Positions 1 through 64,000 of a DNA stretch of 64,000 nt are shown one piece after another. The notes under the pieces are model-generated. The model saw only the letters and a program-made list of their open reading frames with translations. It searched no databases and was not told where the DNA came from. The position numbers were made by a program, and so were the translations under genes. Each line of letters starts with the position of its first letter. The stretch's first letter is position 1. Where the stretch lies: the IMG/VR virus record IMGVR_UViG_3300049460_000128, positions 124,001 through 188,000 of that record; one strand, written 5' to 3'.

Positions 1-1297
1 AGAAGTCCTGATGCTTCAACAGCGTATTCAGTTCCACCAATGCTTCATCGTCAATTGGCTGAAGGCCAGTGCTAGACAATGTGGTAATTTGTTCCGCGTA
101 TGGATCAACACTGCTCTCTTCCCTAAAGATCGACTCCAGGATGTTGTTGATCGTGTTTTTATGTTCCAAAGCCTGCGCGAGTGTTTGATAAACAGTGCGT
201 GGTTCGTCACCAATCGTCACCAGACCGGCGTTCAGCTCATTTATGTACTGGTATGACGCTTCCACGTCTGCAACAGCACTGGCGAGCTCTGGTTCCAACG
301 CAATTATCTGATCCTTGATATCTTGGATCATTTTGTCATGCTTGGCATCATGGATCTCTTGACCGCACGTATGGCACTTGTGCTCTTCAGCATGGGCCAA
401 GTTTGAAGCCAGTCGGCCCAACATCGTGTCTTTGTTGACCAGATCTTGCTCTTGACGACGCAAGTCTTTGCTTGCTTGGTTCAACAATCCAACGAGTGTT
501 CGATAGTCGGCCAACTTGTGGTGACTATCAATCTCGTAATCGATATTGAGGTTTTGCAGTTCTTCCAATTGACTCTCAGCCGATGCAATACGACTGTGAC
601 GTGCATTTTGCCAAGTGTTGCTCTTGTTCGTCAGGTCGTTGATCGTATTATGGATCTTTTGATTGCTGTCCTGTGCTGCCTTGATTCGATACTCTTCCTC
701 TTTGATCGAGTCTTTGGTATTCTTGATCAACTCTTTCAAGTTCTCACTACGCAGACTGATCTGAGTAATACCCAACAGCTCTTCGATCAACACTCGCTGA
801 TCACCTGGGCGCAGCTTCAGGAATGGTTCCGTGTATGTGTTCATTGCCACAATGTGACGGAACATGTCGTGACTGAAACCCAGAATCTTGTTGATTTCAA
901 CCTGAGTGTGTTTGCCCTCACCCTGACCTTCATCAGTCTCAGGTTCCATCAATTGCGTGTCATTGATAAAGTACCGGAAGAACTGTGGCTTGCGACCGCG
1001 TTCAATACGGAATTGTTTGCCATTCACTTCGAAGGAAATGTTGACAACCATATTCTTGCCGTTGATACTGTTGACCAAGTTGTCTTTCTTGATGTTGCTC
1101 AGCGGGATACCAAACAAGCCAAACGAGATGGCTTGCAGGATGGTACTTTTGCCCACGCCGTTACGGCTGTTGACACCACCAACGTCCATGTTCTCACCCA
1201 AGATCAGGGTGAGTGATTGACCGTCAAGGTCAAGTGTCTGTGGCACGTTGCCGACAGACAAGAAATTGCGCATGGTTACGCTTTTGATATTCAACAT
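1..1297 (-). CDS. 46: gp46-like Rad50/SbcC recombination ATPase subunit (partial, runs off left edge)
   Basis: Not in the ORF track. Hand translation from ATG at 1297 gives MLNIKSVTMRNFLSVGN...ILGENMDVGGVNSRNGVGKSTIL (Walker A), and a zinc-hook CHTC near 365-378. It abuts the gp47 stop codon. Confidence 0.93.
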   Translation of the reverse strand, partial: MLNIKSVTMRNFLSVGNVPQTLDLDGQSLTLILGENMDVGGVNSRNGVGKSTILQAISFGLFGIPLSNIKKDNLVNSINGKNMVVNISFEVNGKQFRIERGRKPQFFRYFINDTQLMEPETDEGQGEGKHTQVEINKILGFSHDMFRHIVAMNTYTEPFLKLRPGDQRVLIEELLGITQISLRSENLKELIKNTKDSIKEEEYRIKAAQDSNQKIHNTINDLTNKSNTWQNARHSRIASAESQLEELQNLNIDYEIDSHHKLADYRTLVGLLNQASKDLRRQEQDLVNKDTMLGRLASNLAHAEEHKCHTCGQEIHDAKHDKMIQDIKDQIIALEPELASAVADVEASYQYINELNAGLVTIGDEPRTVYQTLAQALEHKNTINNILESIFREESSVDPYAEQITTLSSTGLQPIDDEALVELNTLLKHQDF

Positions 1298-2338
1298 TTA
1301 CAAGAGTCCTCGATAGATTTCAATCAACACCTCGTTGGAAATGCCGCCACTCTGAACGGAGTTCAGGCCAGCTTCAACAATCTGATCGATGGACTGGAAT
1401 ACAGTCGAGTCGTCAAATTCTTGATCTTCAACGTTTGCTTTGTTGATTGGTATAAAGTCGATTTTACGAGCCCTGAAGTGGGTTGTAAAAATGTCTTTAA
1501 CGAATTGTGCTTCATCGTACGACAAATCGATATCAATGCTGGCGCGGATGTAGCTTTTGTTGACCACGAATTGCTCTGGAGTTTCAATCATCTCGCTGAG
1601 TTTCATAGTGCGATATTTAGGAGCGTCTGCCCACTCCTTAAAGATCGGCTCTTGACCCCATTCCAGGAACATGGCACCACGGTCGTCATCCCAGACGTCA
1701 CCAAAATTGAATGGGAAGATGTTGCCAATGTAGATCACCTTACCGCGTGCTTGTCGCTTGTGGAAGTGACCACTAAACACATAGTCTTGATGCACAAAAT
1801 GTTCGTGATGCAGTTCGCCATGATCTGGCATTTCAGTCATACCGTTCATGAAGAAGTGCGGCAACTCAAAGTGACCGAAGATGTATTTGCTAGTGATGTT
1901 TGGAATTGCTTTCCATTCTTCATTAACCAACCACGGCATGATCGTCACATTGCCGATAGTGAGTGGTTCTTTGACCACCACACAGTTCTCAATATTACGA
2001 CCAAACTCAACCGAATTAATGCTGCGATTGGTACGATACGGCAAGTCGTGATTGCCTGTAATCATGAAGAAGGTTTTGAATTCCTTCGCAATGCGTTCGA
2101 TGTTATTCAGACTGAAATTCATAGTACCAATCGAGATGGTATTACGATGATCGTGCCAGTCACCCAAGCAGATAATCGTATCAGCCCCGAACGCCTTTGC
2201 TTCGTCGATAAACCAGGTAACGAAGTCTTCGTTATCTTGATTGGCCACTACGTCATTGCCTTTACGACCCCAGTGGACGTCTGTCAGACACGCCACTTTA
2301 CCAAATAATTGGTTTTCACCATACTGCCACAAATCCAT
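1298..2338 (-). CDS. 47: gp47-like Mre11/SbcD recombination endonuclease subunit
   Basis: Metallophosphoesterase motifs TDVHWG, LGDWHD, GNHD, GHFE, SGHFH; adjacent to gp46. Confidence 0.93.
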   Translation of the reverse strand: MDLWQYGENQLFGKVACLTDVHWGRKGNDVVANQDNEDFVTWFIDEAKAFGADTIICLGDWHDHRNTISIGTMNFSLNNIERIAKEFKTFFMITGNHDLPYRTNRSINSVEFGRNIENCVVVKEPLTIGNVTIMPWLVNEEWKAIPNITSKYIFGHFELPHFFMNGMTEMPDHGELHHEHFVHQDYVFSGHFHKRQARGKVIYIGNIFPFNFGDVWDDDRGAMFLEWGQEPIFKEWADAPKYRTMKLSEMIETPEQFVVNKSYIRASIDIDLSYDEAQFVKDIFTTHFRARKIDFIPINKANVEDQEFDDSTVFQSIDQIVEAGLNSVQSGGISNEVLIEIYRGLL

Positions 2339-2616
2339 TAATCATTACCCCATTCTTCATCAACTCCACCACATTCTTTGCACCAACCAGGACCATCACA
2401 CGCATAATCCATTTCGTAGTCGTCATCTTCTACGTCTTCCATGCTTGCATGTTGATCCAACAGGTCATTGAAGTAACGGGCTTGATCATCAGTGAGCATA
2501 GGCTCTGAGTCAATGAATGCCAGTTTCAATTCTTGATAAGTTGGGTCACTCGACACCTGAAAATTGCTTCCCAGGATGTCTTTCAATTCTGTTGCTATTG
2601 TGTTTAGTGTAGTCAT
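2338..2616 (-). CDS. hypothetical acidic protein with Cys-containing tail
   Basis: 92 aa, AAGGA SD upstream, stop overlaps the gp47 start; C-terminal CDGPGWCKEC. Confidence 0.7.
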   Translation of the reverse strand: MTTLNTIATELKDILGSNFQVSSDPTYQELKLAFIDSEPMLTDDQARYFNDLLDQHASMEDVEDDDYEMDYACDGPGWCKECGGVDEEWGND

Positions 2617-2683
2617 GTTGATTTCCTTTTGCCAGTATTTTGCTGAAAGATACTCTACTTCGCATTATTTTTATCTGAAAACT

Positions 2684-2705
2684 AAAAAGGCCACTTACGT
2701 GGCCT
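2684..2705 (-). terminator. intrinsic terminator after gp55
   Basis: Minus strand AGGCCAC-GTAA-GTGGCCT-TTTT (GNRA loop, U tract). Confidence 0.8.
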
Positions 2706-2709
2706 CGTA

Positions 2710-3774
2710 TTACTCTTCTTCGTCTTCGTCCGGGAATGTGATACCATTGTCAAAGTCGTCTAACTCAGCTACCTCGTCAGTGGTTTCGCTTTCTTCCAAC
2801 TCTGCGATTTTATTCAGAACATCCAGATTGAATTCATCTTCTTCGTGAATGGCAGCAACCTGATGTTCATGCTCGTAGCCTTCCATGATGGTATGAGTTA
2901 CTTCGCCGAATCCACCTTCCATATGTCGACGCATGCCGCGTTCATATTCAAGATCATTCTGGCGAGTATATGATGGGCTAGCACCATTCATAATCAGTAT
3001 ATCATCGCGCATATTTTGACCACGTTTCTCTTTATTCAACACGTGAGTAAAGCAGTTTTTGACTGTGGTGGTATAGAATGCGAATGGGTTATCAGACTTG
3101 AATTCATCAAATTGCAAGCCGATTTGGCTCAATTGAAGCAAGGCATTGTTTTTCATCTCATCCAGATATGTGTAACCGCGCCAATTGCTTAGGCGTGAAT
3201 AACGATCAACCAAAAGGATGTACATGCTGGCAAGCCGGGAGGTCATCTTGCCTTTGGTCATATTGAACTTACCGTCAGTAATTGTACCTTCCCAGTGACT
3301 GCGCAGAACTTCCACCAGTGAACCGTCATCGTCGACATAGAAGTGTTTGAACGGCAGGAAAGGTGTACGGGTGTGATTGCCATTCTCGCCCTTGCCTTTA
3401 CGTTTACGGTGTGGGTCAAGTGGGATGTGTTGGGAGGTCATGACCCTAAAGATCAGTGATTTGGCTGAGATGGATTCGGGCAATACTTCGTAGGCTTTGA
3501 TTTCAGTTTGTGATCGCCCCGCATCGCGCAGGACTTTTTTCCCCGCTTGCGTGGTCTGATGTGCTTTTTTGGCTTTGGTCTCCTCGATAAACTCGGGAGT
3601 GATATCGAACACTGATGCCACAATTGCATCATATGCGCCATGTTCGGGTTTTTCGTAGCTGCAATATGTCAGCTTACTTTTGTGAATTTCAGCAAGAAAT
3701 TCTTTGTTGGTCAAGTATTGTACTGGGGCCTTGACGGCCTCAAAGTCAACTTGAGCAGAAACGGTGTCAGTCAT
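2710..3774 (-). CDS. 55: gp55-like late-transcription sigma factor
   Basis: YLTNKEFLAEI, NWRGYTYLDEM and FDEFKSDNPFAFYTT match gp55-family motifs; syntenic with gp47/gp46 as in T4-like phages. Confidence 0.85.
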   Translation of the reverse strand: MTDTVSAQVDFEAVKAPVQYLTNKEFLAEIHKSKLTYCSYEKPEHGAYDAIVASVFDITPEFIEETKAKKAHQTTQAGKKVLRDAGRSQTEIKAYEVLPESISAKSLIFRVMTSQHIPLDPHRKRKGKGENGNHTRTPFLPFKHFYVDDDGSLVEVLRSHWEGTITDGKFNMTKGKMTSRLASMYILLVDRYSRLSNWRGYTYLDEMKNNALLQLSQIGLQFDEFKSDNPFAFYTTTVKNCFTHVLNKEKRGQNMRDDILIMNGASPSYTRQNDLEYERGMRRHMEGGFGEVTHTIMEGYEHEHQVAAIHEEDEFNLDVLNKIAELEESETTDEVAELDDFDNGITFPDEDEEE

Positions 3775-3896
3775 GGTATTTTTATTGTTGTATCCATGTG
3801 GGCACTATTGCTCACGTATTAAGATGAATATACATGAATATATACATGCCATCAATAATCATGTATCTTGAGATTAAAGCAGCACTTAAAACATCC

Positions 3897-3904
3897 ACTA
3901 AATA
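3897..3904 (+). promoter_or_regulatory. putative late promoter (ACTAAATA)
   Basis: TAAATA core of the T4 late promoter TATAAATA, 10 nt before ATG 3915. Confidence 0.5.
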
Positions 3905-3914
3905 TGAGGTATAT

Positions 3915-4448
3915 ATGAAACACGTAGTATTCACGGTAGTTCGTTGCAACCCACCAACCCTGGGTCACCTGAAAGTTGTGCAGACGGTTGAGCAATTGGC
4001 AAAGACACTCGATTGCGACTATAAGCTGTTTACCACCAAGTCGCATGATGCCAAACGCAATCCCCTGACGGTTGACGACAAGGTTTATTTCCTGGAGCAG
4101 CTGATGCCCGGATATGAGTTCAATGTCACGGTCAATCCATTCTCAGCTTGCCGTGAACTGGCAGCAATGGGTTACGAAAGTGCCACATTGGTTGTTGGCG
4201 AAGATCGCAATTTGGATCTGGTCGTTCAACTGAAAAAATACATTGGTCACCCTGTCGCAGAACATGACATTGGCCTCAAGGAAGTAGAAGGGTACGTGAT
4301 TGAACGCTCATCTACTGACTACAGCTCGAGTACAACTCGTGCCCTGGTAGTCGAAGGAAACTTTGATGGTTTCCGCAAACAAGTCCCAAGCGCTGATCTG
4401 TCGGTCATCACTAAACTGTACGATACGATCAGGAGGAATTTAGGTTAA
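3915..4448 (+). CDS. cytidylyltransferase-like (HIGH-motif) nucleotidyltransferase
   Basis: RCNPPTLGH (phage RFNPPTxGH type), NPL, VVGEDR and SSSTTR motifs; GAGGT SD favours the start at 3915. Confidence 0.8.
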   Translation: MKHVVFTVVRCNPPTLGHLKVVQTVEQLAKTLDCDYKLFTTKSHDAKRNPLTVDDKVYFLEQLMPGYEFNVTVNPFSACRELAAMGYESATLVVGEDRNLDLVVQLKKYIGHPVAEHDIGLKEVEGYVIERSSTDYSSSTTRALVVEGNFDGFRKQVPSADLSVITKLYDTIRRNLG

Positions 4449-4451
4449 TGA

Positions 4452-5366
4452 ATGGCTGATTATCTCTCGAAACTTAGTAGTGTGTCTATCCCTTCTGGGC
4501 AAGACGCAATTGATGCCTTGCAAACATCATCCCTGAATAACATCTCGGGGATTCCAGGCAATCCTTTTAGTGGCGGTAACCCCCTGAAATCATTGGGCCC
4601 CACCGTCACCAATTTGACCAACGATGCAAAAAATAGCGCACAGGCTATTGCCACCGGGATGTCGATTCCTGGTGTAGATGCTACTGGTGCTATGCAGACC
4701 GTGGTAGTACCAGGCACACGACCAACGAGAGATTTTCGTATTCGCCTTGCACCTAAGGTGAATGCCAATCTGGCAGTATATGGTGCGAATGACGATTCAA
4801 ATATTCTGAATCCATTGCGTGGAACTCAGGGTATGATGTTTCCATTCACTCCAACTATTGACTGGGCACAATCAGTTCAATATAAAACCACATCATTGGT
4901 TCACAGCAACCAAGACTATCTGTCATACGAAAATACCCCGAGTACAAATATCAGTATCTCGGGTACTTTCGTTATTCAAAATGAAAAAGAAGCCAAATAT
5001 ATGCTGGCCTGTATTCACTTCCTTCGTGTGGTCAGCAAATCATATTTTGGTAAGGCAAGCTTCAAAGAGCCTTCTAGCGGGGAACCATCATTGGCTGGTT
5101 TGCCACCACCAGTTCTGACTCTGAATGGTTATGGTGATTATATGTTCAATGATCTACCTGTCATTGTTAAGGATCACAATTACACGTTCAAACCAGATGT
5201 CAGTTATATTGATTTCACGGTTAATGGATCACCCATCAGATTGCCAGCAATCATGGATATATCGGTGAAATTGGTGGTACAGAATACTCCAAAGCGTCTA
5301 AAGGATAAATTCGATCTTGATAAATTCCGTACTGGCGAATTGATGAAATCGAAGGGGTGGATTTAA
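4452..5366 (+). CDS. baseplate tube-initiator-like protein (gp48/gp54-like)
   Basis: FPFTPTI and GLPPPVLTLNGYGDYMFNDLPV motifs; first gene of the baseplate module, before gp53. Confidence 0.55.
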   Translation: MADYLSKLSSVSIPSGQDAIDALQTSSLNNISGIPGNPFSGGNPLKSLGPTVTNLTNDAKNSAQAIATGMSIPGVDATGAMQTVVVPGTRPTRDFRIRLAPKVNANLAVYGANDDSNILNPLRGTQGMMFPFTPTIDWAQSVQYKTTSLVHSNQDYLSYENTPSTNISISGTFVIQNEKEAKYMLACIHFLRVVSKSYFGKASFKEPSSGEPSLAGLPPPVLTLNGYGDYMFNDLPVIVKDHNYTFKPDVSYIDFTVNGSPIRLPAIMDISVKLVVQNTPKRLKDKFDLDKFRTGELMKSKGWI

Positions 5367-5668
5367 TGACTAAGGTAGTCTACGACCCAAGTTCTCCCTA
5401 TTATGGAACTCCACAGACCAACTGGTATTTGGGCCCAATCTCCTACCGGGAGATACCAGCGCATACCAGCGACATGTACATTCAACTCGATGCAAAGTAC
5501 GAGTACCGTCCAGATATGCTGTCCAATGACGTATACGGCACGCCCAAGTACTGGTGGACCTTTATGGTTCGCAACATTGATATAATCCGAGATCCAATCT
5601 GGGATTTGAAGGCGGGAACACTCATGTACATTCCCACGTTAGAACGTATTCAACAAATTATAGGTTAA
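5366..5668 (+). CDS. 53: gp53-like baseplate wedge protein (LysM-like)
   Basis: YRPDMLSNDVYGTPKYWWTFMVRN...LKAGTLMYIP; TAATG coupling to the previous gene. Confidence 0.8.
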   Translation: MTKVVYDPSSPYYGTPQTNWYLGPISYREIPAHTSDMYIQLDAKYEYRPDMLSNDVYGTPKYWWTFMVRNIDIIRDPIWDLKAGTLMYIPTLERIQQIIG

Positions 5669-5669
5669 C

Positions 5670-8180
5670 ATGGCACTAACTCCAAAAGGCGTAACTGATG
5701 CAATCACTGACAAGGTAGTATCCAATCCACTCGTCAGTACAGGATCAAGTATTATCAAAGCGCCTACCAGTGTAGCGGCAATCACGCAGACATCCAAAAA
5801 CAAATTGGACAACGGTACTAGCACGGCTACATCAACTGGACAGCCAACACTCAATTCACCAAAAGACACGCTGGATTCGTTGGATGGCTGGAATGAGAAT
5901 GTCCTCAATGCCTTGCAGCAAGCCTCATATCGCATTCGCTTTTACATGGCCGAAGATAATCCCATGTTACCACAACGTTCGGCCACCTATGCTGACTTCA
6001 TCAAGCGCATGAATAGTCGTAAACAAACCACCCTAGCGGCAACTGGTGTAACGGGCATCAATATCTTGAGTCTGCAAATGACCACGATCCCAGCACCCAA
6101 TAAGCAAACTCGCAGCATGAGTGCTACCACGATGACCATGGTTTTGAAAGAGAACATGGGCGTCAACTTCATGAATGATTTGGCATTGGGTGCAAGGAAT
6201 CTGAAGATCCGCAATCTGGCACAGACTCCATATTTTATTGAGATTTCATTCCACGGTTACGCTCAAGATGGTACCATTGTGGCTAATGCGTGTGACAGTG
6301 ATGCATTTCCGAATGGTGGAGTATGGCTCTATCAAGTTGGTATTCAAAACATTGCTAGTGAGCTGGATGATAGTGGTACAAAATATACCCTGACATTGTT
6401 CCCATACGAGCAAAAGATCTACGATCAAAACAACTTGCAATTACCAGAGTCGATGTCCATTGAAGGGCGCACCATCGGTGATATTCTGAATGGTGTTGCA
6501 TCTCGATGGAATGAAAGTATCAAGCAAACTTACGGCTTCCAGGCTAATGAATACAAGTTTGTTATCCCGAAGGTTCAAACCAAAACAGGCGAGACCATTG
6601 ATGTGACGGCAGCCCCATTAGTGCCAGATCAAGACAAGTTCGCGCACAAGCGCGCCTATTCCATGGAACCTGGATCGAACGATAAGATCAAGGTACATTT
6701 GCCTAGAAACATGGCATTGAATGATATCGTGGAGATGGTGTTCGCCAATAGTAAATTGGGTAAAACACTTGGTATGGATGTGACGACCACCGAATCATTT
6801 AAAGGGGCGGTTGAGAAAGACCCCAAAGCGGCAATGCGCGAGTGCATCATCTTCCGTGCTGAATGTACCGCCGATCTTATGGGCGGCGAAGACGGAAATG
6901 ATGCATACGATTTTAGTTTGGAAAATTATATGATGAGCTACACGATTCATATTTTGCCCTACTATACGCAATTGCCGATTTTGGATCGTCAGGACGTAAT
7001 TACCTCACAGGATCCAAAAGTGCAAGCGCAGAATGGTCTCAATCTTCGCAAGCGTGGATATTTGTCCAAGCGTTACGACTATCTGTACTCGGGTCTCAAC
7101 ACTGAAGTTCAGCACGTTGATATCAAATTCAACCTGAAATGGCAAAATGCACTGCCACGTATTCTGGGTACGAATACCACGCAGGAAGCATTGGCACCGC
7201 AGGACAAAAAGAATGAAGATCCACGCGACGTATTGATCAAGCAGAAGGCTGAGTTGGATAAAGCCAATGCCGAATTGCGTAAGGTGAAAGAGAAGACTGA
7301 AGAGCACGATTTGAATCAAAGTGAAATTGCTCGTTTGACGGCCAATAATCAGAAAGAAGAAGCAGAAAAATTACGCAAGAGTGATGAAGCATCGTGGAGC
7401 TCTTTCATCAAAGATCGCGATAGTGACGAAGGTAAACAACGACTGTCGAAAGCTAAAGATATTCAAGCAAAGGCATTGGCTGAATTAGAAAAAGCACGCG
7501 CCAAGGTAAAGACTGCTAGGTTGGAACAAATCAATACTGGTGTCAAACGCACATCCTTGCATGAGTTTGGTGAAGATCAAAGCAAGGATGACACCCAATT
7601 GTCATACAAGCAACCGGTATCATTCGTGCAATCCAATAAGGATAACAAGATTGGCACCATCATGAACGATTATTACACGAATGATCGATCGGTATTTGGT
7701 GCAGTATTGGACCAACTCTATACACCAATGGCAGACGGGATGAGTCAGATAGCAATGGATGTAAGGGGTGACCCGTATTGGCTGGGTGCCAGCAATTTTG
7801 AATCCAATTATATCTTGGCTGTTCGTCCAGCCGATTCGGTAATTCGCAATTTCGATGCACCGATCCCGCAGTATATGACGCGCCCAAATTATTTGGCTGG
7901 CGATGTGATGTTCCTATTGAGTTTCAAATATCCAGCGATGGTATCTGAAACTGGTATACCTGAAGTCAAGTCAAACGAATTCTTCACGGGTGTGTATCAG
8001 ACAACCAAGATCACACATAAATTCGAGGCTGGCTATTTTAGTCAACGTCTTGAAGGCAAGCGCATGCCATTGATTGAAGTCTATAAGGCATTTGGTTATC
8101 AGGATCCGGATGATGTGAAAGCAGCCGCGCAAGCAAAAGCAGAAGCTGATGCTGCACGTGAAAAGAAAAATAAAAGCTGA
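5670..8180 (+). CDS. baseplate hub protein (gp27/GpD-like) with coiled-coil insertion
   Basis: Lies between gp53 and gp5; C-terminal VRGDPYWL and FTGVYQTTKITHKFEAGYFSQRL; charged coiled coil in the middle. Confidence 0.6.
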   Translation: MALTPKGVTDAITDKVVSNPLVSTGSSIIKAPTSVAAITQTSKNKLDNGTSTATSTGQPTLNSPKDTLDSLDGWNENVLNALQQASYRIRFYMAEDNPMLPQRSATYADFIKRMNSRKQTTLAATGVTGINILSLQMTTIPAPNKQTRSMSATTMTMVLKENMGVNFMNDLALGARNLKIRNLAQTPYFIEISFHGYAQDGTIVANACDSDAFPNGGVWLYQVGIQNIASELDDSGTKYTLTLFPYEQKIYDQNNLQLPESMSIEGRTIGDILNGVASRWNESIKQTYGFQANEYKFVIPKVQTKTGETIDVTAAPLVPDQDKFAHKRAYSMEPGSNDKIKVHLPRNMALNDIVEMVFANSKLGKTLGMDVTTTESFKGAVEKDPKAAMRECIIFRAECTADLMGGEDGNDAYDFSLENYMMSYTIHILPYYTQLPILDRQDVITSQDPKVQAQNGLNLRKRGYLSKRYDYLYSGLNTEVQHVDIKFNLKWQNALPRILGTNTTQEALAPQDKKNEDPRDVLIKQKAELDKANAELRKVKEKTEEHDLNQSEIARLTANNQKEEAEKLRKSDEASWSSFIKDRDSDEGKQRLSKAKDIQAKALAELEKARAKVKTARLEQINTGVKRTSLHEFGEDQSKDDTQLSYKQPVSFVQSNKDNKIGTIMNDYYTNDRSVFGAVLDQLYTPMADGMSQIAMDVRGDPYWLGASNFESNYILAVRPADSVIRNFDAPIPQYMTRPNYLAGDVMFLLSFKYPAMVSETGIPEVKSNEFFTGVYQTTKITHKFEAGYFSQRLEGKRMPLIEVYKAFGYQDPDDVKAAAQAKAEADAAREKKNKS

Positions 8181-8188
8181 GGTAAAGG

Positions 8189-10123
8189 ATGTTTGGTGCA
8201 TTGGGTAGAAAGGATGATGATTCCAGCAAGATCGTCGACAGTAAGGTGTATTTGGGCTTTGTGAAGAACAATGTCGATGTGCAAAAGATGGGCCGTCTTG
8301 CGGTTTATATTCCTGAAATGGGTACTGACCCAGATGATGAGAATCAATGGTACATTGCATCATATGCGAGCCCATTTGCTGGCGCGTCGAGTATCCGTGA
8401 CACGGTGTCCAACAGCCAGAACGAGGATGGGTCACAGCACGCATATGGTTTCTGGATGATCCCACCTGATCTTGAAAATCAGGTATTGGTATTGTTCATT
8501 AACGGTGAAGTAACGAAATGCGTGTGGTTCGCATGTATGTATCAACAGAACATGAACCACATGGTGCCCGGAATAGCAAGTGATAAAAGCTTCCAGGAAG
8601 GATCGGATCAGGTATTGCCACCAGTTGTTGAGTACAACAAGGCAGATGCAAATGTTGATGCTGCTGCACCAATTAGACCACGCTTTAATGCCTTGCATGA
8701 AGGCTTGAGTGATCAAGGTCTCTATACTGACTTTGAACGTGGTCCATCGAGTGGTAGTGCTCGTCGTGAAACACCATCGAAGGTATTTGGCTTCAATACA
8801 CCAAGGGCAAATTGCATCTATATTGATGATGATCCCGCCAATGAATTGATTCGGTTGCGTACCCGTTCAGGTACTCAGATTCTCGTGCATGAAACGAACG
8901 GATATGTGTATATCAATTCTGGATCAGGCAACAGCTGGTTGGAAGTATCAGATGACGGCATCGACATCTATACAGATGGCAGTATTTCGATGCGTGCCAA
9001 GCAGGACTTCAATGTTCGTGCAGAACGCAATATCAATCTTGATGCTGCGGGTACCGTGAATATTACCGCAGGTGCGAATATTAATTCATATGCGGCTGGC
9101 ACAATGAATAATAAAGCGGGCAGCGCCATCAATGAGGATGCGGCAACAATTAATAATCATGCCAGCACACACAATACCAAAGCGAGTTCAGTGAATCGTG
9201 ATGGGCAGATCAAAGACAACAATGGTGCAGCGGCGGCAAATGCCGTGACAGCACCAAAGACTATTGCGAGGGCGGACGTGCCAAGTGGCACACTGAATAC
9301 CACCAATAGTCGTATGCCGACGCATGAGCCTTTTGCCTTACACCCTAAGAGCAAGAACCTCAAACCGCCGATTGGTGACTTACCAGCCGACGGCAGCGTG
9401 GAAACTCCTGCGGGTAGTGGGAGCAGTATGGGTAGTGGTGTGGGTCCAAGTCAGCAGAATCAGACATTTAACAATCCACCCTCTAAGAATCAAAAAACAG
9501 GAGATGGAGGAAATAACAAAGTGGTTCTCGACGACGCCTCAAAGGCAAAACTTATTTCAGCTGGTAATGCAAAAGCCAGTGAACGTGTGGTAGCGGCAAT
9601 TCGCCGTGCTTCAGATATGACTGGTGTGGACTTTGGCTATTTGATGGCCATGTGTGAAAAGGAAAGTACCTTTAACCCAAATGCACAAGCACCAACCAGC
9701 TCCGCTAAAGGGTTGTTCCAATTTACTGATGGTACGTGGGAAGCGGTACGTAAGAAATACCCACAATACAATATCGGTCCAAATGATCAATTCAACCCTG
9801 AAGCAAATGCGCTCATGGGTGCATTGTTGACAAAGGAAAATACCAAGTCATTGCAAGCTTACGGCGTGTCCGACCCAAGCCCATCTGACTTGTACTTGGC
9901 ACACTTTGCTGGTCCAAGTGGCGCTGCTAAACTGATCAAAGCACCTGCCGATGGTAATGCAGCTCAGGTTATTGGTGATAAAGCAGCCAATGCCAATAAG
10001 AGTGTGTTCTATTCCAATGGTCAACCCAAAACGGTTGCTCAGGTTACGGGCAATTTCAGTAATTTTATCACCCCACGCGCAACCGCGTATGCGGACTTCG
10101 GTAAATCAGGCACAACTGGCTAA
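8189..10123 (+). CDS. 5: gp5-like baseplate spike with C-terminal soluble lytic transglycosylase
   Basis: N-terminal OB-fold motifs (MGRLAVYIP, YGFWMIPPDLENQVLVLF), beta-helix-like repeats, then SLT motif KESTFNPNA...SSAKGLFQF...LYLAHFAG. Confidence 0.85.
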   Translation: MFGALGRKDDDSSKIVDSKVYLGFVKNNVDVQKMGRLAVYIPEMGTDPDDENQWYIASYASPFAGASSIRDTVSNSQNEDGSQHAYGFWMIPPDLENQVLVLFINGEVTKCVWFACMYQQNMNHMVPGIASDKSFQEGSDQVLPPVVEYNKADANVDAAAPIRPRFNALHEGLSDQGLYTDFERGPSSGSARRETPSKVFGFNTPRANCIYIDDDPANELIRLRTRSGTQILVHETNGYVYINSGSGNSWLEVSDDGIDIYTDGSISMRAKQDFNVRAERNINLDAAGTVNITAGANINSYAAGTMNNKAGSAINEDAATINNHASTHNTKASSVNRDGQIKDNNGAAAANAVTAPKTIARADVPSGTLNTTNSRMPTHEPFALHPKSKNLKPPIGDLPADGSVETPAGSGSSMGSGVGPSQQNQTFNNPPSKNQKTGDGGNNKVVLDDASKAKLISAGNAKASERVVAAIRRASDMTGVDFGYLMAMCEKESTFNPNAQAPTSSAKGLFQFTDGTWEAVRKKYPQYNIGPNDQFNPEANALMGALLTKENTKSLQAYGVSDPSPSDLYLAHFAGPSGAAKLIKAPADGNAAQVIGDKAANANKSVFYSNGQPKTVAQVTGNFSNFITPRATAYADFGKSGTTG

Positions 10124-10159
10124 TAGTGTTCAGGTAATTAAATGCGTACTTATATCATG

Positions 10160-10167
10160 AATAAATA
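10160..10167 (+). promoter_or_regulatory. putative late promoter (AATAAATA)
   Basis: TAAATA core upstream of gp25. Confidence 0.5.
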
Positions 10168-10190
10168 CTCAGATAATTACCTGGGCTCTT

Positions 10191-10580
10191 ATGCGAAATA
10201 CATTCATTGGTTACAGTACAACTGGCGGAACAAAAGCTGACGGCTTTAAGCTGTACGATGTAGATTTGGTTCGCCAGGATCTCTACAATCACTTTCATAC
10301 TCGAATCGGTGAGCGCATCATGCGCCCCGATTTTGGTTGCCGTATCTGGGACTACATCATGGAACCATTTACGGAAGAAATTCGCAACCTCGCAGAAGCA
10401 GAGGTTGTTCGAATTTGCAATTCAGATTCCCGCGTGCAATTAATTGATACTCAGGTGTATAGTCAAGACAATACCCTGATCGTTGTTGCCACTCTAAATT
10501 ATCTCCCATTTAATACCGTGGAACAATTCCGACTCAATTTCGAGAATCGCCAATCCACCACTGACTCAGAAGGATTCTAA
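10191..10580 (+). CDS. 25: gp25-like baseplate wedge subunit
   Basis: TRIGERIMRPDFGCRIWDYIMEP...DSRV is the gp25/GPW signature. Confidence 0.92.
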   Translation: MRNTFIGYSTTGGTKADGFKLYDVDLVRQDLYNHFHTRIGERIMRPDFGCRIWDYIMEPFTEEIRNLAEAEVVRICNSDSRVQLIDTQVYSQDNTLIVVATLNYLPFNTVEQFRLNFENRQSTTDSEGF

Positions 10581-10582
10581 CC

Positions 10583-13500
10583 ATGGCTTCACAATCAACA
10601 CGTCAAAGCGAACTGTTCGCTGCTGAAGACTGGACGGTATTGTACCGCGCATTCACGCAAATCAACTTTAATGCCTATGACCCGGCAAGCATCAACACGG
10701 CATTGCGTGGCTATATTCAAGCCAACTATCCTGAAGAGTTCAATGACTGGAACGAGAACAGTGAATTTGTGGCTATCATTGACTTGCTGTCATGGTTGGC
10801 TGGTTCGTTGGCTTTCCGTACTGACGTCAATGCACGGGAAAACTTCCTGGAATCCGCTGAAGCACGCGAATCAGTATTGCGTCTGGCCCGCTTCCTATCA
10901 TACACGCCACGACGCGCACAATCTGCTCGTGGTCTGATTAAATTGATGTCGGTGAGCACCAATAGCCCATTGCAGGACAGCTTTGGTGTGAGTCTGAACA
11001 ATCAAACAATTCTGTGGAATGATCCGGATAATCCGGATTGGTTGGAACAATTCACCATCGTGTTGAATTCTGCTTTCCCTACTACGAATCCATTTGGTAT
11101 TCCACTGAAGACTGCCACTCTGGGTACGGCGTTAACATCACTGTACCGATTGAATTCAGATACAAATCCAAAATGCGTATATGGTTACACGGCAAAGATT
11201 GATGGTGCCTCCTATCCATTTGAGATGACCAATATCGATATTGATGCTGACTTGGGTTTCTTTGAACGTGAGCCAGATCCAAGTAATGGTTTCCACATGG
11301 TATACCGTAATGACGGTCGTGGCAACGATAGTACACGAACGGGTTTCTTCATGTTGTTCAAACAAGGATCACTCAATACATTGAATGTTGGTATAGCAAA
11401 TCCAATTGAAAATCGTTTGATCGACGTATCAACTACTGGTATCTCGGAGACTGATATCTGGACACAGACATTGAATTCTGATTCAACGATTGCAACGCAC
11501 TGGACTAAAGTGCCAGCGATCTTCAGTGAGAATATTACCTTCAACAATATCTCACCTGAAATTCGTGATATTTTCAGTGTGATTACTCGTGATCAAGATC
11601 GGGTATCGTTGCGCTTTGGTGACGGTCGTTTCGGTAATGTGCCAGTCGGCGACATTAGGATTTGGTATCGTGTCGTAAATGGTCTGCAATATCAAGTGCG
11701 GCCGCGTGACATGAGCGATGTAACGATCAATATTCCATATACGGATTCCAGTGGTCGTTCATACACATTGACAATGACATTCAACCTTCAGGAAAATGTC
11801 AACAACGCCGTGGGTCCGGAAGATCTGGAACAAATTCGTCGTCGTGCCCCACAGGTTTATGGCGCACAGAATCGTATGGTATCTGGGGAAGACTACAATG
11901 TTTTCCCATTGAGTTCCAACAATGTCATCAAGATGCGAGCCGTTAATCGAGTATATTCGGGCCACAGCCGTTTCCTGGATATCAATGATCCAACATCCAC
12001 ATATCAGGACACGGTTGTCTATAGTGATGATGGCGCCATGTATAAAGAAGACATCAGCCGTTATTTGCAAGTGCCAGTAGGTACGATATCAAACGAGCAA
12101 ATTGTATCGAGAAAAATTCAACCGATGTTGGATGATGTTTCGGTGCGTGATTACTTCAATGATATTTTTGTAGGCAGCAACCCAACATACGGCGCGGCGT
12201 TCGTGCCATATGGCACGGGTGCGAATCCTTTGGTATGGCGTTCAACTGCTGGGCTGGGCTTCAATGGCCGTGGCTATTTGCAAGTGACCTTGGATCCGGT
12301 AACGCATGCTGATCCATTGGATGAGTTCATGCCTTACTTCACCACTAATGCGTTGATTAAATTCCGCGTTACGGATGTTGATACCAACACGAGTAAATTC
12401 GTATGGGCAAAAGTATCAAGCACTGACGTTTACGATTACAACAAGGATACAATTAAGGCAGCAGGTAGTGTGGTAATTCTCAATGAAACAATTCCGGATG
12501 GTTCCGTTATTGTGAAAATTATTCCACCATTCCGTGCGACCTTGGACTCGCGTGCAATAGTGGAATTAAATGGTGAGTCAGAAACACTCATTATGCAAAA
12601 CTTGATTGCTGCTAAACGACCATTCAATCTCTGGTATATTCCTAGCCAGAAAAGTCATTTGGTCTATGGCACACAATTTGATATTGCGGGGCGTTGGGTT
12701 GCACAAGATCTCAGTGCCACTCGTCCATCCCCGGATGCTATTTTGGTAATGCAAGCAAGCTATACGAATGGTCTGTATTGGGCATTTGAAGTATTGGTTG
12801 GTCGTCGTTACATCTTCGAGAGTCTCAAGACTGTTCGTTGGCATGATCTTCAAGATCACAAAGTCCTTGATGCGACAACTGGCACACAGAAGCGCGACAC
12901 CATTAAACTGATTGCCAGTAAGCTCATGCCCGTAATTGATGCTAATACGGGAAAAGTAAAAATTGTGAATGGTAATTACCAATTTGTAACGCAAGATATT
13001 AATATTTCGTTCGACATTGTGGACAATGTATATGACCCTGACGGTTATCCTGTCTTCAAACGCATTGTGGTGTCACCTACTGACACAGACGACGATGGCT
13101 CGGTGGATAACCCAGAAGCATTCCAGGACGTGCTTGCGTTGACACCAGCAGCCACAAACGGTGAAGTTCGTCTGGTTAAGTTTGCATTGGATACAAACAG
13201 TAGTTTCAATTCGTGGGTTCCGCTCGCCGCTGACCTCCAGGATGGCTATGGTGACCCTGAAGCTTTGCCGGCAATGACAAGAGTGGGTGTACCTAACTTG
13301 AGTTTCCAATGGAAACACTATGCTGACAATGACATCAGGATCGATCCAGCAATAACGAACATCATTGACGTATTTGTCCTGACATCTGAGTATGATTTCT
13401 TGGTACGTCAATGGATTGCAGCAGGTAGTATTGAAGATGATGTGCCTGATGTACCAAGTGATTTGGATTTGAAATTAGCATTCCAGGATTTTGAACAATA

Positions 13501-13912
13501 CAAAATGTTTAGTGATCAATTGGTATGGCGTCCAGTTCAATACAAATACTTGTTTGGTAACATGGCACAAGATGAATTGAAAGCACAATTTAAGATCGTG
13601 AAATTGCCCAATAGTACGCTGAGTGATGGCGAAATTCGCAGTAAGGTAATCACCACGATCAACGATTACTTTGATGTAAATAAGTGGGAATTTGGAGAGA
13701 CATTCTTCTTCACCGAATTGGCAGCATACATTCACTTGCAGCTCGCCACTGCGATTAGTAGTGTGGCATTGGTTCCACTCTCACAAGATGGTAAATTTGG
13801 TGAATTGTTTGAGATTCGTAGCGGAAGCAACGAAGTCTTCATAAGTACAGCACAAGTAAGTGACATCATTATTATCGATAGTAATTCGATGTCGAACCTC
13901 AGGATTTCATAA
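10583..13912 (+). CDS. 6: gp6-like baseplate wedge subunit
   Basis: NARENFLESAEARESVLRLARFLSY, LRFGDGRFGNVP, EDLEQIRRRAPQVYGAQNRMVSGEDY. Confidence 0.9.
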   Translation: MASQSTRQSELFAAEDWTVLYRAFTQINFNAYDPASINTALRGYIQANYPEEFNDWNENSEFVAIIDLLSWLAGSLAFRTDVNARENFLESAEARESVLRLARFLSYTPRRAQSARGLIKLMSVSTNSPLQDSFGVSLNNQTILWNDPDNPDWLEQFTIVLNSAFPTTNPFGIPLKTATLGTALTSLYRLNSDTNPKCVYGYTAKIDGASYPFEMTNIDIDADLGFFEREPDPSNGFHMVYRNDGRGNDSTRTGFFMLFKQGSLNTLNVGIANPIENRLIDVSTTGISETDIWTQTLNSDSTIATHWTKVPAIFSENITFNNISPEIRDIFSVITRDQDRVSLRFGDGRFGNVPVGDIRIWYRVVNGLQYQVRPRDMSDVTINIPYTDSSGRSYTLTMTFNLQENVNNAVGPEDLEQIRRRAPQVYGAQNRMVSGEDYNVFPLSSNNVIKMRAVNRVYSGHSRFLDINDPTSTYQDTVVYSDDGAMYKEDISRYLQVPVGTISNEQIVSRKIQPMLDDVSVRDYFNDIFVGSNPTYGAAFVPYGTGANPLVWRSTAGLGFNGRGYLQVTLDPVTHADPLDEFMPYFTTNALIKFRVTDVDTNTSKFVWAKVSSTDVYDYNKDTIKAAGSVVILNETIPDGSVIVKIIPPFRATLDSRAIVELNGESETLIMQNLIAAKRPFNLWYIPSQKSHLVYGTQFDIAGRWVAQDLSATRPSPDAILVMQASYTNGLYWAFEVLVGRRYIFESLKTVRWHDLQDHKVLDATTGTQKRDTIKLIASKLMPVIDANTGKVKIVNGNYQFVTQDINISFDIVDNVYDPDGYPVFKRIVVSPTDTDDDGSVDNPEAFQDVLALTPAATNGEVRLVKFALDTNSSFNSWVPLAADLQDGYGDPEALPAMTRVGVPNLSFQWKHYADNDIRIDPAITNIIDVFVLTSEYDFLVRQWIAAGSIEDDVPDVPSDLDLKLAFQDFEQYKMFSDQLVWRPVQYKYLFGNMAQDELKAQFKIVKLPNSTLSDGEIRSKVITTINDYFDVNKWEFGETFFFTELAAYIHLQLATAISSVALVPLSQDGKFGELFEIRSGSNEVFISTAQVSDIIIIDSNSMSNLRIS

Positions 13913-16900
13913 TGACTAAAAGACGTTTCATTACCCAGTTACCATACGTAAATCAGACTTCAGAGCTGCGCAAGTTCTTTAGTCAAACGATTGATCAAGT
14001 ATTCCAACCGGGTGAAACACAAAGCATCAACGCTTTCATTGGTAAGAAACCATCTTACTACAATGCAGCACGAGATTTCTACAAGCCTGAAATCTCGGCT
14101 GAGCGTGCGTTCTATCAGCTGGAACCAGCGATGACGACCACGACGTCAACAGACGGATCGTTTGACGATCTTTTGTTCTATCCTGACGTCGTAAATCAAT
14201 TGCGTTTCCAGGGTGCAAACACGACCAACCACAGCCGTTTGTTCAATACTGATTACTACACTTGGTGCCCGCCAGTAAACATTCGCAAGTTGGACGCATA
14301 CCGGGAATATTACTGGTTGCCAGATGGTCCACCCATTCAACTGTATGATGTTCCAGTAGCTGGCGCATATGCGACTTATACGGGTGATGGTTTCAATAAG
14401 ACCTTCAAGATTCCTTACCAGGTTTCTGGTTTGAATGACGGTATTATTGTTGAAATTAACGGCGTGCATGTGCCTATTACCGATTACGATATCGTTGATG
14501 GTAATGTGGTTCTGCATAGTCTTACTACCACTACGCCAAATGTACCAGCTCCTGGCGTTAATGATACCGTGTTGATTATCGGCAATTCGTCGTATCGTAC
14601 AAATGGTACCCTGAATTCGTTCCTGGTGCCTAAGATCATTCCAGATTCCGTAGAAGACATGATCGTCATGATCGACGACGAGGTTATTCTCAATGGCTTC
14701 ATTTGGGATGGCAATTTAAATGATGGTCTGTTGGCTGACGGCAATGATCCCGTGGGTTTGATTGATGGTAATATTCAGGTCAGCTACACGATTACCAATG
14801 GCGTATTGTCATTCAGTGAAGTAGTGCCTGCTGGCCATCAGGTTCGTATCTGGATGAATGCGTACTTCAAACAGAATATTGTGGGTAAGAGTACCTACAT
14901 GTATCCAGTCAGCGCAATCACATATGCGTTGGAAACCATTACTGAACAATACAGCGACCCATCCGACCCTTCCATCATCTTGACTCGTCGAGTGTTGAAG
15001 AAGTATCCGGAAAAGACCTTGCCTTTGCCACCAGCATTGACGCAAGATATGCGTATTCAAATCAACGACAACGAGGGGCTGAACACCTATCAGGTTAACA
15101 TCGTTGATGGTGTGATCGAATTGCAATTGGTCAGTGAACTGATTGCAATTGATCAACACGATCCAATGTATATCCTGATTGAACGTAATGCAACCAATCA
15201 AAATGAATGGTCTACCCGTAATCACTGGTATAACCGTGAAGTACTGATCTACGGCGATTCCACGTATCAGCCAGTTCAAGCCACTCGTCCAATTTTGGAA
15301 TACTTCAACAACGTCCAATTGTTCAATTACGGCGCGTACCTGCGCGCACCTGTTGATTTGGTATTGGATGATACCGACATTGCATTGATCAATCCGAGTG
15401 CTGATGGCTACTCGTACGATATCAATATGACGTACGATGGCACGAAGCCATACGACACCATTTTGGTTGAAGGGTTGTTGGACTCTGACCTCACAATTCC
15501 AGCAGTGACTCGTGATCCTGTCCAGGAGGCGATCGACGGCGTTGCACACTTACCTTTGATTCATGGCACGTACATTCGCCCAGGCACTCGTATTCTGGTT
15601 ACTGACAATTTCGATCCATCGGTTAAAAACAATATCGCGGTTGCCCGCACTTACACGCTTACAACCCCATACGATCCAGATGAGGCCGCGGTTGTCTCCA
15701 ACTTCGATGCTGATAATCTGTGGGACAGTGTTGAAATGCTGACGTTTGATATCGAACAAACGCACGCATTGGATCAAGTAAAGCTTAACGGTACCACGAA
15801 ACAATACTGGTCAACTGGTGCCGCGTGGAAAGAAATTTCCTATTTCGTGGGCCAAGAGCCACTGTTCGACTTGTTCGATCGTAACGGCATATCGCTGAGT
15901 GACACAACAACATATCCAGCCGCTACATTTGCGGGCTCGAAGATCTTCACATACGAGCGTGATGCTACGTCAGCCCTTGACACTGTATTGAATCTGAATG
16001 TTACTCGTAACAAATATGGTCTGATTGAATTCAGAGACCACCTTGCGACTGACACGTGGACTTACCGTAATAACACGGTGCAGGGCTACACATACTTTGG
16101 TATGAGTCAAATCAATAATGCGATGGCGTCATTGACCAAACGTAATAACTGGTACTCGGCTGGTACAACCAGCCAAACGGTTAATGCTGATGGTTTGTAT
16201 TCTATTCCTACCAATCTGCAAGCCAATCCGGCGAATAAAGAGATTGAGATTATTGCCCCGAATGACTGGAAAGCACAGTTCAATGAATTGCTCGCGGGTA
16301 GCAATTGGAATCAGTCCAGTGACCAATTCAATTTGAGTTTGGGTTCGCACATTATTCAAAGTCGTGGTACCATGTTGAAAACCATGTTGCTGAGTAGTGA
16401 CACGAATCTGGACTTTATCAAGGCTGCTATCTACAACGAACACGAATACACTCGTTATCGTTTGAAGCTCGTCAACCTGTTGAAGCAATACGAAATTCAA
16501 ACTGGTTTGCAGGATATCCCAACCGCACTGACTGACATCATGAAACAATTGAAGTCAGCCAAGACCTCTGACTTCCCGTTCTACAACAACGGCGTAATTG
16601 GTGAATACTTCATTCCAGCATCGCCTGCATACTTGGGTATGACCTCGTTGTGGAAACCTGAATTGATTCTGGAAATAGGTCGTACTGGATCAATCATTCT
16701 GATCCGTGGCCACGATGGTTCCATTACTCCAGGGGCAAGTCGTTTCAATACCAAGACAATCACGATGACGCAGGATACGTCAGGCGCATACACGCTGACT
16801 GATTCTATGATCAGTGATCCGTCATTGCAACCAACTGTCGACTCCAAGGATTTGGCGTTGTTGGCATTTGAGCAAATGTACCACGATAGCACGATGACTG

Positions 16901-19900
16901 ACTTGCAAGTACAGCGTCGTCCGGTATTTGACATCCGTACATTCACTCCAAGCAAATTCCGCACAACTGAATACACTCGTGATGAATACTTGTCTATTGC
17001 CCGTCCAATCTTTGAACGTTGGGTAACCAAGACATCGCTGCGCTATCGTGAAAATACCATCTACGACGAGAACAACAAATTCACGTGGAACTACCGTGCA
17101 TTGACTGACATTGACGGCAATGCAGTCCCAGGCTTCTGGCGCGGTATGTATCAGTATTACTTTGACACCGATCGCCCGCATACGCACCCATGGGAAATGC
17201 TGGGCTTCACCAGCAAGCCACAATGGTGGGATAGCGCGTATTCTTGGACTGATGCTACCAAACGTCAAGCCCTCATCGATGCGCTTACCATGGGGCTGGT
17301 ATCGAGTCCTACAGCTATTGCTGAATACGATCCTACCTTTGCTCGTGGTGCAATCATGGATCCAACTACGCATGCGATCATTCGTCATGGTATCGAATCG
17401 TTCGTTCCAGTTGATGTGAATGGTAAACTGTTGAATCCATTTGAATGCGGCATCGTTGTTGAAGATCCGTACACTGACTACTCGGGTGACTGGGAATTTG
17501 GTGACCAAGCTCCAGTTGAATATCAGTGGGCGAGTGGCGTAAGTCGCGGCTTCATCGAGACTCAATTGTCGTACCTCATGAAGCCAGTTAAATTCCTGGA
17601 ATCGAATTGGGAAACTGCCGACGAGATCGAAGTGAACGGTTACGACTGGGTTAGTAAGACAACCGGTCGTCGCACACAGATTTCCGACTACATGATTCAC
17701 AATGAAATTGTGAGCAATGCGGCTGTGCGAGTATTGGGTCTGCAAACCTGGTTGTCAGACTATCTGCGTTCAACGGGTAAAGATGTGACTGCATACCTGG
17801 GTGATCGTGTACGTGGCCTTGGTGTTAACTTGGCTCACAAACTGGGTGGCTTCATTGATGCTGCTAGCCTGAACACCTTCACGGAAAATACTGGTTTGAT
17901 TCCACAAGAGGATGTCAAAACGGTAACCTACAACTCACCAAGTATCAGGGAAGAATTTTACGGCGGCGTGATCGTCCAATGGACTGGTCGCGGCTGGAAA
18001 GTTATGGGCTATGACGTGGTTGATCCAGCATTCAAGATTTTGCCTGTCGATCCAAATGGTAAAAAAGCTCGTGTCAATCTGGATGACGTCCAGGAAACCT
18101 CGGTTAACGATTGGCATCAAAATACCTACTACCAGATTTCGGTTGTGATTCTTTACAACGGCAACACGTATCGTTGTTTGAAAACGCACACGAGTGCGAA
18201 AGGATTTGAACCACAATTCTGGGTTGTTGACAATACGGTTTCACACGACACCGTCACGTCATTGCTGTTTTACGGCAACCACTTCACTGATGTTGAACGT
18301 GTGCCGTACAATACCGAGTTCTACTCCAAACAAGATGTGGCGGACTTCCTGTCAGGCTATCAGGCTTATTTGGTAAGTCGCGGTTGGGTATTTGATCAGT
18401 ATGACAACAATCAAAACACGGTTCTGGATTGGAAATACTCCACGAAAGAATTCCTGGCATGGACTCAAGTTCGTTGGAGTGCAAACACTTTCATCGCATT
18501 GAGCCCTGCTGCTACTCAACTGAAATTTGCAAGTGCCCATGGTACGATCCAAAATGTCGAACAATTGGTAAACGGCGTCTACAGTCTGTTGGGTAAAACC
18601 GGCCAAGCAATCGACAAACGTAATGTGTCTGCTGATCGTACCGACGATGGTATTACGGTAACGGTTGTGAATGATGCCATTTATGGTTTGCGTGTGAGTG
18701 TGAATGAAATCGAACAAGCGATTGTATTCCACAACAAGACTATTTTCAATGACGTTATCTACGAACCATTGTTTGACGTGCGTCAGAACCGTCTGCGTAT
18801 TATCACCCTGTTGACTACTGACTGGGCAGGTAAATTGGATGCGCCTGGTTTCATTATTGCTGACAACCAAGTGTTGCCAAGCTTTGAGAAACAAGTCGAA
18901 GACCTGCGCAATATGTACGACATTGAGAAGACAATCAATCTGCCATTGCGTGAAAATGCACAGCACCAGATTGGTTATCAGAATCGAACATACTTGGAAC
19001 AGTTGATGTTCAACGAAGTCAACCAGTTTGAATTCTATCAGGGTATGATTCAGCAGAAAGGTGCGCCTGGCGTATTCAACAAGCTGCTGCGTAATGACGA
19101 ACTGACTCAGTCGCGCAATTTGTCATTCTTGGAAGAATGGGCATTCCGTACTGGCGAATACGGCGGTACTGATATTAACTCGTTCTTTGAAGTTGAATTA
19201 ACTAAAGCGGATATTCAGCAGGATCCGCAACTGGTTGTATTCCGCCAAGCTGATTCATACTGGGATTTGGGTGACTTTGATAGTGAACCAACCTTACCTG
19301 CTGGTCAGTGCTTCGAGGTAGGTGTTCCCGCTAATGTTGACCCAACCAAACTCAGCTCCATGGATCCAGATGATTCAGTGGTTGAGTTGGTGTCAATCAA
19401 AGACGTCTACGATAGCCGTATCATTATGCCATACAACGGCACGCCATTTATCTTTGACAAATCGTATCTGCCTAAGAAAGGCGGCATGCCTACTGCTGGC
19501 TATGTGCGTACCGATGAAGCAACTTGGATGGCTCCAACCATTGCAAACTTCAACAAGCAGATCTTGGCTTCACCATCAAACCTGTCTCTGTCGCAACGTG
19601 TATGGATCTACAACACGGGCTTGGGTGACTGGGCAATGTATCGTGCAAGCCAGGCAAGTGCCACGGGTGCAAATCAGATCGTATCAATCTGGCCTGATGC
19701 CTATGGTATCAAGGTTGTATTCGCACAGCCACATAATTTGGCGGTTGGTGACATGGTTTACTTCAACAAGCTCATCAATGCCGTACAGGGCCCAGGCGGT
19801 ATCAATGTTGTTAATCGTACCATATTGGAAGATACTGATCTTGACGCATACTCGATCATTATTGATGGCGACATCATCAGTAAGCACGAGTACATTGATG

Positions 19901-22900
19901 AAGATCAACCAGCGGTATTGAAACTGTTCAATGTTCGTCAAGAGGTGACCGATCCAGCAATCATCACCGCGAATGCACTTACGATGAGTCAAGTGTTGGC
20001 CGCAGGTGTGACTCTGCCAGCTGGTGGTCTACTGTCGAATGAACTGTTGTACTTGGATTTGGCTCCAAGTGTGGCCATTGGACTGAGTTCTACTGTTGAA
20101 CGTTGGCGTGTGTTTATCTGGGATAGTATCGCACAAGTATTCCAGAAATACCGCACTCAACCACAACGTGTTCGCAGCGATTTGATTCGTGATGTTCGCA
20201 TCTTCGATACAACGGCTACTCGCACCAAACGTACCCTGAATGCTTATCCATTGTTGAACCAAGACATCCTGATTTTCGACCCAATTCAAGGTCTGATCCC
20301 AGGTGTGGCCAACAAGGAGGTCATGTACAAACTGGAAAGCGATCCTGCTCTCTACAATGTTGGTCCAGACGTTACTGAAATTGGTTTCGACTGGGGCGAT
20401 ACACAAGTGGGTCAACTGTGGTGGGATATGAGCACTACTCGCTTCTTGGAGTATGCAACCGATGATACGACTGATGATTCAGTGCGCATCACTGAATTGC
20501 ATTCCTTGATTGATCAGCAGCGTGCCACAGTCGGTCAATTGATTGCTGCATGGATTCCACAACCAGGTCAAACGACTGCCTATGACGATCCTAGTGTCAT
20601 GGCCGCGCAAGCTGTATTGAATCAACTATTTGATCAAGTGACTGACCGTCAAAGTGAAATCGATCGTGAAATCAAATACCGTAAAGACAATTGGGGTGGT
20701 TTGGCACCAAACTCATCCATCGATATCTACGAATGGATTCGTAGTGACTTGTCACCAAGCGATTACACGGCTGCGGCAACAGCCGGCACCAACCCAGACC
20801 TGTACGACGGTACAGTGTTGAATGCTGATGATCCAAAATGGGTTGAAGCAACTGTCTGGAATGAACTGCTTGGTACAGATCAGACCATCTATTACTTCTG
20901 GGTTAAAGGCCGTAAGACAATTCCAAGTCACAAAGACTTCCGTTCAATGTCGGCAGCAAGTGTTGCATCTATCCTGACAAACCCAGCAGATGCGGGCTTA
21001 TCGTGGGTTGCTCCGATTGCAGACAATGCCTTCGTGATCACTGGCGTACTGGAAACACTCAACACCACATCAAGCATTCAATTCAAGGTTGCTACCGTGG
21101 ATAGTGAAGTACCACGTCACGTTGAATGGGAAATCATGCGTGAAGGTGACGAACGTAGCGTACCAACCCTGCAACTGTGGAATAAACTCACACAGTCATT
21201 GACTGGTCGTGACTACAAGGGTAATTCGCTTCCAAGCGAAAGCCGTTATGTGACTGATCGTATTGGCTTCGATGTTGAACACGGTCAATCCCTGTTCAGC
21301 AACTTGACGAATGCCCGTAAACACTTGGTGCAATACTTGAACCGATTGTTCAGTGGCATCCTTATTGTTGACGAACGTCGTGACTTGAGTGTTCTGAACG
21401 TAAGCGATATGGATTCACAAGTATTGCAATGGTACCAGAAACAGGACTCATACTTCCATCAGCCGTTGCCTGATTCGCGCCTGTACAACCGCACATTCTA
21501 TACACAGGCTGACTTTGAAGATTACATCAATTCGATTGTCAACAACCTGAATACGGTTGGTTTGGTATCGCATTCAAATCGTGAAGATTCGTTCTGGTCG
21601 GTTATGGTCGCCGAGTCGACTACGCCACAATACAATGATGATGGTTCCATTATTCCATCAGGCACTACATTGGCTACCTTGTGGGATATTGAAGTAGACA
21701 CCATGGCCGAACTGCATGCCTTGTTGCCAACGGTTGATGTTACGAAGAAAGTTAAAGTCAATGGTTCGGATGATACTGGTGGCTTTGCAACCATTTGGCA
21801 ATCAAACTCGGACCGTACGGCGTTCAATCTGGTTACCACTCAGCAGTTCAAGAGCACTGACCTGTTTGACTATGTGGATTGGTATGCGACTGGCTATGTG
21901 GCCACGAACCCACCAATTCTGTCATTCCAGAACACGATCATTCGTGACGAGCAATTGGGCACTAGCCCAACAACAACCTTTGTTAAGATCTTGGATGACG
22001 GCAAAGGTCGTTGGGCATGGATGCAATACACTGATGGCACCTGGTTCACTGTAGCCAAACAAAACGGCACTATTCAGTTGACTGATGCTGTATGGAAAAA
22101 CACCGGCAACCTGTTGCCAGCATTCGCCACTCTGCCAGCTGACTTTGCAGCTCAGGTAACTGGTCGTGACCTGGGTTACGAATTGAATGCGTTCCTGAAC
22201 GGCATGCGTGACTACATCATGACCAGCACTGAGATCAACAACATGTTCTTCAGTATGGTTTCATACGTGCATACCGAACAAAGCTCGATTGACTGGTGCT
22301 TCAAGACATCGTTCATGTACGTTACTGGTTACACGGAAAAACTGCTGCAAGATCCAGTCGCATACGTGGATCGTACAAGCAACTTGTTGGAATACATCAA
22401 CGAGGTTAAACCGTACCACGTCAAGGTTCGTGACTTCATCAGCAAATACGGTGTTCAGGACACAGCAAACACCAAGGTCACTGACTTCGATTTGCCAGTC
22501 TACTATGATACTCGTTTGAGCAAGTTCCGTACCCTGAATCCATCGGTTGCATCTGATGTGGCTATCATGAAGGGTGGCGTGTGGAATGATTGGTACCAGC
22601 AATACCTGCGCAACGACAACCAGTTCGCACGTAAACTGAATATCACTATCGGTCGTTACGAGTTTGATAATACGGATGGTCAGATCATCAACGAAACAGC
22701 TCGTCTGAGTGTTGCTGAAAGTATTCGTGTACGCCTGTTCCGTCGTGGTGATGTGGGTGCATCACCAACCATGAGTCAACTGCAAACTACTTCAACGGGC
22801 GTGAATTTGATCTTGGATCAGGTTGCTCCAGAATCTGGTTCAATTGCCGTATTTGCTGATGGTTTGCGTGTTGATCCAGCAGTCGTTACGTTCGACCCAT

Positions 22901-24900
22901 ACAAGTCCAAGGTCACTACTCCTGCGAGTGCTGGTCTGCTGGTCCTGGATGGTAATCTGAATGACGGCTTGATCGTTGATACCAACAATCCGAATGACGC
23001 AATTGATGGTAATACCAATGACCCCTTCAACAAGACTTTCAACTACGAAGTTGCAAGCTTTGGTTATGGTTCGTCTGGTGTTATCCGTGACATTCGTTAC
23101 TTCCACAAGACCGCAACCACGAACACATATGACCTGGGCTATTTGAACACGTCAGTATCAGTCAGCCAGCTGCTGGTAACGGTGGCAGGTAACCGCGTAC
23201 AGTTCACAGTCAATAACGGCGTGGTGACAGTACCAAGCACGTTGCCTGACGGATTGGTGCAGATCGCTATATTGGACGCAAGCTCTAGTCGTTTCAATGC
23301 CGTGTCCACAAAACGTTTCGATGCAACGGCTATTGGTAACAACTCGTTAGCTCAATTGTACCCAGCATTGGTGGACCCAGCTCGTTGGCCAATTATGAAC
23401 AATTTCGTAATTGAAATTGATGGCTTCCGCGTGGCTCCAGAAATGTTCTATCAAGTGAACATCAACTCGTCGAATCGCATTCTGCGTATTGAGCGTGAAG
23501 TTGACATGAATACTCTGGATGTTCGTTTCAACGGTACACCAATTCAAGTTGGCACCCATTTGAAACGTCGTGTGACTATCAATGCGCAAGAACGTGAAGC
23601 AAACTTGGAACAAGGTGTTTCCATTGACTCGATCCACGTTACTGACGCACAGGGTAATGCTTTGATCGTTGGTGTATTGAACCCAAGCAACAGCATGATT
23701 GATCCTGAACATCCAGGTGTGATTGCTGCTGGCACTTACACACCCGCGAATGCAACATTGATCCTCGAAGCTGGCCACTTGATTCACATTGGTCCGATGA
23801 GTGCTAACCTTGATGTGTTTGTTGAGATCGATGGTTACATTCCACAAGACCTCACCTACTACTCATGGACGCCGTCAACTGCTCGCTTCGTGCAAGTCAA
23901 CGACGCGATTGTGAGCGTCAAGCCGGCTGACTTTGGTCTGCTGACTATTAGTGACAAGGCTATGGGGCAGATTGATATCATGGAACCAATTATCAACACG
24001 TTCTCACCAAGTGTAGTAACCATTACTGACTTCCAAGATGCACAATTGATGGGTGCGAAAACGTGGACATTCCGTACTGATGTTCAGGACTTCTTCCCAA
24101 TCAACGGCAAGCCAGTGAATGATGCTGCGGTATGGATCAACGTGAACGGTCGTCGTTTGGTTAATGGTATCGACTACAAGATAGTTGAAGTGGGTCGTCA
24201 AACTTGGAATGGTTTCACATGGGACAAGGACACCTGGGAGTCACTGGATCATGCCAACCAGGGCAATGTGATCTCTGGTAATCCAGCCTTTGATGAAATG
24301 GATTGGGATCCGTTTGGTAAGTTCGACAATCTGATCTTCGAGAAACAACTCAATGGTACTGACATTCTGTGGGATGATGAAAGCAACTACGATCTCGTGG
24401 AAGACACCAACTGGGGTATCAAACTGTTGGGTGAACATAACCTGAATGATCTCGTGGTCGCCACGGTGTTCACACAGCCACAAGCTTCATACGCACAGAC
24501 TTGGGAAATGTTTATCAAAGAACAAGTGGATCAATTATTCGATGCTACCAACTTCGATTACGAAGCATGGGATCACGACGAAGACTACACGGTTGTTCGT
24601 GAGATCACACTGTCCGATCATTACGAATTGGTTGCCAACATTGCCCACGACGACGCCGTATATTCGATTCGTCAAGCGGCTGGTCCGTTCACACGTGACA
24701 CTATCGAGGCACTCGATATTGAGAACAAGTTGTGGTTGGACCAAGAGTACGTGGTTGTGAGCGACCTTCAACCTGGAGCAGAAGCGGTTATCACTACTAC
24801 ACGTGGTGATTGCATCACGAGCAAGTTGCCACACACCACAGTTACGCCAGTTGTTGCTCCTCGAATAAAGGGTCCAGAAAGCCATTATATGCCACTATAA
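13912..24900 (+). CDS. giant baseplate/virion structural protein (gp7-like), 3662 aa
   Basis: Coupled to gp6 by TAATG; YINEVKPYHVKVR motif; internal CBM5/12-like module at 18112-18222. Confidence 0.7.
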   Translation: MTKRRFITQLPYVNQTSELRKFFSQTIDQVFQPGETQSINAFIGKKPSYYNAARDFYKPEISAERAFYQLEPAMTTTTSTDGSFDDLLFYPDVVNQLRFQGANTTNHSRLFNTDYYTWCPPVNIRKLDAYREYYWLPDGPPIQLYDVPVAGAYATYTGDGFNKTFKIPYQVSGLNDGIIVEINGVHVPITDYDIVDGNVVLHSLTTTTPNVPAPGVNDTVLIIGNSSYRTNGTLNSFLVPKIIPDSVEDMIVMIDDEVILNGFIWDGNLNDGLLADGNDPVGLIDGNIQVSYTITNGVLSFSEVVPAGHQVRIWMNAYFKQNIVGKSTYMYPVSAITYALETITEQYSDPSDPSIILTRRVLKKYPEKTLPLPPALTQDMRIQINDNEGLNTYQVNIVDGVIELQLVSELIAIDQHDPMYILIERNATNQNEWSTRNHWYNREVLIYGDSTYQPVQATRPILEYFNNVQLFNYGAYLRAPVDLVLDDTDIALINPSADGYSYDINMTYDGTKPYDTILVEGLLDSDLTIPAVTRDPVQEAIDGVAHLPLIHGTYIRPGTRILVTDNFDPSVKNNIAVARTYTLTTPYDPDEAAVVSNFDADNLWDSVEMLTFDIEQTHALDQVKLNGTTKQYWSTGAAWKEISYFVGQEPLFDLFDRNGISLSDTTTYPAATFAGSKIFTYERDATSALDTVLNLNVTRNKYGLIEFRDHLATDTWTYRNNTVQGYTYFGMSQINNAMASLTKRNNWYSAGTTSQTVNADGLYSIPTNLQANPANKEIEIIAPNDWKAQFNELLAGSNWNQSSDQFNLSLGSHIIQSRGTMLKTMLLSSDTNLDFIKAAIYNEHEYTRYRLKLVNLLKQYEIQTGLQDIPTALTDIMKQLKSAKTSDFPFYNNGVIGEYFIPASPAYLGMTSLWKPELILEIGRTGSIILIRGHDGSITPGASRFNTKTITMTQDTSGAYTLTDSMISDPSLQPTVDSKDLALLAFEQMYHDSTMTDLQVQRRPVFDIRTFTPSKFRTTEYTRDEYLSIARPIFERWVTKTSLRYRENTIYDENNKFTWNYRALTDIDGNAVPGFWRGMYQYYFDTDRPHTHPWEMLGFTSKPQWWDSAYSWTDATKRQALIDALTMGLVSSPTAIAEYDPTFARGAIMDPTTHAIIRHGIESFVPVDVNGKLLNPFECGIVVEDPYTDYSGDWEFGDQAPVEYQWASGVSRGFIETQLSYLMKPVKFLESNWETADEIEVNGYDWVSKTTGRRTQISDYMIHNEIVSNAAVRVLGLQTWLSDYLRSTGKDVTAYLGDRVRGLGVNLAHKLGGFIDAASLNTFTENTGLIPQEDVKTVTYNSPSIREEFYGGVIVQWTGRGWKVMGYDVVDPAFKILPVDPNGKKARVNLDDVQETSVNDWHQNTYYQISVVILYNGNTYRCLKTHTSAKGFEPQFWVVDNTVSHDTVTSLLFYGNHFTDVERVPYNTEFYSKQDVADFLSGYQAYLVSRGWVFDQYDNNQNTVLDWKYSTKEFLAWTQVRWSANTFIALSPAATQLKFASAHGTIQNVEQLVNGVYSLLGKTGQAIDKRNVSADRTDDGITVTVVNDAIYGLRVSVNEIEQAIVFHNKTIFNDVIYEPLFDVRQNRLRIITLLTTDWAGKLDAPGFIIADNQVLPSFEKQVEDLRNMYDIEKTINLPLRENAQHQIGYQNRTYLEQLMFNEVNQFEFYQGMIQQKGAPGVFNKLLRNDELTQSRNLSFLEEWAFRTGEYGGTDINSFFEVELTKADIQQDPQLVVFRQADSYWDLGDFDSEPTLPAGQCFEVGVPANVDPTKLSSMDPDDSVVELVSIKDVYDSRIIMPYNGTPFIFDKSYLPKKGGMPTAGYVRTDEATWMAPTIANFNKQILASPSNLSLSQRVWIYNTGLGDWAMYRASQASATGANQIVSIWPDAYGIKVVFAQPHNLAVGDMVYFNKLINAVQGPGGINVVNRTILEDTDLDAYSIIIDGDIISKHEYIDEDQPAVLKLFNVRQEVTDPAIITANALTMSQVLAAGVTLPAGGLLSNELLYLDLAPSVAIGLSSTVERWRVFIWDSIAQVFQKYRTQPQRVRSDLIRDVRIFDTTATRTKRTLNAYPLLNQDILIFDPIQGLIPGVANKEVMYKLESDPALYNVGPDVTEIGFDWGDTQVGQLWWDMSTTRFLEYATDDTTDDSVRITELHSLIDQQRATVGQLIAAWIPQPGQTTAYDDPSVMAAQAVLNQLFDQVTDRQSEIDREIKYRKDNWGGLAPNSSIDIYEWIRSDLSPSDYTAAATAGTNPDLYDGTVLNADDPKWVEATVWNELLGTDQTIYYFWVKGRKTIPSHKDFRSMSAASVASILTNPADAGLSWVAPIADNAFVITGVLETLNTTSSIQFKVATVDSEVPRHVEWEIMREGDERSVPTLQLWNKLTQSLTGRDYKGNSLPSESRYVTDRIGFDVEHGQSLFSNLTNARKHLVQYLNRLFSGILIVDERRDLSVLNVSDMDSQVLQWYQKQDSYFHQPLPDSRLYNRTFYTQADFEDYINSIVNNLNTVGLVSHSNREDSFWSVMVAESTTPQYNDDGSIIPSGTTLATLWDIEVDTMAELHALLPTVDVTKKVKVNGSDDTGGFATIWQSNSDRTAFNLVTTQQFKSTDLFDYVDWYATGYVATNPPILSFQNTIIRDEQLGTSPTTTFVKILDDGKGRWAWMQYTDGTWFTVAKQNGTIQLTDAVWKNTGNLLPAFATLPADFAAQVTGRDLGYELNAFLNGMRDYIMTSTEINNMFFSMVSYVHTEQSSIDWCFKTSFMYVTGYTEKLLQDPVAYVDRTSNLLEYINEVKPYHVKVRDFISKYGVQDTANTKVTDFDLPVYYDTRLSKFRTLNPSVASDVAIMKGGVWNDWYQQYLRNDNQFARKLNITIGRYEFDNTDGQIINETARLSVAESIRVRLFRRGDVGASPTMSQLQTTSTGVNLILDQVAPESGSIAVFADGLRVDPAVVTFDPYKSKVTTPASAGLLVLDGNLNDGLIVDTNNPNDAIDGNTNDPFNKTFNYEVASFGYGSSGVIRDIRYFHKTATTNTYDLGYLNTSVSVSQLLVTVAGNRVQFTVNNGVVTVPSTLPDGLVQIAILDASSSRFNAVSTKRFDATAIGNNSLAQLYPALVDPARWPIMNNFVIEIDGFRVAPEMFYQVNINSSNRILRIEREVDMNTLDVRFNGTPIQVGTHLKRRVTINAQEREANLEQGVSIDSIHVTDAQGNALIVGVLNPSNSMIDPEHPGVIAAGTYTPANATLILEAGHLIHIGPMSANLDVFVEIDGYIPQDLTYYSWTPSTARFVQVNDAIVSVKPADFGLLTISDKAMGQIDIMEPIINTFSPSVVTITDFQDAQLMGAKTWTFRTDVQDFFPINGKPVNDAAVWINVNGRRLVNGIDYKIVEVGRQTWNGFTWDKDTWESLDHANQGNVISGNPAFDEMDWDPFGKFDNLIFEKQLNGTDILWDDESNYDLVEDTNWGIKLLGEHNLNDLVVATVFTQPQASYAQTWEMFIKEQVDQLFDATNFDYEAWDHDEDYTVVREITLSDHYELVANIAHDDAVYSIRQAAGPFTRDTIEALDIENKLWLDQEYVVVSDLQPGAEAVITTTRGDCITSKLPHTTVTPVVAPRIKGPESHYMPL

Positions 24901-24903
24901 ATA
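24896..24903 (+). promoter_or_regulatory. T4-type late promoter TATAAATA
   Basis: Exact consensus, overlapping the stop codon of the giant gene. Confidence 0.65.
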
Positions 24904-24907
24904 GCTG

Positions 24908-25060
24908 ATGGATAAATATAACGACAAAAATGATGGCATAAGGGATGACCAGAACGTATACGTTACTGATCATCTCTCCATCCGCGATGTCGACACTGGC
25001 GTGGTTTTAACCAATCAGCAAGGGTCGACTCGAAATTATTCGGGAGACGTAAATGATTGA
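24908..25060 (+). CDS. small 50-aa protein resembling the N-terminus of the next gene
   Basis: Hand translation MDKYNDKNDGIRDDQNVYVTDHLSIRDVDTGVVLTNQQGSTRNYSGDVND; fills the intergenic gap and is too short for the ORF track. Confidence 0.7.
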   Translation: MDKYNDKNDGIRDDQNVYVTDHLSIRDVDTGVVLTNQQGSTRNYSGDVND

Positions 25061-25643
25061 TAAAACGCGACTGCAAGTTGAGGGTCATGTGATCATTCGT
25101 GACATCGATACGGGTGAGATTTTGGTTGACCAGCACAATGACATTCACAAAGAAAACTTTAGTGAAGCTTGTGCGTTGGCGTTGGCAAATTTCGACCGTG
25201 GTGTTATCGAAGAAATTCACTTTGGTAATGGCGGTTCGGTAGTTACCAGTACGGGTGAAATTACGTATGGTCTTCCACAAGTAACGGGGCAAAACGCAGA
25301 TCTCTATAATCCAACCTACTTCAAGGTGGTTAATGATCGCAGCTCAAGATTCTCATCAGATCCTATCAAGGTGAATGTGAAAACAAATCACATTTCAAGT
25401 ACCACATACACGGATATCGTGGTTACTTGCACACTTGACTATAGTGAACCATCTGACCAACAAGCATTCGATAATGCCACGACCATGGAAGGTCTGTACA
25501 TTTTCGATGAATTGGGTCTGAAGACCTATGATAGTGATACTGGCATCAAACGTCTGTTAACGCATGTGGTGTTTCACCCTGTACAAAAGGCTTTGAATCG
25601 AGCAATCGAGGTCGTTTATACGGTTCGCATCTCAATGATGTGA
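25053..25643 (+). CDS. virion structural protein (baseplate/fibre attachment-like)
   Basis: GHVIIRD...IHFGNGG...FDELGL...LLTHVVFHPVQK; GGAG SD; located in the tail module. Confidence 0.6.
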   Translation: MIDKTRLQVEGHVIIRDIDTGEILVDQHNDIHKENFSEACALALANFDRGVIEEIHFGNGGSVVTSTGEITYGLPQVTGQNADLYNPTYFKVVNDRSSRFSSDPIKVNVKTNHISSTTYTDIVVTCTLDYSEPSDQQAFDNATTMEGLYIFDELGLKTYDSDTGIKRLLTHVVFHPVQKALNRAIEVVYTVRISMM

Positions 25644-25654
25644 TAAATTCACCT

Positions 25655-25662
25655 TATAAATA
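25655..25662 (+). promoter_or_regulatory. T4-type late promoter TATAAATA
   Basis: Exact consensus in an AT-rich intergenic gap before 25695. Confidence 0.7.
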
Positions 25663-25694
25663 ACCATTAATTAATTTTCTTTCGGGGTTACACT

Positions 25695-26669
25695 ATGTCC
25701 AATTACGTTATTTCAACAGACGTTAACGGTTCCTTTGATGTACTTTCTGGCCTTGTCAATGACAATTTAACATCATTGAAACTCATTGGCCGTGGTGCTG
25801 CTGGCTACGGCTACGCAATTGCTGAAAATACCATCAAACAACTGCAAAATTTTGCAGGACCAAATTCACCTCTGACCCCACTTAAAGGTCAAATGTGGTT
25901 TGACTCATCAGTACAACAATTAAAGGTATACGTGAACAGCACTATCGGCTGGTCCGTTGTACCAAATGCCAACTCAGACTTGCTCGCAAGCTTTGTTACC
26001 AAAACCGACCTCTACGGTCCAGGTGGTAATGCTAGTGCTGGTCTGCCACCAAGCAAAGGTGGTACTGGCCTGACTACGGTCGGAGCTTCTGGCTATGTTC
26101 TCGCATCAAATGGCAACGGTGGCCTTATTTGGGCTGATCCGTCGACCCTTATCACAGGTTCGACTACTTTCTTGCGCCGTGACGCTTCTAGCAGCCCTAC
26201 AGTCGACAATGCCGTCGCTTTGGGTACGGCTTCGCTGCGCTTCTCTGAAGTCAATGCTCTGTTGTTCAAGGGTACTGCTGTCCAAGCACAATACGCCGAC
26301 ATTGCTGAGCGTTATGCCTCTGATTCAGTTATGAGTCCAGGCGATGTGGTTATGCTTGGTGGTGAAAACGAAATCACTCTTGCAGTCAAAGACAATAGCG
26401 TGTTTGGTGTAATCTCAACCAACCCTGCTGTGAAAATGAATGCTGATGCTGGCGATGATAACACTCACCCTTACGTGGCTTTGAGTGGTCGTGTACCAGT
26501 TAAGGTGGTTGGTAAAGTTAAGAAATTTGACCGTCTCTATGTTAGCGATACCCCGGGTGTTGCTTCCGCGAAAATGCCAAACTCTAATGCGGTGTGTATC
26601 GGCCGTGCTCTTGTGGCAAAAGACACAACGGAACAAGGCTTCGTCGAAGTCGCACTGGGAGCAAAATAA
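25695..26669 (+). CDS. short tail-fibre/baseplate protein with C-terminal intramolecular-chaperone-like domain
   Basis: N-terminal TSLKLIGR..GYG..IAEN..LQNFA..PLKGQMWFD module; C-terminal QYADIAERY...GVISTNP...VALSGRVPVKV. Confidence 0.65.
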   Translation: MSNYVISTDVNGSFDVLSGLVNDNLTSLKLIGRGAAGYGYAIAENTIKQLQNFAGPNSPLTPLKGQMWFDSSVQQLKVYVNSTIGWSVVPNANSDLLASFVTKTDLYGPGGNASAGLPPSKGGTGLTTVGASGYVLASNGNGGLIWADPSTLITGSTTFLRRDASSSPTVDNAVALGTASLRFSEVNALLFKGTAVQAQYADIAERYASDSVMSPGDVVMLGGENEITLAVKDNSVFGVISTNPAVKMNADAGDDNTHPYVALSGRVPVKVVGKVKKFDRLYVSDTPGVASAKMPNSNAVCIGRALVAKDTTEQGFVEVALGAK

Positions 26670-28780
26670 TGCCAGTATCAATTGGAACTAAAATCTCGGC
26701 CGCATTCTATAATGCGATCCAGACAATCATTGCGGGTATCTTGGGTCCATCTGGATACAATGGCACCGTTACGAGTTCGCAAGTAACTGCGGGTTCCGTT
26801 GATACAGCAGCTCAATGGAACAAACTCCGTACAGACATCAATGCGTGTCGGACTATTCAGGCAGGTACACCTTTCACATCCACGGAATTGCCAGTCATTT
26901 CACTCGGTGCATTGATCAAGGCATCTGATGTCAATCTCTACGAATCAACCGCCAACACGGTTTTTGCCAACTATGGTGGTAACCTGGTATTGGTCAACGG
27001 TGTATTCACTGACACTCGTACTACAACATGGACTGGTACAATCGATAACGAAGTTGTGGTTAGCTTTGCTGACCTCGCTACGGCAAATGGCTTCTTCCAG
27101 AACAGTGGTGAAGTGCGTCTGAATCTCAGTCAACCAACTAACAACAATGCACAAGATGCGTTGTGGGTTTCTAACCTGAGTAATGTTGGTACGATCTCGT
27201 TCACAAATACGGCGACTACCCGTAGCGGTACGGCTGGTATCCCGTTGGCAGTGGGTTGGTCAACCATGACATCCAACTACCAGATGATCTTCAATGGTAA
27301 CCGACTGCACTCTGGTTCATCATACACCTACGTGTCAGTTGATGATTTGTATGTCTATGCAAAATTGAATGCAAGTGGCAATGGCATCGTGATCAAAACG
27401 GTTATGACCAATGGTGATAATGGCACTATCTCGGCATCTACCTTGGCATCGTATGGTGTCAAGAAACGTGTGACTGATACTACTCCATCATTCGCATTCC
27501 TGGCAAGCAATAACTTCAATGCAGCAGTGGCTGGTTCGGGTACAACTCCAACCATTACCGCTTATACGGCATCTGGTACAACATCGTCTGCCACTACACT
27601 GAATATCACCAGTAATGTGGCTGGTTATGCATTTGCGGCCGTATTGCCAGCAGCCAGTGCCGCTCCAACGGTTGCTACTTGGCCGACCTTGCAGAACAAC
27701 ATCAACGTGGTTACCAATACGCCAACTACCTTGACTGTTCCTTTGGCTTCACCCAGCACTGCTTACAAGGTCTACACCTTCGTGGAAGATGCATTTGGTA
27801 ATGCATCAGCGGTATCAAGTGTATCTGTTACCTCTGCGAGTGGCACCGGTGTTACTGCGGCTACAATTGGACAATTCTTCAAGACAACGCCATATACGGG
27901 CTCTGGTCCTGGAAGCAATTTGAATGTGTCCAATAACATCGACTTGCTGAACAACCCAGGTTTCATGATCATGCGTAATCGTGGCAGCACTGCGAACACC
28001 TTCGTGGCACTGCAACAAAACGTGGTGAATATGCCAGGTAATCCAGCATTCAAAATGACTGGCCCTGCTGGTCCAATTGCACCGTTCTGCGGGTTCACAT
28101 CGACGGGCTTTACTGTCAACAATAGCTATGGCAATTCCGTGTTCGTAAGCGAAAATGCGCAGAACTATATCACGTGGTCATTCCGTAAATCGACCAATTT
28201 TGTTGATATCGTGACTTGGACTGGTGATGGTGCAGCAAGTCGTAATATTGCTCATACCTTGACCCAACAGCCTGGTTTGGTGTTGATTAAGGCAAATACA
28301 ACTGGTGAAATCTATGCATCGCACCGTGGTACAGGTGCAAACAATGGCTGCGCAATCACATTGACTACTGCATCTGCGGCAACAAGTACAACCGTTGCTT
28401 CGACTGCATTTAGTACGGGCACGTTTGACGTCCTGCATGGTACTGGTGGTCGTGATACCAATACGCTTGGTACAACCTATGTTGCATTCGTGTTCGCACA
28501 TGATCCATCCGCAGGCGGTGTAATTCAAACTGGTCTGGCGAGTGGTAATGGTTTGGTCTCGCTTGGTTGGACACCACAATTCATCCTGTGCAAATCAGTC
28601 AATGACTCAGGCGCATGGGTTGTTTACGATGCGTCACGTGGTATTGGCCCAACGTCGAATCCGCTTCCACTCAATAACACCACCGCTGAAACAACCACCG
28701 CGTCTATTCAGAATGGTACAAATGGATTCACGATTGCTGGTGCAACAACACCAATGATCTGGATGGCGATTAGACAGTAA
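26669..28780 (+). CDS. tail fibre / receptor-binding protein
   Basis: Start at the TAATG overlap (MPVSIGTK); very Ser/Thr/Gly/Ala-rich; C-terminal YTGSG...NYITWSF...DIVTWTGDG...YVAFVFAHD fibre-head module. Confidence 0.7.
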   Translation: MPVSIGTKISAAFYNAIQTIIAGILGPSGYNGTVTSSQVTAGSVDTAAQWNKLRTDINACRTIQAGTPFTSTELPVISLGALIKASDVNLYESTANTVFANYGGNLVLVNGVFTDTRTTTWTGTIDNEVVVSFADLATANGFFQNSGEVRLNLSQPTNNNAQDALWVSNLSNVGTISFTNTATTRSGTAGIPLAVGWSTMTSNYQMIFNGNRLHSGSSYTYVSVDDLYVYAKLNASGNGIVIKTVMTNGDNGTISASTLASYGVKKRVTDTTPSFAFLASNNFNAAVAGSGTTPTITAYTASGTTSSATTLNITSNVAGYAFAAVLPAASAAPTVATWPTLQNNINVVTNTPTTLTVPLASPSTAYKVYTFVEDAFGNASAVSSVSVTSASGTGVTAATIGQFFKTTPYTGSGPGSNLNVSNNIDLLNNPGFMIMRNRGSTANTFVALQQNVVNMPGNPAFKMTGPAGPIAPFCGFTSTGFTVNNSYGNSVFVSENAQNYITWSFRKSTNFVDIVTWTGDGAASRNIAHTLTQQPGLVLIKANTTGEIYASHRGTGANNGCAITLTTASAATSTTVASTAFSTGTFDVLHGTGGRDTNTLGTTYVAFVFAHDPSAGGVIQTGLASGNGLVSLGWTPQFILCKSVNDSGAWVVYDASRGIGPTSNPLPLNNTTAETTTASIQNGTNGFTIAGATTPMIWMAIRQ

Positions 28781-28800
28781 CAAGTCAACACGCAACAGCA

Positions 28801-28827
28801 AGGCACACCTAGGTGTGCCTTTTCTTT
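28801..28827 (+). terminator. intrinsic terminator
   Basis: AGGCACAC-CTAG-GTGTGCCT followed by TTTCTTT. Confidence 0.85.
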
Positions 28828-28839
28828 GATTTATTAATG

Positions 28840-28847
28840 ACTAAATA
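28840..28847 (+). promoter_or_regulatory. putative late promoter (ACTAAATA)
   Basis: Same octamer as at 3897; lies just after the terminator and before gene 28873. Confidence 0.55.
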
Positions 28848-28872
28848 ATCAACATTTTATACCATAAGAGCT

Positions 28873-29742
28873 ATGACAATTAATTCAGGTTCGCCGGCCG
28901 CCGCCGCATTTTACAATTCAATTCAGTCAACCGTTGCGACGGTGCTGGGAACTGGGGGATACTATCAAACTCCTGCTAGTTCGCAACGAGTGACTGGTTC
29001 GTCAGTTACCGCGCTAGCCTGGACTCAGCTCCAAACTGATATCAATAAATGCCAAACGCATCAAACTGGTGCCGCTTTCTCAAATGCCAATTTACCCTCG
29101 GTTGTTGCTGGCGCATCAGTCAAGGCCTCTGACTTGAATTTGTATGAGACACAAGCTGGTGTCATCAATACAAATCGATATACGGCCAACGTGGCTAATA
29201 TGACCCTGACATCCAGTACATTGTCGATCGCCCGCGGCAGTATCTGGGGTAGTGGCAGCACATCAATTACAGCCGCATTCCAGGCAGACTGGGGCACGGC
29301 AGCAACCATGGCCGCATTCTTCAACACTGGTGGTGAAGTACGTTGGGTACTGGCACACAATAATATCGCGGGCCCACAGGATTCAAGTTGGCAGTCCCTA
29401 TTGAGTAGTTTGGGCCCATTTGATATTCATGGTGGCTCAGTGAACACAACCACGTCCACCACTGTGAAATTCCCGTTCAATAGTTTGACTACAACCTATC
29501 AGACTATTTTCAGCAAGACGAACACCACTGCCAGCTATACCGCCAATACGATCACCATTCAGGCAAGAATTAATGCGGCAGGCACGGGCATTAACGTGTC
29601 TGTGGTCTTGCTAGACGGTCACACAAACGCTTTCTACGACCAAGTGAGCAGTGGCACTACGCTGACGTGTAGTCACCTCAAATCGACTGTGGTGATGACT
29701 GGTATTACTTCACCAACCTACTCAGTACTTACGGCCTTCTAA
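28873..29742 (+). CDS. virion structural protein, paralogue of the N-terminal domain of 26669
   Basis: Shared blocks AAFYN.IQ, W..L.TDIN.C...Q.G, KASD.NLYE, FF...GEVR. Confidence 0.7.
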   Translation: MTINSGSPAAAAFYNSIQSTVATVLGTGGYYQTPASSQRVTGSSVTALAWTQLQTDINKCQTHQTGAAFSNANLPSVVAGASVKASDLNLYETQAGVINTNRYTANVANMTLTSSTLSIARGSIWGSGSTSITAAFQADWGTAATMAAFFNTGGEVRWVLAHNNIAGPQDSSWQSLLSSLGPFDIHGGSVNTTTSTTVKFPFNSLTTTYQTIFSKTNTTASYTANTITIQARINAAGTGINVSVVLLDGHTNAFYDQVSSGTTLTCSHLKSTVVMTGITSPTYSVLTAF

Positions 29743-30224
29743 TGAGTCATGTGATTTTTATCCGCCACGGCGAGAGCCTGGGCAATGTAGACGGCTACTA
29801 TTACACGTTGCCTGATGTTGCAAATATCCTCAGTAGCAAGGGTGTGGATCAATGCGTTGAACTGAATAAGACCTTTAAGGATCAGCTTGAGCACGATTTC
29901 TACAAAACTGAAACAACTGTGATTCATAGTCGTTATCAACGCGCCAAAATTACAGCACAGATTGTCACCCACAAAAGTGGCATAATTATCCACAGTGAAG
30001 ATGCTCGTATCAATGAACAAGGGCATGACATATATGGAGTCGCGTCTGAATCTGAAGAGTCAGTTAAGACACGGGTTCGATCCATCATTGAACAATATCC
30101 ATTCAATCTGGTATTATTCACACACGGCATGCTCATGGGCGTTATTGACCCAGAACGTGGCGGTGCTCGCAATTGTGAATTACGCAAATACAGTAGAGAA
30201 GAAATCCTAGCCTTGTTGGCTTAA
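29742..30224 (+). CDS. histidine phosphatase (phosphoglycerate-mutase-like) family protein
   Basis: IRHGES, SRYQRA..TA, INEQ and FTHG motifs; TAATG-coupled to the preceding structural gene. Confidence 0.88.
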   Translation: MSHVIFIRHGESLGNVDGYYYTLPDVANILSSKGVDQCVELNKTFKDQLEHDFYKTETTVIHSRYQRAKITAQIVTHKSGIIIHSEDARINEQGHDIYGVASESEESVKTRVRSIIEQYPFNLVLFTHGMLMGVIDPERGGARNCELRKYSREEILALLA

Positions 30225-30276
30225 CTCATATTGAATCACAATCATAAGTAGTTCATAATATCCAAAAGGAGATTTT

Positions 30277-30624
30277 ATGGACACTAGATTGGAACAAGCA
30301 CTAGAATACGCAAACTACAAAGTCACGGTATTCCAACAAAAAGAAAACCTCAAATTGCGCCTCGACAACATGTTGACATACGCGCACAACGGTGGCATTT
30401 TCAAGATCTCAGATACTCTCATTTCATTCGTTGACTCATTGCTGCGTCGCGATGTCGTGGAAGTTGTTCTGATTGATCAACGTGGAAATCCCGTAAAGGT
30501 AGTTGATCTCAAGGCTTTCCAGGAAACCATCTTCAGTCTGTATTTTGAAGCAACGAATGAATACCAGACGGAATTTGATAAACTGCGCAAAGCACGCTCA
30601 GTCAAGCAGGTGACCGGCGTATGA
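30277..30624 (+). CDS. hypothetical protein
   Basis: AGGAG SD, 115 aa, ATGA overlap with the next gene; CATAAGTA late-promoter variant at 30243-30250. Confidence 0.8.
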   Translation: MDTRLEQALEYANYKVTVFQQKENLKLRLDNMLTYAHNGGIFKISDTLISFVDSLLRRDVVEVVLIDQRGNPVKVVDLKAFQETIFSLYFEATNEYQTEFDKLRKARSVKQVTGV

Positions 30625-31523
30625 GCAAAGGCTTTTTGATCTACGCGCACAACAATGAAGAAGTCGACTATGGTAAGTTGGCTCTTTGCTGTGCGCTAAT
30701 GATCAAACGCAACCTAACGGTCAATGCGACATGTCTGGTAACCGATCAAGGCACACTTGACTGGCTGCGTGCCAGTCATACCGCCGAATTGATCGAGTAT
30801 GCGTTCGATCACATCAAGGTTGTCGACTACGCGACATCCCATGGTGGCAGCAAACAAAAGAAATTCCTCGATACCAGTTCCACTAGCAAAATTCTGAGCT
30901 GGCACAATGGCTCCCGTAATACAGCCTACGAACTGACTCCATTCGACGAAACAATTATCCTCGATAGTGATGTACTGGTACAAGATAAATCGTTCGATCT
31001 GGTATGGGGGAATGATGAAGATCTGATGGTCAATAATCAAGCTATTACACTGGAACACCAGAGTCCACGGCATACTGAAGTGCGTCTCGATACAATGGGA
31101 ATTCCCATGTATTGGGCAACCATGGTATATTTCCAGAAGACACCAAGGTCGAAAATGCTCTTTGATTTGGTCTCTCATATCAAGGCACAATACGCATACT
31201 ATCAATACGTATATGAGTTCCCGGGAAAATTATATCGTAATGATTATGCGTTCTCGATTGCAATTCACATGATGAATGGCTTTTTGGAAAATAACGAAGT
31301 GAAGAATTTCCCATGTGGTAAGATCCTCAGTAGTTTCGATACCGATGAATTAATTGGCGTGAAAGAAAATGAACTCACGTTCTTGGTGCAAGATAGCCAA
31401 CAAGAATGGCGATTCTTTGTCAACAATGTTCGAGGCATTACCGTTCATGCTATGAACAAATACGCATTGCTCCGCCATGCACCTACCATAATTGACATTT
31501 ACTATGACTCAACAAAGATTTAA
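30621..31523 (+). CDS. GT-A fold glycosyltransferase-like protein
   Basis: AYELTPFDETIILDSDVLV (DxD after a beta strand), YWATMVYF, RNDYAFSIA. Confidence 0.65.
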   Translation: MSKGFLIYAHNNEEVDYGKLALCCALMIKRNLTVNATCLVTDQGTLDWLRASHTAELIEYAFDHIKVVDYATSHGGSKQKKFLDTSSTSKILSWHNGSRNTAYELTPFDETIILDSDVLVQDKSFDLVWGNDEDLMVNNQAITLEHQSPRHTEVRLDTMGIPMYWATMVYFQKTPRSKMLFDLVSHIKAQYAYYQYVYEFPGKLYRNDYAFSIAIHMMNGFLENNEVKNFPCGKILSSFDTDELIGVKENELTFLVQDSQQEWRFFVNNVRGITVHAMNKYALLRHAPTIIDIYYDSTKI

Positions 31524-32373
31524 ACGTGATCGTGGTTTTTTCACCTTTGCACAAAATGGCACAACGGATTATATTCGTCTAGCCTATGCACTGGCATTGA
31601 GTCTTAAGGCTACTCAAGTGGAAGTTCCCTATTTGTCAATTGGTGTGACGCCAGGTACCGTGGTTGACGCCAAATACGCATGGGCGTTTGATGAGATAGT
31701 GGAAATTCCATGGGGTGATGCAGCAAAGGATGCTGACTGGAAACTCCAGAATGAATGGAAAGCATATCACATGACTCCCTACAGGGAAACAATTAAGCTC
31801 GACTGTGATATGCTGTTCACGACCAATGTTGATTCATGGTGGGAAACACTCAGTCAGCAAGATGTTTGGTTCGCAACCACCGCAACCACATATCGCAATG
31901 ATGTTGTGACCTCTGATTACTATCGTAAGACATTCACGGCAAATAAATTGCCAAATGTCTATACGGCATTCTGCTATTTCAAGCATTCAGATACCGCCTA
32001 CCAGTTATTTGATATGGCTGAAATCATTTATACCAACTGGGAGAAATTCACGTTTGAATTCATGGACGAACCTCGCCCCACTGAAGTAAGTACTGACGTG
32101 GTATTTGCACTCGCGGTCAAGCTTCTGGGTATAGAAGATGAATGTACGCGCCCTGGAACCTTCCCAAGCTTCACACACATGAAGACTCAATTGCAGGGTT
32201 GGAATGTGAATCAAGTTACTGAACACTGGACTGATCATATCGGCGTATATTTCACTGACGAATTGGAATTGAAAATTGGTCGCTACCTGCAATTGGCGCC
32301 AATCCATTATCATGTCAAGAGCTTCATTACCGACGAGATGATTTCCTTGTATGAGAAGAAGGTGATGCCTTGA
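31504..32373 (+). CDS. GT-A fold glycosyltransferase-like protein, paralogue of 30621
   Basis: AYHMTPYRETIKLDCDMLF, VYTAFCYF and STDVVFALA align with 30621. Confidence 0.65.
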   Translation: MTQQRFKRDRGFFTFAQNGTTDYIRLAYALALSLKATQVEVPYLSIGVTPGTVVDAKYAWAFDEIVEIPWGDAAKDADWKLQNEWKAYHMTPYRETIKLDCDMLFTTNVDSWWETLSQQDVWFATTATTYRNDVVTSDYYRKTFTANKLPNVYTAFCYFKHSDTAYQLFDMAEIIYTNWEKFTFEFMDEPRPTEVSTDVVFALAVKLLGIEDECTRPGTFPSFTHMKTQLQGWNVNQVTEHWTDHIGVYFTDELELKIGRYLQLAPIHYHVKSFITDEMISLYEKKVMP

Positions 32374-33293
32374 AAACGTTTTTGTATTATGACCAGTCAA
32401 CTGGTGTCATCAAGGCAATTTCGCCCGTACAATCAAGCGAATTTGACAAATGGGCATTGACTAAACTTGATATCCCGACAGCAAATAAGTTCCTGATGGG
32501 TGAATGGGATACGAATCATTGGTTCGTCAGCAGCAATACGACTGAAGACAAATGCGTGCTCTCCATGAATCAATTCGACTATTTGCCACAGACCTCCACT
32601 ACCATTGAAGTCTTGCCACGTTCAGAACACTCGCAGCATATCAAAACTGCAATCGGCGTAACGATCTACACCAAATTGCAGAAATTTGAATTGTCAGTTG
32701 CGCCTGAAGCCGCAAAGCTGGATCTCAGCAAGATAGAAGATGATACAATGGAATTCTTCATTACCAAGCGTAATGATCCATCCCATATTTTGGGTATGAT
32801 TACCACCAATGCCAAGGAATTGTTTGAGAAGGGTACGCTCATCTTCGACTTCCCCGTTGAAGGAAATGACTTCTCGGTATCCACCAAGCGACTGTTCCGT
32901 TTCTATCAGTTGACTGTACGTCGAAACAAGGTGTCCAATCGGGTCAAGCATTCGCATCATCGCTACAATACCTTGGTGCCATATACTCGCATTAAGACCA
33001 TGCAGGATGGCAAGGATGGTATCATCGTTGTCCACAATGTAAATAAAGATCAATTGGAAATCTCGCTTGATGGCGAAGTGTATGATATAACGACTGATGC
33101 CAGTTCTGAGATCGCTACGTTATTCTTGACACGAGAACGTGATCCCACTATATTGATTGACATCGTAAAGTTAGACCTTCGGGATATCGATTACAACAAG
33201 ACAGTAGTGATCCCAGTACCACATGATGCTGGTGTGGACTTTGGTATCTCGGGATTTCCTTACGTGGACAAACTTTCATTCTTGAGAAAATAA
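32370..33293 (+). CDS. hypothetical protein with internal domain duplication
   Basis: TTG start overlapping the previous stop; repeated FFITKRNDPSHIL / LFLTRERDPTILI. Confidence 0.75.
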   Translation: MKTFLYYDQSTGVIKAISPVQSSEFDKWALTKLDIPTANKFLMGEWDTNHWFVSSNTTEDKCVLSMNQFDYLPQTSTTIEVLPRSEHSQHIKTAIGVTIYTKLQKFELSVAPEAAKLDLSKIEDDTMEFFITKRNDPSHILGMITTNAKELFEKGTLIFDFPVEGNDFSVSTKRLFRFYQLTVRRNKVSNRVKHSHHRYNTLVPYTRIKTMQDGKDGIIVVHNVNKDQLEISLDGEVYDITTDASSEIATLFLTRERDPTILIDIVKLDLRDIDYNKTVVIPVPHDAGVDFGISGFPYVDKLSFLRK

Positions 33294-33322
33294 TGGCTTT
33301 ACAGAAATTTCCTATCACATGA
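33293..33322 (+). pseudogene. 9-codon remnant (MALQKFPIT*) duplicating the N-terminus of gene 34065
   Basis: ATGGCTTTACAGAAATTTCCTATCACATGA versus ATGGCATTAGAGAAATTCCCCATTACG at 34065. Confidence 0.8.
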
Positions 33323-34065
33323 ATTATATAAAGCATTACGATATCTTGATAGCCCGTGCGATAGCCAGAAAGCTTTCTGGCTATTATGAAGTTCATCATA
33401 TAATTCCAAGGTGTATGGGTGGCACAAACAATGCTAATAATTTGGTCGAATTGACTCCAGCTGAACATTTTATAGCTCATTTATTACTCTGTCGCATATA
33501 TCCAAGTGTTGACGGGTTAGTGACCGCCGCATTTTTGATGTCTCACAAGGGAAAATATACAAACAAAGTATATGGTAAATTACGTGAACAATATGCTCAA
33601 ATTCGTAGTCATAATATGATTGGTGAACGTAATCATATGTATGGCAAAACACATGATATTGCAGCTCGAAATAAAGTATCACAAGCTAACACGGGGCGAA
33701 TACGATCAAGTTCGCATAGACAAGCCATAGCCAATGCACAGACTGGTAAAGTCATGAGTGCTTCAACCCGCAAATTGATAAGTGATGCTAATGTTGGTCG
33801 CATAGTGACTGATACAACAAAAGATAAATTATCCAAAGCATTGCAGGGTAAAATACGAAACCCTGATTCAATAGCAAAGCAAAGTATAACAAATACTGGT
33901 TCTGGTAATCCCAATTTTGGAAATGGCCAAGCCGTAACAGGAGCAAAGAACGGAATGTATGGTAAAAAATGGTATGTGAATGCAAAAGGTGAGCGTCGTG
34001 TGATGTTTCCCAATGACGAACGTTTACAACAAGATGACTGGCAAAATGGCAAGGAGTGGAAATAA
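33319..34065 (+). mobile_element. free-standing HNH homing endonuclease with NUMOD3-like repeats
   Basis: EVHHIIPRCMGGTNNANNLVELTPAEHFIAHLLL, then NHMYGKTH...KVSQANTG-type repeats; visibly more AT-rich than its neighbours. Confidence 0.9.
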
Positions 34066-34967
34066 TGGCATTAGAGAAATTCCCCATTACGACGTTTGAT
34101 GTTTTTTTCCTTAGCTACGATGAACCAAATGCAGAGAAGCATTGGGCTGACCTCCTGGACAAATGCCCTTGGGCTAAACGTGTACATGGCGTAAAGGGCT
34201 TTGATGCAGCACACCGCGAATGTGCCAATCAATCTGAAACCCCATGGTTCGTTACGGTCGATGCTGACAATATCGTGTTACCAGAATTCTTTGATATCGT
34301 GGTTGAACTTGATCCCGAGAATGCACCAAACCGCTGCTATTCCTGGAACGCAATCAATATGATGAACGGACTCATCTACGGCAATGGTGGCTTGAAATTG
34401 TGGTCGAAACAATTCGCTGCCAATATGCGTTCACATGAACTGTCGGATGATAAAGACGCGGTTGACTTCTGTTGGGAATCTGATTACAAGCAAGTTCATC
34501 GTACCTTCTCGGAAGTACACAACAATGGGTCAGCGTATCAGGCATTCCGGGTTGGCTATCGCGAAGGCATCAAACTCGCGTTAGATCGAGGCCAGCGCGT
34601 CGCACCAGAATTAATGAAGACGGTGTTGCATAACGTCAATCTTCGCAACCTACGCATATGGTCGTCAGTTGGTGCTGACGTTGAGCATGGTCTGTGGGCC
34701 ATATACGGCACTCGTATGGCATGGAGCCAAATGTGTGATCCAGATTACGACTTCACGGTCATTCGTGATTACGACTGGTTCAATGCCTTCTGGGAACAAA
34801 TCATTGGTGACTTGCCACCCGATCCCGTTGATCGTTTGAATGGATTGCCATTCTTCATCAATGTGTTGGGTGAGGATATTAAGAATAAAACGAAAATTGC
34901 TGTACCATTGCTTGATAGTGATACTAGCGAATTTTTCCGTGATACCTTCAAACTACGAAATGACTGA
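34065..34967 (+). CDS. GT-A (family 2-like) glycosyltransferase-like protein
   Basis: FDVFFLSYDEPNA, RVHGVKGFDAAH, FVTVDADN (DxD), NGLIYGNGGLKLW. Confidence 0.65.
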   Translation: MALEKFPITTFDVFFLSYDEPNAEKHWADLLDKCPWAKRVHGVKGFDAAHRECANQSETPWFVTVDADNIVLPEFFDIVVELDPENAPNRCYSWNAINMMNGLIYGNGGLKLWSKQFAANMRSHELSDDKDAVDFCWESDYKQVHRTFSEVHNNGSAYQAFRVGYREGIKLALDRGQRVAPELMKTVLHNVNLRNLRIWSSVGADVEHGLWAIYGTRMAWSQMCDPDYDFTVIRDYDWFNAFWEQIIGDLPPDPVDRLNGLPFFINVLGEDIKNKTKIAVPLLDSDTSEFFRDTFKLRND

Positions 34968-35283
34968 TTTCCAGGAAGCCAACCAGGTAATGATCCGGTT
35001 GGCTTCCTGCACTGTAGCACTCCGCCACGACTCAATACATGACTTCTTCGAGTCTGTATTCCTCCAAGCCTCACTCAACAAACAGTGGCGGGCTCCCTCG
35101 TATGCAAATGAAGGCCCAAAGGCAGATACCGATTATATCTTGGTATTCTTGCGTGACCTTCTGGCACTTCAATTCCCTGAACCACAAGACCCCAATCTCA
35201 TACAGATGCTGGCCGATGCCAGACTGTTGTATGAATGGGTCAGACCACAATACGAAGAAATTTTCGAGGTGCCATATGAATAA
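34960..35283 (+). CDS. small hypothetical protein, paralogue 1 (FPEPQDPNLIQM)
   Basis: Start MTDFQEAN overlaps the previous gene; shares a motif with the next two ORFs. Confidence 0.7.
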   Translation: MTDFQEANQVMIRLASCTVALRHDSIHDFFESVFLQASLNKQWRAPSYANEGPKADTDYILVFLRDLLALQFPEPQDPNLIQMLADARLLYEWVRPQYEEIFEVPYE

Positions 35284-35653
35284 TTTGTCCTCCACTTGCT
35301 ACCCTATTCGCCACAAGTCGATCGTGCCACTTCCCAATTACGCCATTGAATCGTTTGATGATGCAAACCAAGCCTATATCAAACTGATGGATCTTAAAGC
35401 AACTCTGTTGCTTGGGGCCAATAATCAATTGGTGCGTTTGGCTGTCCAGCAGGTGGTGATTAATGGCATGGTTGGTCACACGTTGGTGAAATGGCAATCT
35501 GCAATCATGGCACACATTCATGCAATAAAGGATCTTATGAATGCCCACTATCCAAATGACAACGATCCTGTGCTTATCGCCATGTTGGAATCTGCAAAGA
35601 TTTCGCATGATGAGATGACACAACTCTATAACGAGCATTGTCATGCTGACTGA
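35276..35653 (+). CDS. small hypothetical protein, paralogue 2 (YPNDNDPVLIAM)
   Basis: GAGGT SD before ATG 35276; shared motif. Confidence 0.7.
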   Translation: MNNLSSTCYPIRHKSIVPLPNYAIESFDDANQAYIKLMDLKATLLLGANNQLVRLAVQQVVINGMVGHTLVKWQSAIMAHIHAIKDLMNAHYPNDNDPVLIAMLESAKISHDEMTQLYNEHCHAD

Positions 35654-35879
35654 TGCCAATTTGATCTATGCGCGTCTGTGTGGAATTAAAGTCAATACTG
35701 CGGGTGGTGTTACCTTGATTGCACGTCATACCTTTATAGACCAAACTCACCAAGCATATATAGAGTATTTGGATACAATCGTGGATGGCGTATGGCCTGA
35801 ACCTGAAGATCCAGAACTACAAGATATGATTCGACGTGCAAATATACGTAAATCAATCTTACACGCATTCAACAAATAA
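35643..35879 (+). CDS. small hypothetical protein, paralogue 3 (WPEPEDPELQDM)
   Basis: Overlapping start; shared motif. Confidence 0.7.
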   Translation: MLTDANLIYARLCGIKVNTAGGVTLIARHTFIDQTHQAYIEYLDTIVDGVWPEPEDPELQDMIRRANIRKSILHAFNK

Positions 35880-35886
35880 GGAACAC

Positions 35887-37320
35887 ATGAGCGACACACC
35901 AAAATCAACAAATCAACTCAACATGGAAGCCATGATGGCCCGCATGGATGACGTAAAGGCTAAGAGCGGATCATCCACCATGTGTACTGCAAAATGGTTG
36001 CAAAGCACTGTCCATTTGAGTAATGGTCACACGCACTCATGTCACCACCCTTCTATTCACAAAATTCCAATCAGTGAAATTAAACGCAATCCGGCAGCAC
36101 TGCACAATACCGAGTTCAAGATCGAACAACGTAAAAAGATGCTGGCTGGCGAGCGTCCTGCTGAATGCCAATACTGCTGGAACATTGAAGACCTGCCAGG
36201 TAATCACATCAGTGATCGCACCTACAAGAGTGCTGACCTGGGCTGGTCGTATCCAAATTTGCAAGACGTGATCGAAAGCAAGGGTGGCGAGAATATCAAT
36301 CCGTCATACCTGGAAGTCTCCTTCGATTCAACGTGTAACATGAAATGCATGTATTGCACGCCTGACGTATCCAGCAAATGGATGGAAGAAAGTAAGCAGT
36401 ACGGGCATTATCCCAATACTTCCCATTATGTGGGTGGCATTGAATGGCTCAAGCAGCAGAACAAAATGCCAATTCCGCAAAGGGAAGACAATCCATACGT
36501 GGATGCGTTCTGGGAATGGTGGCCTGATCTGTACAAGAGTCTGCATACCTTCCGCATTACGGGCGGTGAACCCCTGTTGAGCAAAAATACCTGGCGTGTG
36601 TTGGAAGAGATCAAGAACAATCCACGTTCAGACTTGACTCTTGCTATCAATATCAACATGATGGCTCCTGATGATTTAATCGATCGTTTTATTCAGTATT
36701 ACAACGACATTGCACCTAACATCAAAGAGTTCCAGGTGTACACGAGTTGTGAAGCACATGGCAAACAAGCTGACTATATTCGCACAGGACTTGACTACGA
36801 TAAATTCATGGCAAATTGCCGTAAGTTCCTGTCCAGTACTGGTGCATGGTCTCGTTTGAATTTCATGATCACATTCAACGTATTGAGCCTCAGCACCTTC
36901 AAGGAATTCCTGACTGATATCTGGACTATGCGTACCGAATTCAATGAGTCGGATGCAATCAATCGTGTGCCTATGATGATCAACTATTTGCGCTGGCCGC
37001 AATTCCAAGATGTACGAGTAGCACCAGCGGAATACAAGGAAAAATACCTGAAGGTCATTAAAGATTACGTGGAAGCACACACGCGCAATACAAGCCCGAA
37101 TAAAGCCGGTAGGTTCTATTTGGAAGAAGTAGATCAGATCAATCGTTTGGGTGAGTATATGTTCGAACCCATGGAAGCTGGACACTTGAAAATTCAACAT
37201 AAAGACTTTGGTGCCTTCTATCCAGAATTCGATCGTCGTCGTAATGTGAATTTTGCTGAAACCTTCCCGGATCTGGTGGACTTCTTGAATCAATGTATCG
37301 AGGTAAACAATGAGCAGTAA
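35887..37320 (+). CDS. radical SAM enzyme with N-terminal twitch/SPASM-like domain (1 of 5)
   Basis: CNMKCMYC, ITGGEPLL; N-terminal CTAKW...HSCHHP...ECQYCW; TAAGGA SD. Confidence 0.9.
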   Translation: MSDTPKSTNQLNMEAMMARMDDVKAKSGSSTMCTAKWLQSTVHLSNGHTHSCHHPSIHKIPISEIKRNPAALHNTEFKIEQRKKMLAGERPAECQYCWNIEDLPGNHISDRTYKSADLGWSYPNLQDVIESKGGENINPSYLEVSFDSTCNMKCMYCTPDVSSKWMEESKQYGHYPNTSHYVGGIEWLKQQNKMPIPQREDNPYVDAFWEWWPDLYKSLHTFRITGGEPLLSKNTWRVLEEIKNNPRSDLTLAININMMAPDDLIDRFIQYYNDIAPNIKEFQVYTSCEAHGKQADYIRTGLDYDKFMANCRKFLSSTGAWSRLNFMITFNVLSLSTFKEFLTDIWTMRTEFNESDAINRVPMMINYLRWPQFQDVRVAPAEYKEKYLKVIKDYVEAHTRNTSPNKAGRFYLEEVDQINRLGEYMFEPMEAGHLKIQHKDFGAFYPEFDRRRNVNFAETFPDLVDFLNQCIEVNNEQ

Positions 37321-38641
37321 AAAAACAATCTTCATCAAAAATATTACGGAAAAACTCGATGCAGTTAGCCCATCAATGTGTTTGGCAAAGTGGACACAAA
37401 CGACCACTTATCTGAATACGGGCCATACCCATTCGTGTCACCATCCTTCAGTGCATAAGATCCCCACTGAAGGCTTGGACGAACATCCTGAATGGATTCA
37501 CAATACGCCATACAAGCAACAAATCCGTCAGCAGATGCTCGACGGCATTCGCCCACCTGAGTGCGACTATTGCTGGCGCATTGAAGACTTGCCAGGTGAC
37601 CATGCAAGCGACCGTATGCTGAAATCTGCGGCACACTGGTCAGCAGATCACTATGACCAAATTGTGAAGTCTGGCACTGGACCAAACTTTGCACCAACGA
37701 TGTTGGAAGTGTCATTCGAGACCACGTGTAATTTCGCATGTTCGTATTGCCTGCCTGAAGTATCAAGCAAGATCTACGGTGAGATTCAAGCACATGGTCC
37801 CTATCAGCTGTTCAGTCGTACCATTCATACAATCAGGGAAGATCGGTCGACAACTAAACTTGATCTGAATACTCCAGGCGACAATGTGTACATCGATGCG
37901 TTCTGGAAAGCTATCCCGCAATGGTGGTCAACCCTTGATACCTTCCGTATTACTGGTGGTGAACCTCTCTTGAGCAAACACACTTGGGGTATGATGGACT
38001 TCGTGGAAGCCAATGCCAACAAGGACTTGACCTTTGCGATCAATACGAACTTGGGTGTACCGGATCAGAAAATTGATCAGTTGATCAAACGTGTGAATGA
38101 GATTGAACCAAACCTTCGTCGCTTTACCGTCTATACAAGCGTGGAGGCGACTGGTAAGCAAGCTGAATACATTCGTTACGGCATGGACTATCCGAAGTTT
38201 ATGGCAAACGTTTCGCGTGTCTTGGACGAGACCAATGCTGACTTGGCATTGATGACGACAATCAACATTTTGAGCTATTCGACATTCACCGAAGCCATTC
38301 ATCAATTCCTGGCCTTGCGTGCTCGTTATCCTAATCGTGTGAATTTGTCATTCAACTATTTGCGGCACCCAGAGTGCTTAGATATGCGCAATCTGCCCGA
38401 AGTGTTGAAACAAAAATGGGCAGCAGAATTGTATCAATTGATGGAGCATCCGTTCATTAACCAATACGAAACTATGTCCATCTCTCGGGTAATTGACTAT
38501 ATGCTGAGCAGCGTTGAACCAGCAATCCTGGAGGTCAATCAAAAGGATCTCGTCATGTATGCCCGCGAACTCGACAAACGACGCGGCCTTGACTTCCCAG
38601 GCACTTTCCCTGACCTGTTTGCATTGTTGCCAGGAGTATGA
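37310..38641 (+). CDS. radical SAM enzyme with N-terminal twitch-like domain (2 of 5)
   Basis: CNFACSYC, ITGGEPLL; CLAKW...HSCHHP...ECDYCW; close paralogue of 35887. Confidence 0.9.
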   Translation: MSSKKTIFIKNITEKLDAVSPSMCLAKWTQTTTYLNTGHTHSCHHPSVHKIPTEGLDEHPEWIHNTPYKQQIRQQMLDGIRPPECDYCWRIEDLPGDHASDRMLKSAAHWSADHYDQIVKSGTGPNFAPTMLEVSFETTCNFACSYCLPEVSSKIYGEIQAHGPYQLFSRTIHTIREDRSTTKLDLNTPGDNVYIDAFWKAIPQWWSTLDTFRITGGEPLLSKHTWGMMDFVEANANKDLTFAINTNLGVPDQKIDQLIKRVNEIEPNLRRFTVYTSVEATGKQAEYIRYGMDYPKFMANVSRVLDETNADLALMTTINILSYSTFTEAIHQFLALRARYPNRVNLSFNYLRHPECLDMRNLPEVLKQKWAAELYQLMEHPFINQYETMSISRVIDYMLSSVEPAILEVNQKDLVMYARELDKRRGLDFPGTFPDLFALLPGV

Positions 38642-39864
38642 AAATGAAAACAAAAGATTTAAACAAGTCAACAATATGCGCGCAACCATGGTTTGGGATA
38701 ACCATCAAACCAGATGGAGTAGCGGGTATTTGTTGTGAGGTGACCGAAGAATTGACGGATATGAATATCCGCACACATTCATTCGCCGAAATGCAAAGTC
38801 ATCCTATTGTGACACGAATTAAAGATGAAATGCTGGCGGGCAAAAAACCAAAAGAATGCTGGCGCTGCTGGCAGAAAGAAGCACACGGCGCCCCAAGCTT
38901 ACGCCACACATTGAATAATAGGTATGCTGAGTATAACCCAACATCTGAGGAGTTTGATCCTGAGTTGATCATACCTCAAAATCTTGAAATTGTGCTAGGT
39001 AATCTGTGTCAACTGCGATGCGTTATGTGTCACCCTAGTCGCTCACGCAAAGTTGAAAACACTTTCAAGTACATCATGATTAAAGATATGCGTGATAGCT
39101 ATGAAGGACTGGTTTCCACTTTACCACCAGAGTTCGATACCTCGTGGGTTGAAGATGAACAGCTATGGGAAAGTATTGCAGATCAAGGTAAAGAGGCCCG
39201 TCGTATATACCTCAACGGCGGTGAGCCTCTATTGGCTAAGCATCATGAAAAGGTATTGGAAAAGCTTATTGCGAGTGGTAAAGCTAAAGACACCGAACTC
39301 ATATACAGTACCAATGGCTTTTTGTTAGAAGACGAGCATATGGCGTTATGGCAAGAATTCAAACAAGTCAATATCGCCCTGTCAATTGACGATTTGGATG
39401 ATCGTAACCACTTTATTCGTAATCCATCCAATTGGGTTAAGCTAATGGAATCGGTTGATAAGGTGGTTGAATGGCAAAAAGACCCCAAGAATAAAGAAAT
39501 TTACATAGGTATCTGGTGTGCCATCAACATGTTAAGCTTCGCATACTTGCCTGACTATTTGGAATTCTTTGCAACGAAATATCCATCAATTGTGATCAAA
39601 GGTTGGCGTGCAATCCAAACACCTGAGTACTTGAATCCAGGTAATTTGCCTCTCGAATTCAAGGAACAAGTGGCAAAGGAAATCAAGAATAAGATTGCCC
39701 AATACCCGCAATTTGCACACCTGCGCAGTGACATAGACCACATTGTAAATTCACCATCTAATGAGAAGTTACTAGATGACGGCATCGCATTTATGAAGAT
39801 GAACGCAGAATGCTATAAGGTTGACTTGAATACTACGTTTGATCGTATGGGTAAATTCTTATGA
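38638..39864 (+). CDS. radical SAM enzyme with N-terminal twitch-like domain (3 of 5)
   Basis: CQLRCVMC, LNGGEPLL, YSTNG; CAQPW...ICCE...ECWRCW. Confidence 0.9.
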   Translation: MKMKTKDLNKSTICAQPWFGITIKPDGVAGICCEVTEELTDMNIRTHSFAEMQSHPIVTRIKDEMLAGKKPKECWRCWQKEAHGAPSLRHTLNNRYAEYNPTSEEFDPELIIPQNLEIVLGNLCQLRCVMCHPSRSRKVENTFKYIMIKDMRDSYEGLVSTLPPEFDTSWVEDEQLWESIADQGKEARRIYLNGGEPLLAKHHEKVLEKLIASGKAKDTELIYSTNGFLLEDEHMALWQEFKQVNIALSIDDLDDRNHFIRNPSNWVKLMESVDKVVEWQKDPKNKEIYIGIWCAINMLSFAYLPDYLEFFATKYPSIVIKGWRAIQTPEYLNPGNLPLEFKEQVAKEIKNKIAQYPQFAHLRSDIDHIVNSPSNEKLLDDGIAFMKMNAECYKVDLNTTFDRMGKFL

Positions 39865-40937
39865 TTAAGCCAATCATATTTCACTCACATCGAATGACTC
39901 CGGCGCAAAATATACCCGAAGTGACGTGTCGTGTGCCATATCAAAGAATGTATGTCCAAGAGCAAGGCAACCTATATCACTGTTGCACGCATTGGATGCC
40001 ATATTCAATTGGTAATATCCGAGATTCGAGCATATTGGACTATTATCAATCAACTGAATGGGAGATGATATCCAGGACGTTTGAAGATGGCTCATTTAAA
40101 TATTGCAATGCTGATCTCTGCCCGTCACTTCAGACCTATAACACTATAGGGAGCTTGTCAACGGATCTTAGACCCATACATGAGTTGGAACAGATAAAAA
40201 GCGCAAAATATCTTGAAGTAACTTTGAATTACGACACGTCGTGTAATTTGGCATGTCCATCGTGTCGTAACGAATTGCAGTTAGTGAAGAATGATCCAGT
40301 GTTGCAAAACATACATGAAAAAACACTAGCATCAGTAACTGAATTGCTGGATAATGGATATAAAGTAACACTGGCGGTAACGAGTGCCGGCGACCCATTT
40401 GCCAGTAAACTATACATTGATGCGTTGCAAAACTACCATCATGACTCTGCAAATTACGATTACTTCATAGTCACAAACGGTACGTTATTGACTCAAAAGA
40501 AACTTGAGTGGGATAATATCCGCCATCGCACTCGAGGTTTTGCTATATCGGTAGATGCAGCCACAAAAGAAACGTATGCGAAGGTTAGACGGCTTGGTGA
40601 TTTTGATCAATTGACCGCCAATCTTAAAAACTTGAATGAACAGAAACGAAATGGCTTCTTCACACTGGATCCATATATCACTGTTAACTTCGTGATATCA
40701 TCATTGAATTTTAGAGAGCTCCCGCTGTTCATGGAGCAGATGCTGGAATTGGAACAGATCTCCGAAATCTGGTTGAACCTCATTGCTGACTGGGGCCATT
40801 TGAATAATTTCAACGACTATGCTATTTGGCGTGAAGATCACCCTGATCATGAAGAATTTCTAGCCGTCATGCAGCATCCATTGTTGAAGTCGAACAAACT
40901 CAAAGCCACCAATGCCATGCGTTTCATTCATGTCTAA
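39861..40937 (+). CDS. radical SAM enzyme with N-terminal twitch-like domain (4 of 5)
   Basis: CNLACPSC, SAGDPF in place of GGEP, VTNGTLL, ISVDAATKETYAKVR; CRVPY...HCC...YCNADLCP. Confidence 0.88.
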   Translation: MIKPIIFHSHRMTPAQNIPEVTCRVPYQRMYVQEQGNLYHCCTHWMPYSIGNIRDSSILDYYQSTEWEMISRTFEDGSFKYCNADLCPSLQTYNTIGSLSTDLRPIHELEQIKSAKYLEVTLNYDTSCNLACPSCRNELQLVKNDPVLQNIHEKTLASVTELLDNGYKVTLAVTSAGDPFASKLYIDALQNYHHDSANYDYFIVTNGTLLTQKKLEWDNIRHRTRGFAISVDAATKETYAKVRRLGDFDQLTANLKNLNEQKRNGFFTLDPYITVNFVISSLNFRELPLFMEQMLELEQISEIWLNLIADWGHLNNFNDYAIWREDHPDHEEFLAVMQHPLLKSNKLKATNAMRFIHV

Positions 40938-42129
40938 GATTACTTGTTTGGCGCCCTGGGTCCATGGGTTTGCCACTAATAAACTAAAGGGACTCTGCTG
41001 CATTGCAGGCAACATGCAGCCGTTCGAAGCACATTCCGAATTCTGGAATGGAGACTACATGCGTGAGGTTAGGACTAAATTCCTAGCTGGCAAAACAATA
41101 CCTGAATGCTCGCTGTGTTTCGCCCACAGTAATAGGGAAGAAGACAACCGATACTATCAGGTCTTTGATCGAGACTATGGGCACCTAGTCGATGACATCA
41201 AAACATCAACTGATGCTGAAACCGGAGCAACTACGTTTCAGCCAGTGTACTTGGATTATCGACACTCGCTATGCAATTTGAAGTGCAAGACATGTTCGTC
41301 ACATTCGTCTAGTTCAATAGCATCAACATCACGTATGATCCCCATAGTGTCATACAAGTCAGTATTCGCAGATCACCTATCGGACTTGAAAGCCGTCATC
41401 ACCGACAAGACACAGAAGATATATTGGGCTGGTGGTGAACCGTTAATGAGCCCAGTGCATTGGGAAATACTTGAACATATGAAAGACAGACAGTTTTTCA
41501 ATGCTCATATGACGTACAATACAAACGCCACCAAATTAACCAATGACGAAATGTTTGATCAAGCGGTCAATTATTTCAAAATGTTCAACTCGCATGTGGG
41601 AATAAGTGTTGACGGTATAGACGAAGTCAACGATTATATTAGAGCAGGTTCAGATTGGAAATCCATTAATGCCACGATCAAAAAGTTATTGGGAGCATTG
41701 GGACGTCATGTCATCAGTTTAGACATAACCATGACTAACCTGACCTTCCTCCAATTGCCGGCGATAATTCAATACGCAATTGATACTGGATTGGAACATT
41801 GCTATTTCAAAAACATGATTGAATTTGAAGGTGACGTTCATGATGGGCAAATATACGATGACAATACGTACTTGAGTGTCAGCCTGATTTCACCCGCAAC
41901 ATTCAACACCATATCCAATGAGGTGACTGCAATACTAGCAAATTCAACTCTCCAAACAAACATCAGTTCGTTGTTGGTCTTCATTCAGAATCAATGCATT
42001 GGGCGAGAATTTACTGACCACGAACGGCAGGCAATTGTGGACTTTGAACAACGTCACAATGACACTCTATCACTGTATGACATAGTTCGTCACCAGGCGC
42101 TGCCTGGCACGGTCGTTGACACTCTTTGA
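40930..42129 (+). CDS. radical SAM enzyme with N-terminal twitch-like domain (5 of 5)
   Basis: CNLKCKTC, WAGGEPLM, YNTNAT, ISVDG; CLAPW...LCCI...ECSLC. Confidence 0.88.
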   Translation: MSKITCLAPWVHGFATNKLKGLCCIAGNMQPFEAHSEFWNGDYMREVRTKFLAGKTIPECSLCFAHSNREEDNRYYQVFDRDYGHLVDDIKTSTDAETGATTFQPVYLDYRHSLCNLKCKTCSSHSSSSIASTSRMIPIVSYKSVFADHLSDLKAVITDKTQKIYWAGGEPLMSPVHWEILEHMKDRQFFNAHMTYNTNATKLTNDEMFDQAVNYFKMFNSHVGISVDGIDEVNDYIRAGSDWKSINATIKKLLGALGRHVISLDITMTNLTFLQLPAIIQYAIDTGLEHCYFKNMIEFEGDVHDGQIYDDNTYLSVSLISPATFNTISNEVTAILANSTLQTNISSLLVFIQNQCIGREFTDHERQAIVDFEQRHNDTLSLYDIVRHQALPGTVVDTL

Positions 42130-42170
42130 CGTTGGATGCACCCATGAGCCAAGTCATGGCATACAGTCGT

Positions 42171-42200
42171 AAAAAAGCCCAGGACGTCCTGGGCTTTTTT
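42171..42200. terminator. bidirectional intrinsic terminator
   Basis: Perfect palindrome AAAAAAGCCCAGGACGTCCTGGGCTTTTTT between convergent genes. Confidence 0.9.
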
Positions 42201-42213
42201 GTGATGAAGTTGC

Positions 42214-44004
42214 TTAGTTGTTGGTGATTTTGATGTTGTACGTTGCGTCGAAGCTTTCAACATCGCTACCGACTGGAATCAACCAGTTGACCCAATACAT
42301 GCCGTTCGAGTAAGTGCCCGTATGGGTGTAGGTGATCGACGAGGTCAAAGTGTTCAGGTTGATCTTCTGGATTGCCGAAGTCGTGTAGTAGTTCTTGCCG
42401 TAGTTCGCTGGGCCGCCTTCGATATTGGTGCGCAGCAGGTACATGTTGCCGCCGTTTACGACCATGTCCAGTGGGAAACCGTAGTCGATACTTGCTGGCA
42501 GTGGCGTGACCTTGGTGTTCACGAACGAGTCATTGCCGTCGTTCTGGATGATCATGGTGTTACGCACGTTCACTGCATTCGGGCCGCTGTCTTCGCCGCC
42601 AAACCACACGTCGTATTTGCCGGTGCCGAAGTTTACCAGTTCAACTGAAGCAATTGCACGTTTGGTAAAGTCTGGCAGGCGAGTTTTGTCAATTGCAAAC
42701 GTACCATCGCGGTTGTTCTTCAGGAAGAATGGGGTCAGTTGGATCGAATTGTCGGTCACCAGAATGTCCGCATAGCCGGTCGACTTCGAATCGATAGTCG
42801 CTGCTGCGTGGCAGAAGCAAGTCAGTGGCAGCGTAACGTTTTTGTAAGTGCCGTCAGCTTGCGACATCAGTACGTGTGGTTGTTCACCAGCGTATGGAGG
42901 AGCGTCAACACCATGGCAAGCAAAGAACACATCTGGTTTACCGTCGTTGTTGAGGTCAGCAACAACAGCTTTACGTGGGTGAATGCAACCTTTAGTGTCT
43001 TTCAGCAGGGCTGCGGTATTGTCGACCCATTTGCCGGCGGCGTCACGTTTGTAAAAGTGGATCGAACCGTAACGAGTAGGATCAATCTTGCCGTTCACGA
43101 AGTAGTCCAGCGTATGCGTTACCAGGGAGTACGTGCCATCCTGGAAGAAGTCCGCGAATGCTGCTGCATTGCCGCCAGCTACTTCGGCGGGCAACACTTG
43201 CGAGCCGACCGTGGCCGCTGCCGTCACTTTGTTTTCGTACGACGACATTTTCGGAGCAATGTGGCCGGTATTGAACGGGATGTAGTCGAAGCCGTTGATC
43301 AGGCCAGGGTTCACGTTGTTCTTGTTCTCGTCGCTCTCGCTGAAGCCGGTGATTACGTTGGTACGCGGAGTACCACGATCAAGAGCGGCGGTCCACCAGT
43401 CAACGCCGGCTTTCTCGCCTGTGCGATGCAGCACGTTTTGATACAGCAGGTTCGTGTACGCAACGTTGACCACGTTGTCGCCGTACGTGCGTTTGAATTC
43501 GTCGCTGTTCAAGAAACCGTTGGCGATGTCCAGCATGTCATGACCGTTTTGATTGGCGTAGATCCAGAAGCCCAGACCAGCCGGATCAGGTTTGCGGTTG
43601 AACGCCGCTTGATACAGACGGTACACTTGGCCGGCCGAGCCGTTGGTGTCGAATGTCGTGTAGTAGTCCACGAACTTGATCAGGTTGGGATTTTGGTAGG
43701 TCTGGACTTCGTTGGTGCTGTTGTTGGTCACAGTCACGACGCCCGTTTGTTGGTTCTTGTTGATGGTGTAGTTTGCGCGGTAGCCGGTAATGGTCACCAC
43801 ATCGGTTACCACTGGAGCGGCAGCAGCAGCACCTTGCATGACGCGTGGCGTGCCGCCTTGCAGCATACGTTTAATTTCTGGAGGTTGCTCTGGAGCACCT
43901 TGAACGACTTGCGAAGAGGTCGACGGAGCTTGCGAACCACCGCCACCGCAGCCTACCAGGATTGCTGCAAACATCGCGCTTACCAGCAAATTAGAACGTT
44001 TCAT
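42214..44004 (-). CDS. lipoprotein with DUF4214-like domain and FG-GAP/VCBS repeats
   Basis: GAGGAG SD; signal peptide and lipobox LVGC-GGGG; VYRLYQAAFNRKPDPAGLGFW, LYQNVLHR; ADFFQDG and ADLNNDGKPDV repeats. Confidence 0.85.
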   Translation of the reverse strand: MKRSNLLVSAMFAAILVGCGGGGSQAPSTSSQVVQGAPEQPPEIKRMLQGGTPRVMQGAAAAAPVVTDVVTITGYRANYTINKNQQTGVVTVTNNSTNEVQTYQNPNLIKFVDYYTTFDTNGSAGQVYRLYQAAFNRKPDPAGLGFWIYANQNGHDMLDIANGFLNSDEFKRTYGDNVVNVAYTNLLYQNVLHRTGEKAGVDWWTAALDRGTPRTNVITGFSESDENKNNVNPGLINGFDYIPFNTGHIAPKMSSYENKVTAAATVGSQVLPAEVAGGNAAAFADFFQDGTYSLVTHTLDYFVNGKIDPTRYGSIHFYKRDAAGKWVDNTAALLKDTKGCIHPRKAVVADLNNDGKPDVFFACHGVDAPPYAGEQPHVLMSQADGTYKNVTLPLTCFCHAAATIDSKSTGYADILVTDNSIQLTPFFLKNNRDGTFAIDKTRLPDFTKRAIASVELVNFGTGKYDVWFGGEDSGPNAVNVRNTMIIQNDGNDSFVNTKVTPLPASIDYGFPLDMVVNGGNMYLLRTNIEGGPANYGKNYYTTSAIQKINLNTLTSSITYTHTGTYSNGMYWVNWLIPVGSDVESFDATYNIKITNN

Positions 44005-44170
44005 TTCATCTCCTCGTGTGTACAATAGTTCATATGGTACGTTCATCTAAAGAAGAAATCAAGTGCATTCATTGCTCTACTGCAAAAAGCATACACTCTT
44101 GTATTCTAAGTAAGCCTGATTTCACCAGTTTACGGGCTCCAGCTTGCATGTTCGTAGCTGGTAACGTTGT

Positions 44171-44713
44171 TTACATACAACAATTAATGGCTTCACTGAC
44201 CGTCAAACTTGCAAGATAATACCGGTATCCAGCTGGTTGATTACTATCTTGCATGATATTCATCATGCGGGTTGGATCATACCACTCCCGCAATTCACTA
44301 TGACGAAGACACAACATCTGCCATGGCATCACTTTCATATTCTGAAATATGGCATCACGATGATTCTCAATCAATCGATGCCTGTTCGCACTGTCAAGCA
44401 ACCATGACCAGTCACCACTAGTAAGACATGATGTGTCAAGCTGTAAAAATGGATGTTCGAGGAGCAATGAACGAATGGCATAGATATTCAGACGGCTGGT
44501 GTCAATACGATTCAACCATTTGATATCCCGACCAAGCATGATCTTGATGCCATGACTATCCATATTCTCAACCGCAACCACATGGGCAATGTCCGGATAG
44601 TCATAGGCGATGACGTCAAACTTCACATCTTCAATCTCGTTGATCACCAGCGCGGCTGCAACGGGGCCTGATGTTTCATAGATGGCTTTGAAATCACTAT
44701 ACAGCATCGGCAC
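44171..44713 (-). CDS. hypothetical protein
   Basis: 180-aa ORF in a run of overlapping minus-strand ORFs. Confidence 0.65.
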   Translation of the reverse strand: MPMLYSDFKAIYETSGPVAAALVINEIEDVKFDVIAYDYPDIAHVVAVENMDSHGIKIMLGRDIKWLNRIDTSRLNIYAIRSLLLEHPFLQLDTSCLTSGDWSWLLDSANRHRLIENHRDAIFQNMKVMPWQMLCLRHSELREWYDPTRMMNIMQDSNQPAGYRYYLASLTVSEAINCCM

Positions 44714-44894
44714 GCCAACCCCTAGCTATGAATATGACCTTGGGTCCAGCATGGCCCATTGCCCCAAATAATGGTTGCCCATCCTCAGATACTACCGAGT
44801 AGTTGCCAATCCCACATGGCACATGTGCTCGATATCTCACATAGTCAAAGAACGGATCCCATGAACGACCATGCGAATTCTTTACATCAGGCAT
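44697..44894 (-). CDS. hypothetical protein
   Basis: Likely start MPDVKN, overlapping the upstream stop. Confidence 0.5.
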   Translation of the reverse strand: MPDVKNSHGRSWDPFFDYVRYRAHVPCGIGNYSVVSEDGQPLFGAMGHAGPKVIFIARGWRADAV

Positions 44895-45078
44895 CGTAGT
44901 CATCATCATACTCGTCGTCATCTTCGTGCTCATCTGGTGATTCAATCCAAGTAACAAACGACGTAATGAATAAGACAATGGTGGTCAACACATTACAGAC
45001 GAATACCCAACCACCATCTGATGCCGTGGACCCACTAATCCAGATCCAAATAAGACCAAGAAATCCCCAAAAGTTCAT
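44887..45078 (-). CDS. small membrane protein with acidic tail
   Basis: Two hydrophobic segments, then DEHEDDDEYDDDYDA. Confidence 0.65.
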   Translation of the reverse strand: MNFWGFLGLIWIWISGSTASDGGWVFVCNVLTTIVLFITSFVTWIESPDEHEDDDEYDDDYDA

Positions 45079-45314
45079 TTCTTATCCTTCATATTATCCC
45101 ACCCACAACACATTGGATCCCAACATGCAGGGTCAGCGATCACTTCACCAGTCTTGGGATCAATACTCGCTTGACACTCATAATCATCCAACGCACCCTC
45201 AGCGATCATAGCCTCATCACTCATGCCATCATTCACCCCCTCGTAGATGGAAATCAGGTAGACCCCAACACCAACAAGCAAGACAACACCACCCACATAA
45301 AGCCCGGCACTCAT
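45075..45314 (-). CDS. small single-TM protein
   Basis: GGAG SD; LYVGGVVLLVGVGVYLISIY; acidic and Cys-rich tail. Confidence 0.65.
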   Translation of the reverse strand: MSAGLYVGGVVLLVGVGVYLISIYEGVNDGMSDEAMIAEGALDDYECQASIDPKTGEVIADPACWDPMCCGWDNMKDKK

Positions 45315-45535
45315 GGCTTCTCCCCACGATGATGCCCACAACACTTACATGTTTGATCAATGGCAACCGTACCTGAACTCTGATCCATGTAGGTCTTGCA
45401 ATCAGCCTCAAAAATCATATCAGTGATGGCCGCAACACTCGTGGGACCAATCGATGCAGGACGATTCATGAACCAAATCAAGCCGATGATGGCAAGAACC
45501 ACTCCAGCAAGAATTAACAAACAGATACCCAACAT
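45311..45535 (-). CDS. small single-TM protein
   Basis: AGGTG SD; MLGICLLILAGVVLAIIGLIWF; tail with CKCC. Confidence 0.6.
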   Translation of the reverse strand: MLGICLLILAGVVLAIIGLIWFMNRPASIGPTSVAAITDMIFEADCKTYMDQSSGTVAIDQTCKCCGHHRGEKP

Positions 45536-45599
45536 GTTATCACCTATGAAAATGAAAAAACACCCCAGCCATATGAAGACAAGGGTGCATGGAATATGC

Positions 45600-45857
45600 T
45601 TAGGATGCATCAAATGATAACCTGTACAAAACCGCATCATGAGCATGTTCAAAGCGTAATACCACTTCAAACGAATCATCTGGCCCGTATAGTACGACAA
45701 ATCTAGCCAGAATCCCGCTTGAAATCAACCACGATTTTAACTCGATGTCGAATATGGGTTTCCACCCACTCTTACGAAAATACGCATGATGACAATGACG
45801 ATCCAATGGCGTCACATCATTGTCACCCCGTATATGATCCTCTAAGGCCACAACCAA
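45600..45857 (-). CDS. hypothetical protein (F-x-x-x-x-DA-x-L-[FY]-[KR]-L family)
   Basis: C-terminal VVLRFEHAHDAVLYRLS, similar to 59512 and 60466. Confidence 0.65.
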   Translation of the reverse strand: MVVALEDHIRGDNDVTPLDRHCHHAYFRKSGWKPIFDIELKSWLISSGILARFVVLYGPDDSFEVVLRFEHAHDAVLYRLSFDAS

Positions 45858-46922
45858 TTAATTGATCGAAGTCTTGGGCATCGCATGAATGCTGGCTACC
45901 TTGTTGCTCTGCTGAGCAGTGGTGAAACCAAATTGACGACTCTCATCAGTTGTAGACGACAATTGAATCTCCATCATGGCACGCAACTTCTTGGCCGCCC
46001 ACTCAACTTCACACTTGAACACACGAGTGGCAATGATAAACTCACGCATATGTGCCAACGAAAAGCCTTCCGACAAACGAACATACTCGTCAATCTCACT
46101 CTGAGTCAACGACGGCTCCTTATTGGCCAGGTAAATGGCACGAGCAGGCGCAGTAGGCATACCAACACGCATCACAGTATCAAAACGCGATGGACGATTG
46201 ATGAACCGCTTGTCAATGCGCTCCGGATAATTGGTAGTCGCCACATAAATGATGTTGTCAACCTGGTTCTCACCGTCGAGAATGGACAAATACTTGGCCT
46301 CACCATAACACGCAATCAAAGCATCCATATCCTCAAAGATGGCAACAATCTGACGGTCAGGCTCAACACGACGAATCAACTTCAAACACTCACTGGCAAT
46401 GTTGGGATCCTCCACCATATACGCAATGCCACCCATCTTGTTGATCACAATGTCAACAATCTGACTGACCGTAGATGTCTTGCCAGATCCAGGTGGACCC
46501 CACAAAAAGATACCACGCTTATACACCAAATTACGAGCCAAAAACTCACTCTTCAACTCGGCAAAACGAGTGATCTCATCCAACACCGAATCACTCGCAC
46601 TATCAGGCAAATGAATCAAGCCATCAGTGAGGTTGGCTTTCTTGTCCAAGTAATAACCAACACCCTGGCTATAATGACCCGTATACATACCCGTCGGCAA
46701 TACATTGGTGGAATCCTGAACTCCCCAATACATCGAACCACTACGCGCCCAACGCGATGGATTGCTAGAACTCGACTCAATGTCAACACCATCCTCCACC
46801 TCATCATGGTACTGATCACGACGCTTACCAATCGAATTCTCACCAGCCTCAGTACCAAATGCACTAAAGTCAGGTACCTCATTGTCCTCAACACTCATTT
46901 CACTTCCCTCACTAGTTGCCAT
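45858..46922 (-). CDS. AAA ATPase
   Basis: Walker A GPPGSGKT, Walker B AIFEDMD, second region of homology ATTNYPERID...RPSRFD. Confidence 0.9.
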   Translation of the reverse strand: MATSEGSEMSVEDNEVPDFSAFGTEAGENSIGKRRDQYHDEVEDGVDIESSSSNPSRWARSGSMYWGVQDSTNVLPTGMYTGHYSQGVGYYLDKKANLTDGLIHLPDSASDSVLDEITRFAELKSEFLARNLVYKRGIFLWGPPGSGKTSTVSQIVDIVINKMGGIAYMVEDPNIASECLKLIRRVEPDRQIVAIFEDMDALIACYGEAKYLSILDGENQVDNIIYVATTNYPERIDKRFINRPSRFDTVMRVGMPTAPARAIYLANKEPSLTQSEIDEYVRLSEGFSLAHMREFIIATRVFKCEVEWAAKKLRAMMEIQLSSTTDESRQFGFTTAQQSNKVASIHAMPKTSIN

Positions 46923-47025
46923 ATGCCATACTGTACTGGCATCCTATACTATCCTCAATACACAATATACCAACTACACTGCCATATTCTTAAAACTATC
47001 AAGAGATAGAAAGAAGAATAGATAT

Positions 47026-47109
47026 GATATTCTTGACGAAATATGTCGTTTTATAGTGATTTGATGTCGTAAACTCCAGGTAGGTTTTTGAAATCTCGTC
47101 AAGAATATC
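47026..47109. repeat. 14-bp perfect inverted repeat with 56-bp spacer
   Basis: GATATTCTTGACGA (47026-47039) and TCGTCAAGAATATC (47096-47109). Confidence 0.85.
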
Positions 47110-47208
47110 GTCAGATTCACAAAATTCCATCAAGTGAACAATCACAAGATAATTTGCGAAGCCAGCACGTCATGTTAATCTGGTATCATAATAACAACAA
47201 CATGACCT

Positions 47209-48768
47209 ATGACTCCTACAGAACAACAAATCACATGCGTGGAATCACTCTCCACCAACGACTTAATTAAGATCGATGCAGTGGCCGGTAGTGGCAAAAC
47301 TTCCACCCTGGTAATGATCTCAGAGCAGTACAAACAACACTCACTCTACTGTGCCTTCAATAAAGTAACCGCAACAGAAGCCAGTCAGAAATTTGGTAAT
47401 CATGTTGTATGCCAAACTACTCACTCGATGGCCTATGCGGTCTTTGGTGGACTGCTGCGTCATAAGCTGGCTCGTCCAGTAGGCGGCTATGTGAACGTTG
47501 CTGGTACTGGTAGCGAGATTGGCAAGTATTACAAGATGATGGCTGGTACTCTGACCAAAGCTCAGTTGGGCATGTTTGTCAAGAATACCGTCGCAGCCTT
47601 TGAACAAAGCGCGGATGACTTCATCACCATGGACCACGTAGACGAATACTCGATCACGAAGGCAATCAAACGCCTGTCAGGACGTGACGATCTCAACAAG
47701 GTTGAACTCAAGTTGCTTACCTACACGAGCAAACTGGTGTTTGACACGGCTAAGTCATTGTGGTCAGCCAGAATCGATCCCAAGAGTAAAGTGTTGGCCA
47801 CGCATGACACGTACTTGAAGCTGTATCAACTGTCGAAGCCAGTTCTGGGTTACCAAATTGTTTACCTGGATGAAGCTGCGGATACCACTCCATGCGTACT
47901 TGATATCGTGATGCGTCAACAGGAGACTGCCAAGGTAGTTCTCGTGGGTGATGATCGACAGGCTATCTACCAATGGCGCGGCGCCGTAAATGCAATGTCG
48001 TTGATTCATGGTCTCACGTTGCCATTGAGTCAGTCGTTCCGTTATGGTCAAGAGATTGCTGATGTTGCAATGGCAGTATTGGGTAACACCACTAAGGTGA
48101 TTGGCAATCCAGCAATCAAGAGTAAAGCTGCTCGTGGCATTATCGACACTACCAAGCCATACACTCGTCTGTTCCGCACCAACAGTCATTTGCTGTCTGA
48201 GGCCGTTGCTGCATTGAGTCGTGGTGAGTCGCTCAACATTGAAATCGACACCAAGGACTTCATCAAGATGCTGACAAGTGCCATGGCACTGCATGGCAAT
48301 GACCTGAACAATGTCAAGCATGAGCGCATCATGCCGTTTGCCAAATGGGAAGACATGATCGAAGAAGGCCAGTATGACCGTGAGATTGGTCGTTTGGTTA
48401 AGATCATTAAAGATGGCAAAGCACAGAATATTATCAACGTGTTGACCAACTACAAACCACCGCTCAATGCCCTGATCACTATGACCACTGCGCACAAGAG
48501 CAAGGGTCGTGAATGGAAGCAAGTTCGTCTTGAGGATGACTTCCCTAGCCATCTGAAGGGCAATACCAAGGATAAGACGATCACTTGGGTGGGATTGAGT
48601 GAATCCGAGCAGAATATCCTGTACGTGGCAGTCACTCGTGCAATTGACTTCCTTGAGATCAACACCTCAGTACAAGAGGCGATCGACTTCCAGAATGGCA
48701 AGTATGACGATGACCAGCAAGCACAATGGTCTGAAGATGAATATCAACAACTGCTGTCTACCAATTGA
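47209..48768 (+). CDS. superfamily 1 (UvrD/Rep-like) helicase
   Basis: AVAGSGKT, YLDEAAD, VGDDRQAIYQWRGA, LSQSFR, TAHKSKGREW, LYVAVTRA. Confidence 0.92.
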   Translation: MTPTEQQITCVESLSTNDLIKIDAVAGSGKTSTLVMISEQYKQHSLYCAFNKVTATEASQKFGNHVVCQTTHSMAYAVFGGLLRHKLARPVGGYVNVAGTGSEIGKYYKMMAGTLTKAQLGMFVKNTVAAFEQSADDFITMDHVDEYSITKAIKRLSGRDDLNKVELKLLTYTSKLVFDTAKSLWSARIDPKSKVLATHDTYLKLYQLSKPVLGYQIVYLDEAADTTPCVLDIVMRQQETAKVVLVGDDRQAIYQWRGAVNAMSLIHGLTLPLSQSFRYGQEIADVAMAVLGNTTKVIGNPAIKSKAARGIIDTTKPYTRLFRTNSHLLSEAVAALSRGESLNIEIDTKDFIKMLTSAMALHGNDLNNVKHERIMPFAKWEDMIEEGQYDREIGRLVKIIKDGKAQNIINVLTNYKPPLNALITMTTAHKSKGREWKQVRLEDDFPSHLKGNTKDKTITWVGLSESEQNILYVAVTRAIDFLEINTSVQEAIDFQNGKYDDDQQAQWSEDEYQQLLSTN

Positions 48769-48775
48769 GAGAAAT

Positions 48776-49336
48776 ATGAAAGTTAACCGTCAACATAAAG
48801 TCATCACACCAACAACAGCCATTGAAGTGTTTGACATCTGGGCTGACCCATCCAGTATGGACTACACATCGGGTGGTAGCATGTGTGCCAACTTTGCTGC
48901 TCAACGATATGCTGATGTCACGTATGAAGAGGCCAAGTCGTGGAGTCTGGAGTTTGTGAAGTCGGGTCATGAAGAAATGTTTGCTCAACTCAATGACGCA
49001 TACGATATGTTTACCAGCTATTCGTTGTTGTATGGTCAGGATGATCAAGATGAAGAAGGCCGGCCGGTTCGCCCGGCTGAAAATGCCATTTTGCGAGTAG
49101 CTCAGGCATTTGCCAAGAACCCAGAAAATTATAGGGTTATCGTGGATGAGAACGAAGATGGTATGCTGTTTGTTGAGCTTACGAATGCTAAACAGAATCG
49201 CTTCGCGTTCACGATTCTGGAAGACTACGAGATCTTCTGGGCATTCTACAAATGGCGTGAAACCAATTGGGCACTTCAGAAAGCTGCTGCCAAGAAAGCA
49301 AGTGCTGATCGCTTCTTGGAAGACCTCAAGGACTGA
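48776..49336 (+). CDS. hypothetical protein
   Basis: Start MKVNRQ just after the helicase stop. Confidence 0.7.
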   Translation: MKVNRQHKVITPTTAIEVFDIWADPSSMDYTSGGSMCANFAAQRYADVTYEEAKSWSLEFVKSGHEEMFAQLNDAYDMFTSYSLLYGQDDQDEEGRPVRPAENAILRVAQAFAKNPENYRVIVDENEDGMLFVELTNAKQNRFAFTILEDYEIFWAFYKWRETNWALQKAAAKKASADRFLEDLKD

Positions 49337-49356
49337 CTAGGCAGTCACCAGTAAGC

Positions 49357-49381
49357 AAAGGGCCGCATCTGCGGCCCTTTT
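49357..49381. terminator. bidirectional terminator
   Basis: AAAGGGCCGC-ATCT-GCGGCCCTTTT between convergent genes. Confidence 0.85.
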
Positions 49382-49382
49382 G

Positions 49383-49694
49383 TCATGTTGCTTCAAAGTT
49401 TCCATCCCACAAGAAATGGTATGCTTCCGCCATATTGGGAGATATGCGAGCAATTTCCATCCAGTCTTCTTCACTAAAGCGCTTGAGAGTGGTGAACATC
49501 GTCGTTATGGCACTTTGATTGTACATGTGCGCCATCCATGTTGGCGACAACGAATCCCCGAAGTTCACTGCTCGATTCCAGTCAGCATCTGACTGATCAC
49601 GATGATCTTCGAGTGTGTATGACAATTCATCGAGCCGTATTTTTGCCATAACGGGCTCAATTTCATACAGATCAATGAACTCCATTAGGGTCAT
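49383..49694 (-). CDS. hypothetical protein
   Basis: 103 aa, ATGA overlap with the upstream ORF. Confidence 0.65.
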   Translation of the reverse strand: MTLMEFIDLYEIEPVMAKIRLDELSYTLEDHRDQSDADWNRAVNFGDSLSPTWMAHMYNQSAITTMFTTLKRFSEEDWMEIARISPNMAEAYHFLWDGNFEAT

Positions 49695-49963
49695 TTTGCC
49701 ACCAGATGATGAAGCGTATTTTGTTTGGTGAGAAGTACAAGGATCTGGTCTTCGGTTATCAGATCTATGGATTCAATGTTGAAGTCTGGATATGTCTCGC
49801 TAACTTTCAGACGAGCTTCGTCTGAAGAACTGGCACTCATATAGCAAAGTGTGCCCTGAATCGTTTCAGTAGCAGACACAATGCTGCCGTGTTTTGGCTT
49901 TGGTTTGTGTTGATTGAAGCCCCAGGTCTTGCGTACGATGTGACCTTTTATGTGGTAAATCAT
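49691..49963 (-). CDS. hypothetical protein
   Basis: AAGGA SD before MIYHIKG; sigma70-like promoter upstream. Confidence 0.65.
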   Translation of the reverse strand: MIYHIKGHIVRKTWGFNQHKPKPKHGSIVSATETIQGTLCYMSASSSDEARLKVSETYPDFNIESIDLITEDQILVLLTKQNTLHHLVAK

Positions 49964-49987
49964 AGATGTTTCCTTTGTAAAAGCGCC

Positions 49988-50016
49988 AATATACTGCATT
50001 GAACTTTTCCCCGCAA
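49988..50016 (-). promoter_or_regulatory. sigma70-type promoter
   Basis: TTGCGG-N17-TATATT. Confidence 0.55.
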
Positions 50017-50125
50017 CTATATGATGAACCAGTATTTCACAGTAGAGGATCCATGAGTTGAAATCTTCTATTTTTGAACAAACTGGCAAATGTTCTACGC
50101 TGTCATTTTTACATCAAAGGACCAC

Positions 50126-51430
50126 ATGAGTAACATTGTCATCACTGATTTGTTCTACGTGAACTACAGCATTCGCAATGAGAGCGAATGGAACGCGGCC
50201 ACGCAAAAGTACGACTCCAAGAAAACGCGCTTGGGCTTTGCTACCTACTACGAAGAGAACACGGCATTCCAGAAGCGCAAAGGCACCATTGATCGTTGGT
50301 CCGACAAAGCAGATGCAGCTGATACGGTAGCAAATGCGGCGCGTACTGGTTATACGTTGGGTAATAATGTTACTCACGGTGGTGACTGGAATGCGACTTC
50401 GGTCAACTGGCGTATTGTTGATCCATTGGGCTTTGAACTGGAAATCAGTTCAGGTAATATGGCAAAAATCCTGCAACACTGTACCATCGACAAGGGTATG
50501 ATCCTTGATGAATGCGTTTGGGGTTGGGACAAAGGCAATGGTAGTAAGGTAGTGTTGGTCCCAACAGCAAGTCAAGAGTATCAAGAAGCAAAGAAGACGA
50601 CCGTTCGTCACTTTGCTGAAACAATCAGCGTCAAAGATGTTCAACTGGGTGATATGGTTGAATACAAGAACGGTGCCATGGGCCTGTATTTTGGTAAGGT
50701 TAACGTCTTGAACATCGAACGCGGTATTAGCTTCACTGAACCATTGGGTTCAATGGGTATGGATCAGTATCATGTCATGCTGACCGACGATAATGTGATC
50801 TACTTCATGAAGTCACCGAAGCTGATCGCTTGCTCTAAATCCAGCAAACGTTACACGGTCGAAGAAGCCGAAGTGTATTTGAACCAGTGCTTTAATGACA
50901 AGAAATGGACCCGCAATGCAGCTGGTTGGAGTGGTAATTTCTATTCGGCGAATATCATCACGTACGATAAGAAACCAGAGACTAAAATGCACTTGGTGCC
51001 AGTAACCACGGCATACTTGCGTTCGGCATTGCGTGACCCATACAAGCATCCTGGCTCGATGATTCACGGTTACGATTTGCAAATGCCAGATAACAAATAT
51101 GTGGTGGAAGATGCATCTGGCAAGCGCTACATCATGGGTTATCTGGTTCATGAAATTCTTGGTAGTGGTCGTCGTCACAAAGAGACTGAAGACTTCTACG
51201 AAGGTCGCAGCGACGATCTGGAATTGTACGTGGTGCCAATTGCCAACAACAACTACTTGGATGCGAACGTTGGCTTGATTCCTGAAAAGAATCCCAAATA
51301 TAATCCGAACAGCTATTACGACCGTGGGAATCAAGAAAATCGTGTGGTAATGAAGCTGAGTGAGATTGTAAATGTCTTCAAGGTTGAAGTAACTCACAAA
51401 GATTATGTGGCAACCCTGAAGACGCGTTAA
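50126..51430 (+). CDS. phage hypothetical protein
   Basis: AAGGA SD; motif WRIVDPLGFELEISSGN...ECVWG. Confidence 0.75.
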   Translation: MSNIVITDLFYVNYSIRNESEWNAATQKYDSKKTRLGFATYYEENTAFQKRKGTIDRWSDKADAADTVANAARTGYTLGNNVTHGGDWNATSVNWRIVDPLGFELEISSGNMAKILQHCTIDKGMILDECVWGWDKGNGSKVVLVPTASQEYQEAKKTTVRHFAETISVKDVQLGDMVEYKNGAMGLYFGKVNVLNIERGISFTEPLGSMGMDQYHVMLTDDNVIYFMKSPKLIACSKSSKRYTVEEAEVYLNQCFNDKKWTRNAAGWSGNFYSANIITYDKKPETKMHLVPVTTAYLRSALRDPYKHPGSMIHGYDLQMPDNKYVVEDASGKRYIMGYLVHEILGSGRRHKETEDFYEGRSDDLELYVVPIANNNYLDANVGLIPEKNPKYNPNSYYDRGNQENRVVMKLSEIVNVFKVEVTHKDYVATLKTR

Positions 51431-51490
51431 TATAGATTGTTCCCGTAAATCAGTATAGAGTCATGTTAAATATACGATTTGCGGGACACT

Positions 51491-52168
51491 ATGGCTTACG
51501 ACGTTTTCTTCCTTTCATACAATGAGCCCAATGCGGATGACAATTGGGCTCATCTCCAAACCCTATCACCAACTGCTCGTCGCCTAGACGGCATAAAGGG
51601 CTTGCGTGCGGCACATCAAGAATGTGCCAAACAGTCACGCACAAGTCACTTCTTCGTAGTTGATGCTGATAGTCAAATAACAGATCCAAACGTCTTATCA
51701 TACAAGATCTCTCCGTATGAACTCTCATATGTGCATCTCTGGTATGCCCATAATCCTGTCAATGGTTTGGAGTATGGCTGGGGTGGATTGAAACTATTTC
51801 CCAGAAACGTATTCTCAGCAGAAGCCAATACTCAGAGCATTGATATGACGACGAGCTTTGATCTGAAGATCATGCCGCAAGTGGTGAGTAGGACGATGTT
51901 CAATACCACGCCATATGACACTTGGCGGTCAGCATTCCGGGAATCGGTCAAGCTATCAAGTGGAATTATTCGAAACAAGAACATCCAGGAAAACCAAGAG
52001 CGTTTGGAGTCATGGAAGACCGCATACGTGACTGCTCCAAATGCCAAGTGGGCGATCCGTGGTGCATATGATGGTGAAGCATTTGGCCAAAATACTGACC
52101 TGACTTTAATCAATGATTGGTCTTGGCTACAGGGGGAATTTACTCGGAGGTATCCGGATGTCTCTTAA
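51491..52168 (+). CDS. GT-A glycosyltransferase-like protein, paralogue of 34065
   Basis: YDVFFLSYNEPNA, GIKGLRAAH, FVVDAD, NGLEYGWGGLKLF, WRSAFRE; GTTAAATA late-like octamer at 51465-51472. Confidence 0.7.
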   Translation: MAYDVFFLSYNEPNADDNWAHLQTLSPTARRLDGIKGLRAAHQECAKQSRTSHFFVVDADSQITDPNVLSYKISPYELSYVHLWYAHNPVNGLEYGWGGLKLFPRNVFSAEANTQSIDMTTSFDLKIMPQVVSRTMFNTTPYDTWRSAFRESVKLSSGIIRNKNIQENQERLESWKTAYVTAPNAKWAIRGAYDGEAFGQNTDLTLINDWSWLQGEFTRRYPDVS

Positions 52169-52421
52169 ATTTTCATACCTGTCAGGTAACTGTCCTGTTC
52201 AAGCTGAAGGGTACTTTGATGAATATGCGTTTTACTTTCGAGCGCGAGGACAACATTGGTCAATTGAGATAACTGACCCATGTGATATGACTCTGGTACT
52301 TGAGATGCGGGTAAAGTATTGCGAGGATACATTCAGTGCTGGATGGATGCCACATGAAGAAGCTTTTCTACTGATAGTCAGCACTTACTTTAGATGGAAG
52401 AATAACGCCATCCACCCATAA
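52158..52421 (+). CDS. hypothetical protein
   Basis: GGAGGT SD; GNCPVQAEG...FYFRARG...AGWM. Confidence 0.7.
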   Translation: MSLKFSYLSGNCPVQAEGYFDEYAFYFRARGQHWSIEITDPCDMTLVLEMRVKYCEDTFSAGWMPHEEAFLLIVSTYFRWKNNAIHP

Positions 52422-52447
52422 AAAGCCCGGCACTGCCGGGCTTTTTA
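52419..52447. terminator. bidirectional terminator
   Basis: TAAAAAGCCCGGCA-C-TGCCGGGCTTTTTA between convergent genes. Confidence 0.9.
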
Positions 52448-53590
52448 TCATACAGCCATTGGAGCTGGCAAACTATCATAGCTGTGATAGTCGGTCAGTT
52501 TGATGTCATCCATTGTAAATTTGGTGATATCACGAATCTCTGGATTCAACCACAAGCCTGGCAATGCCATAGGTGTACGTTTCAACTGTTCAGCCACTTG
52601 GTCAAAGTGGTTATGATAGATGTGTGTGTCGCCAATCACGTGAACAAATTCACCAACACGATAGCCGCATACTTGTGCCAGCATATGGACCAACAGCGAG
52701 TATGATGCGATGTTGAATGGGATACCCAAGAAGGCATCACCCGAACGCTGATACATCTGGCACGACAGCTTATGCGTTGGCAGACCAACGTCTTCCAGAT
52801 CCTCAACGGTTTTCTTACGACTGGCTCGTGACAAACCATGACGATCCACGTCGATTACCTTGCGTTCCAAATGTCCCTTGTCGTCATACCAATCTGCATA
52901 CGATTCGTTGATCTCGTTGGAGTCCAATGGAGCAACGAAGAACTGTGCAAACATATGGCACGGTGGCAACGCCATGTTTTCCAATTCACCTGGATTCCAT
53001 GCCGACAACACATGACGCCGGCCATATGGATCATGGGTCAAACCATCAACCAAGTCCATCAGTTGATCATGAATTTCTTGCATGACGACGGTCTCTTCAC
53101 CAGTAACTGGATCTTTGCTTGAACAGATTACCTTTTCGCTCTCAACGAATTCGTTAAACGATTGTTTGTTCAACAGACCATGCTCGCGACGTTTCGCCAC
53201 GTATTCATCATGTGTGATTGTGAACAGTGGACCTTTCCACTTGCGCCACTGAACGCCGTACACGACACCAAGGTCGCCTTCAAACTTGGCTTTAGGTGTC
53301 CAATAAGGAGCATTGGCATTGCCAGACCAAATGGTTTTCTTGGGCGATTCACGATCACCGTGCAGGATTTCCTTCAAGCGTTTTTCATCGCCCGAACCTT
53401 CGATGAACCAGAGCAGTTCTGATACCATGGCTTTGAATGCCAGTTTCTTGGTGGTCACTGCTGGGAAGCCGCGAGTCAAGTCAAAGCGAAGTTGTTCGCC
53501 AAAGGTAGCACGGGTGCCCGTGCCTGTGCGATCTGGACGATCGACGCCGTCGTCCATTACCTTCTTGATGAGGTCTAAGTATTGTTTCAT
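52448..53590 (-). CDS. thyA: thymidylate synthase
   Basis: DRTGTGT, ELLWF, LGVVYGVQWR, MALPPCH, YQRSGDAFLGIPFN, GDTHIYHNH. Confidence 0.96.
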   Translation of the reverse strand: MKQYLDLIKKVMDDGVDRPDRTGTGTRATFGEQLRFDLTRGFPAVTTKKLAFKAMVSELLWFIEGSGDEKRLKEILHGDRESPKKTIWSGNANAPYWTPKAKFEGDLGVVYGVQWRKWKGPLFTITHDEYVAKRREHGLLNKQSFNEFVESEKVICSSKDPVTGEETVVMQEIHDQLMDLVDGLTHDPYGRRHVLSAWNPGELENMALPPCHMFAQFFVAPLDSNEINESYADWYDDKGHLERKVIDVDRHGLSRASRKKTVEDLEDVGLPTHKLSCQMYQRSGDAFLGIPFNIASYSLLVHMLAQVCGYRVGEFVHVIGDTHIYHNHFDQVAEQLKRTPMALPGLWLNPEIRDITKFTMDDIKLTDYHSYDSLPAPMAV

Positions 53591-54075
53591 GTTTTACTCC
53601 AGATTTCAAAAGATACTCCGATATCAGGATTATGGATCCTAGAGTCACACGCGAAGCCTCCCAGGATAGCCAGCATGGCATCAATATCCAGATAAGTGTC
53701 AGCTTCGACGTTTTGATGTACTCTTGTGATATACATTCTTGATACCAGCGGTGCAAAGTCGTTGTAGACCTTGGCACCACCCATGATAACGATTTCGTTA
53801 TGGGTTTTGGTTAATTGGTCAACAATCTCTTGGGCAGTTCCATTCAACACGAGGTCAGCCCCCTGAATGTCTCTACTGCTCAAAACGATGTTGGTACGAT
53901 TCGGTAATGGTTTCTTGGGCAAACTATCCCAGGTACTTGACCCCATTACTACCGTTTTGTCTTTCGTATGTTCTTTGAACCACATCATGTCTTCCTTAAT
54001 GTGGGCCCAGGGTAATTTATTCTCAATGCCAATCGCATTATTGTCAGCGACCGCGACGATCAGACTAATGGTCAT
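53587..54075 (-). CDS. folA: dihydrofolate reductase
   Basis: IGIENKLPW, DMMWFK, VVMGSSTWDSLP..PLPNRTNIVLS, IMGGA, ADTY. Confidence 0.95.
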   Translation of the reverse strand: MTISLIVAVADNNAIGIENKLPWAHIKEDMMWFKEHTKDKTVVMGSSTWDSLPKKPLPNRTNIVLSSRDIQGADLVLNGTAQEIVDQLTKTHNEIVIMGGAKVYNDFAPLVSRMYITRVHQNVEADTYLDIDAMLAILGGFACDSRIHNPDIGVSFEIWSKT

Positions 54076-54473
54076 TCGTCAGCCTCTTCCTGATAGTCAT
54101 CCCGGTGCCAATCCGCCACCATATGTTGAAGACGATCCAAGTAATCATTAGCCACTAACGTGTCAATAATTTCTTGATAACGCGGGTAGGTCAAACGCAG
54201 AGATACCTCGAGGGAATCCAGTAGCTCTTGAATCTGCGCATACTCACGCCCTGCCTGCAAGTAGACGATATGTTGAGCGGCAAAATCATACATGAACCTA
54301 TGTTCAAATTTGGCGCGTTCTAGTGAACGTTCCAGCCATTTGTTTCGGTCTTCCAGACGTCTCACGTATTCGTGATCAATCACTGGTGCTTCAACGGGAT
54401 AGCTGCCTACACTGGCTTCGCCTGTTAAGCCACCATATGCGATACTTTCATGTAAATCAGATATAGATGTCAT
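54072..54473 (-). CDS. small coiled-coil hypothetical protein (LRL-x-x-P family)
   Basis: LDSLEVSLRLTYP; ATGA overlaps. Confidence 0.7.
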   Translation of the reverse strand: MTSISDLHESIAYGGLTGEASVGSYPVEAPVIDHEYVRRLEDRNKWLERSLERAKFEHRFMYDFAAQHIVYLQAGREYAQIQELLDSLEVSLRLTYPRYQEIIDTLVANDYLDRLQHMVADWHRDDYQEEADE

Positions 54474-54775
54474 TCGTTCTCCATTAGTTTTTTCAATAAG
54501 TCTATTCGACGATCACTAACTATTTTGTCCACAATTGCCTCGAAGTCTGAACGAACGAGTTTCGTCATTGCATCAAGTGACTGTTTAACATCAGCCATAC
54601 CCACATTCTCACGGCATAATTGATCATGAATGATCTTATGCGCGGCTATGGGCAAAAGGAATTCAATCTCAGAAATCAATTCAGTAATGAGCGTCAGATC
54701 TTGCTTGCTTCGTCGTTCCAAACTATCGATTTGAGCTTGAGCAGCTTCAAGCTGAACTTCCATTACTGTCTTCAT
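54470..54775 (-). CDS. small coiled-coil hypothetical protein
   Basis: Heptad-rich N-terminus; ATGA overlaps. Confidence 0.7.
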   Translation of the reverse strand: MKTVMEVQLEAAQAQIDSLERRSKQDLTLITELISEIEFLLPIAAHKIIHDQLCRENVGMADVKQSLDAMTKLVRSDFEAIVDKIVSDRRIDLLKKLMENE

Positions 54776-55095
54776 TTGCCAGTCATCTTTTGTTCAATTT
54801 CCGGATCAGCCAATCGCATGATGGCCAGGAACTCTTCGAATGCTTCGCGAACGCCGGAATATTCGCGCACACACTCCATCATTGCCCCATAGATCTTTGC
54901 TGCACTTGCATTCTCATTGACCTTATTTTCATAATGATCGGCGCGTTCGATGGCTCGAGTACGCTCATGTTCTAGTTCGGCATATTTGGCCTCGATGAGT
55001 TCAATGTTGAAGCGTGCGTCTTGAAGTTCGAAGAATCTGTTCAAGTCGAGGTTCGCTTGTGCTAGTGGTTTTGATAAGTCGTGTGAGTATGTCAT
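54772..55095 (-). CDS. small coiled-coil hypothetical protein (LRL-x-DP family)
   Basis: AFEEFLAIMRLADPEIE. Confidence 0.7.
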   Translation of the reverse strand: MTYSHDLSKPLAQANLDLNRFFELQDARFNIELIEAKYAELEHERTRAIERADHYENKVNENASAAKIYGAMMECVREYSGVREAFEEFLAIMRLADPEIEQKMTGK

Positions 55096-55376
55096 ATTAG
55101 TTTGTCCAGATAATGTTTTGATTGCGGGTCAACCAATCGAAGGATGACCGTGAAATTGTCCCAAGCATTTTTGGCACCTGCATGATTAGCCAACGACTCA
55201 CGTAATTGAATTACTGCTTTCATAAGCTCATGTTGGCTATCCAACTTATCTTCAAGTCGTTCAATGCGGCGTTCATAATACCTAAGTAAGGTTTGAGCCC
55301 TACGAGTATCCCAAACATGCTCGGAGTCGTCACCAGAGGTCATGGAATCAATTGGTTTGTTTGGGTCTACTGTCAT
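55092..55376 (-). CDS. small coiled-coil hypothetical protein (LRL-x-DP family)
   Basis: AWDNFTVILRLVDP. Confidence 0.7.
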   Translation of the reverse strand: MTVDPNKPIDSMTSGDDSEHVWDTRRAQTLLRYYERRIERLEDKLDSQHELMKAVIQLRESLANHAGAKNAWDNFTVILRLVDPQSKHYLDKLI

Positions 55377-55388
55377 TGTTAGCTCTTA

Positions 55389-55670
55389 TTAAAAACGACG
55401 CCAGAGTCGATCTTCATACTTGGTGATCTCTTCTTTGATGCGAGATTCCAAATCAGGCTCGCACAAGCGCAACAGAGTCATGAATGATACCCATTCACCC
55501 TGAAGTGTTTCATGTTTGTGAATTGCAGCAGCCAATGACCGATAGAAAATCGCATCTGCGTATTTCAGTTCGAGATCGGTATTGCGATGCTGTAGTTTGA
55601 TGTTCTGAGCCCTAAGGTCAGAAATATGTTTGGCTTGGGCTTCGTATTCACGCCCGTATGATTCCATCAT
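55389..55670 (-). CDS. small coiled-coil hypothetical protein (LRL-x-EP family)
   Basis: EWVSFMTLLRLCEPDLE; AGGAGG SD. Confidence 0.75.
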   Translation of the reverse strand: MMESYGREYEAQAKHISDLRAQNIKLQHRNTDLELKYADAIFYRSLAAAIHKHETLQGEWVSFMTLLRLCEPDLESRIKEEITKYEDRLWRRF

Positions 55671-55672
55671 AG

Positions 55673-55716
55673 TGATTGCCTCCTTGTCTTGATTCTACAG
55701 TGACAGGAGGCAATCA
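55673..55716 (-). promoter_or_regulatory. SD-sequestering hairpin with a -10 hexamer in its loop
   Basis: 12-bp inverted repeat TGATTGCCTCCT / AGGAGGCAATCA; loop contains TAGAAT on the minus strand. Confidence 0.6.
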
Positions 55717-55721
55717 ACTAA

Positions 55722-55982
55722 TTATTCTTGACTGGCTTTTTCGAAGATGTCGTCTGTAATTTCGAGAATTTCTTGGCGTATCATGCGTACATCGAGGATG
55801 ACTTGCACATTGAAGATCAGGTCGCCGTTATCGCGCATGAAATCGTCAAATTCATCTCTCTTAACAATGGTTTCGTTTCCATCAAGCGTGCGAACTTTCG
55901 CCAGAATGATGTATTCAGTAGGGATCAGCTCAGGATCCAAGTGATTGATGATTTCATCAAGGATGTCAGGTTTGTGATTCAT
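55722..55982 (-). CDS. hypothetical protein
   Basis: GGAG SD; TGTAAATA late-like octamer at 56010-56017. Confidence 0.75.
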   Translation of the reverse strand: MNHKPDILDEIINHLDPELIPTEYIILAKVRTLDGNETIVKRDEFDDFMRDNGDLIFNVQVILDVRMIRQEILEITDDIFEKASQE

Positions 55983-56017
55983 GATTGATACTCCAAAGTG
56001 TGGTACATATATTTACA

Positions 56018-56263
56018 TCAACGTGACAATTGTCCTGCTTGGGTCAATCGCAACATCACCTGATATTCCTCCCAAGACTTCATGAGACTGGGATATTCAT
56101 TTCGTAGGGCTTCTTCTTCGTCCTGCCGTGCCATTACAATACGTGCAGTGTCGTGGAATTCCAAAATTCTTTTTTGGACTTTTTCAAGGTTCGCATAGTA
56201 ATTGTCTTTGAGTGCATGATCGCGCTCAGTGGTGTCTGGCATATTGGGAAATTTTATACACAT
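56018..56263 (-). CDS. hypothetical protein (LRL family-like)
   Basis: LRNEYPSLMKSWEEYQVMLRLT. Confidence 0.65.
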   Translation of the reverse strand: MCIKFPNMPDTTERDHALKDNYYANLEKVQKRILEFHDTARIVMARQDEEEALRNEYPSLMKSWEEYQVMLRLTQAGQLSR

Positions 56264-56269
56264 GATGGT

Positions 56270-56293
56270 AAAATGAGCCCTCAGGGGCTCATT
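56270..56293 (-). terminator. intrinsic terminator
   Basis: AATGAGCCC-CTGA-GGGCTCATTTT on the minus strand. Confidence 0.65.
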
Positions 56294-56294
56294 C

Positions 56295-56582
56295 TTATTG
56301 AAGGTCGCCTGATGCGACCAATTGATCCGTATGCTCCAAAGCTGCCAGGATGACAGCAGCGGCTTTCACCAGACTGATCTGAAAATCGTCTTGTGTTGGC
56401 AATGCACCACGGTTGAAACTTGCTGAACTTCTACGCTTTGCGGGCTCATTCAAATAATGGCCAGCAATCGCAATCCAATCGTTGATCGTATTCTTTTCGT
56501 CGAACTCTGAACCCGGCAGGGTTTTCTGCCGGTCACGCTCTTCGCGAATACGCTCCAGAAGGAGCGCAGTCTTATCAGCCAT
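56295..56582 (-). CDS. hypothetical helical protein (possibly MazG-like)
   Basis: IREERDRQ...LVKAAAVILAALE. Confidence 0.6.
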   Translation of the reverse strand: MADKTALLLERIREERDRQKTLPGSEFDEKNTINDWIAIAGHYLNEPAKRRSSASFNRGALPTQDDFQISLVKAAAVILAALEHTDQLVASGDLQ

Positions 56583-57285
56583 TTGATGCCGACTTTGGTT
56601 TACGGCCACGCTTCTTTGGCGCAGGCGCCAGAGTTGCTTCGTTGACCTTAGTCATAGCAGCCTCGACGGCTACTTTGGCTTCAGCTGGGTTCATATTACC
56701 AACGTCAACACGATGTACTTGACGTGGCGCAGGACGCAATTCTGGAGCCAGACGGTACGCTTGTTCGCGTTTGCGATTTGCTTCGCCTTCCAGCATTTCT
56801 GCTTCAGCGATGAAGTTCATTGCTTGGTTGGTACGCTTCTCTTCTTCAGCCGCATTAATGTTGCTGACGATTGGATTGTACTTTACTTCTGCATTGTTGT
56901 TCGCTACCGGGGTATCTGGTACTACATCATCCAGTTTGCCCAGTTGTTGCAAAATGTCGCGCAGGGCGAATGGGGTATTCGGCTGCGGCAGCATGATTAC
57001 ATTGTCGATCGACTCGGCACGCATCAGGCCAAGGCGATGGAACTCGGTCAACACGGTATTGCCAGTTTCCTGAACAGTACGACGTGCCATGGCTGATGCC
57101 AGATCGGTTTCATGCTGGCCTTCTGCCGAGTCAACAACACTCAACAGAATCTGTTCATAACGTGGTTGCAGTGACTCAACGTCAATGATCAGTGCTTTTT
57201 GCTTGTCATCAGGCAGTTGCATGAAAACAATCACGCAGCGGGCATCGGTCGAACGAATCTTACCAACGTGTTTTTTGATTGCCAT
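56575..57285 (-). CDS. hypothetical protein with basic C-terminal tail
   Basis: 236 aa; ends PAPKKRGRKPK (AT-hook-like). Confidence 0.75.
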   Translation of the reverse strand: MAIKKHVGKIRSTDARCVIVFMQLPDDKQKALIIDVESLQPRYEQILLSVVDSAEGQHETDLASAMARRTVQETGNTVLTEFHRLGLMRAESIDNVIMLPQPNTPFALRDILQQLGKLDDVVPDTPVANNNAEVKYNPIVSNINAAEEEKRTNQAMNFIAEAEMLEGEANRKREQAYRLAPELRPAPRQVHRVDVGNMNPAEAKVAVEAAMTKVNEATLAPAPKKRGRKPKSASNG

Positions 57286-57337
57286 ATGGGGATATCCTAT
57301 GAAAACGGGTCATGACTATCCACGACCCGCCTATCGA

Positions 57338-57595
57338 TTACTTCTTAGCTGCGGTCTTCTTCGAAGCAGGCTTCTTAGCCGGAGCAGCTGGTTCTTCTTC
57401 AACTGGCGCAGGAGCGGCAGCTTTCAGGAACGTAGCAATCTTTTCGCGAACTGCGATAACTTGCTCGATGACTTGCCAACCCTTGAATGCGCCTTGTTCG
57501 CAAGCGTAGTCAATGATTTTAACGGCATTTTGCAGGTCAGCCAGTTCAATGGATGGTGCGGCAGGGGCCGCTTGGTCTTGAGTTACGTCAGACAT
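57338..57595 (-). CDS. hypothetical protein with PAKK-rich tail
   Basis: AAGGA SD; strong promoter upstream; tail PAAPAKKPASKKTAAKK. Confidence 0.75.
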   Translation of the reverse strand: MSDVTQDQAAPAAPSIELADLQNAVKIIDYACEQGAFKGWQVIEQVIAVREKIATFLKAAAPAPVEEEPAAPAKKPASKKTAAKK

Positions 57596-57637
57596 CGTGT
57601 ATTCCTTTTGTTATTGTTATGTGTTACTACTGCGATG

Positions 57638-57666
57638 ATTCTACAGGCTTCAAACTTGATTGTCAA
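57638..57666 (-). promoter_or_regulatory. sigma70-type promoter
   Basis: TTGACA-N17-TAGAAT. Confidence 0.8.
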
Positions 57667-57673
57667 AATAGAT

Positions 57674-58249
57674 TTATCGTTTGTCACCAACCAGCTTGAT
57701 ATTTTCAGCTGGCCAATCCAAATACGATTGCCATGATGGATGACGTATCGTGATTGGGAACCGCTTTATCTTACTTACCATTTCACCGTATGAGGGTTTA
57801 CGGGGAGGGTTCCTGGGCTTCATTACCGTGTGGTGGGACTTTCTTTGATTACATGGACGACATGCAGCCACAATATTATCCCACTTCACTAGACCACCCA
57901 AAAACTTGGGTATAACATGTTCCTTCGTCAATTGATGTTCTGGAAACACTTCACCACAATACTGACAAGTGAAGTCGTCGCGCAGATATACATTATGACT
58001 TGAAAACCGTACCGTTCTACCTGAAGGAACCCATTTTCTAGACATCACTACTGAGGGAACCAGCATAGTGATGTTCTGACTACTTATTTGCCAATCTTCG
58101 TAGCTTTCCAGAACATCAACCTTATCCATTATCGTGTCCACAATAGCATCACGCCATATCAAGGTGCTGATAGGCATTACACTTAGGGGCTTACCATCAC
58201 AATTCAATATGAGAGTGTCTCCGCCTCTTTGCAGATTATACGTACCCAT
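57674..58249 (-). CDS. HNH endonuclease (McrA-like, zinc-binding)
   Basis: NVYLRDDFTCQYCG, LTKEHVIPKFLGG, WDNIVAACRPCNQRK. Confidence 0.9.
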   Translation of the reverse strand: MGTYNLQRGGDTLILNCDGKPLSVMPISTLIWRDAIVDTIMDKVDVLESYEDWQISSQNITMLVPSVVMSRKWVPSGRTVRFSSHNVYLRDDFTCQYCGEVFPEHQLTKEHVIPKFLGGLVKWDNIVAACRPCNQRKSHHTVMKPRNPPRKPSYGEMVSKIKRFPITIRHPSWQSYLDWPAENIKLVGDKR

Positions 58250-58265
58250 GATACTCTACTGTTCA

Positions 58266-59429
58266 TTAATGTAAGTTGAAATTTCCAACTTTGGCCGTGG
58301 TATCAGTGAAACGAATATCAACTGTACTCAAATGCCCACCTTTGCTACAACCAGTATCCATGAAAATGGCAGTACCACCCTCAGTACCAATCTGCGTCAA
58401 TGGCTCGAATGTACTTCTGATATCATGGCCGACAATCGCAATTTGATTCTCAGTCAACTTATCAACCCAGTTATACACACGATTCGGATAACCATCATCG
58501 CGCTTTACCGAGTTGTCGGTCTCTCCAAACAAGCACATCGATTCCAATGCACCTGGAAGACGCTTGGCCGTGATATCAAACAGATCCGGATGCGCGGCGC
58601 CATGTGTGAAAACAAATCCGTCAGACGACCTATGATGACGCATCAGATGGAACATGGCATTGAAGCGACTGACCCAACGATTGTAGTCAAACTTACTCAA
58701 TCCCTTTACGCGATTGATGGTTACCTTGTTCCCTTCAGACAACTTTACATGTTTGTCTGGTTGATTCAAGTATCGGAAGATCTTTCGTTCATGGTTGCCC
58801 ATTATCACTTCAGCTTCACCCCTAATAACCATTTGATAAACAACCTCAATTACTTCCAAGGAGTCTATACCATAGTCCAACAGGTCACCCAGCAACAATA
58901 CGAAATGATTACGCCCGCGTGCCCAGGATACGGCATTTCTCAACGCATTGAGATTACCATGTATATCAGGAATGGCTGTGATACCCGAGTAGCCACGTGC
59001 GCGCAAGTTGGCAAAGAAGTCTTGATCTGGTAGTAGCTTCACGATGTTATATGCACCAACGGTAAAATCAATAACTTCTGCTATTCGATCACCGCCCATA
59101 AGGTCAGGTCGTTTTGACAAGTCACCAATCAAATAGAACACATTGAAGCCACGATTTTGTGCTTCTTTGGCCATATTGATACGAGTGTTGCGTTTAAGGT
59201 GGGGGTCAGAGATGACAACACGCTCGCCCAATGCCAGTTTTGACATCATGCGTCGTTCCATCTCGGATGACACGGCATCTGTCATCTCGTGACGTTCTGG
59301 AGCATATCCCAATAGGTCAACGAGGATCTTGTTTGGTGTGAGAATTTCGTGAGGCTGAAATGCGTTCGAGATTTTATCAGGATGCAAATCAATCAGGAAG
59401 ATTACACTGTTGAGTGTTATTGTTTTCAT
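58266..59429 (-). CDS. Pnkp-like metallophosphoesterase with degenerate N-terminal kinase domain
   Basis: DIHG, LGDLLD, GNHE, THGA, GET...GYPNR..W, VGH, DTGCSKGGHLS; no P-loop in the N-terminal domain. Confidence 0.8.
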   Translation of the reverse strand: MKTITLNSVIFLIDLHPDKISNAFQPHEILTPNKILVDLLGYAPERHEMTDAVSSEMERRMMSKLALGERVVISDPHLKRNTRINMAKEAQNRGFNVFYLIGDLSKRPDLMGGDRIAEVIDFTVGAYNIVKLLPDQDFFANLRARGYSGITAIPDIHGNLNALRNAVSWARGRNHFVLLLGDLLDYGIDSLEVIEVVYQMVIRGEAEVIMGNHERKIFRYLNQPDKHVKLSEGNKVTINRVKGLSKFDYNRWVSRFNAMFHLMRHHRSSDGFVFTHGAAHPDLFDITAKRLPGALESMCLFGETDNSVKRDDGYPNRVYNWVDKLTENQIAIVGHDIRSTFEPLTQIGTEGGTAIFMDTGCSKGGHLSTVDIRFTDTTAKVGNFNLH

Positions 59430-59511
59430 TATTAAAATACGTAAGAGGCATTGTGCCGATGTTCCTCTTATCTATCAAACCTGAATTTGGTAGATTTACG
59501 TCTTCAACAAT

Positions 59512-59754
59512 TCAACTTAAATCTGATTCGGGAGAAAGTTTGAACATCGTTGCGTCGAACGCGTCATCAAAGCCAACGACTATGATTCGTCTATGTTCGG
59601 CGACATTCCAATTGCTGGAACAGTTCGTTTGACACCAAAACTCAATGAACCGAGCGAGCAGGTCATTCCGAGTTGCTTCATCAGTAGACAGTTTTATGAC
59701 TATCGTGATTGGAAGCTTCTCAGAACAACCAGCGGTGTATGAAGGGATATCCAT
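59512..59754 (-). CDS. hypothetical protein (DA-x-[LM]-FKL family)
   Basis: IIVVGFDDAFDATMFKLS. Confidence 0.65.
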   Translation of the reverse strand: MDIPSYTAGCSEKLPITIVIKLSTDEATRNDLLARFIEFWCQTNCSSNWNVAEHRRIIVVGFDDAFDATMFKLSPESDLS

Positions 59755-59795
59755 GCAATTACTATAGCATATCCCTTGTTACAAGCTTGTTACAA

Positions 59796-60404
59796 TTAAG
59801 CAAGCTGACGTTTTGCAACGATTTTATCCACGATGCCGAAGTCAACAGCTTCTTGGGCGTTCATGAAGTAGTCACGCGAGCACTTCGCTTTCATTTCATC
59901 AAACGTGTGACGGCCCAGGCAGTCTTCGGTCAGGATGGTATGCAGACGATCGTTCAGCTTCTTGGTCTCGTTCAGTTGGATCTCTTGATCCATGAACGTA
60001 CCGCCGGTGCCGCTCGAAACTTGGTGAATCATCACGCGGGCATCTGGCAGAATAATGCGCTTGCCTTTTGCCCCCGAACCCAGCAGCAGGGCGCCCATCG
60101 ATGCGGCAATACCCATGCACACGGTACTGACGTCGCAGCTGATGAAGTTCATGGTGTCGCGGATTGCCAGACCCGCGGATACCGAACCGCCTGGCGAGTT
60201 AATGTACAGACTGATGTCTTTGTCTGGTGCAGCGGATTCCAGATACAGCAGTTGGGCGACGATCAAGTGCGACATTTGGTCGTTGACCGGGCCGTTCAGG
60301 AAGATCACGCGATCATTCAGCATGCGCGAGAAGATGTCGAACGAACGTTCGCCGCGAGCAGTTTGCTCAACAACCATAGGGATCAACATGTTAGTGTCAT
60401 TCAT
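59796..60404 (-). CDS. clpP: ATP-dependent Clp protease proteolytic subunit
   Basis: [42 protein letters not shown] (catalytic Ser), MIHQ (His), RDYFM (Asp). Confidence 0.95.
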
Positions 60405-60465
60405 CTTTAAGTCCTTCAGTGGGTGAAATGTTGTGAGAAAACCATACAGTTAAGTACAGCTTTAT

Positions 60466-60780
60466 TTATTTGATGGCCTCTTCGAGACATTGCTTTTCGC
60501 CTTCGAGTAATTTGAACAAGATGGCGTCGCTTGCGTCTTCAAAGAATACCACAATTGTTTGCTGATTTTCAGCAATGTAGCTACCCCATTTGCCAAAAAT
60601 ATTCTGACGAATCCATGCATCGACATTATTCAGATTGCCGATGCTGTATTGGGAGCTTGTGAACTCCAAGCGTGTATAGCTACAGGGATATGGACTTTTG
60701 ACGTACCGATCGGTGTGTTCGTACAGCAAAATACTGGCATCGATCTCAGCACCAGTAAAACAAACTTTCGATGGAATCAT
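60466..60780 (-). CDS. hypothetical protein (DA-x-L-FKL family)
   Basis: WIRQNIFGKW...IVVFFEDASDAILFKLL. Confidence 0.7.
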   Translation of the reverse strand: MIPSKVCFTGAEIDASILLYEHTDRYVKSPYPCSYTRLEFTSSQYSIGNLNNVDAWIRQNIFGKWGSYIAENQQTIVVFFEDASDAILFKLLEGEKQCLEEAIK

Positions 60781-60872
60781 GTATTGATCTTAACGTAAAA
60801 TGGCTAACTGAGGTCATTATACGTTATGGCAACTGGCGTTCATAGAATAAGTTTGCCAGATTATCTGACAAA

Positions 60873-61112
60873 TTACCAGTTTTTGCGAGTGAAGTATGCG
60901 ACGGGAATAAAGACAATATCAAGCTCACGACCATCACGGATATGCTCCAGGATTTCGCGAGAAGAATTGCATTGTGGCGTGTTTTCCCTAAAGATTAGGG
61001 CGCCATGAGTGGGCTCGACCAGCCACCAACGATTGACTTTGCAGATTGCTTCGTCTTGTGGGGTAGTCAGAACATCAAGCGGTATATAGCGATACTTGTC
61101 GCGATCACGCAT
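60873..61112 (-). CDS. hypothetical protein
   Basis: Likely start MRDRDKY overlapping the upstream ORF; motif PQCN. Confidence 0.6.
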   Translation of the reverse strand: MRDRDKYRYIPLDVLTTPQDEAICKVNRWWLVEPTHGALIFRENTPQCNSSREILEHIRDGRELDIVFIPVAYFTRKNW

Positions 61113-61341
61113 GGGCGGGCATAAAGACGACTGGCTTGTACTCTTCTTCACGCATGGCGTCTATGGCACTCTGGAGAGTGTCACGACAGTTGTCGTCATG
61201 GGGGATGACGCCGCAGACAATGTTCACCATGTGATGAATTGTGAGGTCACGAGCATGGGTGACCTGAATTTTCAATGCCCGGATCTCTGCATCCTTGGCA
61301 TCCATTGCAGCTTTCATTTGAGCTTTGGATAGTTTCGACAT
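61105..61341 (-). CDS. hypothetical protein
   Basis: 78-aa helical ORF. Confidence 0.6.
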   Translation of the reverse strand: MSKLSKAQMKAAMDAKDAEIRALKIQVTHARDLTIHHMVNIVCGVIPHDDNCRDTLQSAIDAMREEEYKPVVFMPAHA

Positions 61342-61535
61342 ATTGTATCTGAATGAGCTTCTTGCAATATTTTCAATGTACCATTATTGCAGGAATACTT
61401 GAAGCACTCAAACTACAATCAGGTTAGTTGGTATCAACTGGTATGTGAAATTTGATGTTTGCTCTAGAGCAAGTGATGCCATGCTCAAGATCAGTCACTG
61501 GTGCGTCTTGGGGATAGTATGATGCCCATAGTCGT

Positions 61536-61576
61536 AAAAAAGACGAAAAGCGATCCTAGACCGGTTCTCGTCTTTT
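61536..61576 (-). terminator. intrinsic terminator
   Basis: Minus strand AAAAGACGAGAACCGGTC-TAG-GATCGCTTTTCGTCTTTTTT. Confidence 0.6.
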
Positions 61577-61579
61577 CAT

Positions 61580-63058
61580 TTACGTGATATGATTGATAGG
61601 TTTACACGAGCTGCCCCAGATATCCCACCACTCTTTGAATGTTAGGATGAACGAACACGTGGGGTTTTCTTGTGAAATTTCATCATTGAGATATTTGTTG
61701 ATGGGCGAATCGACATCGTTATGGTCACCGTATTCTGCTATGTGCTGGCAGTATTCTTCTTTGGTCAAATTGAGTTTATCAAAATGCGTGTTGGGGTCGT
61801 TTATGACATAATTTAAAAAAAGACCTTTTGTAGGAGCACGGAGATTGGCAGGTTCAACGCAACAGGTTTGCGGGCTATATGGTGTTGCGTGGTCATGTAT
61901 CCGGATGATTTTGAATACGCCATTTGCCAAACCGTTCTCGTCCCAGTGCCCATATCGTTCCAGCATACCAAGCCAAGTTTCAAAGGTGAAGTACCAGCTT
62001 TGATGGCCAATATGGGCATTATGGCGTTGTTTCAAATATTTTGCCATGTTACTGTTTCCAGTTAGTGGACCATGCTTTTCCACCAGAGCCAAATATGCAT
62101 CACCGGTACAACCCCATAATTTTTCATTATTTTCCGATTTACGCTCGGCTGCTTCTCGCTTCTTACGATCAGCGGTTTTTTCCGGCATCTTACGATCAGA
62201 ATACGTAATGCCATATTTGTTCAATATCTGCCCAACACGGGACCTGGACACTCCGAAAAATTCAGCAATTTGACGATACGTTGATCCGGCTTTATATGCC
62301 GAAATCATTTCGGCAGTTCGTGGGTTTTCTGGTACGGATGGGATGATTTTTGGAGCGAGTTTCAAAGCTAATGCTTTGGCTTTGTTGAACACGATTTTTT
62401 CTTGACGGACTCGTTCTTTTTTACGTTCGGCCGCTTCTTTTTTACGTTCGGCTCTACGGGCGGCAGCTAGTTGCAGCGCGATTTGCAATGGTGTTGGGTT
62501 GGCGGGTTTAGTCGGTTTGACGATAGACTTGATCGGTTTACCAATGCCGTTTTTTCGCAAAATGAGACCAATACTCTGCGGATTCATACCAAACTCAGCC
62601 CCTAACTCACCATGAGTTTTTCCCATATTGTAGCCAGCAATGATGCGTTGATCACGTTCAGCATTCTTCAATTTGAGCCCGACTGGCTCTTTGTATTTCT
62701 GAACTTTCAGAGGAACTGGTGACTCCTCAGTAACCTTGCTTGGTTCCAGCAAGGGGATAAACGACCTGATCCTGTCCTTTTCCAGTTCAGCATCAACATG
62801 TTTTCCATACTGACAAATGGCTTGATGGACCGTTACTTTGATCCCTTCAGTGACGGGGCCTTTATCGACATAGCATCCGCCTTCGTCAGCCTTGATACGA
62901 TGCAACCGAAGCAGTTTTAGGAAACCTGCGGAGTCGAAGCCATACTCATCACGTAGTTGGGGAAAGTTTTCACCTGCTAGAAACCGTTCAAGTACCGTAC
63001 GAATCTGATTTTTATCCAACGCGAAAATTGGGATGATTCGTGATTGTTTGTTAGCCAT
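61580..63058 (-). CDS. multi-HTH DNA-binding protein with degenerate HNH-like modules
   Basis: HTHs GKTHGELGAEFGMNPQSIGLIL and GSTYRQIAEFFGVSRSRVGQIL; WYFTFETW and FILTFKEWW blocks. Confidence 0.7.
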   Translation of the reverse strand: MANKQSRIIPIFALDKNQIRTVLERFLAGENFPQLRDEYGFDSAGFLKLLRLHRIKADEGGCYVDKGPVTEGIKVTVHQAICQYGKHVDAELEKDRIRSFIPLLEPSKVTEESPVPLKVQKYKEPVGLKLKNAERDQRIIAGYNMGKTHGELGAEFGMNPQSIGLILRKNGIGKPIKSIVKPTKPANPTPLQIALQLAAARRAERKKEAAERKKERVRQEKIVFNKAKALALKLAPKIIPSVPENPRTAEMISAYKAGSTYRQIAEFFGVSRSRVGQILNKYGITYSDRKMPEKTADRKKREAAERKSENNEKLWGCTGDAYLALVEKHGPLTGNSNMAKYLKQRHNAHIGHQSWYFTFETWLGMLERYGHWDENGLANGVFKIIRIHDHATPYSPQTCCVEPANLRAPTKGLFLNYVINDPNTHFDKLNLTKEEYCQHIAEYGDHNDVDSPINKYLNDEISQENPTCSFILTFKEWWDIWGSSCKPINHIT

Positions 63059-63094
63059 TCCAGGGATACTTTCGTTAGCTCTCTTGATGTTGGT

Positions 63095-63123
63095 ATTATA
63101 GTGAAATATTCACCACCACGCAA
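63095..63123 (-). promoter_or_regulatory. sigma70-type promoter
   Basis: TTGCGT-N17-TATAAT. Confidence 0.75.
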
Positions 63124-63150
63124 GTGAACCATCTAGATATCTCTGAATGT

Positions 63151-63387
63151 TTATGACAAACTGGCGCGCAGATTTGCTAAGGAGTGTTCAACTGCCTGAA
63201 TTTGATTCAGGACTGTGTTCTTTTGCTCAGTCAACATGCCGGCTGGGCCGCGCTGGGCGATCATTTCCAGTTCATCGGCAATAGAGAAGTACATGCGCTC
63301 GCGGAACGATGCAGCCAAGCGCATCAAGTCCTGATACACTTCATCAGCAAACTCGTTGTCTGCTGGTTGAATGAATTGCTGGGTCAT
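63151..63387 (-). CDS. hypothetical protein
   Basis: 78 aa, ATGA overlap. Confidence 0.65.
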   Translation of the reverse strand: MTQQFIQPADNEFADEVYQDLMRLAASFRERMYFSIADELEMIAQRGPAGMLTEQKNTVLNQIQAVEHSLANLRASLS

Positions 63388-63719
63388 ACATTCCCTTTAA
63401 AACGCACTTCAACACGCAGATGGCCTTCATTGGTGCCCTTGATGCACAGTTCAGCCGAACGATCGGCAACCGTCACATACGCGACGATCAGCTTGTTGCG
63501 ATTGCATGCATCGGGTGTACCACTGCCGATCAGACCTTTCTTCTTGGCTGACCGCACGAAGCTGGTTGGGCTGATCAAACGCTTGGGGTGCATGACCATA
63601 CATTCGACCACTACACCAAGACCATTGCCCACGTCATATTGACGAGAACTCAGCACCATCGAACCGGTTACCAGCTCGTGAATGTGACTATGTGCAGCTA
63701 GGATGTAATCGACTGTCAT
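63384..63719 (-). CDS. hypothetical protein
   Basis: Likely start MTVDY, downstream of the promoter at 63748-63776. Confidence 0.65.
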   Translation of the reverse strand: MTVDYILAAHSHIHELVTGSMVLSSRQYDVGNGLGVVVECMVMHPKRLISPTSFVRSAKKKGLIGSGTPDACNRNKLIVAYVTVADRSAELCIKGTNEGHLRVEVRFKGNV

Positions 63720-63747
63720 TTTGTTTCTCTCGTTATATCGTAGCAAC

Positions 63748-63776
63748 ATGATACAACCAAATGAACTAAAGGTCAA
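63748..63776 (-). promoter_or_regulatory. sigma70-type promoter
   Basis: TTGACC-N17-TATCAT. Confidence 0.75.
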
Positions 63777-63793
63777 GTATAATGCACAGTCGT

Positions 63794-63819
63794 AAAAATG
63801 CCCGGACTAGCCGGGCATT
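63794..63819 (-). terminator. intrinsic terminator
   Basis: AATGCCCGG-CTAGT-CCGGGCATTTTT on the minus strand. Confidence 0.8.
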
Positions 63820-63822
63820 CAT

Positions 63823-63999
63823 TTAACTACCAGTACCTTCAGCGTTCTTGTCGTAGTACGCTGTGATGCCGAACGGAGCAACGATTTGGTCATTGCCGTG
63901 GATGACGAACAACGTGTCGCAGTAGTTGTCATCGCCCCAGCTACCACCTGGATAACCGTCGGTGAACATAACTAAGCGTTGAGGCTCGATGCCCTCGCG
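63823..63999 (-). CDS. C-terminus of a vWA-like (DUF2201-type) protein, partial
   Basis: Hand translation REGIEPQRLVMFTDGYPGGSWGDDNYCDTLFVIHGNDQIVAPFG...; FTDGY is a vWA MIDAS-type motif. Confidence 0.65.
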   Translation of the reverse strand, partial: REGIEPQRLVMFTDGYPGGSWGDDNYCDTLFVIHGNDQIVAPFGITAYYDKNAEGTGS

Positions 64000-64000
64000 T

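Follow-up and report, generated by a model that had tools for sequence, protein, structure and literature searches.

A glycosyltransferase and radical SAM gene cassette adjoining the tail fiber genes of a jumbo phage, and its probable role in a sugar pathway

The window analyzed here is a stretch of 64,000 nucleotides (positions 124,001 to 188,000 of IMG/VR virus record IMGVR_UViG_3300049460_000128) from a jumbo myophage of roughly 297 kb. Immediately after the tail fiber genes, fifteen + strand ORFs fill positions 29742–42129. Most of their junctions are ATGA or TAATG overlaps, including a TAATG between the preceding 289-aa gene and the first of the fifteen. Together with their flanks the features are as follows:

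26669–28780 (+), tail fiber-like protein, 703 aa from this start
28800–28829 (+), terminator-like hairpin with a T-run, upstream boundary of the unit
28873–29742 (+), p289, short Ser/Thr-rich fiber-like protein, first gene of the unit
29742–30224 (+), small histidine phosphatase (branch 1)
30277–30624 (+), p115, conserved 115-aa protein
30621–31523 (+), GT1, GT8-like retaining-type GT-A glycosyltransferase (predicted fold)
31492–32373 (+), GT2, paralogue of GT1, probable ATG start at 31504
32370–33293 (+), p307, variable protein of unknown function
33319–34065 (+), HNH/NUMOD3 homing endonuclease, inserted at the p307/GT3 junction
34065–34967 (+), GT3, probable GT2-like GT-A glycosyltransferase; the ORF opens at GTG 34056 but the ATG at 34065 is the likely start
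34960–35283 (+), small paralogue A, 107 aa
35276–35653 (+), small paralogue B, 125 aa from the ATG at 35276
35643–35879 (+), small paralogue C, 78 aa
35887–37320 (+), rS1, N-terminal-twitch radical SAM (rSAM) enzyme
37310–38641 (+), rS2, N-terminal-twitch rSAM
38638–39864 (+), rS3, N-terminal-twitch rSAM of a separate subfamily
39861–40937 (+), rS4, divergent rSAM with an N-terminal SPASM/twitch-like domain
40912–42129 (+), rS5, N-terminal-twitch rSAM, alternative ATG start at 40930
42166–42205 (strand not assigned), bidirectional intrinsic terminator between convergent genes

The layout and content described in the earlier note, that is, fifteen co-oriented, mostly overlapping ORFs comprising a phosphatase, three DxD proteins, three small paralogues and five CxxxCxxC enzymes, were confirmed. 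Three of the fifteen, p115, p307 and the homing endonuclease, had not been described in it. The note had found no clear terminator before 42171, and the hairpin at this position is indeed strong (−24.7 kcal/mol, z −6.9), while weak hairpins inside the cluster are no more frequent than in shuffled sequence (16 found, 17.7 expected). A further strong terminator-like hairpin (28800–28821; 9-bp stem, −14.7 kcal/mol, z −4.0) lies just upstream of p289, and the 289-aa gene and the cluster therefore look like one separate unit. The note had also placed a late promoter-like octamer before this gene. The octamer at 28841 reads CTAAATAA; exact TATAAATA occurs only at 24896 and 25655, and neither motif is enriched over shuffles. 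A late promoter is not demonstrable from sequence.

The 703-aa protein was identified as a tail fiber-like protein by DUF7483 [2.3e-16] and phrog_24898 [tail fiber]. Its N-terminal 278 aa are paralogous to p289 (33% identity, 2e-34). Serine and threonine account for 24.6% of the former and 28.7% of the latter, compared with 12–17% for other proteins in the window. A member of the p289 family precedes p115 in most relatives and in Ralstonia phage RsoM2USA, the only cultured carrier of this cassette.

The phosphatase possesses PF00300 [His_Phos_1] at 39.8 bits against a cut-off of 21.7, with RHGES at residues 8–12, which includes the catalytic RHG histidine, and THG at 127–129. P115 might resemble a tail fiber assembly chaperone, since its Atlas features and structure are similar to DUF4376/Caudo_TAP (0.91 and TM 0.58–0.64, respectively), but Pfam does not confirm this and we regard it only as a lead. 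P307 has no family match; it occupies a conserved position between GT2 and GT3, where its homologs share 22–30% identity and are about 200 aa long in most relatives. The homing endonuclease was recognized through phrog_655 [1e-52] and NUMOD3 [4e-10]; it is a free-standing gene flanked by a 31-nt direct repeat of the GT3 start (26 of 31 identical) and is absent at this site in relatives. The three small paralogues are only weakly alike: 3.7e-6 between the first two as ORFs, then 8e-4 for A and C, which share a PEPxDPxL motif, and 1.0.

The AF2 model of GT1 (pLDDT 94) shows a Rossmann-like GT-A fold. Foldseek searches against PDB gave 206 hits at E ≤ 0.001, including glycogenin, LgtC, XXYLT1, LARGE1, UGGT and GlyE, from 3.5e-7, and viral GT8/NDP-sugar transferases also matched. 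Its D115-S-D117 motif is invariant in 39 homologs. GT2 is related to GT1 [2.8e-7], with reciprocal cross-hits in relatives, and carries a DCD motif. Neither protein belongs by sequence to Pfam Glyco_transf_8, nor to any Pfam or NCBIfam family at E ≤ 0.01, and they are GT8-like by fold only, GT2 by paralogy. In GT3 the motif D69-A-D71 is invariant in 27 homologs. Its PF00535 score, 13.1 bits, falls below the gathering score of 23.3, and 10 of the 27 homologs match this family weakly (best E 0.0029). The structural neighbors of its Atlas model (pTM 0.89) are viral clusters (TM 0.90–0.93), two of three of which were automatically named GT2-like. The assignment of GT3 is only probable.

All five rSAM proteins contain CxxxCxxC, and four exceed the NCBIfam cut-off of 170 bits for N-terminal-twitch rSAM [NF033640]: rS1 (318.8), rS2 (303.1), rS3 (275.4) and rS5 (211.4). 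RS4 reaches only 49.5 bits and is not a member by this test, though it has a SPASM hit at residues 23–83 [9e-8]; its nearest relative is bacterial. RS1, the member which usually sits next to GT3 (AF2 pLDDT 92), possesses C150xxxC154xxC157 together with an N-terminal set, C33, C52, C94 and C97, all invariant in 26–27 sequences. RS2 is 43% identical to rS1. RS3 has a SPASM hit at residues 14–78 and orthologues at 55–61% identity in two of the related loci (L008 and L011).

In 79 related viral contigs the order fiber gene, p115, GT1, GT2, the variable protein and GT3 is nearly invariant. A fiber-like gene lies upstream in 67 of 72 loci, p115 upstream of GT1 in 73 of 76, GT2 downstream in 75 of 75 and GT3 downstream in 68 of 68. 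In 37 of the 49 loci with enough flank, rSAM genes follow within 6 kb after GT3, and their number ranges from none to five; 12 of the 49 have none. These counts include near-duplicate loci and thus overstate independence. The same order is seen in RsoM2USA and in contigs of 523 kb and 608 kb. The phosphatase, the small paralogues and rS4 are absent from all 79 relatives sampled.

An association between rSAM and glycosyltransferase genes is independently supported by gene fusions and by bacterial neighborhoods. Fusion proteins include P0166 (rSAM with PF00535), P0210 (GT2_2/7C with rSAM) and P0159 (GT3 profile, 1.5e-46, with rSAM), so that the same rSAM family occurs fused to GT2-type and GT3-type transferases. 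GT2 and rSAM genes are interleaved in locus L169, and a UDP-glucose/GDP-mannose dehydrogenase lies beside the fusion in locus L171. In Bdellovibrionota the rSAM genes form tandem arrays whose recurrent neighbors are GT4, GT2, an ABC-2 exporter pair, PMT_2 and a carbamoyltransferase. The closest solved sequences to the rSAM profile act on small molecules or sugars: MoaA [1e-5], BlsE [1e-3] and BtrN [0.05]. The coupling is frequent but not obligatory, since rSAM genes are missing from some phage loci and many bacterial rSAM arrays show no glycosyltransferase among the gene families we annotated.

The earlier note had proposed a phage-encoded pathway which builds a glycan and tailors it by radical chemistry late in infection, most plausibly on virion proteins, and had named the lack of a GT-A fold or catalytic residues, and a failure of the two gene types to co-occur in relatives, as grounds for rejecting it. 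This interpretation is partly supported. GT1 has the predicted fold and motif, GT2 by paralogy and GT3 probably; at least four rSAM proteins are of the twitch type; and the two gene types do co-occur beside fiber genes. On the other hand the phosphatase, the small paralogues, the endonuclease and rS4 are additions specific to this phage and not part of the core, the rSAM genes are facultative, late timing is inferred from position only, and the target, whether virion, host surface or DNA, remains an inference from synteny.

We consider a tail fiber-linked glycosylation cassette the best explanation, though we would hold it only about as likely as not. What the analysis establishes is a conserved core following the fiber genes, that is, p115, two GT8-like GT-A transferases, a variable protein of roughly 200–300 aa and a probable GT2-like transferase, succeeded by a variable array of N-terminal-twitch rSAM enzymes; that no protein of the cluster has a transmembrane segment, all being soluble; that these genes form one co-oriented, translationally coupled unit starting with a Ser/Thr-rich fiber paralogue; and that the rSAM family belongs to the same pathway type as glycosyltransferases. 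The remainder is inferred. In this view the three transferases would build a short glycan in the cytoplasm from nucleotide sugars supplied by the host, and the rSAM enzymes, presumed to bind Fe-S clusters and cleave SAM, would abstract a hydrogen atom from sugar carbons to oxidize, epimerize, dehydrate or branch them, using the N-terminal auxiliary cluster for electron transfer. The acceptor would be the fiber protein or proteins encoded immediately upstream, p289 being the best candidate and the 703-aa protein another, although tail fibers are generally Ser/Thr-rich and composition is thus weak evidence. In the published virion analysis of RsoM2USA only the most abundant SDS-PAGE bands were identified, and no glycan analysis was found in the passages searched (PMC8504454). 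Against this reading, bacterial GT8 enzymes act mostly on LPS, and the bacterial rSAM homologs sit in exporter-type polysaccharide loci rather than next to protein acceptors. Differences in rSAM and GT3-paralogue content between phages would, on this model, diversify the glycan.

The main rival, which we think unlikely, is that the transferases and rSAM enzymes modify a host surface glycan (LPS core, O-antigen or capsule precursors) during infection, perhaps to block superinfection or to stop progeny binding to debris, using the lipid carriers and exporters of the host. GT8-fold enzymes such as LgtC act on LPS, the bacterial rSAM homologs lie beside ABC-2 exporters, GT4/GT2 genes and a PMT_2-type transferase, and GT8 and rSAM genes in the host-recognition cluster of pelagimyophages were read as LPS-related (PMC7029224). 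However, the cassette has no membrane protein, flippase, polymerase or Gtr-type component, its core is nearly always placed directly after fiber genes and a chaperone-like gene, and it shares orientation and overlapping junctions with a fiber paralogue.

Alternatively, and with slightly less support, the rSAM array may be a set of protein or peptide maturases working independently of the transferases, cross-linking or epimerizing fiber proteins or small peptides, such as the three small paralogues, in RiPP fashion. The top Foldseek hits of rS1 include the RiPP maturases SkfB and SuiB, many weak NCBIfam hits are to peptide maturases, an M16 peptidase and extra rSAM genes occur in some bacterial loci, small ORFs lie before or between rSAM genes here and in loci L004 and L008, and some bacterial arrays lack an annotated glycosyltransferase. 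The TM scores to the maturases are, however, only about 0.3. The three small ORFs of the window have no homolog in the 79 relatives and those of L004 and L008 belong to another family, so that no conserved precursor was found; family searches found no RRE or PqqD domain; and among the top 150 representatives the rSAM fusions whose partner could be identified are mostly to glycosyltransferases.

Hypermodification of packaged DNA appears very unlikely. Phage glycosyltransferases can modify DNA, rSAM enzymes take part in 7-deazaguanine DNA modification and all the proteins are cytoplasmic, but the cassette sits in the structural module, far from the nucleotide metabolism genes of the window (thymidylate synthase and DHFR, 52448–54075), its link to fiber genes is conserved, and family searches found no hydroxymethylase, kinase or base-exchange enzyme in or beside it. 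Equally improbable is a soluble glycosylated small molecule such as an aminocyclitol or nucleoside-type metabolite, for although BlsE and BtrN are antibiotic-pathway enzymes and a carbamoyltransferase lies downstream in locus L002, the cassette has no scaffold-forming enzyme, aminotransferase or exporter and the conserved fiber linkage would go unexplained.

With regard to known systems, rS1, rS2, rS3 and rS5 share with NF033640 the N-terminal Cys cluster and CxxxCxxC, but we found no characterized member and no solved structure, and pairing with GT-A transferases next to phage fiber genes is not part of the family definition. BtrN, BlsE and AprD4, twitch-domain sugar-tailoring enzymes, likewise combine an rSAM core with one auxiliary-cluster domain, and carbohydrates are the inferred substrates here; their auxiliary domain is C-terminal rather than N-terminal, TM scores are about 0.26–0.32 and there is no sequence-level membership. 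GT1 shares the GT-A fold and DxD metal site with the GT8 enzymes glycogenin, LgtC, XXYLT1, LARGE1 and GlyE, several members of this family glycosylating proteins, but with about 12–16% identity, TM 0.4–0.5 and no PF01501 hit.

In pelagimyophages, studied in comparison with cyanomyophages, rSAM cassettes lie in the variable host-recognition cluster next to the fiber genes and GT8 is the commonest glycosyltransferase family (PMC7029224), while a T4-like marine viral genome has 12 rSAM genes (PMC5332604). Those reports give no family assignment, no fixed GT1-GT2-GT3 core and no evidence for rSAM-glycosyltransferase coupling, and interpreted the genes as LPS-related or as Fe-S metabolism. In mycobacteriophages (Freeman et al. 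2023, Cell Host Microbe, as cited in PMC12619734 and PMC12801897) phage-encoded glycosyltransferases are linked to virion glycosylation, the glycans sitting on capsid and tail-tube subunits (PMC12619734). The transferase genes there reportedly lie beside the structural genes. In the putative cassette described here, which likewise adjoins the structural module, the genes follow the tail fiber genes of a jumbo myophage, the transferases are GT8-like and probable GT2-like proteins with no Pfam match, and up to five rSAM enzymes are attached.

The 296,594-bp viral contig IMGVR_UViG_3300049460_000128, from which the window comes, carries, upstream of the cluster, genes for virion structural proteins, a baseplate hub/lysozyme, a 1,109-aa baseplate wedge protein, a 3,662-aa giant protein and tail-fibre-like proteins. 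The wedge protein is 38–40% identical to those of Atu_ph07, Phosso and Rak2-like jumbo phages, while a nucleotide search of the cluster against GenBank phages revealed no relative. The features of the window discussed here are as follows.

13912–24900 (+): the 3,662-aa ORF after the baseplate wedge gene, conserved at 3,586–3,670 aa in the relatives of 523 kb and 608 kb; a 2,541-aa structural protein occupies this position in Ralstonia phage RsoM2USA
24896 (+): exact octamer TATAAATA at the 3' end of the giant ORF, about 150 nt upstream of the gene at 25053
25655 (+): exact octamer TATAAATA just before the fibre-like gene at 25695
28800–28821: strong hairpin (z -4.0), upstream boundary of the unit
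28841: octamer reading CTAAATAA
29742–42129 (+): fifteen ORFs, most junctions of which are ATGA or TAATG overlaps
33126–33154: good sigma-70-like site (TTGACA-17-TATATT), upstream of the endonuclease gene
33288–33318 and 34060–34090: 31-nt direct repeat, 26 of 31 positions identical, flanking the endonuclease gene
33319–34065 (+): HNH/NUMOD3 homing endonuclease gene
42166–42205: strong hairpin (z -6.9), downstream boundary of the unit
42214–44046 (-): 610-aa protein with a lipoprotein-like N-terminus (LVGC), DUF4214 and an FG-GAP repeat, converging on the terminator of the cluster and lying in the only stretch of the window with about 53% GC, against about 45% elsewhere
52448–54075 (-): a thymidylate synthase of 380 aa spanning a 266-position profile, and therefore carrying large insertions, with a DHFR gene next to it

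The cluster described in the earlier note is real and non-random. Pfam and NCBIfam confirm a branch-1 histidine phosphatase and five radical SAM (rSAM) proteins, rS1 to rS5, four of which pass the curated cut-off of NF033640, the N-terminal-twitch rSAM subfamily; rS4 does not, but it also has an N-terminal SPASM-like domain. Three of the ORFs were left undescribed in the note, namely p115, a conserved 115-aa protein, p307, a variable protein, and the homing endonuclease (phrog_655, E 1e-52). Since the endonuclease gene is flanked by a direct repeat of the start of GT3, the third putative glycosyltransferase gene, it is an insertion; the repeat duplicates the p307/GT3 junction and leaves a nine-codon remnant of the GT3 start before the endonuclease gene.

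Internal terminator-like and promoter-like sites are no more frequent than in shuffled sequence. The note had also placed a late-promoter-like octamer ahead of the unit. The two exact TATAAATA octamers listed above are the only ones in the window and both are candidate T4-type late promoters, but none of these motifs, including that at 28841, is enriched. A late promoter at 28841 is plausible but not shown.

Single-sequence searches of GT1, GT3 and rS1 against PDB sequences gave nothing useful, and profile searches of GT3 and of the p289 family (p289 being the first gene product of the unit) against PDB gave only chance hits. Searches of Pfam and PHROGs returned nothing for p115, GT1, GT2, p307 or the three small paralogues. 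An AlphaFold model of GT1 built on 39 homologues has a pLDDT of 94, and its best solved neighbours are the GT8 GT-A enzymes glycogenin, LgtC, XXYLT1, LARGE1, UGGT and GlyE, from E 3.5e-7. Viral neighbours include cyanophage and giant-virus GT8/NDP-sugar transferases, and residues D115 and D117 are invariant. GT2 is a paralogue of GT1. GT3 has an invariant D69xD71, ten of 27 homologues give weak PF00535 hits, and its structural neighbours in the Atlas are viral clusters, two of three auto-named GT2-like; we regard its assignment as probable rather than proven. None of the three is a sequence-level member of a Pfam GT family.

The GT1 family matched at least 561 IMG/VR stretches, of which 79 loci other than that of the window were analyzed. 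The order of genes around GT1 is nearly invariant among them, although the loci include near-duplicates and the counts are not independent.

Features relative to GT1 in the 79 loci; each denominator is the number of loci with enough flanking sequence.
p115 directly upstream: 73 of 76
Fibre-like gene upstream: 67 of 72
GT2 downstream: 75 of 75
GT3 downstream: 68 of 68
At least one rSAM within 6 kb after GT3: 37 of 49
Extra GT3 paralogue(s) and no rSAM: 11 of 49
Neither: 1 of 49

The rSAM copy number ranges from 0 to 5. The same order appears in contigs of 523 kb and 608 kb, in a 36.5-kb NCBI contig, and in RsoM2USA, the only GenBank phage with GT1. The latter is cultured and carries a minimal version composed of three transferases, one extra GT3 paralogue and one rSAM, such that the hypothesis of a fibre-linked glycan pathway is open to direct testing. 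In RsoM2USA the homologous genes are annotated as hypothetical, and only the most abundant virion bands were identified (PMC8504454).

The phosphatase, the endonuclease, the three small paralogues and rS4 have no counterpart in any of these loci, and are additions specific to this phage rather than core parts. We had considered whether the small paralogues might be conserved rSAM partners or precursors, but this was rejected since they have no homolog in the 79 loci. The small ORFs found at the same place in two related loci (L004: 14181–14533, 16023–16235 and 17670–17954; L008: 6620–7166), before and between the rSAM genes, belong to a different family with a shared C-terminal motif (DA..FKL.F/W).

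The protein p289 is a paralogue of the N-terminal 278 aa of the neighbouring 703-aa fibre protein (E 2e-34), and a family member precedes p115 in most relatives, including RsoM2USA. These proteins contain 24.6–28.7% Ser+Thr, against 12–17% for other proteins of the window; the p289 family median is 23.5%, against 10–12% for the enzyme families. The suggestion that p196 equals ORF356, a virion protein of RsoM2USA confirmed by mass spectrometry, was rejected (E 0.17).

An alignment of 26–27 rS1-type sequences shows four invariant N-terminal cysteines, the CxxxCxxC motif and a GGE motif; one alignment for structure prediction was built without a row from an annotated GenBank record. The rS1 model is confident (pLDDT 92) but has no close solved relative: SkfB, BlsE, SuiB and viperin align only on the core, at a TM of about 0.3. 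By profile, MoaA (1e-5), BlsE (1e-3) and BtrN (0.05) are nearest. The profile finds 1,408 clusters at 50% identity with E <= 1e-30. In reference genomes the family is concentrated in Bdellovibrionota at 39–61% identity, the highest values being those of loci L090 and L091, and this includes chromosome-scale contigs. Tandem arrays of 7–8 of these genes lie among housekeeping genes of these predatory bacteria (contigs L149, which is chromosome OZ220490.1, L126 and L130), suggesting repeated exchange, or a host link.

A tree of 213 sequences places the five paralogues of the window in five separate positions and needs at least 17 switches between viral and bacterial labels. The paralogues are therefore old subfamilies, exchanged repeatedly, although some of the "bacterial" contigs may be mis-binned phage, L101 being an example. 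In a 635-kb JGI contig (L005) an rS3 orthologue (58% identity; gene at 10001–11236) lies among many small ORFs next to bacterial housekeeping genes (EPSP synthase, ribosomal protein S1); the region looks like a prophage or island and has no GT1–GT3 core.

Several lines of evidence link the rSAM enzymes to glycan chemistry. In phages their genes lie next to GT3. Of 45 bacterial loci of at least 12 kb, 21 contain recurrent GT4, GT2 or PMT_2 transferases or an ABC-2 exporter pair, and a carbamoyltransferase also recurs. Natural fusion proteins exist among the top 150 representatives: P0166 is an rSAM plus PF00535 (E 5.6e-17), P0210 is a GT2_2/7C domain plus rSAM, and P0159 matches the GT3 profile (E 1.5e-46) and continues into an rSAM, although the last sits on a 2.7-kb contig and could be an assembly artefact. 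In a 29-kb contig (L169, JGI 3300048881) GT2 and rSAM genes are interleaved over more than 18 kb, one being an rSAM-GT2 fusion, and this may be the clearest natural system for studying the enzyme pair. A UDP-glucose/GDP-mannose dehydrogenase lies beside the fusion in another locus, L171. An unannotated family of about 313 aa, found at L103 (11559–12548) and in 19 other bacterial loci, has an invariant SDxD within a consensus GxSDLDL motif, resembling Pol-beta-type nucleotidyltransferases, and lies directly beside the rSAM gene in 12 of its 20 occurrences.

The interpretation offered in the note, a phage glycan pathway with radical tailoring linked to the fibres, is only partly supported. The analysis bears it out on enzyme identity, with GT3 no more than probable, on co-occurrence and on rSAM-GT coupling, and corrects it on which genes belong to the pathway; the target and the timing of expression, together with the catalytic activities themselves, are inferred. 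No cluster protein has a transmembrane segment, and the pathway is therefore cytoplasmic and has no export machinery of its own. The fixed position after the fibre genes, and the translational coupling to a fibre paralogue, favour virion fibres as the acceptor. In the Atlas search p115 resembles tail-fibre assembly proteins (DUF4376/Caudo_TAP-like), which points the same way, but this was not confirmed in 42 homologues scanned against Pfam.

Remodelling of the host surface remains a serious rival, as does an rSAM role on proteins or peptides. DNA modification is unlikely, given the location and the absence of base-modifying partners.

One might go further and suggest, though we consider it doubtful, that the N-terminal-twitch rSAM enzymes, a family of about 1,400 clusters at 50% identity, are an uncharacterised class of glycan-tailoring radical enzymes which work stepwise with GT-A transferases. 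In this view jumbo phages would use variable sets of them to coat their receptor-binding fibres with radical-modified sugars, giving a diversifiable virion glycan that affects adsorption, stability or recognition by host defences, and the same genes would be exchanged repeatedly with Bdellovibrionota.

We found no paper characterising NF033640 or the cassette described here, nor any characterised member or solved structure for this sizeable subfamily, for which the present model, if right, would give a first functional handle. The "moraphage" paper reports four core GT orthogroups, but we could not link that lineage to this one. Pelagimyophages have been reported with rSAM cassettes in the host-recognition cluster next to their fibre genes, and with GT8 as the commonest glycosyltransferase family, and the authors read these genes as LPS-related (PMC7029224); a T4-like marine viral genome has 12 rSAM genes (PMC5332604). 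If right, the model would also offer an explanation for why rSAM cassettes accumulate next to host-recognition genes in marine myophages.

Virion glycosylation by phage transferases is established for mycobacteriophages (cited in PMC12619734 and PMC12801897). The cassette described here differs from known phage glycosylation cassettes in having an uncharacterised rSAM family attached. If the model is right, it extends phage virion glycosylation from mycobacteriophage capsids and tail tubes to the tail fibres of a large, mostly uncultured jumbo-phage clade (at least 561 IMG/VR loci), and adds radical SAM chemistry to viral glycan biosynthesis.

What the first reader, a model, noticed from the sequence alone, without database searches (positions are those of the whole stretch)
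33291..34094. Homing endonuclease inserted with a recoded replacement 5' end, leaving a 9-codon coupling minigene
Seen: upstream of the HNH is ATG GCT TTA CAG AAA TTT CCT ATC ACA TGA (MALQKFPIT*). Downstream, the glycosyltransferase starts ATG GCA TTA GAG AAA TTC CCC ATT ACG (MALEKFPIT). Both are preceded by AAATA. The differences are five synonymous third positions and one Q/E change. The chain stop/start TAATG (33291), minigene, ATGA (33319), HNH, TAATG (34063) keeps translational coupling unbroken. Inference: the endonuclease landed about 9 codons inside the gene and supplied its own diverged copy of the N-terminus. That would be an intron-free way to invade a coding sequence without killing it, and would probably make the new allele cleavage-resistant. 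It also suggests the glycosyltransferase is under selection.
Basis: partly seen in the sequence, partly recalled or inferred. Interest (0 to 1): 0.7.

Follow-up and report, generated by a model that had tools for sequence, protein, structure and literature searches.

The report
Homing endonuclease replacing a gene's start
A selfish endonuclease gene has inserted nine codons into a jumbo-phage sugar-transferase gene and brought a replacement start for that gene. The old start survives as a nine-codon stub, which mirrors a trick known from fungal mitochondria but which I did not find described for phages.

Summary
A 9-codon ORF (33293-33322, MALQKFPIT*) lies between the upstream gene (stop 33291-33293) and a 248-aa HNH/NUMOD3 endonuclease gene (33319-34065). 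The next gene (34065-34967, GT-A glycosyltransferase fold) starts MALEKFPIT. The chain TAATG / ATGA / TAATG is exact.

At least nine HNH-free relatives whose junctions were read have one copy, with the upstream gene running straight into the transferase gene. Three other metagenomic assemblies carry the orthologous HNH at the same site, each with its own stub.

- **The HNH moves horizontally.** Its synonymous divergence is lower than that of the flanking genes. It occurs in two backbone clades, each with an empty sister.
- **The stubs are resident sequence.** They differ almost only at synonymous sites, like working resident gene starts.
- **The downstream copy was exchanged with the HNH 3' part.** In two near-identical genomes the HNH DNA-binding part, that copy and about 17 transferase codons were swapped together.

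No intron signature was found. Cleavage resistance of the "recoded" copy and actual translational coupling remain untested.

This is a new variant of a known kind. The closest analogues are the fungal mitochondrial endonuclease ORFs that bring a foreign gene end, and the T4 MobA element.

The parts
32370..33293 (+). Upstream gene 'up1' (307 aa, no family assigned). Its TAA at 33291-33293 overlaps the stub ATG.
   Evidence: ORF list. Homologues sit directly upstream of the transferase gene in relatives. No Pfam or PHROG hit.
33288..33318 (+). Direct-repeat copy 1. It holds AAATA, the ATG and the first 8-9 codons of the resident transferase gene, that is, its displaced native start.
   Evidence: Top repeat family, 26/31 identical to copy 2. 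From -23 to +12 around the ATG it is identical to the empty allele L067.
33293..33322 (+). Nine-codon stub minigene (MALQKFPIT, stop). Its ATG overlaps the up1 stop (TAATG) and its TGA overlaps the HNH ATG (ATGA).
   Evidence: Sequence. The stub is kept as an open frame with both overlaps in L068, L070 (9 codons) and L069 (10 codons).
33319..34065 (+). Free-standing HNH + NUMOD3 homing endonuclease gene (248 aa), MobE-like.
   Evidence: Pfam NUMOD3 39.9 bits against a cut-off of 20.4; Pfam HNH is below its cut-off. PHROG 655 'homing endonuclease' E 9.6e-53. 36-44% identity to annotated T4-like-phage homing endonucleases, one annotated MobE. H26 H27 N41 H50 H54 are nearly invariant. dN/dS is 0.09-0.31 among four orthologues.
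34051..34056 (+). AAGGAG inside the last HNH codons, 8 nt before the transferase ATG. Probably a new Shine-Dalgarno sequence supplied by the element.
   Evidence: Sequence. Conserved in L068 and L070; AAGGAA in L069. Empty alleles have only GAGAAA there. The function is inferred.
34060..34090 (+). Direct-repeat copy 2. It holds AAATA, the ATG and the first 9 codons now used by the transferase gene; this is the imported start.
   Evidence: Near-identical to the copy in L070 (2 synonymous differences), although the backbones are about 80% identical. It was exchanged together with the HNH 3' part between L068 and L070.
34065..34967 (+). Conserved 300-aa gene with a GT-A glycosyltransferase-like fold and an invariant D66-x-D68. 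It is the invaded gene and is intact.
   Evidence: More than 7,500 homologues. AF2 model with pLDDT 93. The top Foldseek PDB hits are mostly GT-A glycosyltransferases (WrtF, SunS/ThuS, PBCV-1 A64R, TarP), with some sugar-nucleotidyltransferases, at E from 7e-5 and TM 0.3-0.4. Invariant columns are listed.

Best explanation
A free-standing, MobE-like HNH homing endonuclease gene sits inside the first codons of a conserved glycosyltransferase-like gene of an uncultured jumbo phage.

**The mobile unit.** It is the HNH ORF plus its own start for the host gene: a Shine-Dalgarno sequence written into the last HNH codons, the ATG, and the nine variable leader codons. In one documented exchange the unit also carried sequence up to about codon 17.

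**How it spreads.** It enters an empty allele by break or nick repair that copies a donor genome. The recipient's own ribosome-binding site, ATG and first 8-9 codons stay behind upstream. They form a stub, closed by the TGA that overlaps the HNH start codon.

**Consequence for the host gene.** The enzyme is still made as one polypeptide, so no intron, intein or gene split is needed. The insertion point lies exactly at the border between the poorly conserved leader and the conserved core, (I/L)(T/S)-x-FD.

**Likely expression (inferred, not shown).** Ribosomes that would have started the transferase now translate the stub. They stop at ATGA and some restart on the HNH, which has no Shine-Dalgarno sequence of its own. 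This would give low endonuclease output, as proposed for T4 mobE. The transferase would be translated from the element-borne AAGGAG plus ATG, also coupled to the HNH stop (TAATG).

**Target (by analogy).** T4 MobE nicks the 5' region of the downstream gene. The target here is therefore probably in the 5' part of the transferase gene.
For: **Empty sites**
- L067, L071, L072/L073, L074 and L075, plus the more distant L004-L007 and L023, keep the synteny up3-up2-up1-transferase. The gene start occurs once, and the stop and start overlap or abut.
- A scan of 55 related loci found no upstream copy above background (13-19/27).

**Occupied sites**
- L068, L069 and L070 carry the orthologous 248-aa HNH (73, 59 and 60% aa identity) at the same place.
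- Their stubs read MALQQFPII*, MALQKFPITT* and MALQQFPIT*. TAATG and ATGA are kept in all three.

**The HNH is functional and mobile**
- dN/dS is 0.09-0.31.
- Between the window and L068, pS is 0.44 for the HNH, with blocks at 0.14 and 0.31. The flanking genes give 0.66-0.80.
- On the transferase backbone tree the HNH occurs in two clades, each with an empty sister: (L067 empty,(window,(L068,L070))) at 99/96, and (L069, L071 empty) at 95/89.
- Only 4 of about 75 fetched loci have it.

**The stub is resident**
- Stubs differ almost only synonymously. Window against L069 gives 8 synonymous and 0 non-synonymous differences. Window against L070 gives pS 0.71 and pN 0.055, values like the backbone.
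- The L069 stub and the last 66 nt of its up1 are closest to the empty allele L071 (2 synonymous differences; 82.5%). The working start of L069 is foreign, MTIKKYHIT.

**The new start travels with the HNH**
- L068 and L070 have near-identical backbones (up1 99-100%, transferase from about nt 280 at 95-99.5%).
- They differ strongly from HNH nt ~147 through the downstream copy to transferase nt ~50. Their stubs differ by 1 nt.

**No intron.**

**Literature**
- MobE nicks the 5' end of the downstream gene nrdB, and flanking sequence is co-converted (PMC2790892).
- The mobE start overlaps the nrdA stop as UAAUGA, which the authors read as coupling (PMC2988022).
Against: - No enzymology is available. 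Neither the cleavage site nor any activity is shown.
- No RNA or ribosome data exist. The only run that holds the phage is DNA and is kept as contigs.
- The samples are small: four occupied alleles, two of them on contigs of 1.3 and 2.3 kb, and stubs of only 24 informative nucleotides.
- Window, L068 and L070 form one clade, so a single gain there followed by recombination is also possible.
- The 10-codon stub of L069 shows that the left junction is not always the same. Pure homologous homing does not predict that.
- No substitution that could confer cleavage resistance was found.
Confidence: 0.72

Rival explanations
1. There was one ancient insertion that made a target-site duplication of about 31 bp. 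Descent was vertical from then on. The stub is conserved because selection keeps it as a translated leader that delivers ribosomes to the HNH start. Empty relatives either never had the element or lost it precisely by recombination between the two repeat copies.
For: - The stub frame and both overlaps (TAATG, ATGA) are kept in all four occupied alleles. This includes an in-frame 3-nt length change in L069.
- Window, L068 and L070 are one clade.
- HNH identity along the gene is broadly in the range of the flanks in a 100-nt scan.
- Two direct repeats, 84% identical, would allow precise loss.
Against: - HNH synonymous divergence is clearly below that of all four flanking genes: 0.44, with blocks at 0.14-0.31, against 0.66-0.80.
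- The L068/L070 swap shows exchange.
- L069 sits in a different backbone clade beside an empty sister. Its stub matches that sister, while its working start does not.
- Selection for coupling needs an open frame, not a conserved peptide. Yet the stub peptides are as conserved as real N-termini of empty alleles.
Confidence: 0.15
2. The polarity is the reverse. The mobile unit is stub + HNH, which lands exactly between up1 and the transferase gene. The downstream copy is the resident start, and the stub is a relic carried from an earlier host.
For: With a duplication the insertion point is formally ambiguous. The repeat also covers AAATA before the ATG, and weaker matches extend to -12.
Against: - A carried, non-functional stub should decay at all codon positions. 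Instead the stubs differ almost only synonymously and have backbone-like pS.
- The window's left flank plus stub is identical to the empty allele L067 from -23 to +12.
- The L069 stub matches its empty sister L071.
- In L068/L070 the stub stayed with the backbone while the downstream copy changed.
Confidence: 0.07
3. The HNH lies in a self-splicing intron or a translational bypass element that joins the stub to the rest of the transferase. The stub would then be the true exon 1.
For: The stub ends exactly where the conserved core begins. HNH/NUMOD3 enzymes are often intron-encoded.
Against: - No Rfam family matches at E<=10 on either strand of 32900-34500.
- No stable or covarying structure is predicted at the stub/HNH junction (z-score 0.29; consensus -2.2 kcal/mol; no compensatory pairs).
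- The downstream copy is a complete start with its own AAGGAG and ATG. Splicing would remove a perfectly good duplicate.
- L069's downstream start has diverged while still encoding a full leader.
Confidence: 0.03
4. The repeat is a chance similarity or an assembly chimera of HNH-plus and HNH-minus strains.
For: The window comes from a metagenome assembly. Only one run holds it, and it is kept as contigs.
Against: Shuffle and genome-wide controls. The same layout appears in three other independent assemblies from other samples. An independent Logan contig is identical across the region.
Confidence: 0.01

Closest known systems
Fungal mitochondrial mobile endonuclease ORFs (mORFs) that bring a foreign gene terminus: Allomyces macrogynus atp6; Glomus sp. 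atp6, atp9, cox2, nad3 (PMC3630166)
   Same: An endonuclease ORF enters a protein-coding gene without an intron. It brings a diverged, in-phase copy of the gene's end, which replaces the native one. The native end remains next to the element as a relic. The native relic matches close relatives, and in atp6 all its DNA differences from the close relative are synonymous; the imported copy is foreign.
   Different: - Those cases replace the 3' end (C-terminus), use LAGLIDADG or GIY-YIG enzymes, and leave the relic downstream.
- Here the 5' end is replaced, in a phage, by an HNH/NUMOD3 enzyme.
- Here the relic lies upstream as a complete mini-ORF, overlapping the stop of the gene before it and the start of the endonuclease.
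T4-type MobA element in the topoisomerase large-subunit gene (genes 39/60) (bioRxiv 10.1101/2022.08.31.505936)
   Same: An HNH Mob-family endonuclease inserts inside an ORF. It carries an element-encoded region homologous to the host gene (HomR) that replaces host sequence. Insertions appear independently in several clades that have near-identical empty relatives. The element's own sequence protects against self-cleavage.
   Different: - MobA splits the protein into two polypeptides with added tails, deletes 55-75 nt, and needs a 50-nt ribosomal bypass.
- Here nothing is deleted and the protein stays whole.
- Here only the variable leader is exchanged, and no bypass or protective insert is seen.
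T4 mobE between nrdA and nrdB (PMC2790892; PMC2988022)
   Same: Same enzyme type: the window's HNH is 36-44% identical to annotated T4-like-phage homing endonucleases, one annotated MobE. It is free-standing and lies directly upstream of the probable target gene. Its start codon overlaps an upstream stop. MobE nicks the 5' region of the downstream gene, and flanking sequence is co-converted.
   Different: mobE lies between genes and duplicates nothing. Here the insertion point is inside the coding sequence, and a short stub ORF, not a full gene, precedes the endonuclease start.
mobE in Aeromonas phage Aeh1 nrdA, the 'genes-in-pieces' case (cited in PMC10448857)
   Same: A Mob-type HNH gene sits inside a coding sequence without an intron or intein, and the host function is retained.
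   Different: Aeh1 nrdA is cut into two functional polypeptides. Here the upstream piece is a 9-residue relic with no expected role in the enzyme.

Membership tests
Free-standing HNH homing endonuclease (Mob / I-HmuI-like, HNH + NUMOD3) | HNH (beta-beta-alpha-metal) catalytic motif | tested here: met
   PHROG 655 'homing endonuclease' E 9.6e-53. H26, H27, N41, H50 and H54 are nearly invariant across orthologues and T4-type homologues. Pfam PF01844 alone is below its cut-off, 17.2 against 21.4 bits.
Free-standing HNH homing endonuclease (Mob / I-HmuI-like, HNH + NUMOD3) | NUMOD3-type DNA-binding repeats after the nuclease domain | tested here: met
   Pfam PF07460, 39.9 bits against a cut-off of 20.4, E 4e-10.
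Free-standing HNH homing endonuclease (Mob / I-HmuI-like, HNH + NUMOD3) | Sporadic presence or absence at one and the same site in related genomes | tested here: met
   Four occupied loci against at least nine inspected empty junctions, out of about 75 loci in all. Occupied alleles fall in two backbone clades, each with an empty sister.
Free-standing HNH homing endonuclease (Mob / I-HmuI-like, HNH + NUMOD3) | Horizontal spread with co-conversion of flanking sequence | tested here: met
   HNH pS is 0.44 against 0.66-0.80 in the flanks. In L068/L070 the replaced tract runs from HNH nt ~147 to transferase nt ~50.
Free-standing HNH homing endonuclease (Mob / I-HmuI-like, HNH + NUMOD3) | Site-specific nicking or cleavage of the empty allele, and resistance of the occupied one | not testable with these tools
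   This needs enzyme assays. No fixed difference between occupied and empty starts was found.
Free-standing HNH homing endonuclease (Mob / I-HmuI-like, HNH + NUMOD3) | Not embedded in an intron or intein | tested here: met
   No Rfam hit. No structure at the stub/HNH junction. The ORF has its own start and stop.
mORF-type gene-end replacement (Allomyces/Glomus mitochondria) | Endonuclease ORF + imported in-phase copy of the gene terminus + displaced native terminus kept beside it | tested here: met
   All three elements are present. The native status of the stub and the foreign status of the working start are supported. It is a mirror image, 5' rather than 3'.
mORF-type gene-end replacement (Allomyces/Glomus mitochondria) | Mitochondrial host; LAGLIDADG or GIY-YIG enzyme; C-terminal replacement | tested here: not met
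   Phage genome, HNH enzyme, N-terminal replacement. It therefore works like this class but is not a member.
MobA / gene-60 element | Splits the host protein in two with added tails, and needs a 50-nt bypass | tested here: not met
   The transferase ORF is whole (300 aa, aligned end to end with homologues). No coding gap is present.
Group I or II intron-encoded endonuclease | Ribozyme core flanking the ORF | tested here: not met
   cmscan of 32900-34500 at E<=10 gave only two noise hits, a snoRNA and Alpha_RBS at 12-15 bits.
GT-A fold glycosyltransferase (the invaded gene) | Rossmann-like GT-A fold with a DxD motif | tested here: met
   AF2 pLDDT 93.2, pTM 0.90. The top 18 Foldseek PDB hits are all GT-A glycosyltransferases, at E 7e-5 to 1e-3 but modest TM 0.3-0.4. 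D66 and D68 are invariant in 44 homologues. There is no Pfam or PHROG hit. The profile search of PDB sequences gave only a weak GmaR hit, E 0.08.
GT-A fold glycosyltransferase (the invaded gene) | Sugar-transfer activity and its acceptor | not testable with these tools
   No biochemical data exist.

The most novel reading that the evidence does not exclude
The stub may not be a mere relic. It may be a working part of a two-way expression adaptor that lets a homing endonuclease live inside a coding sequence.

- The stub would capture the host gene's native initiation signals. It would pass a small, controlled share of ribosomes to the SD-less endonuclease through the ATGA overlap.
- The element would pay the host back with a new Shine-Dalgarno sequence and a new start.
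- In addition, the endonuclease's DNA-binding half and the adjacent imported gene start (to about codon 17) would be exchanged as one unit. They would form a matched pair of specificity and immunity. Variants would displace one another in co-infections, as I-HmuI and I-HmuII do in SPO1 and SP82 (recalled from memory, not read here).
Probability: 0.3. Interest if true: 0.7.

Novelty: new variant of a known kind. Interest (0 to 1): 0.56.

Why it matters
Homing endonucleases are thought to need an intron, an intein or an intergenic site to avoid killing their host gene. The known exceptions split the protein (Aeh1 nrdA, T4 genes 39/60) or replace a 3' end (fungal mitochondria).

This locus shows a third route, in a phage: replacing the 5' end at the border between a variable leader and the conserved core. 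Comparative evidence indicates that the layout is maintained and spreads between lineages.

- **Annotation.** Tiny ORFs that repeat the next-but-one gene's start can mark such insertions. The first codons of the invaded gene may have a history different from the rest of the gene.
- **Experiments.** It is a compact natural system for studying translational re-initiation chains.
- **Evolution.** The endonuclease's DNA-binding module and the adjoining target-gene segment are exchanged together here. That bears on how phage nuclease genes mark the boundaries of genetic exchange.

Tried and rejected
- **Public phage records.** Megablast of the locus found nothing. tblastn with the transferase found only Ralstonia phage RsoM2USA at 46% identity, where all neighbours are 'hypothetical'.
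- **up1 as a query.** Searching IMG/VR with it found no relatives.
- **IMG/VR and JGI metagenome contigs.** Relatives reach only 71% identity or less, and all are empty. The informative relatives came from the protein database and contig look-ups.
- **HNH-minus variant in the source sample.** The single run is kept as contigs. One contig spans the region, and no alternative joint is seen. Contigs cannot show rare variants.
- **Intron and RNA structure.** Nothing was found.
- **Recoding for resistance, three checks.**
  - The unusual residues after the insertion point (VM in L068 and L069, CF in L070) lie at positions that vary across the whole family.
  - No nucleotide separates all occupied from all empty alleles in the copy itself.
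  - Codons 6-19 are not a general divergence hotspot. They stand out only in pairs explained by the swapped tract.

  I therefore dropped the idea that the data show resistance-driven recoding. It remains untested.
- **Promoters and terminators.** Hits are at background level (25 against 18 +/- 4; 7 against 6 +/- 2.5) and were not used.
- **L027.** A same-distance (777 nt) weak repeat turned out to lie inside an ordinary up1 homologue and is a coincidence.
- **First scripts.** The first pairwise-identity script timed out. The first genome-wide stub scan used too strict a threshold and found nothing. Both were rerun.
Full report
**1. What is in the sequence**

The window is bases 124001-188000 of a 296.6-kb IMG/VR virus record. 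CheckV rates it 70% complete, and it is evidently a jumbo phage. The only public phage with a clear homologue of the invaded gene is the 344-kb Ralstonia phage RsoM2USA.

The reading below is taken directly from the sequence:
- The upstream ORF 'up1' (32370-33293) ends in TAA at 33291-33293.
- The last A of that stop is the first base of an ATG, giving TAATG. That ATG opens a 30-nt ORF, 33293-33322, which encodes MALQKFPIT and a stop.
- The TGA of this ORF shares its first two bases, TG, with the ATG at 33319, giving ATGA. That ATG opens a 248-aa ORF, 33319-34065.
- The TAA of that ORF overlaps the ATG at 34065, again TAATG. That ATG opens a 300-aa ORF, 34065-34967, which starts MALEKFPIT.

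The two copies form the best direct repeat of the region: 33288-33318 against 34060-34090, 26 of 31 identical, including AAATA before each ATG. In codons 2-9 they differ by five synonymous changes and one Q/E change.

Three controls argue against chance or artefact:
- No shuffle of the region reaches 26/31.
- In the whole 296.6-kb genome this is the only gene with an upstream ATG-led copy of its own first 27 nt at 20/27 or better.
- An independent Logan contig is identical over 31500-36500.

**2. What the genes are**

*The 248-aa protein.* It is an HNH + NUMOD3 homing endonuclease.
- Pfam NUMOD3 is above its cut-off; Pfam HNH is below its cut-off.
- PHROG 655 'homing endonuclease' scores E 1e-52.
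- It is 36-44% identical to annotated T4-like-phage homing endonucleases, one annotated MobE.
- The catalytic His/Asn positions are nearly invariant.

*The 300-aa protein.* It has no Pfam or PHROG family, but more than 7,500 homologues. A confident AF2 model (pLDDT 93) has glycosyltransferases of the GT-A fold as its best PDB matches: WrtF, SunS/ThuS, PBCV-1 A64R and TarP. E-values start at 7e-5, and TM-scores are a modest 0.3-0.4. D66-x-D68 is invariant. 'Glycosyltransferase' is therefore a reasonable label for the fold. The activity is untested.

*The neighbourhood.* The gene sits in a conserved, translationally overlapping row, up3-up2-up1-transferase-radical SAM.

**3. Empty and occupied alleles**

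The order up3-up2-up1-transferase is kept in distant relatives (63-71% identity). They have no HNH and only one gene start. Closer relatives came from the protein database and contig look-ups.

| Locus | State | Source call(s) | Transferase start (or stub) |
|---|---|---|---|
| L067 (82% id) | empty | 20, 34 | MALQQFPIT |
| L071 | empty | 30, 34 | MALQKFPIT |
| L072 / L073 | empty | 31, 34 | MALQTFSIT |
| L074 | empty | 32, 34 | MAKQPRSIT |
| L075 | empty | 33, 34 | MAKVSTPIT |
| L068 (104-kb ENA contig) | occupied | 21, 28, 34 | stub MALQQFPII* |
| L070 (Logan, 2.3 kb) | occupied | 26, 28, 34 | stub MALQQFPIT* |
| L069 (ENA, 1.3 kb) | occupied | 25, 28, 34 | stub MALQKFPITT* (10 codons) |

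In the empty alleles up1 runs straight into the transferase gene. The three occupied alleles carry the orthologous 248-aa HNH (73, 60 and 59% aa identity for L068, L070 and L069) at the same place. TAATG and ATGA are kept in all three.

A scan of 55 related loci found no upstream copy above background (13-19 of 27).

The leader of the transferase (3-12 residues) is highly variable across the family, and the core (I/L)(T/S)-x-FD-x-x-F-L-S-Y-D-E-P-N follows it. The element sits exactly at that border.

**4. The element is alive and moves**
- Among the four orthologues, dN/dS is 0.09-0.31.
- Between the window and L068, synonymous divergence of the HNH is 0.44. Codons 161-215 give 0.14 and codons 1-47 give 0.31. 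The flanking genes give 0.80 (up3), 0.70 (up2), 0.72 (up1) and 0.66 (transferase). At least parts of the HNH are therefore younger than the split of the two backbones.
- I built a tree of the transferase without its first 17 residues. The window groups with L068/L070, with the empty L067 as sister (99/96). L069 groups with the empty L071 (95/89). The HNH thus occurs in two backbone clades, each beside an empty allele.

**5. Which copy is resident and which is imported**

*(a) The stubs evolve like working coding sequence.*
- Window against L069: 8 synonymous and 0 non-synonymous differences.
- Window against L070: pS 0.71 and pN 0.055, the same as backbone genes.
- A relic carried along with the element would decay at all codon positions.

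*(b) The stubs match their own backbones.*
- The window's left flank plus stub is identical to the empty sister L067 from -23 to +12.
- The L069 stub differs from the real start of its empty sister L071 by two synonymous bases, and the adjoining up1 end is the closest match (82.5%).
- The working start of L069 is foreign, MTIKKYHIT.

*(c) L068 and L070 show a swap.*
- They are near-identical genomes: up1 99-100%, and the transferase from about nt 280 at 95-99.5%.
- They differ strongly (50-80% identity) from HNH nt ~147 through the downstream copy to transferase nt ~50.
- Their stubs differ by one base.
- The DNA-binding half of the HNH, the working start and about 17 codons were therefore exchanged as one tract, and the stub stayed with the backbone.

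*(d) The E at residue 4.*
- E is shared by the working starts of the window and L070.
- All stubs have Q there, and so do the closely related empty alleles with a MALQ-type start.

**6. Likely mechanism**

*Shown.* The layout, its conservation, the mobility of the HNH, the stub's resident character and the linked exchange of the downstream copy.

*Inferred.*
- The layout probably arose once, through an imprecise insertion that duplicated about 31 bp across the up1/transferase junction.
- It then spreads by homing. A nick or break in the 5' part of an empty transferase gene is repaired from an occupied genome.
- The recipient's own first codons pair with the donor's stub and are kept. The HNH, the new start and a short downstream tract are copied in.
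- This picture follows T4 MobE, which nicks the 5' region of the downstream gene nrdB and co-converts its flanks (PMC2790892).

*Expression, also inferred.*
- The HNH has no Shine-Dalgarno sequence, and its ATG overlaps the stub stop.
- The stub uses the transferase's native initiation region, GAGAAAATA-ATG.
- The transferase now has AAGGAG 8 nt before its ATG, written in the last HNH codons (K-E-W-K). This is conserved in the occupied alleles and absent from empty ones.
- T4 mobE has the same kind of overlap with nrdA, UAAUGA, which is read as coupling that keeps endonuclease levels low (PMC2988022).

**7. What is not supported**

I found no evidence that the differences in the imported copy give cleavage resistance:
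- No position separates occupied from empty alleles within the copy.
- The odd residues just after it lie at positions that vary family-wide.
- Codons 6-19 are not a general hotspot.

What does differ consistently is the context. The imported copy has HNH sequence in place of the up1 end upstream of -5. The stub has HNH sequence in place of transferase codons 10 onward. Either change could break a target that spans the junction.

A second possible reason for divergence between the two copies is avoidance of precise deletion by repeat recombination. Both ideas need experiments.

**8. Comparison with known systems**
- *Fungal mitochondrial mORFs.* This is the closest functional analogue. In Allomyces atp6 and Glomus atp6, atp9, cox2 and nad3, an endonuclease ORF brings a foreign in-phase C-terminus and leaves the native one as a relic. 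The native relic matches close relatives, and in atp6 its DNA differences from them are all synonymous (PMC3630166). The present case is the mirror image at the 5' end, in a phage, with an HNH enzyme.
- *T4-type MobA element.* This is the closest phage analogue. It is a Mob-family HNH gene inside the topoisomerase ORF, and it carries a region homologous to the host gene that replaces deleted sequence. It has inserted independently in several clades. However, it splits the protein and needs the gene-60 bypass (bioRxiv 10.1101/2022.08.31.505936).
- *Aeh1 nrdA/mobE.* This also splits the protein (cited).

Five full-text searches did not find a phage case of 5'-end replacement with a stub minigene. 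The library is limited, so this is not proof of absence.

**9. Verdict**

Resistance and coupling are untested. This is a new variant of a known kind and is of moderate interest.

Noticed in passing
window 34981-35879: Between the transferase gene and the radical-SAM gene lie three small tandem ORFs, roughly 34981-35283, 35339-35653 and 35643-35879. They share a P-E/N-P-x-D-P-x-L-x-x-M motif, but the pairwise similarity is weak (E 7e-4 and 0.9). This interval is absent in L004, L006, L007 and L023, and it holds four small ORFs in L067 and two in L068. Small variable ORFs next to radical-SAM enzymes and a glycosyltransferase-like gene might be modified-peptide precursors. I did not test this.
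   Followed up: partly
L068 4255-5050 against L070 354-1150: Two otherwise near-identical genomes differ by a replaced tract. It starts just after the HNH catalytic motif (about aa 50), runs through the whole DNA-binding part, and ends about 17 codons into the transferase gene. The nuclease domain itself is 92-97% identical. This looks like a swap of a specificity module together with its adjoining target-gene segment.
   Followed up: yes
L069 69-101: The stub here has 10 codons (…ATT ACC ACA TGA) instead of 9. The left junction is shifted by one codon and is still in frame. The HNH stop and the transferase start do not overlap here (TAAAATG).
   Followed up: partly
G000:C1:77454-77900 (outside the window; L002 1282-1947, minus strand): The genome holds a second, 221-aa HNH/NUMOD3-type paralogue (37% and 30% identity in two searches). 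It lies 75 nt downstream of a 138-aa ORF. I did not check its flanks for a stub; the genome-wide stub scan found none.
   Followed up: partly
window 30621-32373: up3 (30621-31523) and up2 (31492-32373) are distant paralogues of each other (21-27% cross-matches in relatives). Several relatives carry a second, diverged copy of the transferase-like gene and two or three radical-SAM paralogues downstream. The whole block is conserved from RsoM2USA to the metagenomic contigs fetched here, and its function is unknown.
   Followed up: no
JGI metagenome 3300045701, a 1466-bp contig (no DNA available): A fifth HNH orthologue (P0125, 58% identity) is called as only 175 aa. It starts at the equivalent of M74, so it lacks the nuclease domain, and it overlaps a downstream transferase homologue. 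It may be a decaying copy or a gene-calling effect. This could not be checked.
   Followed up: partly

What the first reader, a model, noticed from the sequence alone, without database searches (positions are those of the whole stretch)
35887..42129. Tandem array of five inverted-architecture (N-terminal twitch) radical SAM genes with a divergent distal end
Seen: each protein carries its auxiliary Cys cluster before the CxxxCxxC core, whereas SPASM/twitch domains are usually C-terminal. Genes 1 and 2 are close paralogues in which HSCHHP replaces the CC of genes 3-5. Gene 4 has SAGDPF instead of GGEP and a C-x4-CP end to its auxiliary domain. By eye, genes 3-5 use more ATA/AGA/CTA codons than genes 1-2 and the structural genes. 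Inference: at least three sub-types perform different steps, with a conserved core (1-2) and exchangeable distal cassettes (3-5) that could diversify the product between phages.
Basis: partly seen in the sequence, partly recalled or inferred. Interest (0 to 1): 0.62.

Follow-up and report, generated by a model that had tools for sequence, protein, structure and literature searches.

The report
Phage radical SAM array beside glycosyltransferases
A jumbo phage carries five back-to-back iron-sulfur "radical SAM" enzyme genes with an unusual reversed domain order, attached to a tail-fibre and glycosyltransferase cassette found in many uncultured phages. They most likely tailor sugars by chemistry that nobody has yet characterised.

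Summary
Five co-directional, overlapping genes (35887-42129) each carry an N-terminal 4- or 5-Cys domain before the CX3CX2C core. Four pass NCBIfam NF033640 (N-terminal twitch radical SAM). Gene 4 has the same layout but scores below the cut-off. A profile of the N-terminal domain matches only the C-terminal twitch domain of BtrN among solved structures, so the "inverted architecture" is real.

The codon claim holds: genes 1-2 have 0 of 920 ATA/AGA/CTA codons and genes 3-5 have 53 of 1171 (p=3e-14).

Comparison with 80 viral loci shows a conserved cassette:
- tail fibres
- two glycogenin-like (GT8) genes
- a GT-A-fold gene
- a gene-1-type radical SAM gene
- 0-7 further N-twitch radical SAM genes, which differ between lineages

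A relative with 79% gene-1 identity and conserved flanks carries different downstream genes. The same enzymes form arrays in Bdellovibrionota genomes, often beside GT2, GT4 and ABC-2 exporter genes.

Best reading (confidence about 0.45): a sugar-tailoring radical SAM set coupled to phage glycosyltransferases, with gene 1 as the conserved core and the rest as exchangeable. The main rival is protein or peptide modification. The family is catalogued and such arrays have been remarked on, but the function is unknown.

The parts
25695..29742 (+). Tail-fibre genes (25695-26669, 26594-28780, 28873-29742) that open the conserved block
   Evidence: PHROG tail fibre hits. Relatives of the first gene carry collagen repeats and a Peptidase_G2 chaperone domain. 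Conserved as clusters 2 and 4 in 55-57 of 81 loci.
30621..31523 (+). GT8 (glycogenin-like) glycosyltransferase, first of two tandem paralogues (cluster 3)
   Evidence: A profile of 31 members hits glycogenin-1 in the PDB at E=1.5e-7, covering the nucleotide-binding region and the DxD motif. Present in 54 of 79 viral loci.
31492..32373 (+). GT8-like glycosyltransferase, second paralogue (cluster 3)
   Evidence: Belongs to the same cluster and profile as the first paralogue. 78% identical to its counterpart in L167.
34056..34967 (+). GT-A-fold, DxD-containing putative glycosyltransferase (cluster 1), the conserved partner immediately upstream of the array
   Evidence: AF2 model with pLDDT 94. 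Foldseek hits are all GT-A glycosyltransferases: WrtF, SunS, PBCV-1 A64R, TarS. VIA Z 8-10 over residues 7-173, though nucleotidyltransferases of the same fold are also listed. D69 and D71 are nearly invariant. Lies within three genes upstream of the first radical SAM gene in 53 of 79 viral loci.
34960..35879 (+). Three small paralogous ORFs (34960-35283, 35291-35653, 35643-35879) inserted between the GT-A-like gene and G1; role unknown and membership in the system doubtful
   Evidence: Shared motifs DANQxYIxL and PEPxDPxLxxM. No Pfam or PHROG hit for the second and third ORFs; the first was not scanned. Absent from relatives L008, L009 and L167.
35887..37320 (+). G1: 4-Cys N-terminal-twitch radical SAM enzyme, the conserved first gene of the array
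   Evidence: NF033640 at 318.8 bits. AF2 pLDDT 95.4. The core matches SkfB at Z 13.5, BlsE at 12.6 and MoaA at 12.2. All seven cluster cysteines are invariant in 66 homologues. More than 7,800 homologues. Takes position 1 in nearly all arrays.
37310..38641 (+). G2: 4-Cys N-twitch radical SAM enzyme, paralogue of G1
   Evidence: NF033640 at 303.1 bits. 44% identical to G1. Orthologue at 60% identity in L008 only.
38638..39864 (+). G3: CC-class (5-Cys) N-twitch radical SAM enzyme
   Evidence: NF033640 at 275.4 bits. Pfam SPASM hits residues 14-78. Partial orthologue at 55% identity at the end of the L008 contig. Rare-codon fraction 2.9%.
39861..40937 (+). G4: divergent CC-class N-twitch radical SAM enzyme (SAGDPF in place of GGEP; twitch ends C-x4-CP)
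   Evidence: NF033640 at only 49.5 bits, but Pfam SPASM 32.7 bits at residues 23-83 and Radical_SAM 31.4 bits. Small family of 54 word-search hits; the best is 59% identical over 99% of the length, and one is a Halobacteriovorax marinus protein.
40912..42129 (+). G5: CC-class N-twitch radical SAM enzyme, last gene of the array
   Evidence: NF033640 at 211.4 bits. Falls in the clade of terminal array genes of other phages. No close relative in viral contigs; the best is 27% identical. Rare-codon fraction 5.4%.
51491..52168 (+). Second, shorter paralogue of the GT-A-like gene, at the far edge of the variable island
   Evidence: 44% identical to a cluster-1 member. 59% identical to the gene at the equivalent place in L167, next to ThyA and DHFR homologues in both genomes.

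Best explanation
The five genes encode two-cluster radical SAM enzymes. Each has one SAM-cleaving [4Fe-4S] site on CX3CX2C, plus one auxiliary cluster held by a BtrN-type twitch domain that sits in front of the catalytic barrel instead of behind it.

They form the variable tail of a conserved phage cassette at the end of the baseplate and tail-fibre module: tail fibres, two GT8 (glycogenin-like) glycosyltransferases, a GT-A-fold glycosyltransferase, then the radical SAM genes.

The most likely function is sugar tailoring. Each enzyme would abstract a hydrogen atom from a sugar with the 5'-deoxyadenosyl radical. The sugar could be a nucleotide-sugar or a glycan already attached to its acceptor. 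The enzyme would then oxidise, epimerise or otherwise rework it, as the twitch enzymes BtrN, NeoN and HygY do on aminoglycoside sugars.

G1, always paired with the GT-A-like gene, would carry out the common first step. G2-G5 would add lineage-specific steps, so related phages would end up with different glycans. The glycan would probably sit on the tail fibres or virion, or alternatively on the host envelope.

Shown: the architecture, family membership, homology of the twitch domain to BtrN, the synteny with glycosyltransferases, the variability between relatives, and the codon contrast.

Inferred: that the substrates are sugars, the chemistry, and the acceptor.

A speculative detail concerns the residue after the second cluster cysteine. 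It is an invariant Cys in the CC class and an invariant His in the G1 homologue alignment (His or Tyr across the wider 4-Cys class). This difference could separate epimerase-like from dehydrogenase-like outcomes.
For: Family and fold:
- NF033640 scores are above the cut-off for four of the five genes.
- The radical SAM core has Z 11-13.5 to SkfB, BlsE, MoaA, DesII and anSME.
- The N-domain profile hits only the BtrN twitch in the PDB. It aligns the first Cys of CC to BtrN C187 and CxxC to C232/C235.
- The G1 N-domain matches the CC-class N-domain with hhalign probability 98%.

Context in phages:
- 72 of 79 viral loci hold at least one glycosyltransferase family.
- 53 have the GT-A-like gene just upstream of the first radical SAM gene.
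- 48 hold an NAD epimerase/dehydratase, carbamoyltransferase, methyltransferase or DUF6071 gene.
- Cluster 3 is GT8/glycogenin-like and cluster 1 has a GT-A fold.

Context in bacteria:
- The best 77 genome loci are almost all Bdellovibrionota, with arrays of up to 10 genes.
- The most frequent named neighbours are GT4, GT2 and ABC-2 exporter genes; an unannotated 312-aa family is about as frequent.
- The Halobacteriovorax marinus locus holds GT1, ABC2_membrane, ABC_tran and epimerase genes.

Variability. Codon contrast.

Precedents from papers:
- BtrN is a 2-DOIA dehydrogenase. NeoN is an epimerase with a Cys hydrogen donor. HygY is a twitch epimerase turned into a dehydrogenase by one Cys mutation (PMC10991966 and its reference list).
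- Mycobacteriophage virions are glycosylated by phage glycosyltransferases (cited in PMC12619734).
- Radical SAM cassettes vary within the pelagimyophage host-recognition cluster (PMC7029224).
Against: - No substrate has been identified, and no biochemistry exists for any NF033640 member that I could find.
- Most characterised SPASM/twitch enzymes act on peptides, and the best structural match is the sactisynthase SkfB.
- Some Bdellovibrionota loci also carry PqqD-like, M16 peptidase and Asp/Asn-hydroxylase-like genes.
- Only 37 of 71 bacterial loci show a recognised glycan gene within 10 kb.
- The GT-A-like assignment rests on a fold match of Z 8-10 that also lists nucleotidyltransferases.
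- The window itself has no NDP-sugar synthesis gene next to the array. The nearest epimerase/dehydratase is about 50 kb away in the genome.
Confidence: 0.45

Rival explanations
1. The enzymes are protein or peptide maturases. They would install cross-links, epimerisations or oxidations directly on tail-fibre or other structural proteins, or on small peptides, as SPASM/twitch enzymes do in RiPP pathways. The neighbouring glycosyltransferases would decorate the same protein.
For: - The top structural matches include SkfB, SuiB, CteB and anSME.
- The array lies inside the tail-fibre module.
- In Halobacteriovorax marinus a G1-type gene (36% identical) is followed by a PqqD-family gene and a Peptidase_S74 chaperone-domain gene.
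- PqqD-like genes occur in 7 of the 71 bacterial-looking Bdellovibrionota loci (10 hits in all, including the H. marinus locus) and M16 peptidase genes in 6.
- A Bdellovibrio isolate has a 1965-aa fibre-like protein with an intramolecular chaperone domain two genes upstream of a G1-type gene.
- SunS-type peptide glycosyltransferases are among the best fold matches of the upstream gene.
- Three small paralogous ORFs lie just before G1.
Against: - No PqqD/RRE homologue was found in the window or in any of the 80 viral loci.
- None of the five proteins has an RRE domain hit.
- The small ORFs are absent from close relatives that keep G1.
- Chaperone-domain proteins accompany the arrays in only 2 bacterial and 6 viral loci.
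- The universally conserved partners are glycosyltransferases.
- The only solved protein that matches the N-domain by sequence, BtrN, acts on a sugar-like aminocyclitol.
Confidence: 0.25
2. The cassette modifies phage DNA or nucleotides. The glycosyltransferases would attach sugars to hypermodified bases, and the radical SAM enzymes would tailor them or act on nucleotides in a viperin-like way to evade host defences.
For: - Viperin is among the fold matches, Z 11.4.
- The variable island ends beside helicase, ThyA-like and DHFR-like genes, and a paralogue of the GT-A-like gene sits next to ThyA in both the window and L167.
- Phage glycosyltransferases are known to hypermodify DNA with diverse glycans (Pyle et al. 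2024, cited in PMC12619734).
Against: - Viperin family scores are 17-38 bits against a cut-off of 180.
- The cassette is linked to tail-fibre genes in about 55 loci of very different phages.
- Bacterial homologues lie beside exporters and GT2/GT4 genes, not DNA-modification genes.
Confidence: 0.08
3. G3-G5 are recently acquired, redundant or decaying paralogues without distinct roles, and only G1 (and perhaps G2) matters.
For: - G3-G5 have lower GC and 3-5% rare codons, similar to the homing endonuclease and other accessory genes.
- Close relatives do without them.
- G4 falls below the family cut-off and has an altered SAM-binding motif.
Against: - All three reading frames are intact, with complete CX3CX2C and twitch cysteines.
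- The CC pair is invariant across 50 CC-class sequences.
- Each has full-length homologues elsewhere: G3 at 55% in L008, G4 at 59% over 99% of its length.
- Translationally coupled overlaps argue for co-expression.
Confidence: 0.07

Closest known systems
NCBIfam NF033640, N_Twi_rSAM (twitch domain-containing radical SAM protein)
   Same: G1, G2, G3 and G5 score 211-319 bits against a cut-off of 170 and align end to end with the model. They have the same N-terminal twitch followed by the radical SAM core.
   Different: G4 scores only 49.5 bits. The family is a curated sequence model without an assigned function; I found no paper that names it.
BtrN (butirosin 2-deoxy-scyllo-inosamine dehydrogenase), the founding twitch radical SAM enzyme
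   Same: The auxiliary-cluster domain is homologous (E=6.6e-5) and the ligand cysteines align with BtrN C187, C232 and C235. The spacing is similar, C-x18-C-x41-C-x2-C in G1. One auxiliary cluster is expected, as in BtrN.
   Different: In BtrN the twitch follows the barrel; here it precedes it. These proteins are also 100-200 residues longer, with a helical C-terminal region, and show no significant sequence match to BtrN outside the twitch.
NeoN and HygY, twitch radical SAM sugar epimerases
   Same: Twitch enzymes acting on sugars in which a single cysteine decides between epimerase and dehydrogenase outcomes (PMC10991966 and its reference to Besandre et al. 2021). The CC class carries an extra invariant Cys next to a cluster ligand.
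   Different: No sequence or structure comparison with NeoN or HygY was made here. The analogy for the extra Cys is an idea, not a result.
SPASM-domain peptide maturases (anSME, SkfB, SuiB, CteB)
   Same: The radical SAM core fold is shared, Z 10.9-13.5. Pfam SPASM matches the N-terminal domain of G3 and G4.
   Different: There are only 4-5 cysteines, so the seven-Cys two-cluster SPASM motif is absent. The domain is N-terminal, and there is no RRE.
Radical SAM gene clusters noted in phage genomes: eight in the structural cluster of Aeromonas phage 332-Vera (PMC12390700), twelve in a T4-like marine viral genome (PMC5332604), cassettes in the pelagimyophage host-recognition cluster (PMC7029224)
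   Same: Multiple radical SAM genes sit inside or next to baseplate and tail-fibre genes and vary between near relatives. That is what the 80 viral loci show.
   Different: Those papers only remark on the genes. I could not compare sequences with 332-Vera; the phage collection gave only RsoM2USA and distant Vibrio phage hits.
Virus-encoded virion glycosylation (mycobacteriophage capsid and tail-tube glycans; PBCV-1 A64R capsid glycosyltransferase)
   Same: Glycosyltransferase genes are placed with structural genes, and A64R is among the fold matches of the gene upstream of the array.
   Different: No radical SAM enzymes are known in those systems. Glycosylation of this phage's virion has not been shown.

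Membership tests
NF033640 N_Twi_rSAM | HMM score at or above the curated cut-off of 170 bits | tested here: met
   G1 318.8, G2 303.1, G3 275.4 and G5 211.4 bits (repeated on the genome). G4 does not meet it (49.5 bits), so G4 is filed as a divergent relative and not a member.
NF033640 N_Twi_rSAM | Twitch-type auxiliary Cys domain placed N-terminal to the CX3CX2C core | tested here: met
   Cys positions for all five proteins. Pfam SPASM hits at residues 14-78 (G3) and 23-83 (G4). BtrN twitch match. hhalign probability of 98% links the two classes.
Radical SAM superfamily | CX3CX2C motif, SAM-binding GGE-type motif and partial TIM-barrel fold | tested here: met
   CX3CX2C is present in all five. 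GGEP is present in four and AGDP in G4. PF04055 hits all five: above its cut-off for G3, G4 and G5, just below for G1 and G2. The G1 model has Z 13.5 to SkfB and 12.2 to MoaA.
SPASM domain (two auxiliary clusters) | Seven-cysteine motif including CX2CX5CX3C | tested here: not met
   There are only 4 (G1, G2) or 5 (G3-G5) cysteines before the core, and no CX2CX5CX3C. Hence a twitch, not a full SPASM.
BtrN-type twitch dehydrogenases | Twitch domain C-terminal to the barrel, and overall sequence similarity | tested here: not met
   Only the twitch segment matches, BtrN residues 181-238. The full-length G1 profile finds no PDB sequence at E<=0.01. The domain order is reversed.
MoaA / QueE / NrdG activase (housekeeping radical SAM) | Score above the equivalog cut-offs | tested here: not met
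   Best scores are MoaA 40.1 against 284, QueE 15.2 against 260, and NrdG 24.3 against 131.
RiPP radical SAM maturases | RRE/PqqD recognition domain in the enzyme or a neighbouring gene, plus a precursor peptide | tested here: not met
   No PqqD or RRE hit in the five proteins. A jackhmmer search with a PqqD protein found none in the window or in the viral loci, only in 10 Bdellovibrionota loci. The small upstream ORFs are not conserved.
Prokaryotic viperin | Score above the NF038283 cut-off (180 bits) | tested here: not met
   17.2-37.8 bits.
Glycan-tailoring pathway (functional class) | Demonstrated sugar substrate or glycan product | not testable with these tools
   Only gene-neighbourhood evidence is available.

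The most novel reading that the evidence does not exclude
Arrays of domain-permuted twitch radical SAM enzymes, coupled to GT8 and GT-A glycosyltransferases, form a widespread and uncharacterised pathway. In this reading the pathway builds radically tailored, lineage-specific glycans on phage tail fibres, and on surface structures of predatory Bdellovibrionota. Swapping array members would then be a way to diversify or mask the host- or prey-recognition apparatus. The His-versus-Cys switch next to the auxiliary-cluster ligand would set the chemistry, dehydrogenation versus epimerisation.
Probability: 0.3. Interest if true: 0.8.

Novelty: new member of a known kind. Interest (0 to 1): 0.6.

Why it matters
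The gene-1 type alone has more than 7,800 homologues in public data and 226 matching viral loci. Only one cultured phage in the GenBank-derived collection (Ralstonia phage RsoM2USA) carries the glycosyltransferase plus gene-1 pair, and no member has a known reaction.

The cassette sits in the part of phage genomes that decides host recognition, and it changes between close relatives. If these enzymes tailor sugars, they would add new radical carbohydrate chemistry. They would also point to a layer of tail-fibre or surface-glycan diversity that genome annotation currently misses.

The link to Bdellovibrionota suggests that phages and bacterial predators share a common toolkit.

Tried and rejected
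Searches that found nothing useful:
- Megablast of the whole array against 50,697 phage records: no match.
- Full-length G1 profile against PDB sequences: nothing at E<=0.01.
- G1-type N-domain profile against the PDB: only chance-level hits. The link to BtrN therefore runs through the CC-class profile and hhalign.
- Profile of the GT-A-like family against PDB sequences: nothing meaningful. Its assignment rests on the fold.
- Cluster 7, a family interspersed in many arrays: no Pfam or PDB hit. There is only a weak Atlas lead (0.80) to GT10 fucosyltransferases, so it is left unassigned.
- A 312-aa family adjacent to bacterial arrays is unrelated to the viral GT-A-like family (hhalign probability 0.15%) and has only a weak nucleotidyltransferase hint.
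- Promoter and terminator scan of 33000-44500: no more sites than in shuffles.
- Close relatives of G4 and G5 in viral contigs: none found for G4, and the best for G5 is 27% identical.

Ideas considered and set aside:
- The three small upstream ORFs as precursor peptides: rejected as a general explanation because relatives lack them.
- A general association with intramolecular-chaperone fibre proteins in bacteria: only 2 loci.
- The two multiple alignments disagree on which Cys of CC matches C52 of G1. The profile-profile and BtrN alignments favour the first.

Full report
**Source and gene layout**

The window is bases 124001-188000 of a 296.6 kb IMG/VR virus record, a jumbo phage that CheckV rates 70% complete.

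The flagged stretch holds five + strand ORFs:
- G1, 35887-37320
- G2, 37310-38641
- G3, 38638-39864
- G4, 39861-40937
- G5, 40912-42129

Neighbouring genes overlap by 11, 4, 4 and 26 nt, so the five look like one translationally coupled unit.

**Observation check**

- Each protein has its auxiliary cysteines before the CX3CX2C core.
- G1 and G2 have four such cysteines, with the motif HSCHHP.
- G3-G5 have five, with a CC pair.
- G4 has SAGDPF where the others have GGEP, and its auxiliary domain ends C-x4-CP.

G1 and G2 are 44% identical. Every other pair is about 20% identical.

The codon impression is also correct and statistically strong.
- G1 and G2 contain no ATA, AGA or CTA codon in 920 codons. 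G3-G5 contain 53 in 1171 (Fisher p=3e-14). The genome-wide fraction is 1.24%.
- G3-G5 are also 3-5 points lower in GC.
- In this genome the baseplate, fibre and other conserved genes have very few of these codons. The homing endonuclease and many small accessory genes have 3-7%.

**Family and architecture**

- NCBIfam NF033640, "twitch domain-containing radical SAM protein" (N_Twi_rSAM), matches G1, G2, G3 and G5 end to end. Scores are 211-319 bits against a cut-off of 170. G4 reaches only 49.5 bits.
- Pfam places its SPASM model on the N-terminus of G4 (above threshold) and G3 (just below).
- Housekeeping families (MoaA, QueE, NrdG activase) and viperin score far below their cut-offs.
- A profile of the N-terminal domain from 50 CC-class sequences finds only one solved protein, BtrN. 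It matches BtrN's C-terminal twitch, residues 181-238, at E=6.6e-5. The first Cys of the CC pair aligns with BtrN C187 and the CxxC with C232/C235.
- The G1-type N-domain does not reach BtrN directly. It does align to the CC-class domain with hhalign probability 98%. That alignment puts G1 C52 on the first Cys of CC and the invariant H53 on the second.
- The AlphaFold model of G1 is confident (pLDDT 95.4). Its core matches SkfB, BlsE, MoaA, SuiB, DesII, viperin and anSME at Z 11-13.5.

So these are radical SAM enzymes with one BtrN-type auxiliary cluster domain moved to the front.

**Surroundings in the window**

Upstream lie the following genes:
- a baseplate hub, 8189-10123
- a baseplate wedge, 10583-13912
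- a 3662-aa ORF
- tail-fibre genes

I fetched 80 viral loci with G1 and clustered their ORFs. A strongly conserved order appeared:
- a large protein
- cluster 6
- a tail fibre (cluster 2, with collagen repeats and a chaperone domain in relatives)
- a tail fibre (cluster 4)
- a 104-aa protein
- two tandem copies of cluster 3
- a 115-aa protein
- cluster 1
- the radical SAM genes

Two of these clusters could be assigned.
- Cluster 3 (window 30621-31523 and 31492-32373) is a GT8, glycogenin-like glycosyltransferase. Its profile hits glycogenin-1 at E=1.5e-7 across the nucleotide-binding region and DxD motif.
- Cluster 1 (window 34056-34967, directly before the array) gives a confident model (pLDDT 94). 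Its N-terminal 160 residues have the GT-A fold. Foldseek hits are all glycosyltransferases, including SunS, WrtF, TarS and the PBCV-1 capsid glycosyltransferase. VIA Z is 8-10, with nucleotidyltransferases of the same fold also listed. It has nearly invariant aspartates in a DxD arrangement.

Further genes scattered after or among the radical SAM genes in relatives are:
- NAD-dependent epimerase/dehydratases
- carbamoyltransferases
- GT7 plus lectin-fold and GT2 glycosyltransferases
- a methyltransferase
- DUF6071
- several unassigned families

In numbers, 72 of 79 viral loci hold at least one of the glycosyltransferase families. Cluster 1 lies within three genes upstream of the first radical SAM gene in 53 loci.

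**The arrays themselves**

Viral loci carry between one and eight N-twitch genes; some counts are cut by contig ends.

A tree of 231 distinct array proteins separates two classes.
- The 4-Cys class has the motif SC[H/Y]H and fills positions 1 and 2.
- The CC class fills the later positions.

G1 falls with the position-1 genes of the nearest relatives, and G2 beside it. G3, G4 and G5 fall in three different CC clades, with G4 on a long branch next to the eighth gene of L039.

The array composition varies in a structured way.
- In one group of phages (L051, L066, L075, L078, L083, L084) a five-gene array keeps the same order of clades. Arrays are therefore stable within lineages.
- L167 has a G1 orthologue at 79% identity, and its fibre, GT8-like and GT-A-like genes are 49-78% identical. 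To the right it has the same paralogue of the GT-A-like gene, plus ThyA and DHFR homologues. Between those flanks it carries a different 4-Cys gene, one unrelated CC gene, a 298-aa gene, an unrelated FG-GAP gene and a carbamoyltransferase.
- L009-L011 (64-72% G1 identity) also lack G3-G5.
- L008 keeps G2 (60%) and the start of a G3 orthologue (55%) before its contig ends.

Together with the codon contrast, this supports a conserved core and a replaceable remainder. The core is the GT-A-like gene plus G1, rather than G1 plus G2.

**Distribution**

- G1 has more than 7,800 homologues in the word-based search, nearly all metagenomic. Many lie on contigs of 200-540 kb.
- Among deposited phage genomes, only Ralstonia jumbo phage RsoM2USA has the GT-A-like plus G1 pair, at 46% and 52% identity. 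It shows the same local order, including an epimerase and two GT8-like genes. KVP40-like vibriophages have a distant N-twitch gene.
- A scan of species-representative genomes with the G1 profile gave 214 loci. The best 77 are almost all Bdellovibrionota (Bdellovibrio, Bacteriovorax, Halobacteriovorax and relatives), some on megabase contigs, with arrays of up to ten genes.
- In those bacterial loci the most frequent named neighbours are GT4, GT2 and ABC-2 type exporter genes, with an unannotated 312-aa family about as frequent. Carbamoyltransferase, epimerase and PMT_2 genes also occur.
- The Halobacteriovorax marinus locus shows GT1, two N-SPASM radical SAM genes, ABC2_membrane, ABC_tran, GT1 and an epimerase close together.

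**Function**

The consistent company of glycosyltransferases and sugar-nucleotide enzymes, in phages and in bacteria, points to sugar tailoring as the most likely job. So does the specific homology of the auxiliary domain to BtrN, and the fact that known twitch enzymes on small molecules (BtrN, NeoN, HygY, BlsE) act on sugars.

G1 would be the common step tied to the GT-A-like enzyme. The other enzymes would be lineage-specific steps.

The phage cassette has no exporter or flippase and is embedded in the fibre module. Glycogenin-like and SunS/A64R-like enzymes glycosylate proteins. I therefore favour a glycan on the fibres or virion over remodelling of the host envelope, but this preference is inference only.

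The invariant His (G1 type) versus invariant Cys (CC class) next to a cluster ligand is a concrete handle for experiments. It recalls the single cysteine that separates epimerase from dehydrogenase activity in HygY and NeoN (PMC10991966 and its references).

**Rival explanations**

The main rival is direct modification of proteins or peptides.
- Most SPASM/twitch enzymes do this, and SkfB is the best fold match.
- Some Bdellovibrionota loci carry PqqD-like, M16 peptidase and hydroxylase-like genes.
- In H. marinus a G1-type gene is followed by PqqD and a Peptidase_S74 gene.
- In a Bdellovibrio isolate a 1965-aa fibre-like protein with an intramolecular chaperone domain lies two genes upstream.

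Against this rival, no PqqD homologue occurs in the window or in any viral locus. The small ORFs before G1 are not conserved. The chaperone-domain association is rare.

A DNA or nucleotide role, and simple redundancy of G3-G5, are less likely for the reasons given under the rival explanations.

**Literature**

I found no paper on the family itself. Three papers remark on the phenomenon without explaining it:
- Eight radical SAM genes inside the structural cluster of Aeromonas giant phage 332-Vera, called highly unusual (PMC12390700).
- Twelve in a T4-like marine viral genome (PMC5332604).
- Radical SAM cassettes as the difference between two otherwise similar host-recognition clusters of pelagimyophages, which are also rich in glycosyltransferases (PMC7029224).

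**Verdict**

- The finding is real.
- The evolutionary reading is largely borne out, with the corrections above.
- The genes are new members of a catalogued but functionally unknown family.

What this analysis adds:
- the link to a conserved GT8 / GT-A / fibre cassette
- the BtrN homology of the permuted domain
- the two-class (His versus Cys) split tied to array position
- the Bdellovibrionota connection

Limits:
- No biochemical evidence exists.
- I could not inspect model coordinates.
- Family-scan and structure-prediction quotas were exhausted, so several accessory families remain unnamed.

Noticed in passing
window 42214-44046 (-): A 610-aa protein with two DUF4214 domains, an FG-GAP repeat and a lipoprotein-like N-terminus. 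Its GC is 0.53 against about 0.45 around it, and it has almost no rare codons, so it looks foreign, perhaps host-derived. Relative L167 has an unrelated FG-GAP gene at the same position.
   Followed up: partly
window 33319-34065 (+): An HNH/NUMOD3 homing endonuclease (GC 0.38, 6% ATA/AGA/CTA) is inserted between the GT8-like block and the GT-A-like gene. It is absent at this place in relatives.
   Followed up: partly
window 34960-35879 (+): Three small paralogous ORFs (107, 120 and 78 aa) share the motifs DANQxYIxL and PEPxDPxLxxM. The second and third have no family hit; the first was not scanned. They are specific to this genome among the relatives examined.
   Followed up: partly
window 13912-24900 (+): A single 3662-aa ORF directly after the baseplate wedge gene. 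It is 41% identical to a 3486-aa ORF at the same place in L167. It may correspond to the giant VrlC-type protein described next to tail fibres in marine myophages.
   Followed up: no
window 29742-30224 (+): A histidine phosphatase (His_Phos_1) gene sits inside the fibre and glycosyltransferase block. It could act on a sugar phosphate.
   Followed up: no
window 39861-40937 (G4): The public record's own gene call for G4 is only 217 aa, yet a 364-aa homologue aligns over 99% of the 358-aa ORF at 59% identity. The deposited call appears truncated and loses the twitch domain.
   Followed up: partly
window 51491-54075: A short paralogue of the GT-A-like gene lies next to a 380-aa thymidylate-synthase-like gene and a DHFR-like gene. 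The same trio is conserved in L167. The ThyA homologue is unusually long.
   Followed up: partly
genome 208-214 kb (L165), outside the window: GTP cyclohydrolase I, a phosphoribosyltransferase, a 339-aa radical SAM gene and an NAD epimerase/GDP-mannose-dehydratase-like gene lie together. This may be a deazapurine or sugar pathway.
   Followed up: partly
genome 255936-256092, outside the window: The genome's only two tRNA genes both have anticodon CAT. One could be an ATA-reading tRNA-Ile2, which would bear on the ATA-rich accessory genes. Not tested.
   Followed up: no
L095 1938-7835 and L166 13780-15989: In a Bdellovibrio isolate, a 1965-aa protein with a tailspike/MYRF-type intramolecular chaperone domain lies two genes before a G1-type radical SAM gene. 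In Halobacteriovorax marinus, a G1-type gene is followed by PqqD-like and Peptidase_S74 genes.
   Followed up: partly
L009-L011, L023, L024 and others (cluster 21): A different 358-aa radical SAM family without the N-terminal twitch accompanies the arrays in eight viral loci, usually next to a second copy of the GT-A-like gene.
   Followed up: no
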